From positions 38,874,001 through 38,938,000 of the forward strand of contig OZ024741.1 of NCBI GenBank assembly GCA_964016885.1: DNA of 64,000 nt, in the 5' to 3' direction. This document shows positions 1-64,000 of the stretch, one piece after another. The stretch is from Eledone cirrhosa (Eukaryota). Made by a program: the position numbers and the translations under genes. Numbering within the stretch: position 1 is the stretch's first letter; each line of letters starts with the position of its first letter. A model generated the notes under the pieces. That model was not told where the DNA came from and did no database searches. It saw only the letters and a program-made list of their open reading frames with translations.

Positions 1-11
1 CGCATCAACGG

Positions 12-2459
12 CTACGGCATACTCAGCCCTCCTTTCGAAGAGTGCTGGCAGCAGATGGATCTCCTCACCATGGGAGGCCGCTTCTTCCAGAGGAACTGGA
101 AGAGCATTCGCTCCATGATGGTGAGCGTTTCCTTGGGGCAAGGCACGACGGTCAGGCGGTAGTAGATGACGGACGCTATGTAAGCGTTCGTCACCTCCGC
201 CCGACCTTTCAGTGATAGTTTGCACTTGGCCCACTTCTGGGTCAGCGCAAACACCCTGCTCGTCACCTCGCCCCAATTCTTCTCCACCTGGAGGTCCGGT
301 CCGAACCAGACCCCGAGCAGCTTCACCGGGCCCTCCGTCCACCGCCCGACGACACCATCTAACGGCATCGGCTTGCCCCTCCACGTTCCGAGTTGCAAAC
401 CGACTGACTTGTCCCGGTTCAGCCTAGCCCCCGTCAGCCTTTCGTATTCCTCCAGTAGGGTGGCAATCGCCCCGATTTTCGAGGCGTCCGCCACCATTAC
501 TGTTACGTCGTCGGCATAGGCCGAGACCGCTTTGTGCAATCCCAGTTCCAGGAACGGCTCCGAGAGGTAGCCGTTTACTTTAACCCTAGAGCAGACGTTG
601 CCACTGTGCATGGCAGAAACCCAGCCCCTGAAAACGGGTCCGAAGCCCGCCGCCGCTAGCACCGCATCCAGGTAACCATGGTCGACCCTATCGAACGCCT
701 TAGATTGATCCAAGTTGATCACAGCCCCACCAAAGCCGGGTTCGTTCCCAACCCTCTCTACGATGTATCGCATGAGGTGGAGGTTGTCGTGAATGGATCT
801 GGACGGGATAGCGCATGTCTGCGCGTCTCCCACCAAACCACCCACCACAAGCGCCAACCTCTTCGCCAACACCTTGGCCAAAATCTGTAACTCTGCATTC
901 AGCAGAGTTATGGGCTTAAAGTTACTTAAGTCGTCCCCCTTGCTCTCGTCCTTCCTCACTAGCGTGACTACGCCCTTGGTCACAGAACAGGGAATTCTCC
1001 CGTTCTGTTGCCAGTTGCAATAGACAGCCTCGAGGAGTTCGGAGAACAAGACCGGCATAGCTAAATAAAGTTCGTATGGAAGACCATCGAGACCCGGAGA
1101 TTTGCGTCTGCTGCATTGGCTGAGGGCTTCACCGATTTCAGTGGCTGTGATTGGCCTTTCGCAGCACTCCGCTTCGCCGCTCGAAAGACGCGGTAGACCG
1201 TCGAGGTATGGACCGAAGTCCACATCCCCGTCCGGCCCCCCGCCCCCTCCGAACAGTCGAGCAAAGTGCCTTTGAAAGGCCTCGCACATCCGCTCAGGTT
1301 CAAGGATCACCCGTCCATCCTGGTCTCGCAAAGACCGAATGGTGGATTTAATCCCACTCTTGGATTCTGTCACGCGGGCCCAGCTAACAGCTTTGGTCCC
1401 CTCGTTTCCTAAAGCACGTATTTTACTTCGGACAACGCAGCCTTCGTGCTTCGCGTCAAAGAACTGGCTCAACGCCGTTCTCGACGTTAACACTCTGGCC
1501 ACGTCTCCGCTCCTAATCGCCTCTTCTAGTTTATCTGTTAACTCCCTTTCCCTCCTATTTCTATTCGCCGCTAATTCCTTACTGTAACCTATTGAACTTA
1601 CTTTAACATCTCTCTTTAGAGATACCCACCACCTGCTGTTGACGATCGCTCCCGTCAACCGCATCTTAACTAAGCTACTAATCTGGTTCCTGTAAGCTTC
1701 CTTTGCCGGCAAGGACAAGTTCATCTTCCAGTAACCGGGACCCTGTCTATGCGTTCTATCAAGGTTGACCACGCAGGTCACTAATTTGTGATCTGAATAG
1801 CCAACCATGAGCAATTCTGGACAACTAAATACGTCCCTATCCTTACTCCTAACCAAAAACCTATCTAGGTACGATCTAGATTGACCACTGTGGTTTGCCC
1901 AGGTCCAGGTTGGCACAGTTGGAAAATCTAGTTGAAATCTATCGACCAGGTCGAATCGATGGAGTAATCCCTTGAGGCTGCTACACCCCCCTCTATCGGG
2001 ACATGCCCCTGCATAGTCCCAACGCGCATCTAGGATTCCATTCCAGTCCCCCACTAAAAGCAGGGAGCGCGACGTTCCTAGAAAAGTCTCCAGACGCTGG
2101 AAGAAGTCGGCTCTTTCAGCCCCGAAGGGGGCATAAAGACCGACCAGTCTGAAAGCCCCGCCTACACCGCCTCCGACGTCCAGCACCAGTAATCGACCCC
2201 CCGGGTCCGAGTTAACAATCTGTACGTCGAGAGCCAGACGTTTATCCAGCAGTACGGCAACCCCACCCCCGCCTCCGGGTTGACAGAGAGATGCGTGCAT
2301 CTCAAAGTCATCGAAGGCGGGAGCCAGCTGTCGCACGCTGCTGATCTGACTCTCGCAAACGACCATCACATCTATACTTCGTGACCCGAGGTCACTTAGA
2401 AGCTTTGCTTGCTTCCAAGCTGAGCCCAGGCCACGCGCATTCAGACAGCCAACTCTCAA
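12..2459 (-). pseudogene. LINE ORF2, APE endonuclease + reverse transcriptase, defective
   Basis: EN motifs LNARGL, GDWN, SRSYLDR, SDH; RT motifs KSPGLDG, PITLLN, DQSKAFDRV, YADD; QGCPLS segment missing by in-frame deletion; premature TAG at 12-14 where paralogues have MPWLMM. Confidence 0.9.
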
Positions 2460-2479
2460 TTGATCTATTTTGGTGTTGA

Positions 2480-4290
2480 AAGTGAAGAAAGAAAAGCACC
2501 TACCTCTCCGGGTTGTGTAATTTCCATGGGGTCGGGTGTGTTGGGTGGAGGGATGTTTTGTGGTGGTGTGGGGTATCCGAGTGTGGTGGGGTTGGGGTAT
2601 TTGGAGTTGTGTCAGGGAGAGGGGAGGTTATGGGGAAATCTTTCAAGAGGACGCGATTTAACGGTTTTAAACAGGGGGGGGGCTCACGTCCCGTTTAAAT
2701 TGTTCTTTTAAGGAACGATAAAGGTCCAGAGGGACCTTTATCATTTTTAAATGGGTGAAGTTCTCTGTTGAGATAAAGTTTGGCCCTTCGGTCTGCACCA
2801 AAGGGCTATTGTTTATTAATTTAAACAGTTTTTTGTTTTCTTTATTTATATATGTGTATTGCAAAGTCTTTTTTTTTTGTGATGCTGTCAATGTTTCGAA
2901 GGGGGGAGGCGCAGATTTATTTTTGTTTGTCGAGGGTGGGGTGTTTTTGATTGGAGTTGGTGTTTGTGTGTGGGTTATTTGTTGTTGTGGTGTGCTGGGT
3001 GTGTGATTTCGTTTTTTTTCTTTTAACTTGTCTGAAGGCTTCTCCTTCTTCTTCAGAAGTTGGGGGAACTCTTCAGCGCTAGGTGGGAGGGACGTGGTGT
3101 CTGGTTGTTGTTTTTTTGCGGGAGGGGTAGATTTGTTGCTGTTTTTTTTTATTATTAGTTTGGAATGTGTTTTGTGGTGATGTTTGTGTCGTGCTTGTGG
3201 TTGGTGATGGTGGTGGTGATGTTTGTGTTGTGGTTGGTGATGGTGGTGGTGATTTTTGTGTCGTGCTTGTGTTTGGTGCTGGTGGTGGTGATGTTTGTGT
3301 TGTGCTTGTGGTTGGTGGTGTCTGTATTTTGTTTACTGTGTGTGGTATTAGTGTATTTTTGGAGGTGGATGGTGTTGGTGTACTGTTTGTGGTGGGTGTG
3401 GGCAATAGTCCTTTTTGGGGGATACGATTCGGGCAGTTAGCCTTAACTGTCCCCTTTCCGTGCATGAATAGCATGCTGGTCTTCTCCCCTCTACAATTAT
3501 ATATATTGGGGTGAGGTCATCCAGCCAGATGCGATCCGGGATTTGCGCTATTCTTTCGGGCCTCATTTGGACTAGTAGGTCGAGGCCCATTCCCAGGAAC
3601 GCATCTCCAGATGCCTTCCCTATTGACAGCACTGTGTCCTCGCCCATGTCTATGAAGCCAGCAATAGCCCGCCAGAAGTCCATTGTGGGCAGCATTGTCT
3701 GTATTTTGACTCTCTGAGTTCTTTTACCCATGTAGGAGGGATAGAAACTGTATGCTGTTGATGAGAGTGGGCTTAGGGAAAGCCTCTGTGCTGTTTCCTT
3801 GTCTTTTGTTAAAACAGAAATGCTGCCATAGAGTCGGTCCTTTCGCATGAAGAGAATATTCTTCATATAGTCTTTTAGGACCAACTCTATCTCCATTTGG
3901 CTGGGCTGTGCTGGCTTTCTCGTGTGGTTTAGAATTGTTCTAGTGTTTTCTAGTCTCGTTTTCTTGAATTCTGGGGGGGAATTAATGGAAAACATTCCGT
4001 TCTCCCCCAAGATTATGTGCTTTTTTGCTTCTGCCAGTTTCTCTCTGGCGGCAGTTAAGTCAATAGGTGTATATATTATAGATTTTTTTGTTGTCTGGGC
4101 GAAAGTTGCCTTGTTTTTTGTATTCTTATTTTCTGTTTGTTTGTTTTCCGTTTGCTCATTTTCCGTAACATTTGTTTTTTCATTTTCCTTGTTTGTTTCG
4201 TTGTCTAGTTTTGTTGTATCTATTTTTTGTTCTTCAGACTTGGGGGCGTGGCAGAGATAATGGCAGACATGTCTGCCATCTTTCCCGCCA
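2480..4290 (-). pseudogene. LINE ORF1 (CCHC zinc knuckle, Pro/Thr-rich tail), frameshifted
   Basis: RKDRLYGS, FYPSYMGKRTQR, VEGRRPACYSC match ORF1 at 37796-39109; split over several frames (3348-4010, 3079-3474, 2667-2891). Confidence 0.8.
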
Positions 4291-4492
4291 TGCGTCCAAG
4301 AAAGAAGTTTTACAGAAAAATAGTTATTTATTTTACCCCCTAAAAAGGGGGTAAATGTAAAAATGTTTCCCTAAATAACAGGGGTAAGTGTTCCAAATGT
4401 GTTGCACTGAAAAAATTCACTGGTACTTACTATAGTAAGGGTAAATTCCGATAGAATGGCAGAGCTGATGTGAAGCGTGTCTCACTCTATCA

Positions 4493-4494
<2 letters not shown>

Positions 4495-4570
<76 letters not shown>
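4495..4570. repeat. (TA)n(GA)n compound microsatellite
   Basis: directly visible. Confidence 0.95.
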
Positions 4571-4575
<5 letters not shown>

Positions 4576-4832
4576 TTATACTATGGCATCATTTCAGTAC
4601 AATTCTTCCTCTGGTTCTCTATTTCAGATTTTCACTAAAATACGTTCGAAATCCTCAGCCTACACTGATTTTGTAATAGAGTTAATATATGATGAATGTG
4701 TAACAAATATTTATAGACCACGACTCTTCCCACAAGTTGAGCACGTTCCCAAATTACACAGCACTATATATATAGAAATAAACATACAAAGAAGTGTGTT
4801 TTGAATTACACGGGTTGAAAACATCTTTAGTG

Positions 4833-4881
<49 letters not shown>

Positions 4882-5132
4882 GCATTTGAAGTTGTCCCAA
4901 ATTGAAGGTTGAGTACTTTAGACTTTGTTTTATCATGAGTTAAGGCTCTATTGATTTTTCCCTGGATTTCTCTAAATTCTGTTGGATAAATCTATATCCC
5001 GATTCCTTTTGAATTGAGTCTGAATTATTTTTCCCATATCTTATGTTAACTATTTTCCCATTTTGACGCTATAGTCGCATATATGTTATGGAATACTGTT
5101 AGCTTCTCGCTACAACAATTTCTATACTTTTC

Positions 5133-5167
<35 letters not shown>

Positions 5168-5170
<3 letters not shown>

Positions 5171-5487
5171 CCAAACGTTTAACAAGTTTCATTGATTAAT
5201 CAATGAATAAAGTTTTACAATAGATTAGAAGCACTCAACAAAGAGGTTTGCTGGAGTTATTAATATTACTTCAAAATATTAATAAATATAGACATTCATG
5301 TGATCAAATATATTTTATTATACATATTTCAGAGGTACTGTGCTGTTTCATCAGTACGTCCTCATCAGATAAAATAAATTGATGTCTGACATACGTCAAC
5401 TGTGCTGATGGTTCAATTCCAGTCTTGGCAGTGATTAGGTATGACAATACTCAATATTTATATACCATAAATTGTAACGTGACAAAC
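5168..5487 (-). mobile_element. Left arm plus tail of a PLE-type inverted-repeat element; partner arm at 9845-10063
   Basis: 5267-5487 is the imperfect reverse complement of 9845-10063; CTGATGAG...GAAA motif; extra ~100 bp (5168-5266) only on this arm. Confidence 0.65.
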
Positions 5488-5534
5488 TACATATAATAGA
5501 GAGAGTACGTAGGAGAAAGTGTATAAAAATATAA

Positions 5535-5720
5535 TCTATATATATAAAACTGAGGATGTCTGTGTGTGTGTAAGTTTGAATCCCTAAAACTAGAGAAGCA
5601 CCCAACCGACAGTTTTCAAACTTTACATATGTATTACTTATGTTTCAGGAAGTGTTCTGGGCAGAAATTTCAAATGTTCAATGCCCTAAGGACCGCATCA
5701 GACGATTTGGCGATCTCTCT
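5535..5720 (+). mobile_element. Possible non-autonomous Helitron 5' end
   Basis: A|TCTATATATATAAAA followed by TGTCTGTGTG repeats, like the start at 20093; no CTAG 3' end identified. Confidence 0.35.
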
Positions 5721-6762
5721 CTATAATTCTTAGTCTTTCTCTTTTTAGATAGATACATACATATAACGTAGCGCCCTTATACTATCTGTCTGTATGTCTG
5801 CATTACGTCACTTTCTACAATTCGCTCTGCGTCTAGAACGCGCCCTTATAATATTTGTCTGTATGCCTGACTGTCTGCTGCCTCCGGTTAAACGCCACCC
5901 TTACTCAAGACAAATCTCACACTCATTCCCCAAACAGTTGGTAAGTGCACACACCTTCTTCCCCACGTTTTAAACCACAGTTGCTTACTTACGTACCACC
6001 AGACCCTTACTTCTTTGCCAGCCGTGGTCGTGACAATACTAAGCTTAGCTAAGGCGGTTATATATTTTACAATACCTATAAATATAATAAGTATATATAA
6101 AGGCAAGTAAAAGTAAACATATAATTACATAACTGTTAAAAATTTAAATAATTAAATATGTAAACCTCCATATTATAGAAGGAGCAAATGAGAGAGTGAG
6201 AGAGCTAAATAGAGGAGAGAAAGAAAGGATAGAGAGATAATACTAAAAACAAAGAAAGGGAGATATGTATGATAAAATATAATTACATAAGGAGAAGGAG
6301 AATAAAGTTATATGATGCGTGACTGTTTTTTTTTGAAATATTAAGTTAGGTAGAAATAATCAAATAATTAAATAACTTGAAATTGTTAGTCTATATTATT
6401 TGAAAGAAAATATATTATTATATTATATCAAAATTAAAACAAATATATAGTAAAAAAGATAATTTAATTTAACATAATTCCATGAGTATAATTAAATTAT
6501 TAAATATATTCAATAATTTAGTTAGAAAGATCGAAATTAAAAATTAAAAATGTTATTAACTAACCATAGTGCTTTTAAATGTAGTAAATATGATATTATT
6601 AAACCAGATTTATTTAGATATTAGCATTTGTATAGTTCTTTTATAAACTATATGATTTAAATCGATATTTGTCGATTATATATAATAATTATTAGTTATA
6701 ATTACACTTAAGAGTGTTATAATTTTGATATAAATAGATTTTACTGTATCCAATACTATACA

Positions 6763-9283
6763 CTCAGGCACACAATATCCTGCTTGTTTTGGGGGACTTC
6801 AATGCAGATCTGAGTAAGGAGGGCAGTGAAGATCCTTGCTGGTACTTCCATAACAACACCAACCGAAATGGAAGACTACTGAGAGACACCCTGCTGGAGG
6901 CGAACTTGATGGCGACCAACCTAAGGTTTAGGAAGAATCTGGGGAAGATGTGGACCTACATCTCAGATATGCACCTATCCAAGTCCAAGATTGATTTCAT
7001 TCTGGTGAGGAAAAAGTGGCGGAATAGTGTTCTGAACACGGAGCCATACAGCTATTTCAGTACACTGGGTAGTGACCACCGGCTTGTTATGAGTGAGGTC
7101 CGGGTGAGCTTAAGAAAGAGCAAGGCTCGGCCCCGGAGAACAATCTATGACTGGGAGCTTTCAAGGAAGATGAGAAGCTACAGGAGAGGTTCACAGTGGA
7201 GGTGAGAGACAGGTTTAGTGCTCTGTGTGGAGAGTCAGAGGAGAGAGAGATTGGATGGACTGAGGAGAGTGTGACGGGGAGGTACGGGCACATCACCAAT
7301 GCAGTGGCGGAAGCAAGTGAAACCCTGGTGCCGAGGAAAGAGAGCAGGGGGAAGCACGTCAGCTCTGCAAACCCAAAAGTGTGTGCAGCCAGAGAATACC
7401 TGAAAGCTGCCGAGGACCAATTCTATGCTGATCCTACGGAGGAGAGGATGGAGACTTAGGAGGTGATGAGGGAAGAGCTCTGTACCGCTTACACTGAGGT
7501 CAGAGAGGAGGCACTGATAGAGAAGATCAGAAGTGTGGAGAGAGCGGTTGACAGATCTAGATGTAAGGAGAGCTGGATGATCATTAACGAGATCACAGGG
7601 AGGAAGAGAAGGTGTTCGAGTCAGATCCAGGGAACGGGGCCCGAGGATAGGAAGAGGAAATGGCTAGACCATTTTTACCCTACTAGGAGAGCCACCCTCC
7701 ACAGCACAGAGCACAGGGGAGATCAGGCGGCTGTTTGAGGAACTGGATGTTGAGACAGAGCCCTTCACCAGAGAGGAGCTTCAGAGAGCCAAGAAGAGGA
7801 TCAAGGAGGGCAAGGCTCATGGAGAAGATGGAGTGGCATCAGTGGTGATGAAGAGGTGTGATTTTGATGATATCATCCTGGGGTTCTGTAACGGGGCACT
7901 GGAGAAAGGAGTTGCCCCGAATCAGTGGAGGATCAGTAACATCGTCCCAGTACCAAAGAAGGGAGATCTCTCTAACACCAACAACTACCGGGGGATCTCA
8001 CTGACATCACTTGTGGCAAAGACCCTCAACAGGATGATTCTTAACAGGATCCAGCCTGAGATGGAGAAGAAGCTCAGGGACAACCAGAACGGCTTCAGAG
8101 AAGGTAGATCAACCACCAGTCACATCCTGATGCTGAGGAGGATATTAGAGGGAGCTAGAGCAAAGTGCTTTCCTGCGGTCATGGTTTTCATTGACTTTAG
8201 GAAGGCCTTTGATTCTGTGGACCATTACTGCCTGATGAAGATCTTACAGGCTTATGGAGTCCCCAAGAGGATAGTGGACCTGATATCACTGCTCTACATC
8301 AACACCAAAGCCCAAGTCATTACACCTGATGGGATGACAGAGTTCTTTGAGATACTGGCTGGAGTGCTCCAGGGAGATACATTGGCTCCCTATCTTTTTA
8401 TCATCGTAGTGGATTATTGTATGCGCCTTGCACTGGAGAAACACCAGGACTCTGGCCGTACTGTAGCACCGGCTCAGAGCAGGAGAGTTAGGGCGAAAAA
8501 GGTATCGGATGCTGAATTTGCCGACGACATAGTTTTGGTGACAAATACAGTGAAGGAGGCAGAGGATTTGATGCGGGAGGTTGAGACTGTGTCTATGAGT
8601 GTGGGGATGAGAATGAATGAGACTAAAACAAAATATCTGGTAGAGAATGTTGAGAAGCCAGAGGGGATCACTAATGTAGGCGGGAAGCCGCTGGAATTGG
8701 TTGAGGACTTCCTGTATTTGGGAGCAAAGATTGGGAATACGGAAGATGATGTGGTTGAGAGGAAGAGCAAGGTCTGGGCGGCGTGCCACAGCTTGAGATC
8801 GGTGTGGAAATCGGACCTTCGTAGAGACCTGAAAGTCCGCCTCTTCATTGCTGTAGTGGAGTCTGTGCTGCTGTATGGGTCTGAGACTTAGACACTGACC
8901 AAGAAACTCACTCAGATGGTGGATGGGGGCTACACGAGAATGCTGAGGATGGCTCTGAACATTAATCAGTATACACTGAGGATGAAAAACTCAGAGCTGT
9001 ATGGGAGCATCCCAAAAGTCAGCTCAAAAGTGACACAGAGGAGACTGAGGTTAGCTGGACATGCTCACCGACATCCAGAGTTGACATTGCACTCAGTGCT
9101 CCGTTGGGAGCCGCTACATGGACACACTAGAAGTGGAAGACCAAGGTTAACGTATGTTGATGCCCTAAGGACAGACACTGGTCTGTTGGAGACGCAGGAC
9201 ACGGCAGCGATAATGAGGGACAGAGACCGCTGGAGAGAACTCGTCCATGGATCTCGGGAATTTTACCCGCCTTAGATAGATAG
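6763..9283 (+). mobile_element. RTE-clade LINE, 5'-truncated, (TAGA)n tail, 10-bp TSD
   Basis: EN motifs GDFNA, IDFIL, SDHR; RT motifs YRGISL, QNGFR, DFRKAFDSV, GVLQGDTLAP, FADD; TSD ATACTATACA at 6753-6762 and 9284-9293. Confidence 0.92.
6789..9275 (+). pseudogene. RTE EN-RT ORF broken by frameshifts and stops
   Basis: consecutive ORF pieces 6789-7205, 7196-7459, 7463-7738, 7833-8891, 8916-9275 form one colinear EN-RT protein. Confidence 0.88.
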
Positions 9284-9844
9284 ATACTATACATCAAGTT
9301 ACGTACTGATTATTAATCAATTTAGATTAAACGAAACTTTTATACGATAAATGTAAACAATATCTTCGTACGACGTAATCAAACATTCAAAGTAATTAAA
9401 CGGTTTACGAGTCTGAAGATATTACAGATATCAAATTTATAAGATATAGGATTTAAGAAATACTAAATCAAAACTACGGGTATTTAAACAATCAAGAGAT
9501 TAACATACTTATTAAAAGAGCAGGTAAACAATTTCTATGGTTAGGTAGAAACCTTATATCCAATATTAATAATAGCAATAATAAAAACATTACAAGAATT
9601 ATTAATCAGAGTCAATATCTTTTCCACTCAGAATTATTAATAAGAGTCAAATTCATTTCTCACTTAGTTAATGTTTTTTCCTAATTTTATATGATGCTTG
9701 AAATGTAGATGCGGATTTGTGCAGGCAGTTTGAGAATAACTCACTTTTTTAAAAATTAAATTACCATAATTAGCAATTATTAATAGAGTCTCGCTATTGC
9801 AAAGGTTGCAGTTAGGTGAGATAGAGGAATTTTGGTAGACTTGT

Positions 9845-10430
<586 letters not shown>

Positions 10431-10889
10431 ACGCCATACAGTTAAACAGTTTCACATACACACACCTACGGAGGTAGACATATAGCTAGTTGTGTTGTGA
10501 CAGCTTTTTCACACGCACCTATACACAATAGATTTTACTAGCTGCCACACATCGGTGTGTGCATTTAATATGTAATTTAGTGTATTATCTAGTCTCAGTC
10601 TACTGTTGCATAAAGGTTATAAACTGGCTGAGTCGTGATTATTTGGTTTTTGTGTATATTGTTCAGTTTTCCTCAGATAACCTTTTGTTTCCTTGCTTAT
10701 TAGGTCAGGAGGGAAAAGCCGTGCCGATGCCCTTCGCATGCCTTCCTCTGATTCATAATATATTTAATGGTGCGTTGTTTCTTTAATTTTCCTACTATTA
10801 GGGTTTTCGGGCGTTGAATGTCATCAAAATATACATAAATCACGGCATAAATTCCCTGCCTATAAATATCTTGCGAATAGCAATCACGG

Positions 10890-10980
10890 TCAACTGACCC
10901 AACTTGCCTCTAATGGGGCAATCCGTTTAATCCATGCTAGCTTTGAAAATGGACATTAAACGACGATGATGATGATGATG
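10890..10980 (+). mobile_element. SINE 3' end with (GAT)n tail
   Basis: AATCCATGCTAGC..GAAAATGGACATTAAACGACGATGATGATG resembles octopus SINE tails as I recall them. Confidence 0.45.
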
Positions 10981-11344
10981 AGAATGCTGCGTTCATACTT
11001 TATGTGTTGGCGTATATCAGAAAGATTGTGATCGAACGAATTAATTTCATCGGTATTGTGACCCCGTCACAAGTTTTTGCTCTTAAATCTGAGTTAATTT
11101 ATAAATTTTCTAAACCATTAGTAATGTCTCTACTGCTTACTCAATAATTAAAACGCTGCGTCCTTAACATTTTTTTAGAGCTTCGGAGACAGTTAGATGG
11201 AAAGGACTGTTATACTTAAACCTATACCTGGTCTGAATGCTTGCAACAGAGTGAACCCCGCTAAAAGCAACACAGGGACAGATGATGGTGTTAAACAGGG
11301 CGACAGATAATTTCTATATACAAGAACACGGATAGCAAAGAACA

Positions 11345-11510
11345 TAAACGATATCACAAATCATCTTGTCTGATGCTCTAACAATTCTGTCAATCTGCCA
11401 GCCTAGACTGGTACATTATTTTATCGACCCCTAAAGGAAGGAGGACAGATTTTGACCACAGTGGAATTTGAACTCAGAACAGAGAAATCTTGAATAAATA
11501 CTGTTAGGCT
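11345..11510 (-). mobile_element. Degenerate tRNA-derived SINE with Nin/Deu-like domain
   Basis: reverse strand has B-box GAGTTCAAATTCC and GGGGTCGATAAAATAATGTACCAG; homologous to 15320-15450 and 36270-36392. Confidence 0.55.
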
Positions 11511-12184
11511 GTAAAATATCACAATCACATATTATTTGCTTCAACAGTAATCCTCATATACTTTCCATGTGTTTCACATACATATTTCAGAGATCTTGTA
11601 CATTAACGCTAAGATCTTTGTTGAATATACAGCTATTTATATAGCTTCTCTTATGATTTTATCCTCTGCGCTTTCTATTTCCTACGGTAGATTCTCGTTT
11701 AAAGAAATATATTGAAATTCGACCTTTGATTTGCGTATATCATAAATAGTTTGTTTATTTATGTCGTAAATTTCACAGCCTCGTGCTACTGAAATATCTT
11801 GTTCTAATTAGTTAATCAGATGTAATTCCTGTGACGCCATTTCGGTTATACGAAGTTTCTTCGTGTGATATATAGTGAAATTTTGAACGTCAAGGACTGG
11901 AATAGTTTGACGAGGGTGCGGGTGACAGTAATTATTTTACGTTTGTTTTCCCATTATTGTTTGGATGAGATGAATCCCAGAGCATATGTCGGTTTCATGG
12001 GAACTGTAGCGACTGAGATTATACGAATTCCTCCTGAAGGCAGCATCACGGATGACCGGAGATTCTGAGTATCAGAATACATATACACATCAGATACATA
12101 TACACATACATAACTACATCCACTCATGCATGAATACATACATACACACACACACATATATACATATATATATGCGTACATACA

Positions 12185-12490
12185 TGATGGCTTCCCCTCG
12201 TTATCGAGTATGGCTATTACACGATATACCATTATTAGTAATTATTAATTAATTCTATCGTGCAGTGCCTGTGTGCGAAGAATTTTTTAGAATGAGGAAA
12301 GACTGTGCACTGAGTCAATCCCACTCTCTGAGCGACAGTAGCTATAACCCGAAAATAAGTAAAGATCAATATCATCGATAACTACTGAGCCGCAGGTTTT
12401 ATGTCGGAGTTATCCCAGTTTCCCGAGTTGTCTTCTCTTAGAAGAATGCCTTGACAAAGGCTAGGGGTCCTTCACTGAGGTCCTTCACTG
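12185..12490 (-). mobile_element. RTE-related short non-autonomous retroelement, (ATGT)n tail, copy 1
   Basis: ~300 bp homologous to 20868-21161; both abut (CATA)n; 3' end CCATACTCGATAACGAGGGGAAGCCATC resembles RTE 3' ends. Confidence 0.55.
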
Positions 12491-12673
12491 AGGCTAGTCG
12501 GTAGGAGTGGGATGGTAAGATGACAGAAGCCTACTAGCACACCAATAAATTAGTAGTGGTTTTGGCAGGTTTGCTCAACAAATAAGTAATTTGGAGATAT
12601 ATATATATATATATATACACGAATGTGTGTGTGCGTGTGTATGTGTGCGTGTGTGTGTGTGTGTGCGTGTGTG

Positions 12674-12705
<32 letters not shown>

Positions 12706-13350
12706 ATTGTGTGTATCTGTATGTGTGTGTGTGCGTGCGTGCGTGTGCGTGTGTGCGTGTGTGTGTGTATGTATATAAATATATATATGTATATATATAT
12801 ATATGAATAAAATTAGAGCGAGAAAACGTTCGTCATCAGTGATCTTCCAGCCGTCGTTGGTATTTCTTCGCATTAACGATCATATACCTCTGACTGGTGC
12901 GAGCAATAACTAAAAAAAGTTATTGGGACACGTAGAAGAGGGTGAAGCGAGCGAGACATGTAAACAAACAGAGATGGTAATGCAACGGAAAGAGAGGAAG
13001 AGGGGAAACAAGTCTGTGATATCTATGAACTTAAGTTCGACGAATCATGGACGAGGAGAGGCACAGACGCGTCCGAGCCATGTGAGATGTAAGCGAGAAA
13101 AGGATTTCACACAGGTCTGACGGGAGGAAGTGAGAGAGGGGGAGTATCAGAGAGTGAGTGAGTGAAAGTGTGAGGAAGAGGCCAGCTGAGAGAGAGAGAG
13201 AGAGTGACTGGCAGAGGGGGTGAAATGAAGGTGAGAGATACAGGGTGAGAGAAGGGGATAGTAATAAGAAAGAAACAGACTGGTCACAGCGGAGGGAAAA
13301 ATATAAATGAAAAATGGCGTGCTGCGTTGTTGCAAATGGGATACATATTA

Positions 13351-13800
<450 letters not shown>

Positions 13801-13819
13801 GTTTGTCAGCTCACACTTC

Positions 13820-14407
13820 CACACGCCCGCACACACACACAGATACTGACAGATACATACAGAGTAGCTTGTGTGCTTACATTCACACACAGAAATAGTC
13901 ACACAAATATACGCATACATGCACACAGAGAGGCACACACGCGCGTGTATATACGCACACATATACACAGACACACACACATACACGCACCCGTATATAT
14001 ACATGCACACACACACTTGCGCATCCGTACATATACATACACATACACTCACAGGTATACATACAAATACATACATTTACATACACACATATACACATCT
14101 GCACATACATATGCGTACATACACACATTCACATACACATATATATATATATACACACACCCACCCACACACACCTATACACACATACGTCTACACACAT
14201 GTACACACATACATACACACACACACATATACACACATATATATATACATATACATAGACACACACACACATATATATATATACACACACACATACCCTA
14301 ATACATGTTTTCCCCTGCACGTGTGCATACACACACACACACACAAACTAGCATATATATTCTTACACATATGTATATATGTATGTACACACATCTACAC
14401 CACATAA
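13820..14407. repeat. CA/TA low-complexity tract
   Basis: directly visible. Confidence 0.9.
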
Positions 14408-14496
14408 AAAAATATTCAAAAAATACCTGTAAGAAAAGCATATAAAGATACACATTGGGTTGTGCATGCAGACAGAGTTGATATTATTCTGCCAAC

Positions 14497-14769
14497 GTGG
14501 ACAAATCCGTATATAGACACCTCAAGCAAGGCTACATATGGAACTTGAAAGACAGCGGCACCTCGTATGATCTCAACTGGAGTATCGTTCAATATGCAAA
14601 TGCATATTCAGCTGGAAACAAGAAGTGTAGGCTATGCCTATCCGAGGCCATGGAGATAGTCAGATTAAAGGATGATGCGGTCAACCTGAAATCGGAGATT
14701 ATCATGACGTGCAGACACCAGAGAAGGTGCACATTCTCCGCATGGACGCAACCGGACAGCCCAAGCTAA
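14497..14769 (+). pseudogene. C-terminal remnant of a PLE GIY-YIG endonuclease (YIWxLK..W..CxLC..E..N.KSE..CRH type)
   Basis: YIWNLKD..LNWSIV..AYS..KKCRLCLSEA..VNLKSEII..CRH; homologous to the remnant at 26755-27170. Confidence 0.65.
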
Positions 14770-15319
14770 ACGCATGCGGGGAAGCGGACGCCGCTCCGAG
14801 CGGCGGTGCGGTTCCAAGGGATCAGACACCATACCTTGTTGACTATGTATGCCCTGTGGGGTAAGTCGACGCAACCTATGCTGCCAATCGGACTCGGCAC
14901 GTCATCCTAGGCAACAACATCGCATGAGCCGGGACACGGTGGCTCAACTTCCACGGATATTCAGTCCCGTACCATACAACAATAAGGCACTCTATCTCAC
15001 CCACAGTGATATGCTCTATGGCCTGTTCACTCCCCCCATGTGTATCTTTTCAGTGGTATCTGCATATTCTCCACGCACTCCATTACGTAACACCCCATGT
15101 ATTTTTTCATGTACAAGCCAATGCATATCTTTGTATACTTTTCTTATATTATTCAGATGTATGTATTTTTTTTATATAGTCTGTATACATCCTTTTATAT
15201 ATCCTGCATGCATTTTTAGTATATATGGCCTGGGCATATCCTTTACATTAATACCATGAACTCCCCATATGTAACCTTGCTTGAGGTGTTTATACGCGGA
15301 TTTATCCGCGTTGCCAGAA

Positions 15320-15450
15320 TAATTGTTTCTACTTTGGGCACAAGGCCAGCAATTATCCCAGTATTTTACTTTTACTTTAATTTATCGACCCCGTAAGGAT
15401 GAAAGGCAAAGTTAACCTCGGCGGGATTTAAACTCAGAATGGCAAGCGCC
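15320..15450 (-). mobile_element. SINE with Nin/Deu-like domain
   Basis: reverse complement matches 36278-36392. Confidence 0.65.
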
Positions 15451-15592
15451 GTAACTCTTTGCAGCAAAGCATGGTGTGGTCAAATCCTCTACCGATACTG
15501 CCATTGTATATTTGTTTATGTGTGTAGATGTGTGTACATACATATATAAATATGTGTAAGAATATATGTGCAAGTATGTGCGTATTAGGGTA

Positions 15593-15648
<56 letters not shown>

Positions 15649-15739
15649 TGTGTGTGTATGTAATGTATATATGTGTGTGTGTGTGTGTATGTATATGTAT
15701 ACATATGTGTAGATATATGTGTGTATGCAGCATATTGTT

Positions 15740-15993
15740 ATTGATAATTTAGCGTTAAAAAGCGTGAAAAAATATCTATTGCCACGAAAAAAGCCATTAA
15801 AAAATCGTGGAAGATATTTACGAATCCTCGAATACGCTGTGGTTTCCACGAACAATTATTAGTTAGGTTCTAAGGAAAATTCAACGAATAACCGGGACCG
15901 TGAATGCCCGGGTACACTGTATATACAAATATACGATTTTTTAATGACTCTTTTCGTGGCAATATATATATATTTTAACGTTAAATTATTAAC
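15740..15993. mobile_element. MITE-like inverted-repeat element
   Basis: 15740-15808 and 15933-15993 are imperfect inverted repeats (TATTGCCACGAAAA..CATTAAAAAATCGT). Confidence 0.55.
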
Positions 15994-15996
15994 TTG

Positions 15997-16439
15997 ACCT
16001 GAAAAATGTGCAAGCTCAAAAGAACCATAGAATGTTATAATAAACATTCAAAAGTGTGGGACTAGAGTTGTTGCTCAAAAATATTGTAATCATTATCTAT
16101 CGTACACTCTGTGGCATCCTTTTATAAAAAAAAAAAGAGACTCATAACGAACTCAAGACGACACGAAATTATTTAAGCTAATTTTCAATATCTCATATTA
16201 GATGTTTAGTAATGATTAATACGAAATGCACTTGAACCGAATTCTATATTATAAATCCACCTAAATAATTATCGTGTCGTCTTGAGTTCGTTATGTGTCT
16301 CTTTTTTATAAAAGGATGCCTCAGAATGTACGATAGATAATGATTACAATATTTTTGAGCAACAACTCTAGTCCCACACTTTTGAAGGTTTATTATAACA
16401 TTCTGTGGCTCTTTTGAGCTTGCGCATTTTTCAGGTGTA
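15997..16439. mobile_element. MITE with ~180-bp TIRs, probably Tc1/mariner-type
   Basis: 15997-16176 is reverse-complementary to 16261-16436; right end TCAGGTG|TA. Confidence 0.75.
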
Positions 16440-17712
16440 GTTTATATATGTTTTTAAGGCAACGCTTGTAATAACTCTAGTTAAACATGATATATATTAA
16501 TAATAAATTATCGTTGTAATGTAATTAGATTATATAATTGTTATTTTATAAATGATCTTATAAATATTATTGTAAGATGTATAAAAATATGTTCAGACTT
16601 TTAATATAAACAACTACAAAAAAAAAAACAATCAATATTAAATAAATATATTTTACATAATAATTGTTATAGTTGAATTAATAAAAATTAAATATTACAT
16701 ACAAATAGTCTAACATAATAATGAAAAAATAATCTAACATAATAATAATAAAATAATCTAACATAAAACGAACAATAATATGGACAAATATACAAGTAAA
16801 TATGATGCAACCAATATTATAAGCATGTTATAACGAACTGAAAAAAAGTAGTTAATATAAATTTTAAAAAATCATATATAAATTAACAATATAACTTACC
16901 AAAACGAGAAAAATATTTTGATGATAAACGACGAAATACAGGAGGCAGATTCGAAAGCGAAACGATAAATAAACGTGCAAACAAAATGGCGGATGCTTTT
17001 GAGAAACAATTACTCTCATTGGTTGATTAGCCAATAAGACGATGAAATTAGCCAATAAGACGATACATTACAAAACATGTTTAGCAGCGATCACCACTGC
17101 CAGCGACACCCCTTGAATTTTTTATTCACAAGCTAGTATATATGTCAGACACGCAGACTTAAAACATTCTGTTGTTAGTCACTGTGTGTCTAACAGATAA
17201 CAAACTACCGTGTTTGCCGGTCTATATTTTACATTACGTTTTGACGTTTATAGGCATTTTTATGGATCACGTCAATATTCGCGGTTTTTCGCTCTTCACA
17301 GGTGCTCTAGGAACGTAACCCTCACGAATACCGTGGGACAACTGTAAATACATACACATATTTGTGAGTGTCTGTAGCCGATTAGTGAGTAATAATACAT
17401 TACCGTAGGTGACACCTTTTTGAGCCACACTTGCTTTTATGTTAGTTGGATATTCAGTAATAAAAGTGGGCATTAACACTGAGATATCTTTGTTATTGGT
17501 GAAATATGCAGAGTATTGATATTAAGAAAGAGAGATCGATTTTCAGTTTATCATTTTTTATTCTTTACCTCGCGTAACACGTTTTTCGCAAATGACCTGC
17601 TCGGAGCCTTAATCAATCACAATCAGCTTTGACCCTGGGATCGATTTGTTCGTCGGACGCAGTGGAGATTAGATTCAGAATATTTTCATCTCATCAAAGT
17701 ATGTCATGGATA

Positions 17713-18200
17713 TACAAAGGTCGACTGCAAACTTCATAGGCTGACTATGAAGGATTGATGCTAGAACTGTGAAATCTTGTGTGCATTAATTTCAGCTCAT
17801 CTTATTAATAACTGCATTGTTTCTTTCGAGGGACTGTGTTGAAAAAATATACCTCATTTAGTTATTCCATGAGAGTATTTTGGTTAGTCTATGAAGGAGT
17901 GATGCTAGAGCTGTGAAATCTTGCGTGCATTTATTCCAACTCTTCTTATTAATAACTGCATTGTTTCTTAACAGGGACTATGTTGAAAAATATACCTCAT
18001 TTAGTCATTCCATGAAAGTATCTTGATCAGCCTATGAAGGAGTAATGCTAGAGCTGTGAAATCTTGAGTGCATTTATTTCAACTCTTCTTATTAATAACT
18101 GTATTGCTTCTTTCTAGGGACTATGTTGAAAACATATACCTCATCTAGTCATAACATAAAAATATTTTGGTGAGCATATGATCTTTTCAGCCGGCACTCA
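17713..18200. mobile_element. MITE-like element with three internal ~143-bp tandem units
   Basis: units start CTATGAAGG at 17745, 17889 and 18032; degenerate TIRs at both ends. Confidence 0.6.
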
Positions 18201-18817
18201 TTTGACAATCAGGGTGGAATAGACAAGCTGATATAAAATAGTGTTGGGGTGAATTTAGATGCTAGATATGCTATGACTGGTATGGATGATCTTGGGTAGA
18301 TGGCTGTGTAGAGTGATGGTGAGGATAGTTATCTGGCGAGATAATGGAAGGAAGGCAGTAAGGTGAGTGGGAAGGGAGATGATATGTTTGGTCATGAATG
18401 TATCACAATTGCGATAGGATTTCAAGGGGCGTTGTTAGGGAGATGAGAAGGTATATGATGGGTGAATGACAAATATAGTGGTATTTGGCTGGATGATGGT
18501 AGAATGAGTGAGGGAAATGATGACGAAAACAGCTATTAGGGAGCTATGACTGGTGTGGTGGGATTTAAAAAGTGATGTGAGGGAGAAAGTTGGGGAGTGG
18601 AAACTTCGATAGAATGGCGGTGAGTAGAGTCATGGACACGAAATATTAAATATGTTGAACGTTGCTGCCGATCCCGTTAAGGGTGACAGCAGCGATTCTT
18701 TGCTTAAACTTTAATCTATTATTTTAATAACTATTTGCTCTAGGGTTCTTATATATTTGATATATATTTATCCTTATCGAGCCCTCTTTGGATTTTAGTC
18801 TTCACATTTATCATTAT

Positions 18818-18870
<53 letters not shown>

Positions 18871-19047
18871 GGAAAATCTTCTTCGTAGAATCAAGATGTA
18901 TCTGAGAACCTTGGGATTTTCAGAGTCAGGTTCAATCATCACATCTATCGTGCCTCGCGCTGGTCGCCAGAGAAACGATTGTAATATGTCCAATAAATTC
19001 CATTCGTCGCAACACTGATTCTCTTTTTTTCTGTGAATATATATATA

Positions 19048-19673
19048 TGTGTCCGCATGTATCTGTGTGTTTCTAAATATATTAATAACTCCCTCTGGTC
19101 GAGCAATCTTTGAAGTGTGGGGACAACTGGAAAGCTTCCATTACTCATACTTCTCGCCTTCTTCACTACCTCTTCTACGGCCTCGATATGAATACCCCCT
19201 CCGCCTCCGTGGTATTTTCTTCGTGGTTATAAGAGGCTTAGCTCTGTTTCTCGACCGTTATATCGCGTGACTATCTCCCCCTCCGCCTTTTGGGATTCTT
19301 TCTCACGTCGTGTAGACGCGTTCTTGAGACTAGTAAAATGAGGTATCCTCTTGATAAGTCGGCAGACCTCGCAAGGACTCTATATCTTTGATATATTGTT
19401 TTTGTTTATGCCACGAAACTATGTAGTCGAGGAATTTAGGAACAGTTTAGGTATGATACATTTTATTACTAATTATATCTAAATGTTTCTTCTCTCTTCA
19501 TAATGTATTTTTAACTCTGATACTGGTTCAGTCTGGTTCAAACTGAATTGGTCTGTCCCAGTCATTCATTGAGCAACATCGGTGAAGTTGGCACCCTTAA
19601 CTCACAGTTGGGTGCGGATGCATTCATGTATGTATGTGTGTGTCCGCATGTATCTGTGTGTTTCTAAATATAT
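19048..19673 (+). mobile_element. ~590-bp non-coding partial-tandem element with hammerhead motif (retrozyme-like), copy 1
   Basis: terminal direct repeat GTCCGCATGTATCTGTGTGTTTCTAAATATATT at 19051 and 19642; TA flanks; homologous to 33578-34322 on the opposite strand. Confidence 0.75.
19347..19432 (+). ncRNA. Putative type I hammerhead ribozyme, U3:A8 core variant
   Basis: stem I CCTC/GAGG; core TTGATAA; stem II GT(C)GGCA/TGCCAC; GAAA; stem III CTA(T)GTAG; GTC cleavage triplet. Confidence 0.6.
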
Positions 19674-19713
19674 TATATATATATATATATATGGGGGGGG
19701 GGGTGTCTGTGTG

Positions 19714-19744
<31 letters not shown>

Positions 19745-19863
19745 ACATACATATATATCTACGACATATGTGAGTAATGATAACCGAATTGAACCCGCAA
19801 CCAATTATGAATCAGGATGAACGGGATTCGCTCAGAATCAGATATGTTTGCCCATCTCTCCCC

Positions 19864-19865
<2 letters not shown>

Positions 19866-19955
<90 letters not shown>

Positions 19956-20060
19956 GCTCGCTCTTTCTCTCCCTCTCTCTCTCATTATCCCCCCTTCTCT
20001 CTCTCTCATTATCACTCTCTGTCTCTCACCCCTCTCTCTTTCATCCTTTCTCTCTAAACA
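19866..20060. repeat. (TC)n microsatellite
   Basis: directly visible. Confidence 0.95.
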
Positions 20061-20092
20061 TCTATCTCCATATGTCATTTTGTCTGTCTATA

Positions 20093-20631
20093 TCTATATA
20101 TGTATATTAAAGTTTTAGTTCCTGCCTGTTTGTTTGTCTGTTCACGAACTCCTCCTATGGTTATAGAGATAGACCCATAACCGGCCCATGGTTCTTGGAT
20201 AAGTATATTTCATTTTAATCAAAGGGTTCCCCGGGGGCACAAACCCTCGCTGAAAATGTTCTCCCTTCGATTTATATGAAATTTAAACCATAGGTAAATG
20301 ACAAGATATGATGCCCATTCCCAAAATTTCAGCAAATTTCAATAATTTTAAGACACTCTAATGGGGATAAATCCCCTCCTATAGTGAAAGTTTTGGAAGC
20401 CCATAACTTGACTATTGGAACTTCTATTATGACGGGGTTTTTTCTATTAATTAAACGTAAATCAACAAAAAATGCACCTTTCTTTTATAGTAAAATTTGG
20501 CTAATTTAGACATTTTATCTATGGCAAAACATCACTAGAATTATGACAACAAAAATTATCAACAAAATTCATCATATCCTTACAAAAAAAAAAATGTGTG
20601 AATCGCAGCAAGGCGCGGGTAATTCGGCTAG
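20093..20631 (+). mobile_element. Non-autonomous Helitron
   Basis: A|TC 5' end, subterminal GC hairpin CGCAGCAAGGCGCGG, CTAG|T 3' end, no TSD. Confidence 0.7.
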
Positions 20632-20867
20632 TACTTATATATTCATATGTGTGTACATATGTCTATATTTATTACTCAATAGTGAGGAACGTCATTCGCA
20701 GCCATTAACGAAGAACAAACGACTTCATAAAAAAACTCCCACAGCAAATACCTCGCATACACACATAAACGAAATCACACAATCGCAAGGCAAACACATA
20801 CATATTACACTTACATGTGCATGCACATATATGCATCTTATACAAACATACATACATACATACATAC

Positions 20868-21161
20868 ATGATGGCTGCCCCCTTGTTATCGAGTATGGCC
20901 ATTGCATGATATACCATTATTAATAATTATTAATTACTTATATCGTGCAATGCCTGTACGTGAAGATATTTTTTAAAGTAAAGAAAGACTGCACTGAGCC
21001 AATCCCACTCTCTGAGCGACAGTAGCTGTAACTCGAAAAGAAGAAAAGATCAACATCATCGATAATTACTGAGCGGCAGGTTTTATATCGGAGTTATCCC
21101 AGTTTCCTGAGTTGCCTTCTCCTAGAAGAATGTCCTGACAAAGGCTAGGGGTCCTTCACTC
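20868..21161 (-). mobile_element. RTE-related short non-autonomous retroelement, copy 2
   Basis: homologous to 12185-12490. Confidence 0.55.
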
Positions 21162-21643
21162 TCAGTGGTTTAACCACGTGATCGGATGCCCAGCCCGACT
21201 ATTTCTTTGTACCCGCGCATATACATACACATGCACCCATGTATATACACATATACACATACACACATATGTACATGTGTATATACATATTTACACACTT
21301 TTTGATGGCCGTTGACTCTTATGGGTTCTTCCGCCCTTACATACATACATACATACATACATATGTATTTATATGTGTTTATGTGTGTGTGTGTGTGTGT
21401 GTGTGAGTGTATGTGTGCGCGCGTATGTGTGTGCGTGTGAGTGTATGTGTGTGCGTGTGCGTAGAACAATGAGGAACAGAAAAAATGCGTAGGTAGATAG
21501 TTAGTTCATTGTTTTACGATCGTTTCAGAGCGTCCACTGGTCGGTGGAGATAAATATATCGACTAGCATAGTAGTGGTTAAGTTACTATCCATTTCCAGT
21601 CCCGAAATGCAAGATTCTGAACCAGGTGAAATACGATAGATAT

Positions 21644-21790
21644 AAGGCGCATAGCTAAGTGCTTAGATAAGTGGTTTCGCAGTTGTGAGGTTGTGAGTTC
21701 GATTCCCGAGCTGGGTGATGCGTAATGTCCTTGAGCAAGATACTTTATTTCACGTTGTTCCTTCTACCTGGAGTTGCGAACGATAGGCAA
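21644..21790 (+). mobile_element. tRNA-derived SINE with CORE-like domain
   Basis: B-box GAGTTCGATTCC then GTCCTTGAGCAAGATACTTTATTTCACGTTG; homologous to 24345-24515. Confidence 0.7.
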
Positions 21791-21829
21791 TATTAGCATT
21801 TATATATAAACACACACACAAATATATAT

Positions 21830-22026
21830 ATAGGAAAATAGTCAGGACCCCGACGGCTGAGCTCCGCCCGTTTCGACAGCTAGGTCTAGAGTTCAGACCT
21901 GGCTGTCGAAACGGCCGGAGCTCAGCCTTCGGGGTCCTGACTATTTTCCTATTACCCACTCTACTACCCAGTATCGAGTACTATGGTGCGTTATGGTCCA
22001 CCTGGTTACTTACCACACTTCCTTCG

Positions 22027-22028
<2 letters not shown>
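21830..22028 (+). mobile_element. Hairpin + one-sided tail element, PLE-type insertion
   Basis: arms 21830-21887 and 21895-21952; tail 21953-22028; TA flanks; same family as 31777-31974. Confidence 0.75.
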
Positions 22029-22096
<68 letters not shown>

Positions 22097-22098
22097 TG

Positions 22099-22155
<57 letters not shown>

Positions 22156-22493
22156 TGTATATATATATATATATATATATATCGCATGCAGGCAGAGCAC
22201 GTGTATGTTAATTTTATTTTACTGCACGCGTTAAACATATAATCTTAATTTTACATATCGTTTCATTCGACACGCACACACTTAAACAATGTGGGACCCA
22301 ACTACACGTACAAAAGAATTCATGCAAAAACACGAACACGTACACAGACCCATACGCATATGTGTGGATCAACATGAAGCCACCATATTGGATGTGTGTA
22401 TGTACATGATGTAGATATTTGCCAATCAATGCACACGCATACGTATCTGGACAAATAGATATAAAGCAAAACTGTTTTGTTGGTTGGATATGC

Positions 22494-22528
<35 letters not shown>

Positions 22529-22546
22529 CATAAATACATATACACA

Positions 22547-22669
<123 letters not shown>

Positions 22670-22909
22670 GCAAATATATATATATATGGAAAAAAATGAA
22701 ACGAAATTTCATTTCTCACTCTTACTACGGCTGTTACAAACAAACCGAACATTATAATAAATGTTCGCTAAACCCATACGTACATATATATATGTGTGCA
22801 TGTATGTAATGTATATATATATATATACATACTACTGTACGTCTGTATACATATATGTATGTACGTGTACATACTTATATATATATATATACATAAATAC
22901 ATATACACA

Positions 22910-22974
<65 letters not shown>

Positions 22975-23006
22975 TTATGCAATATATACATACACACACA
23001 TATATG

Positions 23007-23086
<80 letters not shown>

Positions 23087-23133
23087 CTTTCATGTATATA
23101 TAAATTGCCTCATTTACCTCATTTATGAACTAT

Positions 23134-23200
<67 letters not shown>

Positions 23201-23749
23201 GAGAGAGAGAGAAAGAAAGATGGGAGATAGAGGGTGGGGGTGAGAGAGAGAGTGAGGAGTCATAGTCGATAAAATAAAAGAAGCAAAAAAAAAAAATCGA
23301 ACTAACAGATCTTCTACTTCTAATGTCTTAAATAGGTGTTCGATATTCCACTCACATATAATGTGTCTCTATTGACTCTTTACAACAAAGCTGGCGTGTT
23401 CGGCCATTTAGGTGTATGAATACGCAACGTTTCAGACGTTTTCTATGTCACACTATACAGCTATGTCAACCAGTGCAGAAATACTGCTCGGCAAACGCCA
23501 TTGCTGTCGGTTTTGTTCTTATTATCATTACCGCTATTATTAGTATCTATTATGTAAGTAATAGTTTTATCATTGAAATCAATATCAATCTGATCGTATT
23601 TGTTGTTGTTGTTGTTATTGGAATGCTCTTGTTATTCCTATATATCTTTTCTTGTTTTAATTTCCTCCGTCATGAGTTTGTTTTTTTTTCTTTAGCCTAA
23701 ACACACCATCCTTAATCTTTGCAGCCTTTCACTTCACCGGCAGCCATTA

Positions 23750-24150
23750 CTAATACTACTACTACTACGACCACTACTACGACAACTACTGCTGCTGCTG
23801 CTGCTTTTGCTACTACTACTACTACTATACTACTACTACTACTACGACTACTACTACTACTGTTACTTCTGCTGTTGCTGCTACTACTACGACTACGACT
23901 ACGACTACTGCTGCTGCTACTACTACTACTACTACTATTACTACTACTACTACTGCTGCTGCTGGTGCTACTACTACTACTACTACTATTACTACTACTA
24001 CTACTACTTCTACTGCTGCTTCTGCTACTACTACTACTACTACTACTATTGCTGCTGCTGCTACTACTTCTACTACTAGTACTGCTGCTACTACTACTAC
24101 TACTACTACTACTATTACTACTACTAGTACTACTACTACTACTACTACTA
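23750..24150. repeat. (CTA)n/(CTG)n trinucleotide tract
   Basis: directly visible. Confidence 0.95.
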
Positions 24151-24344
24151 CACACCCAGTTATAAAAAATCTGTCACCAGAACATGTTAATGTGTGTGTG
24201 TGTATATGTATGTCTGTGTGTGTCTCTATGTGTCTGCGTGTGTGTATGCATATGTTGGTATCTCTCTCTCTCTCTATATATATATATTTTTTTTTTTTGA
24301 AACGATCGACTTTCGTCAAATCGGACCGAGGAAACAATGTTTCC

Positions 24345-24512
24345 GTTGGTCCTTCCAATTGCTAATACTATCTATCGGTCGCAACTCCAGGTAGAAGGAG
24401 CAACGTGAAATAAAGTGTCTTGCTCAAGGACATAACGCATCGCCTGGTCCAGGAATCGAACTCGCAACCTTACGATTGCGAATCCAATTCTCTAACCACT
24501 CTGCCACACGCC

Positions 24513-24515
<3 letters not shown>
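24345..24515 (-). mobile_element. tRNA-derived SINE with intact A and B boxes
   Basis: reverse strand TGGCAGAGTGG (A box), GAGTTCGATTCC (B box), CORE-like GTCCTTGAGCAAGACACTT. Confidence 0.75.
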
Positions 24516-24604
<89 letters not shown>

Positions 24605-24736
24605 GTACACGCACATACAGAACCCACGCAACGCCTGTACCCGCACGCATACGAATGTATACACCAAATACACATAAAAATATATATTAAAAAAAATATA
24701 TATATATATATGTGTGTGTGTGCGTGTATACATATA

Positions 24737-24985
24737 AACGTTTTTTTCAAATATTCACTTCTGCGTTCACAGATTGACTTTATTAGTTTCAGAAGATCCC
24801 GTTATGGGTGAAAGCAGCGATTCTTTGCTTAAACTTTAATCTGTTATTTTAATAAATGTATTAATAATTATATTAATTATATATTAATAACTATATTATT
24901 AAAATAACAGATTAAAGTTTAACGGGATCTTCGGAAACTAACAAATTCAATCTGTGAACGCAGAAGTGAATATTTCAAAAAACGT
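24737..24985. repeat. Foldback/MITE-like inverted repeat
   Basis: 24737-24803 vs 24921-24985 and inner 24830-24860 vs 24895-24921; part also present at 18670-18730. Confidence 0.65.
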
Positions 24986-25018
24986 TGCAACGGGAAGAAG
25001 ACAGGAAGACGATACTTT

Positions 25019-25290
25019 GGTTCGTAGAAACGTTCCCTGGCAAAGAACGGGAAAAAACGAATATAATACTTCATTATTTGGTGCGGTGAAAAACAATTAC
25101 ACGCAAAGACAAAACCACGTTTATGGTATAAAAGAAGTCGTAGACTAATGTTCTATTAGGTGGTTCATAGAGACGTTCTCTGGCAAAGAACGAAAAAAAA
25201 ACGAAGAAAATACGTCATATGTGCAGCGGAGAGAACAATTGCACGCAAAGAAAAAACCACGTAAATGGTATAACTGAAGTCATAGACTAA
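25019..25290. repeat. Diverged ~143-bp tandem duplication
   Basis: 25019-25148 is similar to 25162-25290. Confidence 0.7.
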
Positions 25291-25337
25291 AATTCTAACT
25301 AGGAAACCGAATGATTCTCGGCTTCAAAGTTAAGAAT

Positions 25338-26045
25338 CTATCTATCTAAGGCGGGTAAAATTCTCGAGATCCATGGACGAGTTCTCTCCAGCGGTCTCTG
25401 TCCCTCATTATCGCTGCCATGTCCTGCGTCTCCAACAGACCAGTGTCTGTCCTTAGGGCATCAACATACGTTAACCTTGGTCTTCCTCTTCTAGTGTGTC
25501 CATGTAGGGGCTCCCAAAGGAGTACTGAGTGCAATGTCAACTCTGGATGTCGGTGAGCATGTCCAGCTAACTTCAGTCTCCTCTATGTCACTTTTGAGCT
25601 GACTTTTGGGATGCTCCCATACAGCTCTGAGTTTTTCATCCTCAGTGTATACTGATTAATGTTCAGAGCCATCCTTAGCATTCTCGTGTAGCACCCATCC
25701 ACCATCTGAGTGAGTTTCTTGGTCAGTGTCCAAGTCTCCGACCCATACAGCAGCACAGACTCCACTACAGCAAAAGGTTGAGACTGTGTCGATGAGTGTG
25801 GGGCTGAGAATGAATGAGACTAAAACAAAATATCTGGTAGAGAATGTTGAGAAGCCAGAGGGGATCACTAATGTAGGCGGGAAGCCGCTGGAATTGGTTG
25901 AGGACTTCCTGTATTTGGGAGCAAAGATTGGGAATACGGAAGATGATGTGGTTGAGAGGAAGAGCAAGGCCTGGGCGGCGTGCCACAGCTTGAGATCGGT
26001 GTGGAAGTCGGACCTTCGTAGAGACCTGAAAATCCGCCTCTTCAG
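25338..26045 (-). mobile_element. RTE LINE, 5'-truncated with 5' inversion, 10-bp TSD
   Basis: 25338-25773 = reverse complement of the 3' end of the 6763-9283 family; 25775-26044 = inverted upstream piece; TSD AGTTAAGAAT at 25328-25337 and 26046-26055. Confidence 0.9.
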
Positions 26046-26224
26046 AGTTAAGAATAAAGTAAATAAAATACAGAGGTAATTGAAATTAAATAAATACATA
26101 CACGCATCCATATACGTACATAGACAAGTATACACATAAACAAAAAAAAACGCACACGCACGTACAGAACCCACTCAACGCCTGTATCCGCACGCATACG
26201 AATGTATACACCAAATACACATAA

Positions 26225-26316
<92 letters not shown>

Positions 26317-26754
26317 TGTGTGTGTGCGTGTATACATATAATCAAATAAACGTATATATATAAATAAATATATAACAAGCGCACACACATACCTACATGT
26401 AAATACACAAATGTTCGGAGACGTACGTCAACCAAAACATGAAGTACACATATACACACACTCTACATACGTACGAATCCGCATACTCACACAGACGCCA
26501 AACTCACGTATACACATAACCAAAAGCATATGTACCAGAAAATATAATATAAACGCCGTAACATATACAATCAAATATACGTACGAGAAAGTATACGTAC
26601 CTTCACAAAACAGACAGGTAATATATACTTATCTATACAAATAAGTAGTGGTATAAACATAACATATACTTAGCTACCACATCAAGACGTAAAATATCCG
26701 CGTATAGTTCCTACTATCCGTTAGGGTATAATGTGGGGCTGTAATACAGGAAAG

Positions 26755-27170
26755 TTTTGTGCGATTTATGTTTACAAGCCGAAATTGCCTCAGATTTTCT
26801 GTTTAAGATGTGGTCTGTGGCGTAAAGTATTTCCAGGGCCTCAGCGGCGCAGGGTCACATGGTCTTTTATTTCCGTTATACGATCTAGCCCTAGCTAGGA
26901 TCTCCCAGTGTAACTTATGTTGGGTGTGGTTGTCTTTTAGACTCCAGATATAAGCTGAAAGTGACATCATATTCCTTCTTAAAGGGTAACGAAAAGAATG
27001 GGTATGCATGTAAAGAGGCTGCTTGAATCTATTGGCGGTTAACCCTATGTAGGCCCTACGGGACGTGGGTGTTTCAACCTTACATTTTTAGACAATGTTA
27101 CTAGAGAGGCATTTCCCGGATAGGGGATAGTCAACCCGATTCCTACAATTACAGTTAGTACTAATAACAG
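26755..27170 (-). pseudogene. PLE GIY-YIG endonuclease remnant
   Basis: manual translation CNCRNRVDYPLSGKCLSSNIV*KCKV..AYIGLTANRFKQ..H..SF..LSAYIWSLKD..WEILARA..LNRKSE..CKH. Confidence 0.7.
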
Positions 27171-27240
27171 AGTTGCACTAATAACAGGGTTGAGAAATGA
27201 AATTTCGTTTCATTCTATTCCATTTATATATAAATATATA

Positions 27241-27588
27241 TATTAGAAAGTGAGGTTTTTTTTTACAAAATGAAAAATAACCGAGGTGTCCTACACGAGT
27301 GAAAGTATAAAGAAAAAAAGATGAAATCGAAAATGCAACTGGAGTCTTATTTAAAAAAATATATATATTTATTAGGTTCCTTTATCGGTTTCGCATTTCA
27401 ATTGCTTTTCAAAAGTAGAGTTGAGATGGAGGGTCTGTGGTTTTTCTCAGAAAAACCACAGACCCTCCATCTCAACTCTACTTTTGAAAAGCAGAAGAAC
27501 TGCGAAACCGGTAAAGTAACCAAATATATATATATTTTTTTTAAAAATAAGACTCCAGTTGCATTTTCGATTTCATCTTTTTTTTCTT

Positions 27589-27591
<3 letters not shown>
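27241..27591 (-). mobile_element. Hairpin + one-sided tail element with hammerhead motif
   Basis: arms 27306-27447 and 27449-27591; tail 27241-27305; family also at 30965-31283, 32233-32362 and ~34495-34585. Confidence 0.75.
27479..27518 (+). ncRNA. Putative minimal hammerhead ribozyme, U3:A8 core variant
   Basis: TACTT / TTGAAAA / GCAG-AAGAA-CTGC / GAAA / CCGG / TA / AAGTA: all three stems pair, palindromic stem III ACCGGT. Confidence 0.6.
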
Positions 27592-27628
<37 letters not shown>

Positions 27629-27654
27629 CATATATATATGTAAATATTTAGATA

Positions 27655-27690
<36 letters not shown>

Positions 27691-27740
27691 TATGTATGTA
27701 TATATATACAATATATACATACATATATATATACTTATAT

Positions 27741-27788
<48 letters not shown>

Positions 27789-28169
27789 TTATCACGATGT
27801 TGACTCCAACATTCCCATAATTTTCGTTTAAACAAAGAAATAACAACTAAACAAGAACAACAAAAACATTAGCAACAGCAAAATTACTTTGCTTTTCAAA
27901 AGAAGCAACCTATTTAACATAAAGAAAATAGACATAGCTAATCAAAATCTTCTTTTAATTAATTAATTAATCAATAGCTGATTTGTCTCAGATATTTCAC
28001 TTCTTTTCCTCTTAACCTAACTTATATTTGTTTCCAACCTACGTTTATTCGTTTCTTCAAAAATACTATCAACCATCTCGCAATTTCTTTCTCTTCTTCC
28101 CTCAATCTATCTGTTTTATTCATTTATAGATTCATCTACCTATCTATCTATCTATTTGCCTGTCTTGCC

Positions 28170-28937
28170 GAAGAGCTTTACCCGTTCGAGAGAAGCTCTA
28201 CAGACACGGGCGCCCGGGCAGGGATCCCTCGAAAAAGATCTGTCCGAGATGCGTCCTGGACGAGGAAACCGTCGCGCACGCATTCGAACACAGCCCGGGC
28301 GTTACCGACCTGTGGAGCTATGCAGAACGACTACTGTCGTGGGTGGGACAAATCCGGTTGACCACCGAGTCCTTTATTGCAATCAAACCGCCACCTTCCT
28401 TCAAAAACGAAGGAGAGGCGGTTTTCCTCTGTGTAATGGCTATGGTGAAAGAGGCTATATGGTGGACGAGACTGAAAGGGCTGAGGTCAGACACCTTTCT
28501 CTCCGGCGAACAACTGGTTCGCTTCTTCAAATATCATTTTAGAAGAAATATCAGAGTGGAGAGAGAGGTGCTGCACCCCAGCAAATTTTACGAATGGTGG
28601 GTGAATGTGGCAAGGATGGACCGAGTGGTTGGGCCTTCTCTCTATATAAACCTGTAGGTTGAAGAAAAAGAGGAAGAGAGGAAAGGAGCGCTCACTCTTC
28701 GTGCTCCTGGAGATGAGGGTTGTACATTTTTTCGGTGTGTGTACAACCCATGTACGCATCCCCCCTATTGGGGATTTCAATTGTTAATTGTTATTTGTTA
28801 TTTGTTATTTGTTATTTGTTATTTGTTATTTGTTATTTGTTATTTTTATTAATTCTATTTTTTTACACGCATGTATGTAAACTCCCCACTCTGTATTTGT
28901 CCCCATCTTTTTGCGCCCTTGTGCCAAATAAAGAAAT
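28170..28937 (+). mobile_element. Tx1 LINE 3' fragment (TATC lineage)
   Basis: LPVREKLYRHGRPG..CPRC..WWTRLKG; 3'UTR ending AATAAAGAAA; preceded by TATC repeats. Confidence 0.85.
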
Positions 28938-29963
28938 GAGTGTGCCCAGGCGCTCACCGCCCTCTGGCAGGCGGATCCGGTTATCAGTGGAGACTCCACC
29001 GCAACATTCTATAGAGGGCTGGTACGCAGCAGGTGCGACGACGCCCTCGGAGAAGCCCTAGACATGGAGGAGGACGAACTGGCCGGCCTGTTCGGCAGGA
29101 CATTCAGCCCGGGACCTATGGACAACTTCCAGAAGTCCCTGGCCTGGCAAGGCTACCGAGGAGCTTTACCCGTTCGAGAAAGGCTCTACAGACACGGGCG
29201 CCCGGGTAGGGACCCCGCCAAAAAGATCTGTCCCAGATGCGTGTGCGACGAGGAAACCGTTGCACACGCATTGGTACACTGCTCGGGCGTAGCCGTTCTG
29301 TGGGGCTATGTCGAACAACTGCTGTCAAGGGTGGGACCGATCCGGTTGACCACCGAGTCTATTGTAATGATCTAGCCGCCTCCCCCCTTCAAAGATGAAG
29401 CAGCGGCGGTGTTTCTGTGCGTAATAGCCATGGCGAAAGAGGTTGTATGGTGGACGCGTCTGAAAGGACTGAGGTCAGGCACCTTTCTCTCTGGCCAACA
29501 ACTGGTCCGTTTCTTCCGATATCATTTCGGAAGAAGGATCAGGATGGAGAGAGAGGTGCTGCACCCCAGTCGTTTTTATGAAAGGTGGGTGAAAGTGGCG
29601 AGAATGGCCCGTGTGAATGGGCCTTCTCTTTACATGAGCCTGTAGGTGGAAAAGAGGAAGGAACGAGGGAGCACCCCCTCTCTGTGCTCCTGAGGAAAAG
29701 GGTTGCACACTTTTTTCGGGGGTGTGTGCGACCCCCCAAGGCGCCTCCTCTCTATTGAGGATTTTGTTATAAATTTTATTTTTTGTTATATTTTATAACT
29801 AAATCCTCTATTGAGGATTTTGTTATAATTCTATTTTTTGTTATATTTTATTTTATTTTTATATATTGTTATTGCCTCCTCCCTATTGAGGACGCCTTGT
29901 TTTGTAAACTCCCCCCATTGTACTTGTCCCACTTTTGATGCCCTTGTGGCAAATAAAAGAAAC
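28938..29963 (+). mobile_element. Tx1 LINE 3' fragment (TATC lineage) fused head-to-tail to the previous one
   Basis: zf-RVT CPRC..ETVAHALVHC; ends AATAAAAGAAACA then (TATC)n at 29965-30046. Confidence 0.88.
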
Positions 29964-29964
29964 A

Positions 29965-30046
<82 letters not shown>

Positions 30047-30098
30047 CCACTCTCTCTCACCTGCCATTCTCTCTGTCTGTCTGTCTCTCTCTCTATAT

Positions 30099-30944
30099 AT
30101 ATAAGTTTGTCCATAAAGTCTATTTACAGTTTGAAAAATATATTACAAAGGCAATTGATGAGATATCTTAATCAGAATTATTGTATGTACTCAGTAGTTA
30201 TCATTGTTTTTAATCACATTGCATTTGTGCATTTCTAGTATTCTGTTGAAGAAAGAGGTACTGTTAAATGAACCCCTAAAAAATGGCTACTCCTCAAGAA
30301 AAGGCACAATGTGTATTATGGTTTATTGAAACAAAATCGGATACGCAGAGTCAGCGAAACTACAGAATTACGTATGGAAGGGATCCACCGTGTGGTGTGG
30401 CATTATGTGTAATCGAATCGTTGGTCCATTTTACTTCAACGAGATATCAATTACTGCAAATATTTACCTTGACCTTTTGACTGAATATATGGCACAACTA
30501 GATGGCCTCCAACCAACAATCCTTTTCCAGCAAGATGCTGCACAACCGCGTTGGAGACTGCATGTTCGTGGGTTACTAAATCCAAATTCTCAGACTGGTG
30601 GATGGGAAGGGATGGTCCAATTCCCTGACGACCTAGTGCACCAGATATCACTCCCTTGGACTTCTTTATGTTAAAAATATCGTGTATCGAACAAAAATAC
30701 GAGACATCACTGATGTCATTTCCCCCATTGATGAGGCTATGCTACAGCAAACATGGCAAGAAATGGAGTACTGTCGTGATGTGCTTCGTGAAACTAATGG
30801 TGCCCATATAGAGGTGCATTGAATTAGTTTTAAAAAACATCAATATCTACTCCGCATATTGTAACAATTTCCACATATTTGTCTTTTCATTTGCTTTTGT
30901 AATCATTTTTTTAAATTGTAAAGAGACTTTATGAAGACCCTGTA
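30099..30944 (+). mobile_element. Tc1/mariner-superfamily DNA transposon, internally deleted
   Basis: imperfect TIRs CATAAAGTCT.TTTACA.TT; transposase remnants MATPQEKAQCVLWF, VWCG..IVGPFYF, FQQDAA; TA flanks. Confidence 0.8.
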
Positions 30945-30964
30945 TATATATATATATATATATA

Positions 30965-31283
30965 TGCGAAATTTATTATACTTATTCACCAACCAATCAA
31001 ATTACTTCTCTAAAAGCCTGGCGTTTCGAGCCACATTTTTTTATATAAAACAAGTAACATTCAAAGAACAACCAGATGTGAGAAAAACCACAGACCGTCC
31101 ATCTCAACTCTACTTTTGAAAAGAAGAACTGCGAAACCGGTAAAGGAACCAAATAAATATATATATATTTTAAAAATAAGACTCCAGTTGCATTTTCGAT
31201 TTCATCTTTTTTCCTTATATTTTCACTCGTGTAGGACACCTCGGTTATTTTTCATTTTGTAAAAAAAACCTCACTTTCTAATA
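30965..31283 (+). mobile_element. Single-arm copy with tail of the 27241-27591 family
   Basis: high similarity including the tail TTTCACTCGTGTAGGACACCTCGG..CTCACTTTCTAATA, then (TA)n. Confidence 0.75.
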
Positions 31284-31319
31284 TATATATATGTGTGTGT
31301 GTGTGTATGTGTCTGATGG

Positions 31320-31974
<655 letters not shown>

Positions 31975-31985
31975 ATATATATATA

Positions 31986-32025
<40 letters not shown>

Positions 32026-32389
32026 TGTGTGTGTGTGTGCGTGTTTGTGTGTGCGTGTTTGTGTGTGCGTGTTTGTGTGTGCGTGTGTGTGTGTGTGTTT
32101 ATTAGAGTCGGTTGGCTAAGACCATATCAAATATGAATCGAACAATGGAGCGTACAAGACAAAGACGTTGGATCGAACAATGTAAAGCGAACAGTCCCTT
32201 CTCTTCAGCCAACCTCGGTACTATATATATATATTGAAATTGAAAATGCAACTGGGGTCTTTTAAGAATATTTATTTACTTTACCGGTTTCACATTCTTG
32301 TGATTTTCAAAAGTAATATTGAGATGGAGGGTTTGTGTTTCTGTTGTGGTTTGTCTCGCATCTATCTATCTATCTACCTATATATATAC

Positions 32390-32710
32390 ATTGTTGTAGG
32401 GTTGCAGGTAAATGCGTCCATAGGTGGTATGCCGGTTGAGCATTCGATGCTCACGCAGAATAGTGTATAATATTATAAAGGACGAGAAATCAGTATTGCA
32501 TCATATCACATTTATTAACATATTACATATGTTTCTCCGTCGATCAGCTCGAGGCAAGATCTGTTACAGATCGAACCTGGAGATCCTTCGAATGTAGAGT
32601 CGGGTTCCATCTGTAACAGATCTTGCCTCCAGCTGATCGACGGAGAAACATATGTAATATGTTAATAAATGTGATATGATACAACACTGATTCCTCGTCC
32701 TTTATAATAT
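32390..32710 (-). mobile_element. Hairpin + one-sided tail element related to 31320-31665
   Basis: arms 32470-32578 and 32604-32710; tail shares CCATAGG.GGTATGCCGGTTGAGCA; GAAACATATGTA motif. Confidence 0.7.
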
Positions 32711-32726
32711 ATATATATATATATAT

Positions 32727-33321
32727 TTCGTTTCTGAATTTGTTTAGCAAGATTCTTTATCTGAAAACGGGTGTTGAAACCGATATTGTTATACTTTGGG
32801 AGGGTCATGTTGCCAATAAGAAACACACGCACCAGTTGCTTTCACTTCAATTTATTATAATAAATTTATAAATTTAGGAATTTATAAATTTCCGGTTGGT
32901 TGGTTGGTTGGTTGGTTCGACAACCAGATGATTGTTTATATATTGTCATAGTTCTTTCGTCACACATTCTGTGACCTCTTCAGTGACTGGGGATTCTTTT
33001 CTTTGTTTTGTGCCTCTCCTTTGTTCTGTCCTACGCCATCTTGTTTTTGTGTATACACAAAAACAAGATAGCGTAGAAGATGACGTAGGACAGAACAAAG
33101 GAGAGGCACAAAACAAAGAAAAGAATCCCCAGTCACTGAAGAGGTCACAGAATGTGTGACGAAAGAACTTTGACAATATATGAACAACCGTCCGATTATG
33201 GAACCAACAAACCAACCGGAAATTTATAAATTCTTAAATTTATGAATTTAATTTATAATAAATTGGAGTGAAGCAACTGGTGCGTGTGTTTCTTATTGGC
33301 AACATGACCCTCCCAAAGTAT

Positions 33322-33329
<8 letters not shown>
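32727..33329 (-). mobile_element. Short PLE palindrome with hammerheads; termini and tail homologous to the large PLE
   Basis: palindrome centre 33053/33054; ends ATGACCCTCCCAAAGTATAACAATAT; tail 32727-32782 matches 48451-48491. Confidence 0.85.
32945..32988 (-). ncRNA. Minimal type I hammerhead ribozyme
   Basis: GTCA CTGAAGA G GTCACA-GAATG-TGTGAC GAAA GAAC TA TGAC; mirror copy on + at 33132-33174. Confidence 0.7.
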
Positions 33330-33386
<57 letters not shown>

Positions 33387-33512
33387 TAGGTATTTAAAAT
33401 ATCGTTGTAATTAAAATATTCAAACATTAACTGAATGAGAACCCTCTGCAGCCAGTTGTAGTGACCTAGCTGTAACTTAGAATTCAATATCACTTCTTTC
33501 TCTCTCTCTGTA

Positions 33513-33577
<65 letters not shown>

Positions 33578-33584
<7 letters not shown>

Positions 33585-34318
33585 TTAGAAACACACAGAT
33601 ACATGCGGACACACACATATACATGAATGCATCCACACCCAACCGTGAGTTAAGGGTGCCAACCTCACCGATGTTGCTCAATGAATGACTGGGACAGACC
33701 AATCCGGTTGAACCAGACTGAACCAGTATCAGAGTTAAAAATACATTATGAAGAGAGAAGAAACATTTAGATATAATTAGTAATAAAATGTATCATACCT
33801 AAACTGCTCCTAGATTCCTCGACTACGTAGTTTCGTGGCATAAACAAAAACAATACATCATAAAGATATAGAGTCCCTGCGAGGTCTGCCGACTTATTAA
33901 GAGGATACCTCATTTTACTAGCCTCAAGAACGCGTCTACACGACGTGAGAAAGTATCCCAAAAGGCGGAGGGGGAGATAGTCACGCGATATAACGGTCGA
34001 GAAACAGAGCTAAGCCTCTTATAACCCCGAAGAAAATACCACGGAGGCGGAGGGGGTATTCATATCGAAGCCGTAGAAGAGGTGGTGAAGGAGGCGAGAA
34101 GTATGAGTAATGGCTGCTTTCCAGCAGTCACCACACTTCAAAGGTTGCTCGACCAGAGGGAGTTATTAACAATATATTTAGAAACACACAGATACATGCG
34201 GACACACACATATACATGAATGCATCCACACCCAACCGTCAGTTAAGGGTGCCAACCTCACCGATGTTGCTCAATGAATGACTGGGACAGACCAATCCGG
34301 TTGAACCAGACTGAACCA

Positions 34319-34322
<4 letters not shown>
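33578..34322 (-). mobile_element. ~593-bp partial-tandem non-coding element (retrozyme-like), copy 2
   Basis: ~150-bp direct repeats 33580-33730 and 34173-34322; GAAACTACGTAGTC motif; TA on both sides. Confidence 0.78.
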
Positions 34323-34355
<33 letters not shown>

Positions 34356-34599
34356 AAAGAATAGAGGTGTAACACACAAGTTATTATATATTGGTAAACG
34401 GAATAGAAAATGCTGACAAATTGTTCACAGTTGAAAAATGGTTTAATTAGGAATAAAAGAGTATTAGTGATTGTATGGGTTAGTATTCAGTTGTGGTTTT
34501 AAGTTTTTAAGTTTTTACCGGTTGCGCATTTCTAAATGCTTTTCAAAAATAATTTTGAGATAGAGTGTCCGTGCTGTTTGCTCTGATCTCATATATATA

Positions 34600-34792
<193 letters not shown>

Positions 34793-34799
34793 GTATGTG

Positions 34800-35830
34800 G
34801 GTGTGGGCGTGTCAGTATATTCTTATACTTTTGGCGGATCATGCTGCCAATAAAAACATACGCACCTGTTGGTTATCTCTTCAATTTATCATAAATTTCC
34901 AGTTGGTTAGTTTTATAACCGGGTGGTTGTTTGTTTGCTTATTGTCAAAGCTCTTTGGTCACACAATCTGTGACCTCCTCAGTGACTAATTAGTTATTTT
35001 GTTTCTCTTCTTTGTTATCTCTTACACCATCTTGTTTTGTGAACTGTATACTCAGGTTGCGTATGCGTTATATCCATGTGTGTGTTTTTATTTATTTATA
35101 CGTTTATTTACTGGTCACTAGTTGGTTGCTTGTTCTATTTGTATGTGTCTGGTTTGTTTTATTAATTTGGATCTTGTGTGTCTCTGTATGTCTTTATCAT
35201 CTTATCCTCAATTAGTTTGGTTCTTGTGTGTCTCTTATGTCTTTATCTTGTCCTTAATTAGTTTGATTCTTGTGTGTCTCTGTTTGTCTTGTCCTTAATT
35301 TCTATTTGTGATGTTGTTGCTATTCTAGTCATGTTTTCTGTTTAATTTTGATTGGGGTTTGTTTATGTTTGTTGCTTCTGTAATCTGTCGGAGCATTGCA
35401 TTTTTTCTGTGTGTGGATATCATGTTCATCTCAATGTTCTCTAATGTTCCCCTATGTTCTATTTTGGAATGTTGGTGGAGTACTGACGAGTTTTCCCATC
35501 CGATAGTTCTCGCCGGTGCTCATTTATCCTTTCTAAAAAGCTACAGGCCGTCTCACTGATGTATATTGTGTTGCTATTCTTACACTGTCCCTCAGTACAT
35601 CTTATGCTATTTATTACGTTCCTAGTTTTGCAGTTAATTTATGGGATTAATTTGCAGACTATACAGTTCCTATCAGTGTAGGGTCTTTTTTCAAAAGATT
35701 ATGTTCTACTAATTTAAAAAAAAAACAAAAAAAACTACATTGACAAGAAATGTATAATCTGCAAATTAAGCACACACATTAACTACAAAACTAAGAAGTA
35801 GTATATAGCATACGATGGAATCTTGGGCAG
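34800..35830 (-). mobile_element. Decayed PLE 3' end (GIY-YIG remnant + UTR + dead hammerhead) with short inverted 5' piece
   Basis: reverse translation CIVCKL..INCKTRNV..SIRCTEG..SETA..ERINEH..RQITEA matches the EN in 43349-44767; CTGAGGA..CAAA motif ~34945-34986; inverted fragment ~35735-35830. Confidence 0.75.
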
Positions 35831-36269
35831 TGCACTATACATATGAATGGAGTTCCACTGAAGCAGATGGAGAAGTTCAAGTATTTCGGGGCCGTGAGGA
35901 GGCACTCACTTAAACGCACATACTTTTTGTCCCCTTGGTTTCTCCTCACACACGTACATACCCTTTCGCTCTGTCTCTACCCTCAGCATTATCCCTATCC
36001 CTACTTATGTCTGATACAGGGGACTCTCTTCTCAGCATTTAACACTCTTATACCTTCATCTTGTATCTTCAACTCATAACACAACACACAATTCCTTATA
36101 GCTTGCCTACCACCGTCGCCGCTGCCACCACCATCACCAGCCCACCATGACCATCACGTAAACCAACGCCACAAGAGAAGTCACTCCGACCACCTCAACC
36201 AGAATTTGTGGATTGGCAGTATCGGTGGAAGGTCCGAAGCCATGCTATGCAGCATAGAGTTACGGCCCT

Positions 36270-36392
36270 TTACTATCCGAGTTCAAATCCCGCTGAGGTT
36301 AACTTTGGCTTTCATCCAGGTCGATAAAATGAAGTACCAGTAATGCACTGGGGTAATTGCTGGCCTTGTGCCAAAAGTAGAAACAATTATTA
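36270..36392 (+). mobile_element. SINE with Nin/Deu-like domain
   Basis: B-box GAGTTCAAATCC; CTTTCATCC..GGTCGATAAAATGAAGTACCAG; TTA tail. Confidence 0.65.
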
Positions 36393-36464
36393 CTAGAGAA
36401 GGTACTACAGACAACAACACTACGAGAGAAGATACTGCCACTACCTTGAACACTACTAGAGAAA

Positions 36465-37075
36465 ACACCGCCACCAACACCACCACCACCGCCACCAACA
36501 CCACCATCACCACCACCATCACCACCACCATCACCATCACCACCACCATCACCACCATCACCATTACCACCACCATCACCACCACCATCACCATCATCAC
36601 CACCATTACCATCACCATCATCACCACCACCATCACCACCACCATCACCACCACCATCATTGTCCTCCTCTTCCATTAAATAAAATATTTATTCACCTGT
36701 TTATCGCTACATCCACATGGTTGAAGTTTCAGAACTTACTGAACAAAAAATAATCTACAGAGGGGACCTGCAACCATCATCACCATCACCACCAACAACA
36801 CCATAACCTTCAACAACACCACCATCTACACCACAACAACTACCGCAACCACCACCTCCATCACCTTTATCACTGCTACCATCACCACCAACAACACCAT
36901 CATCACCAACAACATCACCACCACAACAACCACCACAACAACAACCACAACCACCACCTCCAGCACCAGCATCACTGCTACCATCACCACCAACATCACT
37001 ATCATCACCATCAACATCACCACCACAACCACCACCTCCAGCACCAGCATCACTGCGACCATCACTGCTACTAAG
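36465..37075. repeat. (CAC/CAT/CAA)n trinucleotide tracts
   Basis: directly visible. Confidence 0.9.
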
Positions 37076-37242
37076 CAACATATAGAACTTTACGATAGAT
37101 AATTGGCAGGCATTAGCAGTTACAAAGATGTCTTATCACTTCTCTTGTTAAAACTTCACCCGAGAAAAATAAAACAAATCTTCGCCAGTTAACAATGTCT
37201 TTCGTATTTTAGCGTATTTTCAATCTGATTTTGTGTAAGTGT

Positions 37243-37244
<2 letters not shown>

Positions 37245-37334
<90 letters not shown>

Positions 37335-37351
37335 TTATCTATCTATCTATC
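37245..37351. repeat. (TATC)n, 5' flank of the Tx1 element
   Basis: directly visible. Confidence 0.95.
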
Positions 37352-37795
37352 ATCTAGCTGTCGTCTGTTCTACAGCGTAGATGTAATTCACTTCGCGCAG
37401 AAGTTTTGTTCAAATTTATTGCGGAAATTTTGTAAGTTCAATTTTAATTTTGATACTATTGCTTAGCTTGACCCCCCGTCTGAACTGTCAGGCGGTGGGT
37501 CAGCTCATCTTTACCCCTCCTAGGGGTGAAAAACCTGTTTTTAAAAATGTTGTGGCATAAAAAAATTTCAATCGTCTGACAGAAATGTTAAACGAAGCTA
37601 ACGAAAATAGTGGTGGGGTGACAGCGGTAAGAGTTGTAAGCTCACACGCTTTAGTCCCCCCCCCCCTTCCTTCCCAACTAACGTCATAGAGAAGGAAGGA
37701 AAAAATAAAATAAAAACAGACGAATCTGCGGAGAAAAATGACGAAAACACAAATCTGGACATGGATTCGAACAACGAAAAAAGAAATTTGAAAAA

Positions 37796-39109
37796 TTGCA
37801 TGACAATATTAATACCACAAACAAAGACACAACAAACACAAAAATAACATTTGAAAACAACATCATAACAGAAAGCAAAGCAGACGACAAAGTCAACACA
37901 ATTAAGATTTCATTTGCACAAACAACAAAGAAATCTTTGACATATATACCTGAAAATATTTCAGATGTGGCACAAAGAATTGCAGACGCCAAACAATATA
38001 TAACTGAAGGAGAGAATGGTATTTTATCGGTAAAAATGCCTCAAGAACTCACCAAAGACATTGAAAGTCGAACGGTCGTTTTCCGCACCATCAACAACAC
38101 TTCAAAAAAACCTGAACAGCCAACTCAAACAGATATCAAAACAGTACTCACAGAAGTACTTAATGAAACCACTTTCATAAGAAAAGACAGACTGTATGGA
38201 AGCCTAGCGATTATTATGAAGAACGAATCGGCGGCAAGAAAATGTGCTTTGTCACCGATTCGTTCGAAAAAATTTACCTTTTATCCATCTTATATGGGTA
38301 AAAGAACTCAACGCATATGGCTGGATGCAATGATGCCAGATGTGGACTACTGCTGGCTCATAGCTGGCTTCATCGATCCAGCGAATGACAACGTGATTTC
38401 CATTGGGAAAACCACAGGCAATGCGTTCAGTGGAACAGGTATAGAGCTTGTAGTGCAAATGAAGCCTGAACGCATCGCCCAAATACCTGACAGAATCCTA
38501 TTAGAGGGCCACGGGTATATAAACATTAGCGTGGAGGGGAGAAGACCGTCCTGTCATATCTGTGCAGGCAGAGGGCACCTGAAGGCGGCTTGTCCCCAAC
38601 TCAACAAAAAGAAAACCCTGCTACCAACACCAGCTCCACCACCACCACCACAACAGATAAACAAACAACAAAACGCAGTCCCACCCAACCCGTCCCTCAG
38701 TAAAACTACACCACCACCACAACACAAACAGTCACAACACATTACCCCAAAACAAAATACAGGCCCACCCAACCCCTCACTCAATAAAACAACACAACCA
38801 CCGCATCCACAACACACAACACAGTCTAACATAGTGACATCCATCTCCCCCACAAAGAAAACCAACACGGAAACATTACCAGCAAACAAACCGCGTCCTA
38901 CTAAAAAAGCTTTCCCCCTCCCCTTCCCCTCCCCAACACAACTCCAAACACCCCAACCCCACCACACACTGACGACCCCACACCACCACAAGACACCCCT
39001 TCACCCAACACCCCCGACCCCATGGAAGTCGTGCGACCCGAACCCCGGGAAGCAGAAAGGTAGGTCTCTACACTCTCCTTTGGCTCTGCCGCCCACATGG
39101 ATGTGTTAA
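37796..39109 (+). CDS. LINE ORF1 protein (CCHC knuckle, Pro-rich C-terminus); true start uncertain
   Basis: 437-aa open frame, CHICAGRGHLKAAC; stop overlaps the ORF2 ATG region. Confidence 0.75.
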   Translation: MHDNINTTNKDTTNTKITFENNIITESKADDKVNTIKISFAQTTKKSLTYIPENISDVAQRIADAKQYITEGENGILSVKMPQELTKDIESRTVVFRTINNTSKKPEQPTQTDIKTVLTEVLNETTFIRKDRLYGSLAIIMKNESAARKCALSPIRSKKFTFYPSYMGKRTQRIWLDAMMPDVDYCWLIAGFIDPANDNVISIGKTTGNAFSGTGIELVVQMKPERIAQIPDRILLEGHGYINISVEGRRPSCHICAGRGHLKAACPQLNKKKTLLPTPAPPPPPQQINKQQNAVPPNPSLSKTTPPPQHKQSQHITPKQNTGPPNPSLNKTTQPPHPQHTTQSNIVTSISPTKKTNTETLPANKPRPTKKAFPLPFPSPTQLQTPQPHHTLTTPHHHKTPLHPTPPTPWKSCDPNPGKQKGRSLHSPLALPPTWMC

Positions 39110-41790
39110 GAGTAGGATGTTTGAATGCACGTGGCCTGGGCTCAACTTGGAAGCAAGCAAAGCTTCTAAATGACCTCAGGTCATGTGGTATAAATGTAAT
39201 GGTTATCTGTGAGACTCGGATCAGCGTCGTGCGGCACCTGGCCTCTACCTTCGATGACTTTGAGGTGCATGCATCTCTCTGTCAACCTGGAGATGGGGGT
39301 GGGGTTGTCATACTGCTGCAAAAACACCTGGGTTTTGCCGTACAGGTTGTTCGCTCGGACCCGGAGGGTCGTTTGTTGGTGCTAGACGTTGGCAGTACTG
39401 AAGGTGCGGCCTTGAGACTGGTCGCCGTCTACTCCCCTTTCGGAGCTGAACGGCCCGACTTCTTCCAGCGTTTGGAGACTTTTCTGGGAACGTCGCGTTC
39501 CCTGCTTCTAGCGGGGGATTGGAATGACATCCTGGATGCACGTTGGGACTATGCAGGAGCATGTCCTAATAGAGGGGGGTGTAACAGCCTCAAGGGGTTA
39601 CTCGACCGTTTTAACTTGGTCGATAGATATCGACTAGATTTTCCAACTGCCGCGTCTCTTGAGCGAAGAGGCAGAGTCCTGCGAGGGACCAATCTCGGCT
39701 GATGAGATCGGAGATGCGCTGAGCCAATGCAGCAGACGCAAATCTCCAGGTCTCGATGGTATACCTTACGAACTTTACTTAGCAATGCCGGTCTTCTTCT
39801 CCGAACTCCTCGAAGCGGTCTACTGCAATTGGCAGCAGAACGGGAGAATTCCTTGTTCTGTAGCCAAGGGCGTAGTCTCGCTGGTGAGGAAGGACGAGAA
39901 CAAGGGGGATAGTATAAATAATTTTCGGCCCATAACCCTGCTAAACACAGAGTTAAAGATTCTGGCCAAGGTGTTAGCAAAGAGGTTGGCGCTTGTCGTG
40001 GGCAGCCTGGTGGGAGATGCGCAGACATGTGCTATCCCACCCAGGTCCATTCACGATAACCTCCACCTCATGCGATACATCAGAGAGAGGGTTGGCAACA
40101 AACCCAGCTTCGGTGGGGCCCTGATCAACTTGGATCAGTCTAAGGCCTTCGATAGGGTCGACCATGGTTACCTGGATGCGGTGCTAGCGGCGGCTGGGTC
40201 CGGTCCTGTTTTCAGAGGCTGGATCACTGCCTTACATAGCAACCACATCTGTTCTAGGATCAAGGTGAACGGCTACCTTTCGAAGCCGTTCGAAATCACA
40301 CGATCCATTCGACAGGGGTGACCTCTCTCCTCCCTTCTGTACGTATTGACTCTCGAGCCTTTACTGAGGAAGTTAGAGTTGTTGCAGGGTATCCCCCTGG
40401 AACCAGGATTGAGCAAAGCGGTGTCGGCCTACGCCGATGACGTAACAGTAATGGTATCGACCGACTCGTAGATCGAGGCGATCGGTACCTTACTGGAGGA
40501 TTACGAAAAGTTGTTAGGAGCGAAACTGAACCGGGAAAAATCCATCGGGCTGCAACTCGGAACGTGGAGAGGCAGACCGATGCCTCCCGACGGTGTCGTC
40601 GGACACTGGACGGAGGGCCCGGTAAAGTTGCTTGGGATCTGGTTTGGACCGGACCTCCAGGTGGAAAAGAACTGGAACGAGGTTACGAACAAGGTGTTTG
40701 CACTAACCCAGAAATAGGCCAAGTGTAAGCTGTCCCTAAAAGGCCGGGCGGAGGTGGCGAACATTTACATAGCGTCCGTCACTTACTACCGCCTGACTGT
40801 CGTGCCTTGCCCTAAGGAAACACTCACCACCATGGAACGCATGCTCTTCCAATTTCTTTGGAAGAAGCGCCCTCCTATGGTGCGAAGATCCATCTGCTGC
40901 CAACAACCTTCGAAAGGAGGGCTGGCGATGCCGTGGTTGATGATGCGTAGGCACGCATTAAGGCTACGGCACCTACAGGTATTCCTCACTGGTCAACCGG
41001 TGTGGGCTCCATTCGTGAAACGAGCCTTTCCGAGACTCGTCTCGCTCACCGAGCTGCAGTCCTGGGTCAAGCAAAGATCCGGAAAACTGGGAGACTGGCA
41101 CACTGAGTGTGCTCAGGCGCTCAGGGCTCTCTGGCAAGCGGGCCAGGCCATCGGTGGAGAATCCACCTCATCATTCTATAGAGGGCTGGTGGCTAGCAGG
41201 GGCAATGACACCCTTGGAGAGTCGCTGGACATGGAAGAGGACGAACTGGCCAGCCTGTTCGGTAGGACTTTCGGCCCGGGACCAATGGACAACTTCCAGA
41301 AGTCACTAGCCTGGCAGTGCTACCGGGGGGCTCTACCCGTTCGAGAGAGGCTCTACAGACATGGGCGCCCGGGCAGGGATCTCTCGAAAAAGATTTGCCC
41401 TAGATGCGTGCGTCACGAAGAAACCGTTGCGCACGCATTGGTGCAATGTCCGGGCGTGGCTGATCTGTGGGGCTACGCCGAACGACTGCTGTCGCGGGTG
41501 GCGCCGATTCAATTGACCGCCGAGTCCGTGATGACAATCAAACCGCCTCCCCTCTTCGCAAAGGAAGCAAAGGCGGTTTTTCTGTGCGTAATAGCCATGT
41601 TGAAAGAGGTTGTTTGGTGGACACGATTGAAAGGTCTGAGGTCAGGCAACTTCCTCTCTGGCCATAGCCTGGTCTACTTCTTCCGATATCACTTCGGAAG
41701 AAGGATAAGAATGTAGAGAGAGGTGCTTGGCCACAGGCAGTTTTATGAAAGGTGGGTGATAGTGGCGAGAATGCCTCGTGTAAATGGGCC
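39097..41790 (+). pseudogene. LINE ORF2 EN-RT-zf, ~720-bp deletion and several stops
   Basis: jump from LDFPT to PRL at ~39649; stops at ~40319, 40469, 40715 and 41714; YADD intact. Confidence 0.9.
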
Positions 41791-42045
41791 TTCTCTGTAT
41801 ACCATCCTGTAGGTAAAGAAGTAAAGGAGAGGGGAGCACCTTCTCCATGTGCTCCCCGGGCAAAGGATTGCACACTTTTTCGGAGGTGTGTGCAACCCCC
41901 ATCACGTCCCCTCCCTTTTGAGGTTGTTTTCGATTATTTTCATTTTATACCCTTTTTACTCGATTGTATGTAAACTCCCCCTTTGTATTTGTCCCTTCTT
42001 TTTATGCCTTTATGGTAAATAAAGAAATATATTTATATATCTATA

Positions 42046-42076
<31 letters not shown>

Positions 42077-42259
42077 AAATCTATATCTATCTATATCCTT
42101 CTATCTATATATCTATTTATATTTATACCTACATATATCTTCTCCATCTCTGTCTCTCCCTCTTTCTCACTCATTCTCTCAATCAATTTTTTCACTCTCT
42201 TTCTCGCTTTCTCTCTCACTCAGTCTCTTTTTCTCTCTTTATAAATAAATAAATACACA

Positions 42260-42316
<57 letters not shown>

Positions 42317-42399
42317 TTATTTATCTACATTTTCATATATATATGTATATATATGTACATATATACATGAATATATATATATATATATATATATTTCAA

Positions 42400-42607
42400 A
42401 TCAATTAACAGAGGTAAAAACTCACATTAATCCCCTATAATTTAGGGGATTAATGTGAGTTGTTACCTCCGTTATTGGAACACATGTATACTTATATCTG
42501 TCTTCATCCCTCCCGTATATCCAATTATATTACACGGCTCGGAAAGATTTCCTTCTTTGAGCTACTTAATTGTAAAAGATTATTTTGAGTTTCTAACTCA
42601 ATCTATG
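42400..42607. repeat. TA-flanked hairpin with one-sided extension
   Basis: TAACAGAGGTAAAAACTCACATTAATCCCCTA / TAGGGGATTAATGTGAGTTGTTACCTCCGTTA at 42406-42474. Confidence 0.55.
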
Positions 42608-42626
42608 ATATATATATATATATATA

Positions 42627-42704
<78 letters not shown>

Positions 42705-42706
42705 TG

Positions 42707-42742
<36 letters not shown>

Positions 42743-42745
42743 CTG

Positions 42746-42800
<55 letters not shown>

Positions 42801-43348
42801 TGTATATATATATATATATATTGTTATATTTGGGGAGGGTCATATTTGCGTAATATTGCCAGAATTAATAACAGAACACACTCACTGTTTGGTGGGTTTT
42901 CGCTTCTCGCTGTCTTTTATATCTGCGATCTAACTTACTCGGTCCTCAATGTTGCCATTGACTGACCGGCGGTCAAAAATAATACAGATACAATATAGAC
43001 ACAAACACATATATATAGTTTACATAATTTACATAAATCTTTCGTTGCACATCTGCAACATCGTCAGTGGTGTTATATTCATTGTTCCTCCTGTTGTGTT
43101 GTATGTCTACGCCATTTTTTATTCAGTCTGTCTATATATTTCTTTATTTATTTGCTTGTTTGTTTATCTTATTTTATTTTGTCTTCTTTGCGCATGCGTT
43201 TGCGTCTGTGTATAGTGTTATGTGTGATGTGTGACTAGTGTGTATAGTGTTGTGTCTGCTGGGTGACTAGTGTGTGTTTATGTGCTTGTTGTTATTGTGC
43301 TTGTGTATGTATTTATTTATCTTATTCTATTTTATTTTATTTACTTAT

Positions 43349-46290
43349 TTATACTTCTCTTAGGTCAGTGTTGTTTGTTTGGGTGTTGTTGTTCCACTCA
43401 TTCTTTCTGTTTAGCTTTGGTCTTCTAATTTCTATTTCACTGGCCTCTCTGATTTGCCTATCTGCTGGGTCATTCCTATGTTTAGATATTATTCTAATTT
43501 CTATGTTGTCTATGTTACCGTCATGTTGTTGTCTAGCATGTTCATATAGTACTGACCCGTTTTTTCGTCCTTTTAGTTCCCCCCAGTGTTGGTCTATCCT
43601 TTCACCTATGTTACGAGCTGTCTCACCTATGTATGTTGTTGTCATGTTTCTGCAAGTACCCTCTGTACATCTTATGCTATAGACTACGTTTCTAGTTTTA
43701 CAGTTTATCCGGGGGTTCACCTTACATATGATACATTTCCTATTGGTACAGTGGGTTTTCTTAAAAGGGTAGGTTTTGCTGATCAGGGATTTTATGGTGG
43801 TTCCTGGCTTTTCTACCACCTTTATTTTTAAGTGGGTCTTTCTCAGGGCCTTTCTACACTGGTTAGCTAATTTCCCTCCAGGGGTGGCGTCCACAAACAT
43901 GACACTCTGATATCTTTGGTTGTCGTACCATGATGTGGCCTTCCCTATCTTATGTCTAGCCCTATCTAAGCTATTCCATGATTTGCTCCTGTATAGTGGG
44001 CAAATTCCTTTCATGTCCAGTTCTATGAGGGTCTTATACTTTTCCATGGCTCCTTCGTATACTCTGACTCTGTCTCTTTGGTTGTAGCCTGAGAACTGCA
44101 TGCGGTTGATGAAGTGTTGGATGTGTCCTTCCATTTCTCTTGGGTCGCACATGCTGGACACATTCTTCATCACTCGTACCAAATCTGCGATCAGAATATT
44201 AAACTTAGCACTACTGGACATTGCTGAGTTTTTGAGTATCAGGTATTTGGAGGCCATGGGTTTAGCATAGTGTGAGTGGAGAATTTGGGCTCTCTCGTCT
44301 ATAGTGTTAATCCAGAGTTCTGTGTCTAATACAGGTAGTCTATTGTTAGGGTGTTTGGAAGGGAAGTCGATAGTTACAGTTATACTCTGGTGTATGGAAT
44401 TAGCTATCTGCTGGATGCTTTCCATCGTGCTACGTTCTAAATCAAACTTGTTAGTGCTCTCTAGTGGGGGTGTTCTTATAACTATATTGATATCGTCTAC
44501 ATAACGAGAGTACATGATGAGGTCTATGGAGCTTTCATTAAGGAGATCTTTAAGTCTCCTTTCCCACCATACCATGAAAAGGTTGGCAACATCACCAGCT
44601 ATGCTGACGCCGATGGCTGCTCCCTCATTTTGGGTGTAGATTTTCTCATTGAACTTAAATATGTGGCCCTTTAGGGTAGTTTTGATACTAGCCCCTATTG
44701 CATGTGCGACCATTTTTCTTACCTGATCAGTGTTTTGGGGGGGTCCGTATAGCTTTGGTCCACCCAATCCACCTTCCTATGGGAGTCTTTTTAGCCATTG
44801 AGGTTATGGTGGGGGGTCTACCTCTTATAGGTCTACTAGGGCAGAAACATCTAAGGTCATGGCTGTCTAGGTAGTCAGTGTCGTAGGTAAGTCTAAGTAG
44901 GAGGCCCAGTTCGTCTGTGTCGACGTAGCAGAACTCCACCTCACTCTCAATGATCATCTCCACACATCTTTTCACAGCAAAATCAATGTTAATGGATGGG
45001 TACAGTGACACCACATCCATGCTGCCTATTATGCAGTTGGATAGGCTCCTGTTTTTGTTGCACTCACTGATTCTGCTGAGGAGGTCCTCTGTACTTTCAC
45101 ATACATCTGGGGACATCTTGATTATGGGGCGTATAACCATTGAGAGGAAGTAGGAGATCCTGTAGTTGCTAGCTATATTAGCTCCGCATACGGGTCTTGT
45201 TGGTGGTCCTGTTGTCGGGTCGTCGACTGTCTTGTGGTCTTTGCGGAGCCCATAAGGGTGGTATGCCATTGTTAGACACCTGGAAGTTGTTGGCAGTGCG
45301 TCTGCTTGGCTTTAGGATGTCAGTCCACATCATCATGTGAGCGTTGAGGATTTTTTCTCTCCCATCGTGTGTTAGTTGTGCAACTTCGCTCGTGTTGGTG
45401 ATGTGGGGTTGCATTGCCTCGATGTAGTTCGGCATGCTATCTATTGACATCCTACCAGACTTATCTGTGGGCAGACACACTACCTCACCATCCCTTGTGC
45501 GCTGCTTGAGGCTAACCAAGCCTTCTACAGGTTTTCTCCCAAGTTGTTGGGCCTCTGGTCTGCTCTGTCTCTTAGTATACCTGTCTACTACTTGTCTAAT
45601 CTTATTTCTAGCTATGGTGAACTGTGCCTCCGTCTCGTCATCTATTTGCTGTGGTATGCAAACTCTTTTATTAAAGGGTAACCTCGTAGGATAGATATTA
45701 CCCATCTTATATGTTTTGTCAGCTGGGTTGAAAAATAGTTTCTCTAAGGGGTTGTCGTTATTTCTATCGTCATAGTTGTGTGTGTTGCTATTATTGTTAT
45801 CATGGTGGTTGTTGTTGTTTCTATCATTAGCATTATTATTATTGTTATGATTGCTAGATGTATTGTTGTTTACTTCACCGTTATTGTTGTTGTTGTTACT
45901 GTTATTTATACCATTGTGGTTGTTACTATTATTATGTTTCTTGTTTTTGTTGATGTTGCTACATGTACTATTTCCATTATTACCACTGTGGTTATTGTTG
46001 TTGTTGTTCTTATTGTTACCGTTATTACTAGTGTGGTCACTGTTGCTGTGTCTGTGGTTAACGTTTCTATTATTATTATTATTGTGGTAGTTATTGTTCC
46101 GTCTATCGCTAGTATTATTGCCATTATCACTATTTCTCACTTTCCTGCCATTGTTATGGTTATGGCTGTTATTTCTATACCCAGAGTTATTGTTTATATT
46201 ACTACTACCGTTATTATTGTTGTTGTTGTTTACCTTTGCATTCCAACGTATTTTTGTGAAACACTTTTCCAGCTCCGTTTTGCATTCCAT
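43349..46290 (-). pseudogene. PLE RT + GIY-YIG ORF, 5'-truncated, two frameshifts
   Basis: TDKSG, GLRKDHK, TRPVCGA, SMDVVSLYPS, GAAIG, RYVDD, LPVLD, VVY..YIGET..R..QH, RQIREA..LN; frameshifts near 45255 and 44740. Confidence 0.9.
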
Positions 46291-46296
46291 AGGGTT

Positions 46297-47919
46297 AAAG
46301 ATGTGTGGAGATGATCATTGAGAGTGAGGTGGAGTTCTGCTACGTCGACACAGACGAACTGGGCCTCCTACTTAGACTTACCTACGACACTGACTACCTA
46401 GACAGCCATGACCTTAGATGTTTCTGCCCTAGTAGACCTATAAGAGGTAGACCCCCCACCATAACCTCAATGGCTAAAAAGACTCCCATAGGAAGGTGGA
46501 TTGGGTGGACCAAAGCTATACGGACCCCCCCAAAACACTGATCAGGTAAGAAAAATGGTCGCACATGCAATAGGGGCTAGTATCAAAACTACCCTAAAGG
46601 GCCACATATTTAAGTTCAATGAGAAAATCTACACCCAAAATGAGGGAGCAGCCATCGGCGTCAGCATAGCTGGTGATGTTGCCAACCTTTTCATGGTATG
46701 GTGGGAAAGGAGACTTAAAGATCTCCTTAATGAAAGCTCCATAGACCTCATCATGTACTCTCGTTATGTAGACGATATCAATATAGTTATAAGAACACCC
46801 CCACTAGAGAGCACTAACAAGTTTGATTTAGAACGTAGCACGATGGAAAGCATCCAGCAGATAGCTAATTCCATACACCAGTGTATAACTGTAACTATCG
46901 ACTTCCCTTCCAAACACCCTAACAATAGACTACCTGTATTAGACACAGAACTCTGGATTAACACTATAGACGAGAGAGCCCAAATTCTCCACTCACACTA
47001 TGCTAAACCCATGGCCTCCAAATACCTGATACTCAAAAACTCAGCAATGTCCAGTAGTGCTAAGTTTAATATTCTGATCGCAGATTTGGTACGAGTGATG
47101 AAGAATGTGTCCAGCATGTGCGACCCAAGAGAAATGGAAGGACACATCCAACACTTCATCAACCGCATGCAGTTCTCTGGCTACAACCAAAGAGACAGAG
47201 TCAGAGTATACGAAGGAGCCATGGAAAAGTATAAGACCCTCATAGAACTGGACATGAAAGGAATTTGCCCACTATACAGGAGCAAATCATGGAATAGCTT
47301 AGATAGGGCTAGACATAAGATAGGGAAGGCCACATCATGGTACGACAACCAGAGATATCAGAGTGTCATGTTTGTGGACGCCACCCCTGGAGGGAAATTA
47401 GCTAACCAGTGTAGAAAGGCCCTGAGAAAGACCCACTTAAAAATAAAGGTGGTAGAAAAGCCAGGAACCACTATAAAATCCCTGATCAGCAAAACCTACC
47501 CTTTTAAGAAAACCCACTGTACCAATAGGAAATGTATCATATGTAAGGTGAACCCCCGGATAAACTGTAAAACTAGAAACGTAGTCTATAGCATAAGATG
47601 TACAGAGGGTACTTGCAGAAACATGACAACAACATACATAGGTGAGACAGCTCGTAGCATAGGTGAAAGGATAGACCAACACTGGGGGGAACTAAAAGGA
47701 CGAAAAAACGGGTCAGTACTATACGAACATGCTAGACAACAACATGACGGTAACATAGACAACATAGAAATTAGAATAATATCTAAACATAGGAATGACC
47801 CAGCAGATAGGCAAATCAGAGAGGCCAGTGAAATAGAAATTAGAAGACCAAAGCTAAACAGAAAGAATGAGTGGAACAACAACACCCAAACAAACAACAC
47901 TGACCTAAGAGAAGTATAA
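46297..47919 (+). pseudogene. PLE RT C-half + GIY-YIG, 5'-truncated inverted partner
   Basis: 472-aa ORF differing from the minus copy at two residues; same C7 frameshift near 46528. Confidence 0.9.
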
Positions 47920-48196
47920 ATAAGTAAATAAAATAAAATAGAATAAGATAAATAAATACATACACAAGCACAATAACAACAAGCACATAAACACACACTA
48001 GTCACCCAGCAGACACAACACTATACACACTAGTCACACATCACACATAACACTATACACAGACGCAAACGCATGCGCAAAGAAGACAAAATAAAATAAG
48101 ATAAACAAACAAGCAAATAAATAAAGAAATATATAGACAGACTGAATAAAAAATGGCGTAGACATACAACACAACAGGAGGAACAATGAATATAAC

Positions 48197-48237
48197 ACCA
48201 CTGACGATGTTGCAGATGTGCAACGAAAGATTTATGT
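48197..48237 (+). ncRNA. Hammerhead-like motif in PLE 3'UTR/pLTR (mirror ~43031-43071 on -)
   Basis: CTGACGA T GTTGCA-GATG-TGCAAC GAAA GATTTA; stems I and III weak. Confidence 0.55.
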
Positions 48238-48488
48238 AAATTATGTAAACTATATATATGTGTTTGTGTCTATATTGTATCTGTATTATTTTTGACCGCC
48301 GGTCAGTCAATGGCAACATTGAGGACCGAGTAAGTTAGATCGCAGATATAAAAGACAGCGAGAAGCGAAAACCCACCAAACAGTGAGTGTGTTCTGTTAT
48401 TAATTCTGGCAATATTACGCAAATATGACCCTCCCCAAATATAACAATATCTGTTTCGACACACGATTTCATATAAAAAACCTCGCTA

Positions 48489-48645
<157 letters not shown>

Positions 48646-48920
48646 AAGTTATATTTAAAATTGTTGGGTTACAACTAGTAAATATTTATAACTGATATAA
48701 AAGCACTCGACAAATATTTGGAGTATATTTACAATATTAAATAAATGGAAAACTACATTTATAAAACCATATTTATTTCATGTCGAATCTATTTATCTAT
48801 AAAACTGTTTATATTGTATTTTGTCTGATGAAGGCATAGCATATTGTTAATATGATATCCCCGAAATATATATAATGAAATAAATATGGTTTTATAAATG
48901 TAGTTTTCCATTTATTTAAT

Positions 48921-48927
<7 letters not shown>
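48646..48927. mobile_element. Hairpin + one-sided tail element with hammerhead-like motif
   Basis: arms 48730-48781 and 48875-48926; CTGATGAAGG..CCGAAA at 48825-48866; tail resembles 5229-5266. Confidence 0.65.
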
Positions 48928-49004
<77 letters not shown>

Positions 49005-49219
49005 ATATATATATATATAGCGAGAGATAGGTAGATAGATAGATAGATATAATATATAGATATAGATATAGATATAGATATAGATATAGATATATAGGAA
49101 AAATGTCAGGAGTCTAAAGGTCGCTGATCACTCGAAGTTGCGTCACTCGACCTTAAATACAATGTGCGTTTCTGATCAAATCATCGGAATACTGTCCATA
49201 GTATAGAGCACTCACAACC

Positions 49220-49283
<64 letters not shown>

Positions 49284-49287
<4 letters not shown>

Positions 49288-52200
49288 GTTACTAACTGAT
49301 ATAGAAATTGATCAGATCAAGCTATTAGCACAAAGTCAGCGAAGGGAAAATGAAATAAGTGTCAGTGAAAACGAGGTAAATTGTAACACTTCGAATCCCA
49401 GGGTTGGGGCGGAATCACTGACAACAGAACAAATTAAAGAAAGGATCGAAAAAGTGGAGGGAGTGCATCCTCAAGATGAAACTCAAAATGAAAACAATGA
49501 GATCGTAAATGATAAAGAAATGAATGAGAATGAACTTGCCAACTTGAAGGATGAAATTATGATCGAATGGATGAAAATGAAAGAATCTGACATGGGGGAA
49601 CGAGACACCCTCCCTAAGATCCAGAACTCCAAACAGAACCAAAAGATAATACACAAGACTAACATAATTCTCAAAAACATTATCATCACAAACAAACTAA
49701 ACATTACTGACTTAAATCATCTCTATTATGCATCGGCTAAAGTCACCACTCACTTATGTGGAGTGAAGATGAAAAAACAAAGGAATTCCCACAAGAAATC
49801 TACTTGGCAAGATAACATCAATCGCCAAATAAACCTTCTCCGATCTGACATAGAAATTTTAACAAACTATAAAGTAGGTGAACATGTTAAACAAACTAAA
49901 CTTAGAAAATTGAAAAAAAGTACAGTATAAGATCAACATGTGACATAGACATGCTGATAGAAACAATCAAGCAAAAAGTGTCGGCCAAAGCTGCTCGTAT
50001 AAGGCGCTTTGAAAAACGATCTAGATTCTATAAGGACAATAATATGTTCAAAAACAACCAAAGAAACTTCTACAGAAAAATTGGTAAGTCAACAATAACT
50101 GCTAAATCAATACCACCCAAGGAGGAAGTGCAAGAATTCTGGGAAAAGATCTGGGCCGAAGAAAAAGTTCATAACATACATGCCCCATGGATAGACAGAC
50201 AAATGAAAGAAACAGCTCACCTTGAAGAACAAACATGGGAAAATATAACAGTTGAACAGCTGCGCTTGGCTCTAAGAAAAACCAGCAAATGGAAATCCCC
50301 AGGAAAAGACAAAATACAAAACTTTTGGATAAATGCCTTCACAGAGTCTCATGAGCTGTTAGCCCAACTTTACAATGAAATAGTTAAGGAGCCAGAAAAG
50401 ATACCATCATGGCTAGTTAACGGCATTACATTCCTGCTACCGAAGAATGATGAGACAAACAATCCCAAAAATTACAGACCGATAACCTGCTTGACCACAA
50501 TGTATAAAATTTTAACATCAGTCCTAACTGAATACACATATGACCACCTGATAACAAATGACCTATTTCCCATTGAGCAGAAAGGGTGTAAACGAGGCTC
50601 ATATGGCTGTAAGGATCAGCTTTTGGTTAACAAAATGATACTGGAAGATTGTCATAATAGACACAAAAATCTATCGATTGCTTGGATAGATTATAAAAAA
50701 GCATTTGATAGTTTGCCACACAGTTGGATTGAAAAATGTTTAGAGATTTTCAAAATATTCCCCGTTATCAGGAGGTTTTTGTCATTCAGTATGAGGACAT
50801 GGAGAACGACACTCCTTTTGAATAGTGAAACAAAATCACTGGAAGCTGGAGAAGTTAACATTAATTGTGGAATTTTTCAGTGTGACTCTTTATCACCGCT
50901 TTTATTCTGCATCGCACTTATACCATTAAGTAAAATGCTCAATGAAACAAAACATGGATATAGAGTCTATGACAAAACCATTAATCACCTGTTCTACATG
51001 GATGACCTGAAACTATTTGCAAAAAATGATGAACAATTGCAAGGGCTATTATCCACTGTGAAGCAGTTCAGTGATGACATTAAAATGGAGTTTGGACTGG
51101 ATAAATGCGCCAAAGCAACGTTCACCAGAGGAAAGCTGCTGAAGAGTTCAGACATTAATCTTGATCGGGGGAACGTGATAAGAGAGCTTGATCAAGAACA
51201 AACTTACAAATATCTAGGTGTTTGTGAAGGAGACGGAATCAAGCACTCGACAATGAGGGAAAGGATAAGGAAGGAATGTTACCGCAGAGTCAGAGCAATC
51301 TTAAGAACGGAATTGAATGCAAGGAATAGGATCGATGCCATAAACACGCTTGCCATACCAGTAGTAACCTACAGTTACAATGTCATCAACTGGTCAAGCA
51401 CAGAGATCCGTAGGCTCGATACAAAAATCCGAAAATTCTTAACCATGCACAGAATGCATCACCCTAAGGCAGACATACATAGAATATATCTCCCTAGGAA
51501 AGAAGGAGGACGTGGGTTAATCCAGTTAGACATTGCGTTGAAAACTGCAACAATTGGATTATCCACATATCTAAGGGAATCACATGATTGGATGATCAAA
51601 CTCGTTTTGAAACACGAAAGCACCAAAAGATCATATTCCATTACAAAAGATGCACAAAGATACAGTAATGGACTACAAATTTCAGAAGTCCCATTTACTG
51701 CTGAAATGGAAAACACAGAAAAAGCAAAGCAGGTAAAAGTAACTGCAAAGAAAGAACTGCTACAGAAACTGGCTAAGAAATGGCAAGAAAAGCCTCTGTA
51801 TGGAAAATACCCAGAGCGAGCTAACAATCCTGATGTTGAGAAAACTTTAACCCATCAGTGGTTGGCATCCTCTGGACTGAAATCGGAGACTGAAGGACTG
51901 ATTATATCCGCACAAGATCAGTGTCTGCCAACAAAAAATTACCAAGCCAACATAATAAAAAATGGGTGCAGCCCATTATGCCGTGTATGCAAAAAACAAC
52001 CAGAGACCATTGACCATATAATTTCAATGTGCAGTCCTATAGCTCCAACCGAATACCTAAACAGGCATGACAGAGCTGCACAATACATACATTGGATAAT
52101 GTGTAAGCATTTTGACCTGCCCCATCAAAAGAATTGGTGGGAGCATCAACCACCTCCCATACTTGAAAAAGATCACATCTCAATCTTGTGGAACTTTAGC

Positions 52201-52685
52201 ATCCAAACAGACCGAAAAATAGATGCAAATAGACCTGATATAATATTGAAGGACTTTCAAAGGAGGGTATGCCTGCTAATTGATATGTCTGTTCCAATAG
52301 ACAAGAATGTATCTATAAAAACATTTGAAAAATTGAGCAAGTATAAGGACCTGGAGATAGAAATTGGAAAAATGTGGAAATTGAGAACTAAAACAATACC
52401 AGTGGTTGTAGGCGCTCTGGGAGTGATACCTAAGGGGTCTAACGACTACTTATCGCAAATCCCAGGAAACCCGCGTATAGGAGAAATACAAAAGATAGTA
52501 CTAATGGGAACTGCCCATATACTAAGGAAGATCCTGTCAATATAAGTACATCACAAGTCTAAACACTAAGGATGCATGTGTGAATATGTGTGTTCTTTCT
52601 TGAACATGGCGGACCTTGTTGTCTCTTGAGGTCACTGGTTGTGACTTGGTGATAACTCGTATAAACATAAAGCAAGATAAATGCA

Positions 52686-52686
<1 letters not shown>
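49284..52686 (+). mobile_element. R4/Dong-clade non-LTR retrotransposon, 5'-truncated, in (TAA)n
   Basis: RT + CCHC + restriction-like EN; (TAA)n at 49258-49283 and 52687-52718. Confidence 0.9.
49454..52545 (+). pseudogene. RT-CCHC-RLE ORF (864-aa open part), frameshift at the A-run near 49915
   Basis: WKSPGKD, YRPITCL, DYKKAFDS, QCDSLSP (G>C), YMDD, CRVC..ETIDHIISMC, RHD, RPDI..IDMSVP..KLSKY. Confidence 0.88.
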
Positions 52687-52719
<33 letters not shown>

Positions 52720-52960
52720 TTTTCTTTATTAACCACAAGGGTTTACATAAAGTAGACATTAACGACAGTACATGACAATACAGGACGGTACAAATGGGTA
52801 TTTCTGCGTGTAAAAAACAGAGGATGTAATAAAATAACAAAGAAAAATTCTCCAATAGGGGGGAGACTTCCGAGGGACATTTGTGGAGAAAGCCCATTAA
52901 AAGACCACAGTGACCCTGACCACCAGGGCAAGTGCCCTCTCCCAGTTTTCCACCTTTAAT

Positions 52961-55900
52961 TTACAGACACATACTCATTCGAGCCATACTTGCTTCTCTC
53001 ACCCATCTTTCAACAAAATGCTGGGAAGAGAGCACTTCCCTCTCTACCCTGATTTTCCTTTTCAAATTAAATTTGAAAAAGTTAATCAGGGCATCACCGA
53101 AGAGGTAAGTGCTCGTCTTCAGCCCTTTCAAACGTGTCCACCATACTATCTCTTTCGCCATAGCCACCAGACAGATAAAAACTGCCTGCCCTTCCCGGCT
53201 AAAGGAGGAGGGCGGGGCAATCCTCACGATGGACTCAGCTGGTAGCTGGATCCGTCCTACACGTGACAGCATGTGTTCGACATAAACCCACAAGTCAGCA
53301 ATGCTTGGACACTGGACGAATGCGTGCAGGACGGTTTCGTCGCCCTGTGCGCATCTCGGACATGCCCGGCTGACGGCACCTCCATGCCTGTAGAGTTTAT
53401 CCCGAACTGGCAAAGCACCCCGGTAGCACTGCCAGGCCAGGGATTTCTGCAAGTTGTCCATAGGCGCCGGCCCGAAAGTCCTTCCGAAGAGATTGGCTAG
53501 TTGATTTTCGTCGACGCCTAGAGTTTCTCCAAGTACGTCGTCGCTCTTACCCTCCACTAATCCTCTATAGAACGCCAAGGTGGAGTTTCCACCGATTTTC
53601 ACATTGCCCGATTGGTCGAGGGCTGTGAGCGCCTGAAGACATTCCAGTCTCCAAGCGCTACCTCTTGGTCTTCGCTTGACCCAGGACTGCAGCTCCGACA
53701 AGGAGACGAGCTGGTGAAAAACGTGTCTAGCAAACGGCGACCACACCTGATCACCGTCGAGGAAGAGGTGGAGATGTCGTAGCCTGAGCGCGTGTGTGCG
53801 CATCATCAGCCACGGCATGCCCAGCCCTCCACGTAGCGGGTGTTGACAGCAGATGGACCGCCTGACCATCGGAGCGCGTCCCTTCCACAAGAAGCGAAAG
53901 AGCAAACGCTCCAGCGCAGTCAGGCGGGGCTTAGGACAAGGTACGACGGTCAGGCGGTAGTAGATGACGGACGCGATGTACGCGTTAGCCACCTCCGCTC
54001 GACCTTTCAGGGATAGCTTCCTCTCGGCCCATTTCTGGGTGAGAGAAGCCACCCTGCTCGTCACATCATCCCAGTTTTTGTCTTTCTGGAGGTCTGGACC
54101 GAACCAGACCCCTAGCAATTTAACCGGTCCGTCCGTCCAGCGCTCGACGACGCTGTTGGATGGCATGGACCTGCCTCTCCAGGTGCCGAGCTGCAGGCCC
54201 ACTGACTTTTCCTGGTTGATCATTGCTCCTGTCACAGCTTCGTATTCTCTTAGTGTAGTGCCAATCGCCTCGATGTGTTTGGCGTTCGACACCACTACGG
54301 TGACATTGTCCGCATATGCTGACACGGATCTTCCGCATCCTAGTTCGCGCGGGACCCCCCTCAACGTCTCCAGTTTGTGCAGTAATGACTCGATAGTCAA
54401 TACGTACAATAGGGACGAGAGGGGACATCGTTGGCGGACCGAGCGCATGATGTTGAACGGTTCCGAAAGGTGACCGTTCACTCTCACTACAGAGCAGATG
54501 TCGCTGTGCATGGCAGCGATCCAGCTTCTGAAGATGGGCCCAAAGCCAGCCGCCCTCAGGACTGCCGCTAGGTAACGATGGTCGACCCTATCGAAGGCTT
54601 TCGACTGATCTAAATTGATCAAGGACCCACCCGTGCCAGGTTCCTTAGCTACCCTCTCTATGATGTATCGCATGAGGTGGAGGTTGTCGTGGCTGGATCT
54701 GTCGGGAATGGCGCATGTCTGTGCCTCTCCCACCAGACCACCAACGACAAGCGCCAACCTCTTTGCTAGCACCTTGGCCAAAATCTTGAACTCTGTGTTT
54801 AGCAGAGTTATGGGCCTAAAATTATCTATGTTATCCCCCTTGTTCGGATCCTTTCTCAGCAGCGCCACCGCTCCTCGGCTCACAGAGCTGGGAATTCTCC
54901 CGTTCTGTTGCCAGTTGCAGTAGACGTCCGCCAAGAGGCCTCCGAACAAGTCTGGCATTTGTACGTAAAGTTCATAGGGCAGACCATCTAAACCAGGCGA
55001 TTAACCCCTTGTGCAGCCAGTCATTGCCTCCCGTACTTCAGCGGGTGTTATCGGCTTTTCGCAACACTCCGCCACAGTGGCCGAAAGCCGCGGCAGTCCG
55101 TCGAGGTAGACACTAAAGTCCATCCCTCGAACCGGCCCGCCACTGCCCCCGAACAGTTGAGCGAAGTGTCGCTGAAAAGCTTCACACATTTGCCCGGGAT
55201 CGAGTAGCATGCGCCCGTCGTGGTCCACCAAAGACCGGATCGTGGCTTTATTGCCACGACGCGCCTCCGCCACTCGGGCCCATTGAACGGCTTTCGTCCC
55301 CTTGTGTCTGAGAGCACGCACCCTAGCTCTGACAACGCAGCCTTCGTGCTTTGCATTGAAGAATTGGTCAAGGGCCAATTTCGCCGCAAGTACGTCGGTC
55401 GCGATGCCTTTGCTAAGCGCCTCGTCTAATTTTCTAACTAATTCTCCCTCTGCTCTATTTTTCTCTATTGCTAAAGCCTTACTAAACCTAATGGACTCTA
55501 TTCTAATTGCTCTTTTCAGAGCAAACCATCACTTGTTGTTGACGATGGCCCCCGTCAACGCCCGCTTAACTAGTTCGCTAATCCGGTCTCTGTAGGCCTT
55601 ACGCGCTGGTAAGGACGCGTTTAGCTTCCAGTAGCCGGGTCCTCGTCTATGAAGCCTATCTAAGTCGAGCACACAGATCACGAATTTGTGGTCCGTGTAG
55701 CTGACTATCTTGAATTGTGGACAGCCTATGCTAGACCTCTCTATTTCCCTACAAAATACTCTATCTAGATATGATCTGGATGACCCTATGCGATTTGTCC
55801 AAGTCCACATTGGTACATTCGGGAAATCCATTCGGTACCTGTCAGACAGTTCAAAACGTCTGAGCAGGTTGGTGAGACACTTGCACCCTCCTTCCCTATC

Positions 55901-56368
55901 CACTAATCCCACACAATCCCAGCGTGCATCTAAGATCCTGTTCCAGTCGCCCACTAACACTAAAGAGCGGGACGTTCCAAGAAAGGTCTCCAGACGCCGG
56001 AAGAAATCAGGCCACCCTGCTCCTGTCGGGGCATATACGGCCACTAACCTGAAAGCTTGCCCTTCTCCGCTGGTCACGTCCAGCACCACCAACTTACCTT
56101 CTGGGTCCAGGAAGATGGCCCGTATGGCAAGATCCAAACCTCTCCGAAAAAGCACAGCAACTCCTCCACCCGATCCCGGACGGCTGGGAGATGCGTACAC
56201 ATCGTAGCCGCCGAAGATCGGTGCGAAGGCCCGTGCTTCGGTGATTCTGGTCTCGCTGATGGCCACTACATCTATGTTTAGTGACCTGAGGTCGTTGAGC
56301 AGGTGGCCCTGCTTCCATGACGACCCCAAGTCACGCGCATTTATGCTGCCTATTCTGAGTGAGGTCAT
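52961..56368 (-). pseudogene. LINE ORF2 EN-RT-zf with in-frame stops
   Basis: colinear pieces 55529-56368, 55001-55378, 52961-54958; YADN and QRCPLS variants; CPRC..H..C. Confidence 0.9.
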
Positions 56369-56402
56369 GTTGAAAAGGAGTGGAAAAGATGGGAAAGACC
56401 AC

Positions 56403-58393
56403 TTACCTTACTTCTCGTAGGGGAAGGACGGTTTTTCCATCCTTTTCACTGCTTGTGGCCTCCTCAGGAAGGATGTCCTTATAAATCCTCCTGGAGAGTG
56501 CTTGTCGGAAGTCTCCGATGTCTTTGGGGAATTTTTGTTTTAGTGTCATGTACGTTTTCTGTGTGATGCGAGTGATTTGTATGTGTGGAGGTGGTGTGAA
56601 TTTTTGGGTTGTTGTGTAGTCTTTTTCTGTGATGCTGGTGTTGTGTTGGATGTAGTGTAATAATTGCTTGTTGTTCAAATTTAATGCTGAGTAGTGTGTA
56701 TCGTTTTGGTTGTTTTGTTTTGTTTGCGTTTGTTGTGGGTTTGTTTCTGTTTCGCATTTTGGTGACTTTTGTGGTGTAGGTGATGGTGGTGTTGGGGTTA
56801 ATGATGGTGATGGTGTTGGTGTTTGGGTTGATGAGGTTGGTGATGCTGGTGTGGATGGTGGCATATCTGTCCTAACTTTTTTGTTTTTTAATTTATTTGT
56901 TTCCCTCTGTATTTTGTTTTTGGAGGGGGAAGGAAGAGAATTTTTTTCTTTTTTGGTTTCTTTTTTTTTTTCCTGATACCGTTTCCCACTCCTCGTCGTC
57001 ACAATCTGTCTCCAGTTGTGATAGGCCGGGGAGTGGAAAATCCTCCACAGGCGTTAGTTTTGGTTGTGGCGTGGTGGATGGTGTAGGCGCTGGTGCTAGT
57101 TCTGAAGCGTTGGGTGGTGGTGATGTTGGTTTTGCTGGTGGTGGTGGTGTTGGTTTTGCTACTGTTGCTGGGGTTGTTGCTGTTATAGCTGCTTCTGTTG
57201 TTGCTGCTACAGTTGTTGCTGCCATCTCTGCTACTGGTGGTGTTGATGGTTGAGTCACTGGGGTGGGTAGGAGAGGTGGCCTCAACCTTTTAGCCTGAGG
57301 GCAGAAATCCCTTAGGTGGGTTCCTTCACCACAAACGACACACCTAGGCCTTCTACCCTCGACAATTACGGTGAGGTGGCTGCCGTCAGTGAGGTCTATT
57401 ACCTCTGGGATCTCCTCAATGCTTTTTTGGTCCGCTTGGATCAGGAGCTCCATCCCACATCCGGACCAGTTCTCCTGCTTTTCTTTTGCTATTGCTATTA
57501 TCTTTGTGTTGGCTTCGATGCCGGCGAGGACGGCCGCTATTAGCCAGGGAATTTCGATGGCCGGTGGAACGTGGGTCACCCTGATCTTTACGAGTCTCTG
57601 GCCACAATAGCTTGGGACGAGTGTGAAGTCGTCACTTCTTAATGGGGCCATGGAGTGTTCTCTAGCCTCCTCTGGTGTTTCAAAGAACACGTCCACGGTT
57701 CCATACTTCTGCCCACGTCTGATGTGGGTTTTTCTTGCCCACACATGTCCCAAAGCTTTTTGGATTTAGGACTTGGATGCCCGTTCCACTCGGCGCGATT
57801 TTACATTTATTGTTCGATACGACACGGTGCATAGGCGCCGATGCTCCATTTTATTAGGTGGGGGGGGGGGTTGAGGCTGACCCTGTACCCATCTTTATTT
57901 ACCATTTTTTTGGCATTTTCTAATTCCTCCTGAGTTACCGTAAATGCTTCGCACTGTTTTGCTACTCTGGCAAAACTCAGGGTGGTATTTTAATGTCATT
58001 GTTGTTGTTGTTGCTATCGTTATTTTTGTTATTATTAATTTTAGTTTCAGTTGTGGTGGTGGTGACGTCAGTGGAGTTCGGTTTGGAAGAGTCCATTTTG
58101 GTTGAAAATATTTCGACATCACGAGTTGATTTATTTTTTCCTTTTGTTTCTGTTGTCGCGGTGGTGGTAGGGGTGGTGGTTGTCGCGGTGGTGGTGGTGG
58201 TGGCGGTTTTAACACCTGCAGTCATTGGTAATGGCGGGAAATGAATGTCTGCCTGAGACAAATTTAAAATATTGCTAGTGCTTAAATTGTTTGTGTTGGC
58301 AAACGTAGTATCATTTACAATGGTGCTGTCGGTGTGAGGTGTTAATTTGTGAGGAAGGCTTTCAGCTGCTTGGTGCAGAGGTGAATTAGCCAT
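56403..58393 (-). pseudogene. LINE ORF1, frameshifted
   Basis: VEGRRPRCVVCGEGTHLRDFCP knuckle; pieces 57977-58393, 56893-57753, 56403-57002. Confidence 0.8.
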
Positions 58394-58603
58394 TTTTTTT
58401 TCAAAGAAATTTGTTGATAATCATAAAAGTTTAAATTTTGGGCACAAGGTCCCAATCTTTTTGGCTGTCCTTTTCGGAAAACAATGCATGTGCGCTTATA
58501 TATAGTTAACAATAAAAAATTTCCATAAATGGCAATTTTTAACAAACGGAAATAACAAACCTTTGCGGAGCTCACGGTGATACGATTTACTATGTAGGTC
58601 GCC

Positions 58604-58637
<34 letters not shown>

Positions 58638-58639
58638 GT

Positions 58640-59542
58640 ACTAAAGGAGAGGACAATAGACAAGGGATGTCCACGGAGGAAATAACAACAAGGAGAAAGC
58701 GCAGCCTTCAGGAAAAATCCCTTCATAGTACCTTCTTTGAGAAAACTGAATTCAGAGATCCACAGACATGGAACTGGTTGAAAAGAGGCGACCTTAAAAA
58801 GGCTACAGAAGGAATGTTATTGGCTGCGCAAGAGCAGGCCCTCAAAACGAAGTGGTTGAAACAACATATTTACAAGGAGGAGGCTAGCCCATTGTGCAGG
58901 ATCTGTGGAGAGAGAGAGGAGACTGTGGCTCACATTGTATCCGAGTGTAAACACCTAGCCCAGACTCACTATAAGGGCTGGAGACATGATGTGATGGGCA
59001 GGGTGATCCACTGGCACCTATGCAAAGTAAACAATTTACCACATTCTGAGAAGTGGTATGAGCATAAGCCAAAGTCGGTGATAGAAAACGATCAGGTGAA
59101 GGTGCTGTGGGATTTTAGGATACAGGCGGACAAGAAACTGGAACACAATAGACCTGACCTGGTGGTTGTGGACAAATAAAAAAGATCGTGCCTGATTGTG
59201 GATGTGGCCTGCCCATTCGACACGAGAGTGCAAGAGAAGGAGAGGGAGAAAATTAACCGATACCAGGACTTAAAGTGGGAGGTAAAAAGGACTTGGAACT
59301 GCCATGAAGTCAAAGTGGTCCCGATTGTCATAGGCGCACTAGGTACTATCTCAAAACGTTTCCAGGGATGGTTAAAGAAAATTGGCCCCTTCACGCTTTT
59401 TGGAACGCTTCAAAAGGCATGCTTGCTGGGAACAGCAAGAACCCTCCGATACGTCCTGCATATCTGAGGCTGCAGGTAGTGGCTTGATATTCATTTCAAC
59501 AAACTTTCCAGTTAACTAACATCAATGACTGAGACTCAAAGA
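58640..59542 (+). mobile_element. Second R4/Dong-type family, 3' fragment
   Basis: LLAAQEQAL, CRICGEREETVAHIVSEC, RHD, RPDL..DVACP..KINRYQDL, VPIVIGALG; stop at 59177; (TAA)n on both sides. Confidence 0.88.
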
Positions 59543-59565
59543 ATAATAATAATAATAATAATAAT

Positions 59566-60899
59566 GATTTCTTTATTGGCCACAAGGGTTGACATCAAGA
59601 AAAACATTACAGACGGCACAGGACGGTACGATGTGGGTGTTGTGCGTGTAAATAATTTTATTATTTATATAAGAAAAGAAAAAAAAAGGACATAGAAACA
59701 TATATATAAACAATAAAAATGAAAAATTGAAACAATGAAAAATTCCCCAATAGGGGGGAAACCTCCGAGGGTTACTCGTGGCGAAAACCACACAAAAGAC
59801 CACGGCCACCCTGACCACGATGGCAAGAGTCCTCTCTCAATTTTTCAATTTCTCAAACTACAGACGTATATTTAGAGCGGTCCCGTTCACTCGGACCATT
59901 CTCGCTACAAATTTCGCTACAAATTTCAACAAACTTGCTAGAAGGCAGCACTTGCTTCTCCACCCTGATTTTCCTCTTCAAGTGAAACTTGAAAAATTTA
60001 ATTAGGGATTCGCCGAAGAGGAAAGTGTCTGTCTTTAACCCTTTCAACCTTGTCCACCACACAATCTCTTTCGCTATGGCCACCAGGCAGATGAAAACCA
60101 CCTGCCTTCCTCCTCGAAGGAAGACGGCAAGACCATCTGCACAATGGACTCAGTCGATAACCGGATCAGTCCCACATGCGACAGCAACTGTTCGACATAG
60201 CTCCACAAGTCAGCAATGCTCGGGCACTGAACGAGTGCGTGCACGACGGTTTCGTCGCTCTGCGTGCATCTCGGACAGGCTCGGCTGACGGCACTTTCGT
60301 GCCTGTAGAGCTTATCTCGAACCGGCAGCGCTCCCCGGTAGCACTGCCAGGCCAGGGATTTTGGGAAGTTATCAATAGGCCCTGGGCTGAAAGTTCTCCG
60401 GAAGAGAGCAAACAGCTGATCTTCTTCGACGCCCAGGATGTCTCCGAGAACGTCGTCGCTCTTCCCCTCCACTAGTCCTCTATAGATCGCTGAGGGGGAT
60501 GTTCCACCGATACTGGTGCCCAGCTGGCAAAGGGCAGTGAGCGCCTGGAGACATTCCAGATTCCAAGCGCTATCCCTGGGTCTTTTTCTGACCCAGGACT
60601 GCAGCTCCGCCAAGGAGACGAGCTGTGGGAAAACGTGCCTGGCGAACGGCGACCATACCTGTTCACCGTCAAGGAAGAACCAGAGATGTCGCAGCCTCAC
60701 CGCATGTTTGCGCATCATCAGCCATGACATGCCCAGTCCTCGACGCAACGGGTGTTGACAGCAGATGCATCGTCTGACCATGGGAGCGCGTCCCTTCCAC
60801 AAAAAGCGGAAGAGGAGGCGCTCCATTTTGGTGAGAGTTGGGCCGGAGCATGGGTCGACGGTGAGGCGGTTGCAGATGACGGATGCGATGTACGCATTC
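59566..60899 (-). mobile_element. Tx1 LINE 3' fragment, another TAA-lineage subfamily
   Basis: NAYIASVI..CPRC..WWTRLKG; related 3'UTR; (TAA)n on both sides. Confidence 0.88.
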
Positions 60900-60917
60900 A
60901 TAATAATAATAATAATA

Positions 60918-60971
60918 ATTGTTTCTAGTTTTGGCACAATGCCAGCAATTACCCAGTACATTACTGGTACT

Positions 60972-60973
<2 letters not shown>
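60918..60973 (-). mobile_element. SINE 3' fragment within (TAA)n
   Basis: reverse complement matches 36332-36390. Confidence 0.7.
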
Positions 60974-61036
<63 letters not shown>

Positions 61037-61037
<1 letters not shown>

Positions 61038-64000
61038 TTTTCTTTATTAACCACAAGGGTTCACATAAAGTAGACATTAAGGACAGTACAGGACAATACA
61101 GGACGGTACAAATGGGCATTTCTGCGTGTAAAAAAAAAACAGAGGTTGAAATAAAATAACAAAGAAAAATTCCCCAATAGGGGGGAGACTTCCAAGGGAC
61201 ATTTGTGGAGAAAGCCCATTAAAAGACCACAGTGACCCTGACCACCAGGGCAAGTGCCCTCTCCCAGTTTTCCACCTTTAATTTACAGACACATACTCAG
61301 AGAAGGCCCATTCATTCGGGCCATACTTGCTTCTCTCACCCATCTTTCAACAAAATGCTGGGAAGAGAGCACTTCCCTCTCTACCCTGATTTTCCTTTTC
61401 AAATGAAATTTGAAAAAGTTAATCAGGGCATCACCGAAGAGGTAAGTGCTCGTCTTCAGCCCTTTCAAACGTGTCCACCATACTATCTCTTTCGCCATAG
61501 CCACCAGACAGATAAAAACTGCCTGCCCTTCCAGGCTAAAGGAAGGGGGCGGGGCAATCCTCACGATGGACTCAGCTGATAGCTGGATCCGTCCTACACG
61601 TGACAGCAGGTGTTCGACATAAACCCACAAGTCAGCAATGCTCGGACACTGGACGAGTGCGTGCAGGACGGTTTCGTCGCCCTGCGCGCATCTCGGACAT
61701 GCCCGGCTGACGGCACCTCCATGCCTGTAGAGTTTATCCCGAACTGGCAAAGCTCCTCGGTAGCACTGCCAGGCCAGGGATTTCTGGAAGTTGTCCATAG
61801 GCCCCGGCCCGAAAGTCCTTCCGAAGAGATTGGCTAGTTGATTTTCGTCGACGCCTAGAGTTTCTCCAAGTACGTCGTCGCTCTTCCCCTCCACTAATCC
61901 CCTATAGAACGCCAAGGTGGAGTTTCCACCGATCACATTGCCCGATTGGCCGAGGGCTGTGAGCGCCTGAAGACATTCCAGTCTCCAAGCGCTCCTTCTC
62001 GGTCTTCGCTTGACCCAGGACTGCAGCTCCGTCAAGGAGACGAGCTGGGGAAAAACGTGTCTTGCAAACGGCGACCACACCTGATCACCGTCGAAGAAGA
62101 GGTGGAGATGTCGTAGCCTGAGCGCGTGTCTGCGCATCATCAGCCACGGCATGCCCAGCCCTCCACGTAGCGGGTGTTGACAGCAGATGGACCGCCTGAC
62201 CATCGGAGCGCGTCCCTTCCACAAGAAGCGAAAGAGCAAACGCTCCAGCGCAGTCAGGCGGGGCTTAGGACAAGGTACGACGGTCAGGCGGTAGTAGATG
62301 ACGGATGCGATGTACGCATTCGCCACCTCCGCTCGACCTTTCGGCCCATTTCTGGGTGAGAGAAGCCACCCTGCTCGTCACCTCATCCCAGTTTTTGTCT
62401 GTCTGGAGGTCTGGACCGAACCAGACCCCTAGCAATTTAACCGGTCCGTCCGTCCAGCGCTCGACGACGCTGTTGGATGGCATGGACCTGCCTCTCCAGG
62501 TGCCGAGCTGCAGGCCCACTGACTTTTCCTGGTTGATCATTGCTCCTGTCACAGCTTCGTATTCTCTTAGTGTAGTGCCAATCGCCTCGATGTGTTTGGC
62601 GTTCGACACCACTACGGTGACATCGTGGGCATATGCTGACACGGAACTTCCGCATCCTAGTTCGCGCGGGACCCCCCTCAACGTCTCCAGTTTGTGCAGT
62701 AATGTCTCGAGAGTCAATACGTACAATAGGGACGAGAGGGGACATCGTTGGCGGACCGAGCGCATGATGTTGAACGGTTCCGAAAGGTGACCGTTCACTC
62801 TCACTACAGAGCAGATGTCGCTGTGCATGGCAGCGATCCAGCCTCTGAAGACGGGCCCAAAGCCAGCCGCCCTCAGGACTGCCGCTAGGTAACGATGGTC
62901 GACCCTATCGAAGGCTTTCGACTGATCTAAATTGATCAAAGACCCACCCGTGCCAGGTTCCCTAGCTACCCTCTCTACGATGTATCGCATGAGGTGGAGG
63001 TTGTCGTGGATGGATCTGTCGGGAATGGCGCATGTCTGTGCCTCTCCCACCAGACCACCAACGACAAGCGCCAACCTCTTTGCTAGCACCTTGGCCAAAA
63101 TCTTGAACTCTGTGTTTAGCAGAGTTATGGGCCTAAAATTATCTATGTTATCCCCCTTGTTCGGATCCTTTCTCAGCAGCGCCACCGCTCCTCGGCTCAC
63201 AGAGCTGGGAATTCTCCCATTCTGTTGCCAGTTGCAGTAGACGTCCGCCAAGAGGCCTCCGAACAAGTTTGGCATTTGTACGTAAAGTTCATAGGGCAGA
63301 CCATCCAAACCAGGCGATTTACCCCTTGTGCAACTAGTCATTGCATCCCGTACTTCAGCGGTTGTTATCGGCTTTTCGCAACACTCCGCCTCAGTGGCCG
63401 AAAGCCGCGGCAGTCCGTCGAGGTAGACACTAAAGTCCATCCCTCGATCCGGCCCGCCACTGCCCCCGAACAGTTGAGCGAAGTGTTGCTGAAAAGCTTC
63501 ACACATTTGCCCGGGATCGAGTAGCATGCACCCGTCGTGGTCCACCAAAGACCGGATCGTGGCTTTGTTGCCACGACGCGCCTCCGCCACTCGGGCCCAT
63601 TGAACGGCTTTCGTCCCCTCGTGTCTGAGAGCACGCACCCTAGCTCTGACAACGCAGCCTTCGTGCTTTGCATTGAAGAATTGGTCAAGGGCCAATTTCG
63701 CCGCAAGCACGTCGGTCGCGATGCCTTTGCTAAGCGCCTCATCTAATTTTCTAACTAATTCTCCCTCTGCTCTATTTTTCTCTATTGCTAAAGTCTTACT
63801 AAACCTAATGGACTCTATTCTAATTGCTCTTTTCAGAGCAAACCACCACTTGTTGTTGACGATGGCCCCCGTCAACGCCCGCTTAACTAGTTCGCTAATC
63901 CGGTCTCTGTAGGCCTTGCGCGCTGGTAAGGACGCGTTTAACTTCCAGTAGCCGGGTCCTCGTCTATGAAGCCTATCTAAGTCAAGCACACAGATCACGA
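61037..64000 (-). mobile_element. Tx1 LINE (TAA lineage), close paralogue of 52719-58603, continues past the window
   Basis: ORF2 pieces 62265-63998 and 61283-62326; small deletions near 62325-62340; YAHD; near-identical 3'UTR. Confidence 0.92.

Follow-up and report, generated by a model that had tools for sequence, protein, structure and literature searches.

A polarised retroelement array in an octopod genome suggests that Dong-type and Tx1-type elements enter one TAA microsatellite from opposite strands

What could bring six retroelement pieces to lie end to end in an octopod genome with only TAA repeats between them? In a 64-kb stretch of Eledone cirrhosa DNA (the window, whose sequence contains no N), positions 49258-64000 hold, in order, Dong1 (+), Tx1a (−), Dong2 (+), Tx1b (−), the end of a SINE (−) and Tx1c (−). 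Nothing other than perfect (TAA)6-21 tracts links these pieces, and such a tract stands at all six joints: (AAT)8 at the Dong1 5' end (49258-49281), (AAT)11 at the tail-to-tail joint of Dong1 and Tx1a (52686-52718), (AAT)11 at the head-to-head joint of the Tx1a and Dong2 5' ends (58604-58636), (AAT)8 at the tail-to-tail joint of Dong2 and Tx1b (59542-59565), (ATA)6 from the Tx1b 5' end to the SINE 3' end (60900-60919) and (TAA)21 from the SINE 5' break to the Tx1c 3' end (60973-61036). All of the linkers, 20-64 bp each, are TAA when written on the + strand, and an (AT)17 host microsatellite, to which no strand is assigned, forms the outer left flank (49224-49257). The R2-type (RLE) pieces all lie on the + strand, and the APE-type pieces and the SINE all on the − strand. 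The order, strands, linkers and opposed directions described in an earlier sequence-only reading of this DNA are thus all borne out. The array continues past the window edge, where Tx1c is cut at 64000, so its far boundary is unseen.

The tracts account for 198 of the 14,743 bases of the array, and six of the seven perfect TAA/TTA-type runs of at least six units in the window are array linkers. Outside the array, perfect TAA/TTA-type runs of at least 12 bp cover 57 of 49,223 bases, a background of about 0.1%; (TA)n makes up 4.3% of the background, versus 0.1% for (ATT)n. Separate loci might have been merged through their common TAA tracts during assembly, and the read alignment (four of 15 runs against 49258-60990; run X10, with just 205 low-complexity partial matches, was left out) skipped the repeats, so that no read or contig was seen to span a joint. 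We regard such an artefact as very improbable: a short read is longer than any of the tracts, there is no N in the window, and Tx1a and Tx1c each have substitutions and indels of their own. A false join would still require real junctions between 5' ends and TAA, and the targeting signal would therefore stay.

Dong1 (49283-52685, +) was assigned to the R4/Dong-type RLE non-LTR elements from its RVT_1 match (Pfam, E = 3e-27), its alignment to R2 proteins (E = 1e-24, residues 112-824, through the CCHC, RH and PD..D..K motifs) and its full-length relatives. Its domain order of RT, CCHC, RHD and PD..D..K endonuclease matches the R4/Dong architecture, in which a single ORF encodes RT, then a CCHC finger, then a restriction-like PD-(D/E)xK endonuclease. 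The element is 5'-truncated, lacking about 135 codons and the UTR (the coding match begins at 49286-49292, equivalent to residue ~135 of ~1220-aa relatives), and it has a single frameshift near 49910 and a 3' UTR of 140 bp. Dong2 (58637-59541, +), recognised by homology, belongs to a second R4/Dong-type family and is a 3' fragment of 905 bp, with 39% amino-acid identity to Dong1 and one in-frame stop; its coding homology begins at 58640, and the CCHC, RH and PD..D..K motifs are present here too. The R4/Dong clade is not known to have an N-terminal zinc finger, unlike R2, NeSL and Hero. As Dong1 itself is 5'-truncated, this trait was checked on its relatives, and 0 of the 40 homologs of at least 1150 aa among the 120 homologs listed showed a zinc-finger pattern within the N-terminal 300 aa. 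Neither these 120 homologs nor the atlas matches included a named reference for grouping the RT with R4, Dong and Rex6.

Both Dong-type copies in the window are flanked by (TAA)n on each side, with TAA on their sense strand. That Dong elements target TAA repeats, as the sequence-only reading stated, agrees with the literature: TAA is the target of Dong, including a snail family (PMC3812793), and at the Bombyx Dong 5' junction the sense strand reads (TAA)n (PMC3774820). Bombyx Dong, DongAg and snail DongBg resemble the array Dongs in their single RLE ORF, flanking TAA and TAA on the sense strand (PMC3812793, PMC3774820); the array differs from the known cases in that two such families lie at one locus, and in nothing else. 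In Octopus vulgaris, Dong-R4 elements are abundant and recently active (PMC13282606, Table 1).

The − strand pieces are of another kind, and the division into RLE and APE elements claimed at the outset holds by Pfam domains and homology. Tx1a (52719-58603) is a two-ORF APE element identified from Pfam domains and L1 ORF2 matches. ORF1 consists of frameshifted pieces at about 56400-58390 with a CCHC knuckle; ORF2 (52961-56368) encodes APE, RT and zinc finger (Exo_endo_phos, RVT_1 and zf-RVT in Pfam) with two in-frame stops, and the best solved-structure matches of the Tx1 ORF2 are L1 ORF2/EN. The terminus carries a 3' stem-loop and AATAAA, and reads cover the element right up to its 5' end. It had been called full; it is apparently full-length, but its reading frames are broken. 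The architecture matches the Tx1 clade of the L1 group, with two ORFs and an ORF2 of APE endonuclease, RT and C-terminal zinc finger. We found no named Tx1 reference among the homologs and atlas matches, and take the label from motifs of the clade and from the octopus table, in which the L1 group goes under L1-Tx1. Tx1b (59566-60899; homology and Pfam) is a 5'-truncated copy of a related subfamily, 79-80% identical to Tx1a and Tx1c in nucleotides, whose homology stops at 60899; a protein tree did not resolve it as the sister of those two. Tx1c (61037-64000; homology to Tx1a) is the 3' 3 kb of a copy that runs off the window.

Tx1a and Tx1c are 2.4% diverged, with a pN/pS of 0.52 (21 synonymous and 35 non-synonymous changes; uncorrected p 0.03), compatible with neutral decay or active divergence. 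Of 11 near-fixed differences to organism D reads, drawn from the 40 listed of 1,633 substitution rows, 2 are rare alleles common to both copies. The description of the array as one of unrelated elements therefore applies between the Dong and Tx1 groups, but not among the − strand pieces, in which Tx1a and Tx1c are close and the SINE has the same stem-loop as Tx1.

Five 5' ends (Dong1, Tx1a, Dong2, Tx1b and SINE) adjoin a tract that reads in the sense of the element's own 3' repeat, and only a few bases separate the ends fixed by homology from the tract. In the ATT-associated group, the repeat is present at 2/2 visible 5' ends and 3/3 3' ends, all at one locus. We consider it probable, at about 65%, that a TAA tract is entered from opposite strands by Dong and by a Tx1 with a preference for (ATT)n, and that both split it and leave new targets. 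The array would have grown as element after element was targeted to one TAA microsatellite, with the tract as (TAA)n on the sense strand in the case of the two Dong-type families, and as (ATT)n in that of a Tx1-type machinery, which likely carried the SINE too. The Tx1 APE domain itself may prefer the repeat, probably cutting at the T-A step, with an ambiguous phase. In target-primed reverse transcription, the primer lies on the strand that complements the 3' flank of the element, and elements of opposite polarity therefore use primers on opposite strands. A single source, slightly diverged and probably defective, may have given both Tx1a and Tx1c, or they may stem from a local duplication; the remaining pieces may have landed afterwards in the linker. 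Each insertion would turn one tract into two usable tracts, and targets would accumulate locally; the self-expanding nature ascribed to the array is a logical consequence rather than an observation.

Which joints carry this reading? For the tail-to-tail joints, the elements' own tails are explanation enough, and the published specificity of Dong accounts for its two landings. For unguided Tx1-type landings in the tract with the right polarity, the rough chance is 4e-5 for two landings and 3e-7 for three. We rejected counting the polarity as six independent coin flips, and did not use the head-to-head joint at 58604 as stand-alone proof, as it could be a Tx1b tail split by Dong2. The convergence of an APE and an RLE on one repeat is the best explanation, independently favoured by the microsatellites at the 5' ends of sister Tx1 copies, and draws on one locus with two or three independent Tx1-type landings.

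The SINE-like piece (60920-60972, −) is the 3' 53 bp of a repeat of ~180 bp, as judged from longer copies outside the array (36214-36392, +, and 15318-15503, −, both found by homology). Its terminus matches a Tx1 end at 17 of 22 bases, and the Tx1 copies and the SINE have a common 3' stem-loop with a 4-bp stem and a 5-nt loop. In an alignment of only nine related sequences, 86% of the cells were paired, three of the four pairs had changed on both sides, and the pairing score was equalled in 0 of 500 shuffles. Folding of whole 3' and 5' ends gave z < −2 relative to shuffles in just one of seven cases, most being no more stable, and a structure search with short fragments returned chance matches only. 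The SINE head, examined for derivation from a Pol III RNA (tRNA, 5S or 7SL), had no Rfam or ARAGORN match; decayed SINE heads mostly escape tools of this type. The SINE was likely carried by Tx1-type machinery.

The homology of the array SINE stops at 60972, with a 4-nt microhomology to the upstream tract, and this break point corresponds to an internal ATTAAAG in another SINE copy. That no element interrupts another holds elsewhere in the array, but an interruption may have split the SINE, with its 5' part lying beyond Tx1c, outside the window. Both longer SINE copies end in just two ATT units and have no upstream tract; long tracts are therefore no requirement of the machinery that mobilises the SINE. 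These sites fit an account in which Tx1, equipped with its own (ATT)n tail and a loose AT-rich preference, enters many T-A steps, with the RNA end pairing with a few target bases to help insertion; long tracts would be favoured but unnecessary, Tx1c would have interrupted an intact SINE at the internal ATT/AAAG, a site like the L1 consensus cut site (PMC1950540), and the original flank of Tx1a would be (AT)17. Site choice guided by a 3' repeat has been proposed for RTE elements (PMC6007223). We consider this account unlikely: the Tx1a and Tx1b 5' ends both lie at (ATT)n, at 0.1% of the background, whereas (TA)n, at 4.3%, would be expected far more often.

Further Tx1 copies in the window bear on the same choice. 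One sister family copy (37244-42073, +, with the element itself at about 37356-42028; homology and flanking repeats), which has an internal deletion, is preceded by (TATC)22+ and followed by degenerate and then perfect (TATC)7. Two 5'-truncated sister copies (28140-30044, +; homology) at 28156-28937 and 28938-29964 are fused without a linker, with a 1-nt microhomology at the fusion point, and (CTAT)4 and (TATC)20 bracket the pair. A copy of a third Tx1 family (1-4536, −, extending to about 4494, its 3' end off the window; homology and Pfam) presumably has its 5' end at (TA)21. All three outer 5' ends outside the array adjoin microsatellites ((TA)21, (TATC)22 and (CTAT)4), with no Tx1 3'-end motif upstream; homology fixes just the one at 28156. 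The TATC-associated copies form one clade (support 100/100), with the repeat at 2/3 5' ends, the end at 28938 having none, and at 2/3 3' ends. That sister families occupy different AT-rich repeats suits a loose preference, but the copy at 37 kb has TATC on each side. Sister families that lie outside arrays, next to (TATC)n or (TA)n, support microsatellite targeting by the Tx1 lineage. Protein searches and a degenerate motif search for flanks of other copies in contigs of viruses, metagenomes and prokaryotes gave no locus.

The four − strand pieces all stand head to tail, with the tail of the next piece ahead of each one, an arrangement that template jumping predicts as well. Under that explanation, Tx1a RNA was copied in a single Tx1 insertion and the reverse transcriptase then jumped serially to the tailed 3' ends of the Tx1b, SINE and Tx1c RNAs; the linkers would be the RNAs' own (AUU)n tails, two of which the Dongs entered later through their established specificity for TAA, and a Tx1 preference for TAA would be unneeded. 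The common 3' stem-loop of these pieces, the 2 of 11 differences common to Tx1a and Tx1c among the rows listed, which fit one source, and the linker-less twin at 28937/28938, which resembles a jump, agree with it, and double jumps are on record (PMC2104539). It requires three serial jumps, two from internal break points, whereas the study that reported double jumps found 1 tripartite chimera versus 33 bipartite ones (PMC2104539), and it leaves the microsatellites at the outer 5' ends of the sister copies unexplained. We therefore hold serial jumping to be quite unlikely, and return to targeted insertion into the TAA tract.

Precedent exists for each principle of this reading, none of which is new. 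Some Tx1 families do target microsatellites, as the sequence-only reading stated, namely TC, TTC, TTCC and TTTC repeats (PMC4494074), where a family counts as target-specific if >20% of flanks are of one type. Kibi at (TC)n, Koshi at (TTC)n, the crocodilian families at (TTCC)n/(TTTC)n and telomeric Tx1-1_ACar resemble the array Tx1 as two-ORF APE elements with simple-repeat flanks (PMC4494074, PMC10088271). In both settings related families have different repeat units (PMC4494074), but the octopod repeats are AT-rich (ATT, TATC, TA) and those of the known families TC-rich. The literature searched gave neither a TAA-type target for the Tx1 lineage nor a Tx1 partner for an octopod SINE. Crocodilian SINEU was likely moved by Tx1-Mar machinery with the same target (PMC4494074); the octopod SINE has a different head and tail, and long tracts are absent from the sites of its two other copies.

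Bombyx SART and TRAS enter telomeric (TTAGG)n in opposite orientations (PMC10088271) and form arrays, with the target set by the endonuclease domain (PMC10088271, PMC7265360). In the linear SaTar arrays of guayule and rice, microsatellites join elements that are unrelated to one another and uninterrupted, with the linker sometimes missing (PMC5907723); the word orientation has no match in the text available of that paper. SaTars are small non-autonomous DNA transposons, unlike the retroelements here. As in the octopod array, SART and TRAS are two families that face opposite ways within one tandem repeat; both belong to the R1 clade of APE elements and lie at telomeres, whereas the octopod array has one RLE partner and lies at an interstitial microsatellite. 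R1 (APE) and R2 (RLE) likewise use one multicopy target gene, the 28S rDNA, at distinct sites and in the same orientation. Their insertion destroys the site, whereas insertion in the octopod array would leave two.

The three related Tx1 APE domains are 57-60% identical. In the minor-groove hairpin loop, 4 of 9 residues differ between the ATT- and TA-associated domains, no more than the overall identity of 57% predicts, and we do not count this as evidence; the TATC-associated copy has lost this region. A wider and more tentative possibility, which we rate somewhat below even, is that an octopod Tx1 radiation has divided AT-rich microsatellites by its own endonuclease preferences, one repeat per family ((ATT)n, (TATC)n and (TA)n), with a major SINE on the same 3' stem-loop, and that together with Dong it builds self-feeding polarised arrays. 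If so, close enzymes with different repeat targets would form a natural series and a compact system for studying APE target change, which bears on programmable retrotransposon insertion, and such arrays would be one cause of octopus retroelement hotspots. If the pattern is genome-wide, the placement of the abundant octopod Dong-R4 and L1-Tx1 elements would not be random but steered by the plentiful microsatellites of these genomes, with the elements multiplying their own targets, which would provide a mechanism for transposon hotspots.

No N occurs in the window, which abounds in microsatellites; perfect runs of at least 12 bp account for 8.3% of bases 1–49223. The array, flanked on the left by (AT)17, starts with (AAT)8 and continues through Dong1 (49283–52685, + strand), (AAT)11, Tx1a (52719–58603, − strand), (AAT)11, Dong2 (58637–59541, +), (AAT)8, Tx1b (59566–60899, −), (ATA)6, a SINE end (60920–60972, −), (TAA)21 and Tx1c (61037 to the window end, −). 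All six linkers read as TAA on the + strand, and six of the seven perfect TAA-type runs with at least six units in the window are array linkers; TAA-type runs of 12 bp or more occupy 57 of the 49,223 bases outside the array. The order, strands and linkers thus bear out the orientation-polarised, TAA-linked array proposed by the sequence-only reading, and the structure is genuine, well defined and far from chance. An assembly artefact is very improbable. Reads of other samples covered all parts of the array outside the repeat tracts.

We consider it probable (about 65%) that the Dong and Tx1 lineages both insert into the tract by target-primed reverse transcription. Priming in this reaction uses the strand that pairs with the element's 3′ flank, which would be the (ATT)n strand for Dong and the (AAT)n strand for Tx1. 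Because a tract would remain on either side of every new copy, targets would accumulate; the endonuclease preference, nick phase and order of events are inferred. Two array joints are tail to tail and are explicable without targeting. More is learned from three 5′ ends, those of Tx1a, Tx1b and the SINE, each adjoining (ATT)n in its own sense; together they represent two or three independent Tx1-type landings, given a possible Tx1a/Tx1c duplication or an interrupted SINE. Since the tracts make up 1.3% of the array, and the unguided chance of two or three landings is roughly 4 × 10⁻⁵ to 3 × 10⁻⁷, something ties Tx1-type 5′ ends to the tract.

The R4/Dong and Tx1 labels were set by sequence features rather than phylogeny, as the homologues retrieved included no named clade reference. 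Dong1 contains an RT domain (Pfam) and aligns with solved R2 proteins in the order RT, CCHC finger, restriction-like endonuclease (E 1e-24), the coding match starting immediately next to the tract, near residue 135 of 1,200-aa relatives. An N-terminal zinc-finger pattern was absent from all 40 Dong1 relatives checked, which fits the features of the R4/Dong clade. Dong2, with 39% identity to Dong1, represents the 3′ end of another Dong-type family. The summed depth of X4, one of the read runs from other samples, declines toward the Dong1 and Tx1a 5′ ends, the pattern that 5′ truncation predicts, although depth does not equal copy number. TAA is a published target of Dong elements, a snail family among them (PMC3812793), and it is their sense strand that carries the TAA (PMC3774820). 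The two Dong copies could therefore simply be insertions into Tx1 tails.

Tx1a, described earlier as full, is full length in appearance, with two ORFs, but its coding capacity is broken: ORF2, which carries APE, RT and zinc-finger domains (Pfam) and has L1 ORF2 as its best solved-structure matches, contains two in-frame stops, and ORF1, which has a CCHC knuckle, is frameshifted. The named proteins related to those of the Tx1 copies are from Argonauta hians (67% identity) and Octopus sinensis, which makes an octopod host probable. Close relatives of octopod Tx1 ORF2 (67%; P0010 and P0129) are filed under Herbaspirillum sp. (NCBI/UniRef) on a 1.8-kb contig, which probably represents host DNA binned with bacteria. 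Of 2,945 bases aligned between Tx1a and Tx1c, 71 differ. Among 15 listed Tx1a variant positions in the Tx1c overlap, eight are private to Tx1a, two differ in both and five are shared, and Tx1c shares two of the 11 positions where the X4 reads disagree with Tx1a in >99% of their depth, these counts resting on 40 of 1,633 variant rows. One of the two shared near-fixed differences is a substitution that falls within a conserved RT motif. The comparison suggests that Tx1a and Tx1c derive from one source, probably a defective one, or from local duplication.

The array members had been called unrelated, which does not hold within the Tx1 side: Tx1b is 79–80% identical to Tx1a and Tx1c, and the SINE end, part of a ~180-bp repeat of which the window contains two longer copies, matches the Tx1 3′ end at 17 of its last 22 bases. 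When aligned, all nine Tx1 and SINE ends share a stem of 4 bp closed by a 5-nt loop (86% of cells paired), with both-side changes in three of the four pairs and an equally high score in 0 of 500 shuffles, albeit among nine related sequences. A covarying stem-loop common to both is suggestive only; taken with the 3′-end match, it indicates that Tx1 likely carried the SINE. The flank (15265–15323) that follows the 15.3-kb SINE copy matches another repeat (14483–14541) that already contains ATTATT at that point, so the bases there may belong to the target and not to the tail. A rival route to the array is serial template jumping between RNAs with the common stem-loop, followed by Dong landings. 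Double template jumps have been reported (PMC2104539), and a junction at 28937/28938, where the 3′ end of one Tx1 copy meets the truncated 5′ end of a second from another subfamily (79–82% identical), lacks a linker and shows 1-nt microhomology, as a template jump or insertion at a tract edge would leave; we regard this route for the array as unlikely.

Targeted insertion is plausible from one locus and three sister sites, and scans of viral, metagenome and prokaryote contig collections for further copies with flanks returned no locus. Outside the array, one sister Tx1 copy (~37356–42028; with flanks 37244–42073) is flanked on either side by (TATC)n, two truncated copies (28156–29964; with flanks 28140–30044) are bracketed by (CTAT)4 and (TATC)20, and (TA)21 marks the presumed 5′ end of a third Tx1 family (1–4494; with flank to 4536). 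Homology fixes only the 28156 5′ end, the other two outer ends being assumed to lie at the repeat. One clade (100/100) unites the three TATC-associated copies and another joins Tx1a with Tx1c, Tx1b falling securely in neither. A search for the Tx1 3′-end motif gave six matches, all at known ends and none preceding any of the three outer 5′ repeats. Two observations count against strict targeting: both longer SINE copies finish in only two ATT units and lack a tract upstream, and the Tx1 5′ end at 28938 adjoins no repeat. The tracts might instead be the elements' own tails, combined with a loose AT-rich preference and with Tx1c interrupting an intact SINE; set beside the 5′ joints, this is improbable, if slightly less so than template jumping.

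Other repeats were also observed. A LINE, presumably RTE-like, at 6738–9284 and a rearranged fragment of it at 25333–26044 (97–98% identical) both terminate in (TAGA)3, which is complementary to the TATC repeat at the sister Tx1 family. Just left of the array, a Penelope-like element forms a 2.4-kb inverted duplication (42617–44971 and 46297–48657, 98% identical), with a weak RT match and a C-terminus judged GIY-YIG-like by eye. Many perfect-looking fold-back repeats of 250–550 bp (e.g., 15987–16446, 27306–27592, 32466–32715 and 32783–33329), often adjoining (TA)n, are probably MITEs, and tandem repeats occur at 17745–18181 (143 bp ×3) and 25018–25297 (142 bp ×2).

Tx1 families targeting (TC)n, (TTC)n, (TTCC)n and (TTTC)n, further targets (Fig. 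3) and a Tx1-carried SINE are described in PMC4494074, and a telomere-specific Tx1 is cited in PMC10088271. The latter also cites SART/TRAS arrays, whose targets are under endonuclease control (PMC7265360) and whose opposite orientations resemble those of Dong (+) and Tx1 (−) here. Non-nested arrays of unrelated elements joined by microsatellites are known (PMC5907723), but consist of plant DNA transposons rather than retroelements. Dong-R4 and L1-Tx1 are abundant in cephalopod repeat surveys (PMC13282606, PMC8967140), whose passages on them gave no statement of their targets. In the papers searched we found no Tx1 targeting (ATT)n, (TATC)n or (TA)n, no RLE and APE elements using one microsatellite from opposite strands and no Tx1 partner for an octopus SINE; examples may nevertheless exist in Repbase Reports, Kojima and Fujiwara 2004 or subscription papers. 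More broadly, and tentatively, a Tx1 radiation may partition AT-rich microsatellites and build insertion hotspots together with Dong.
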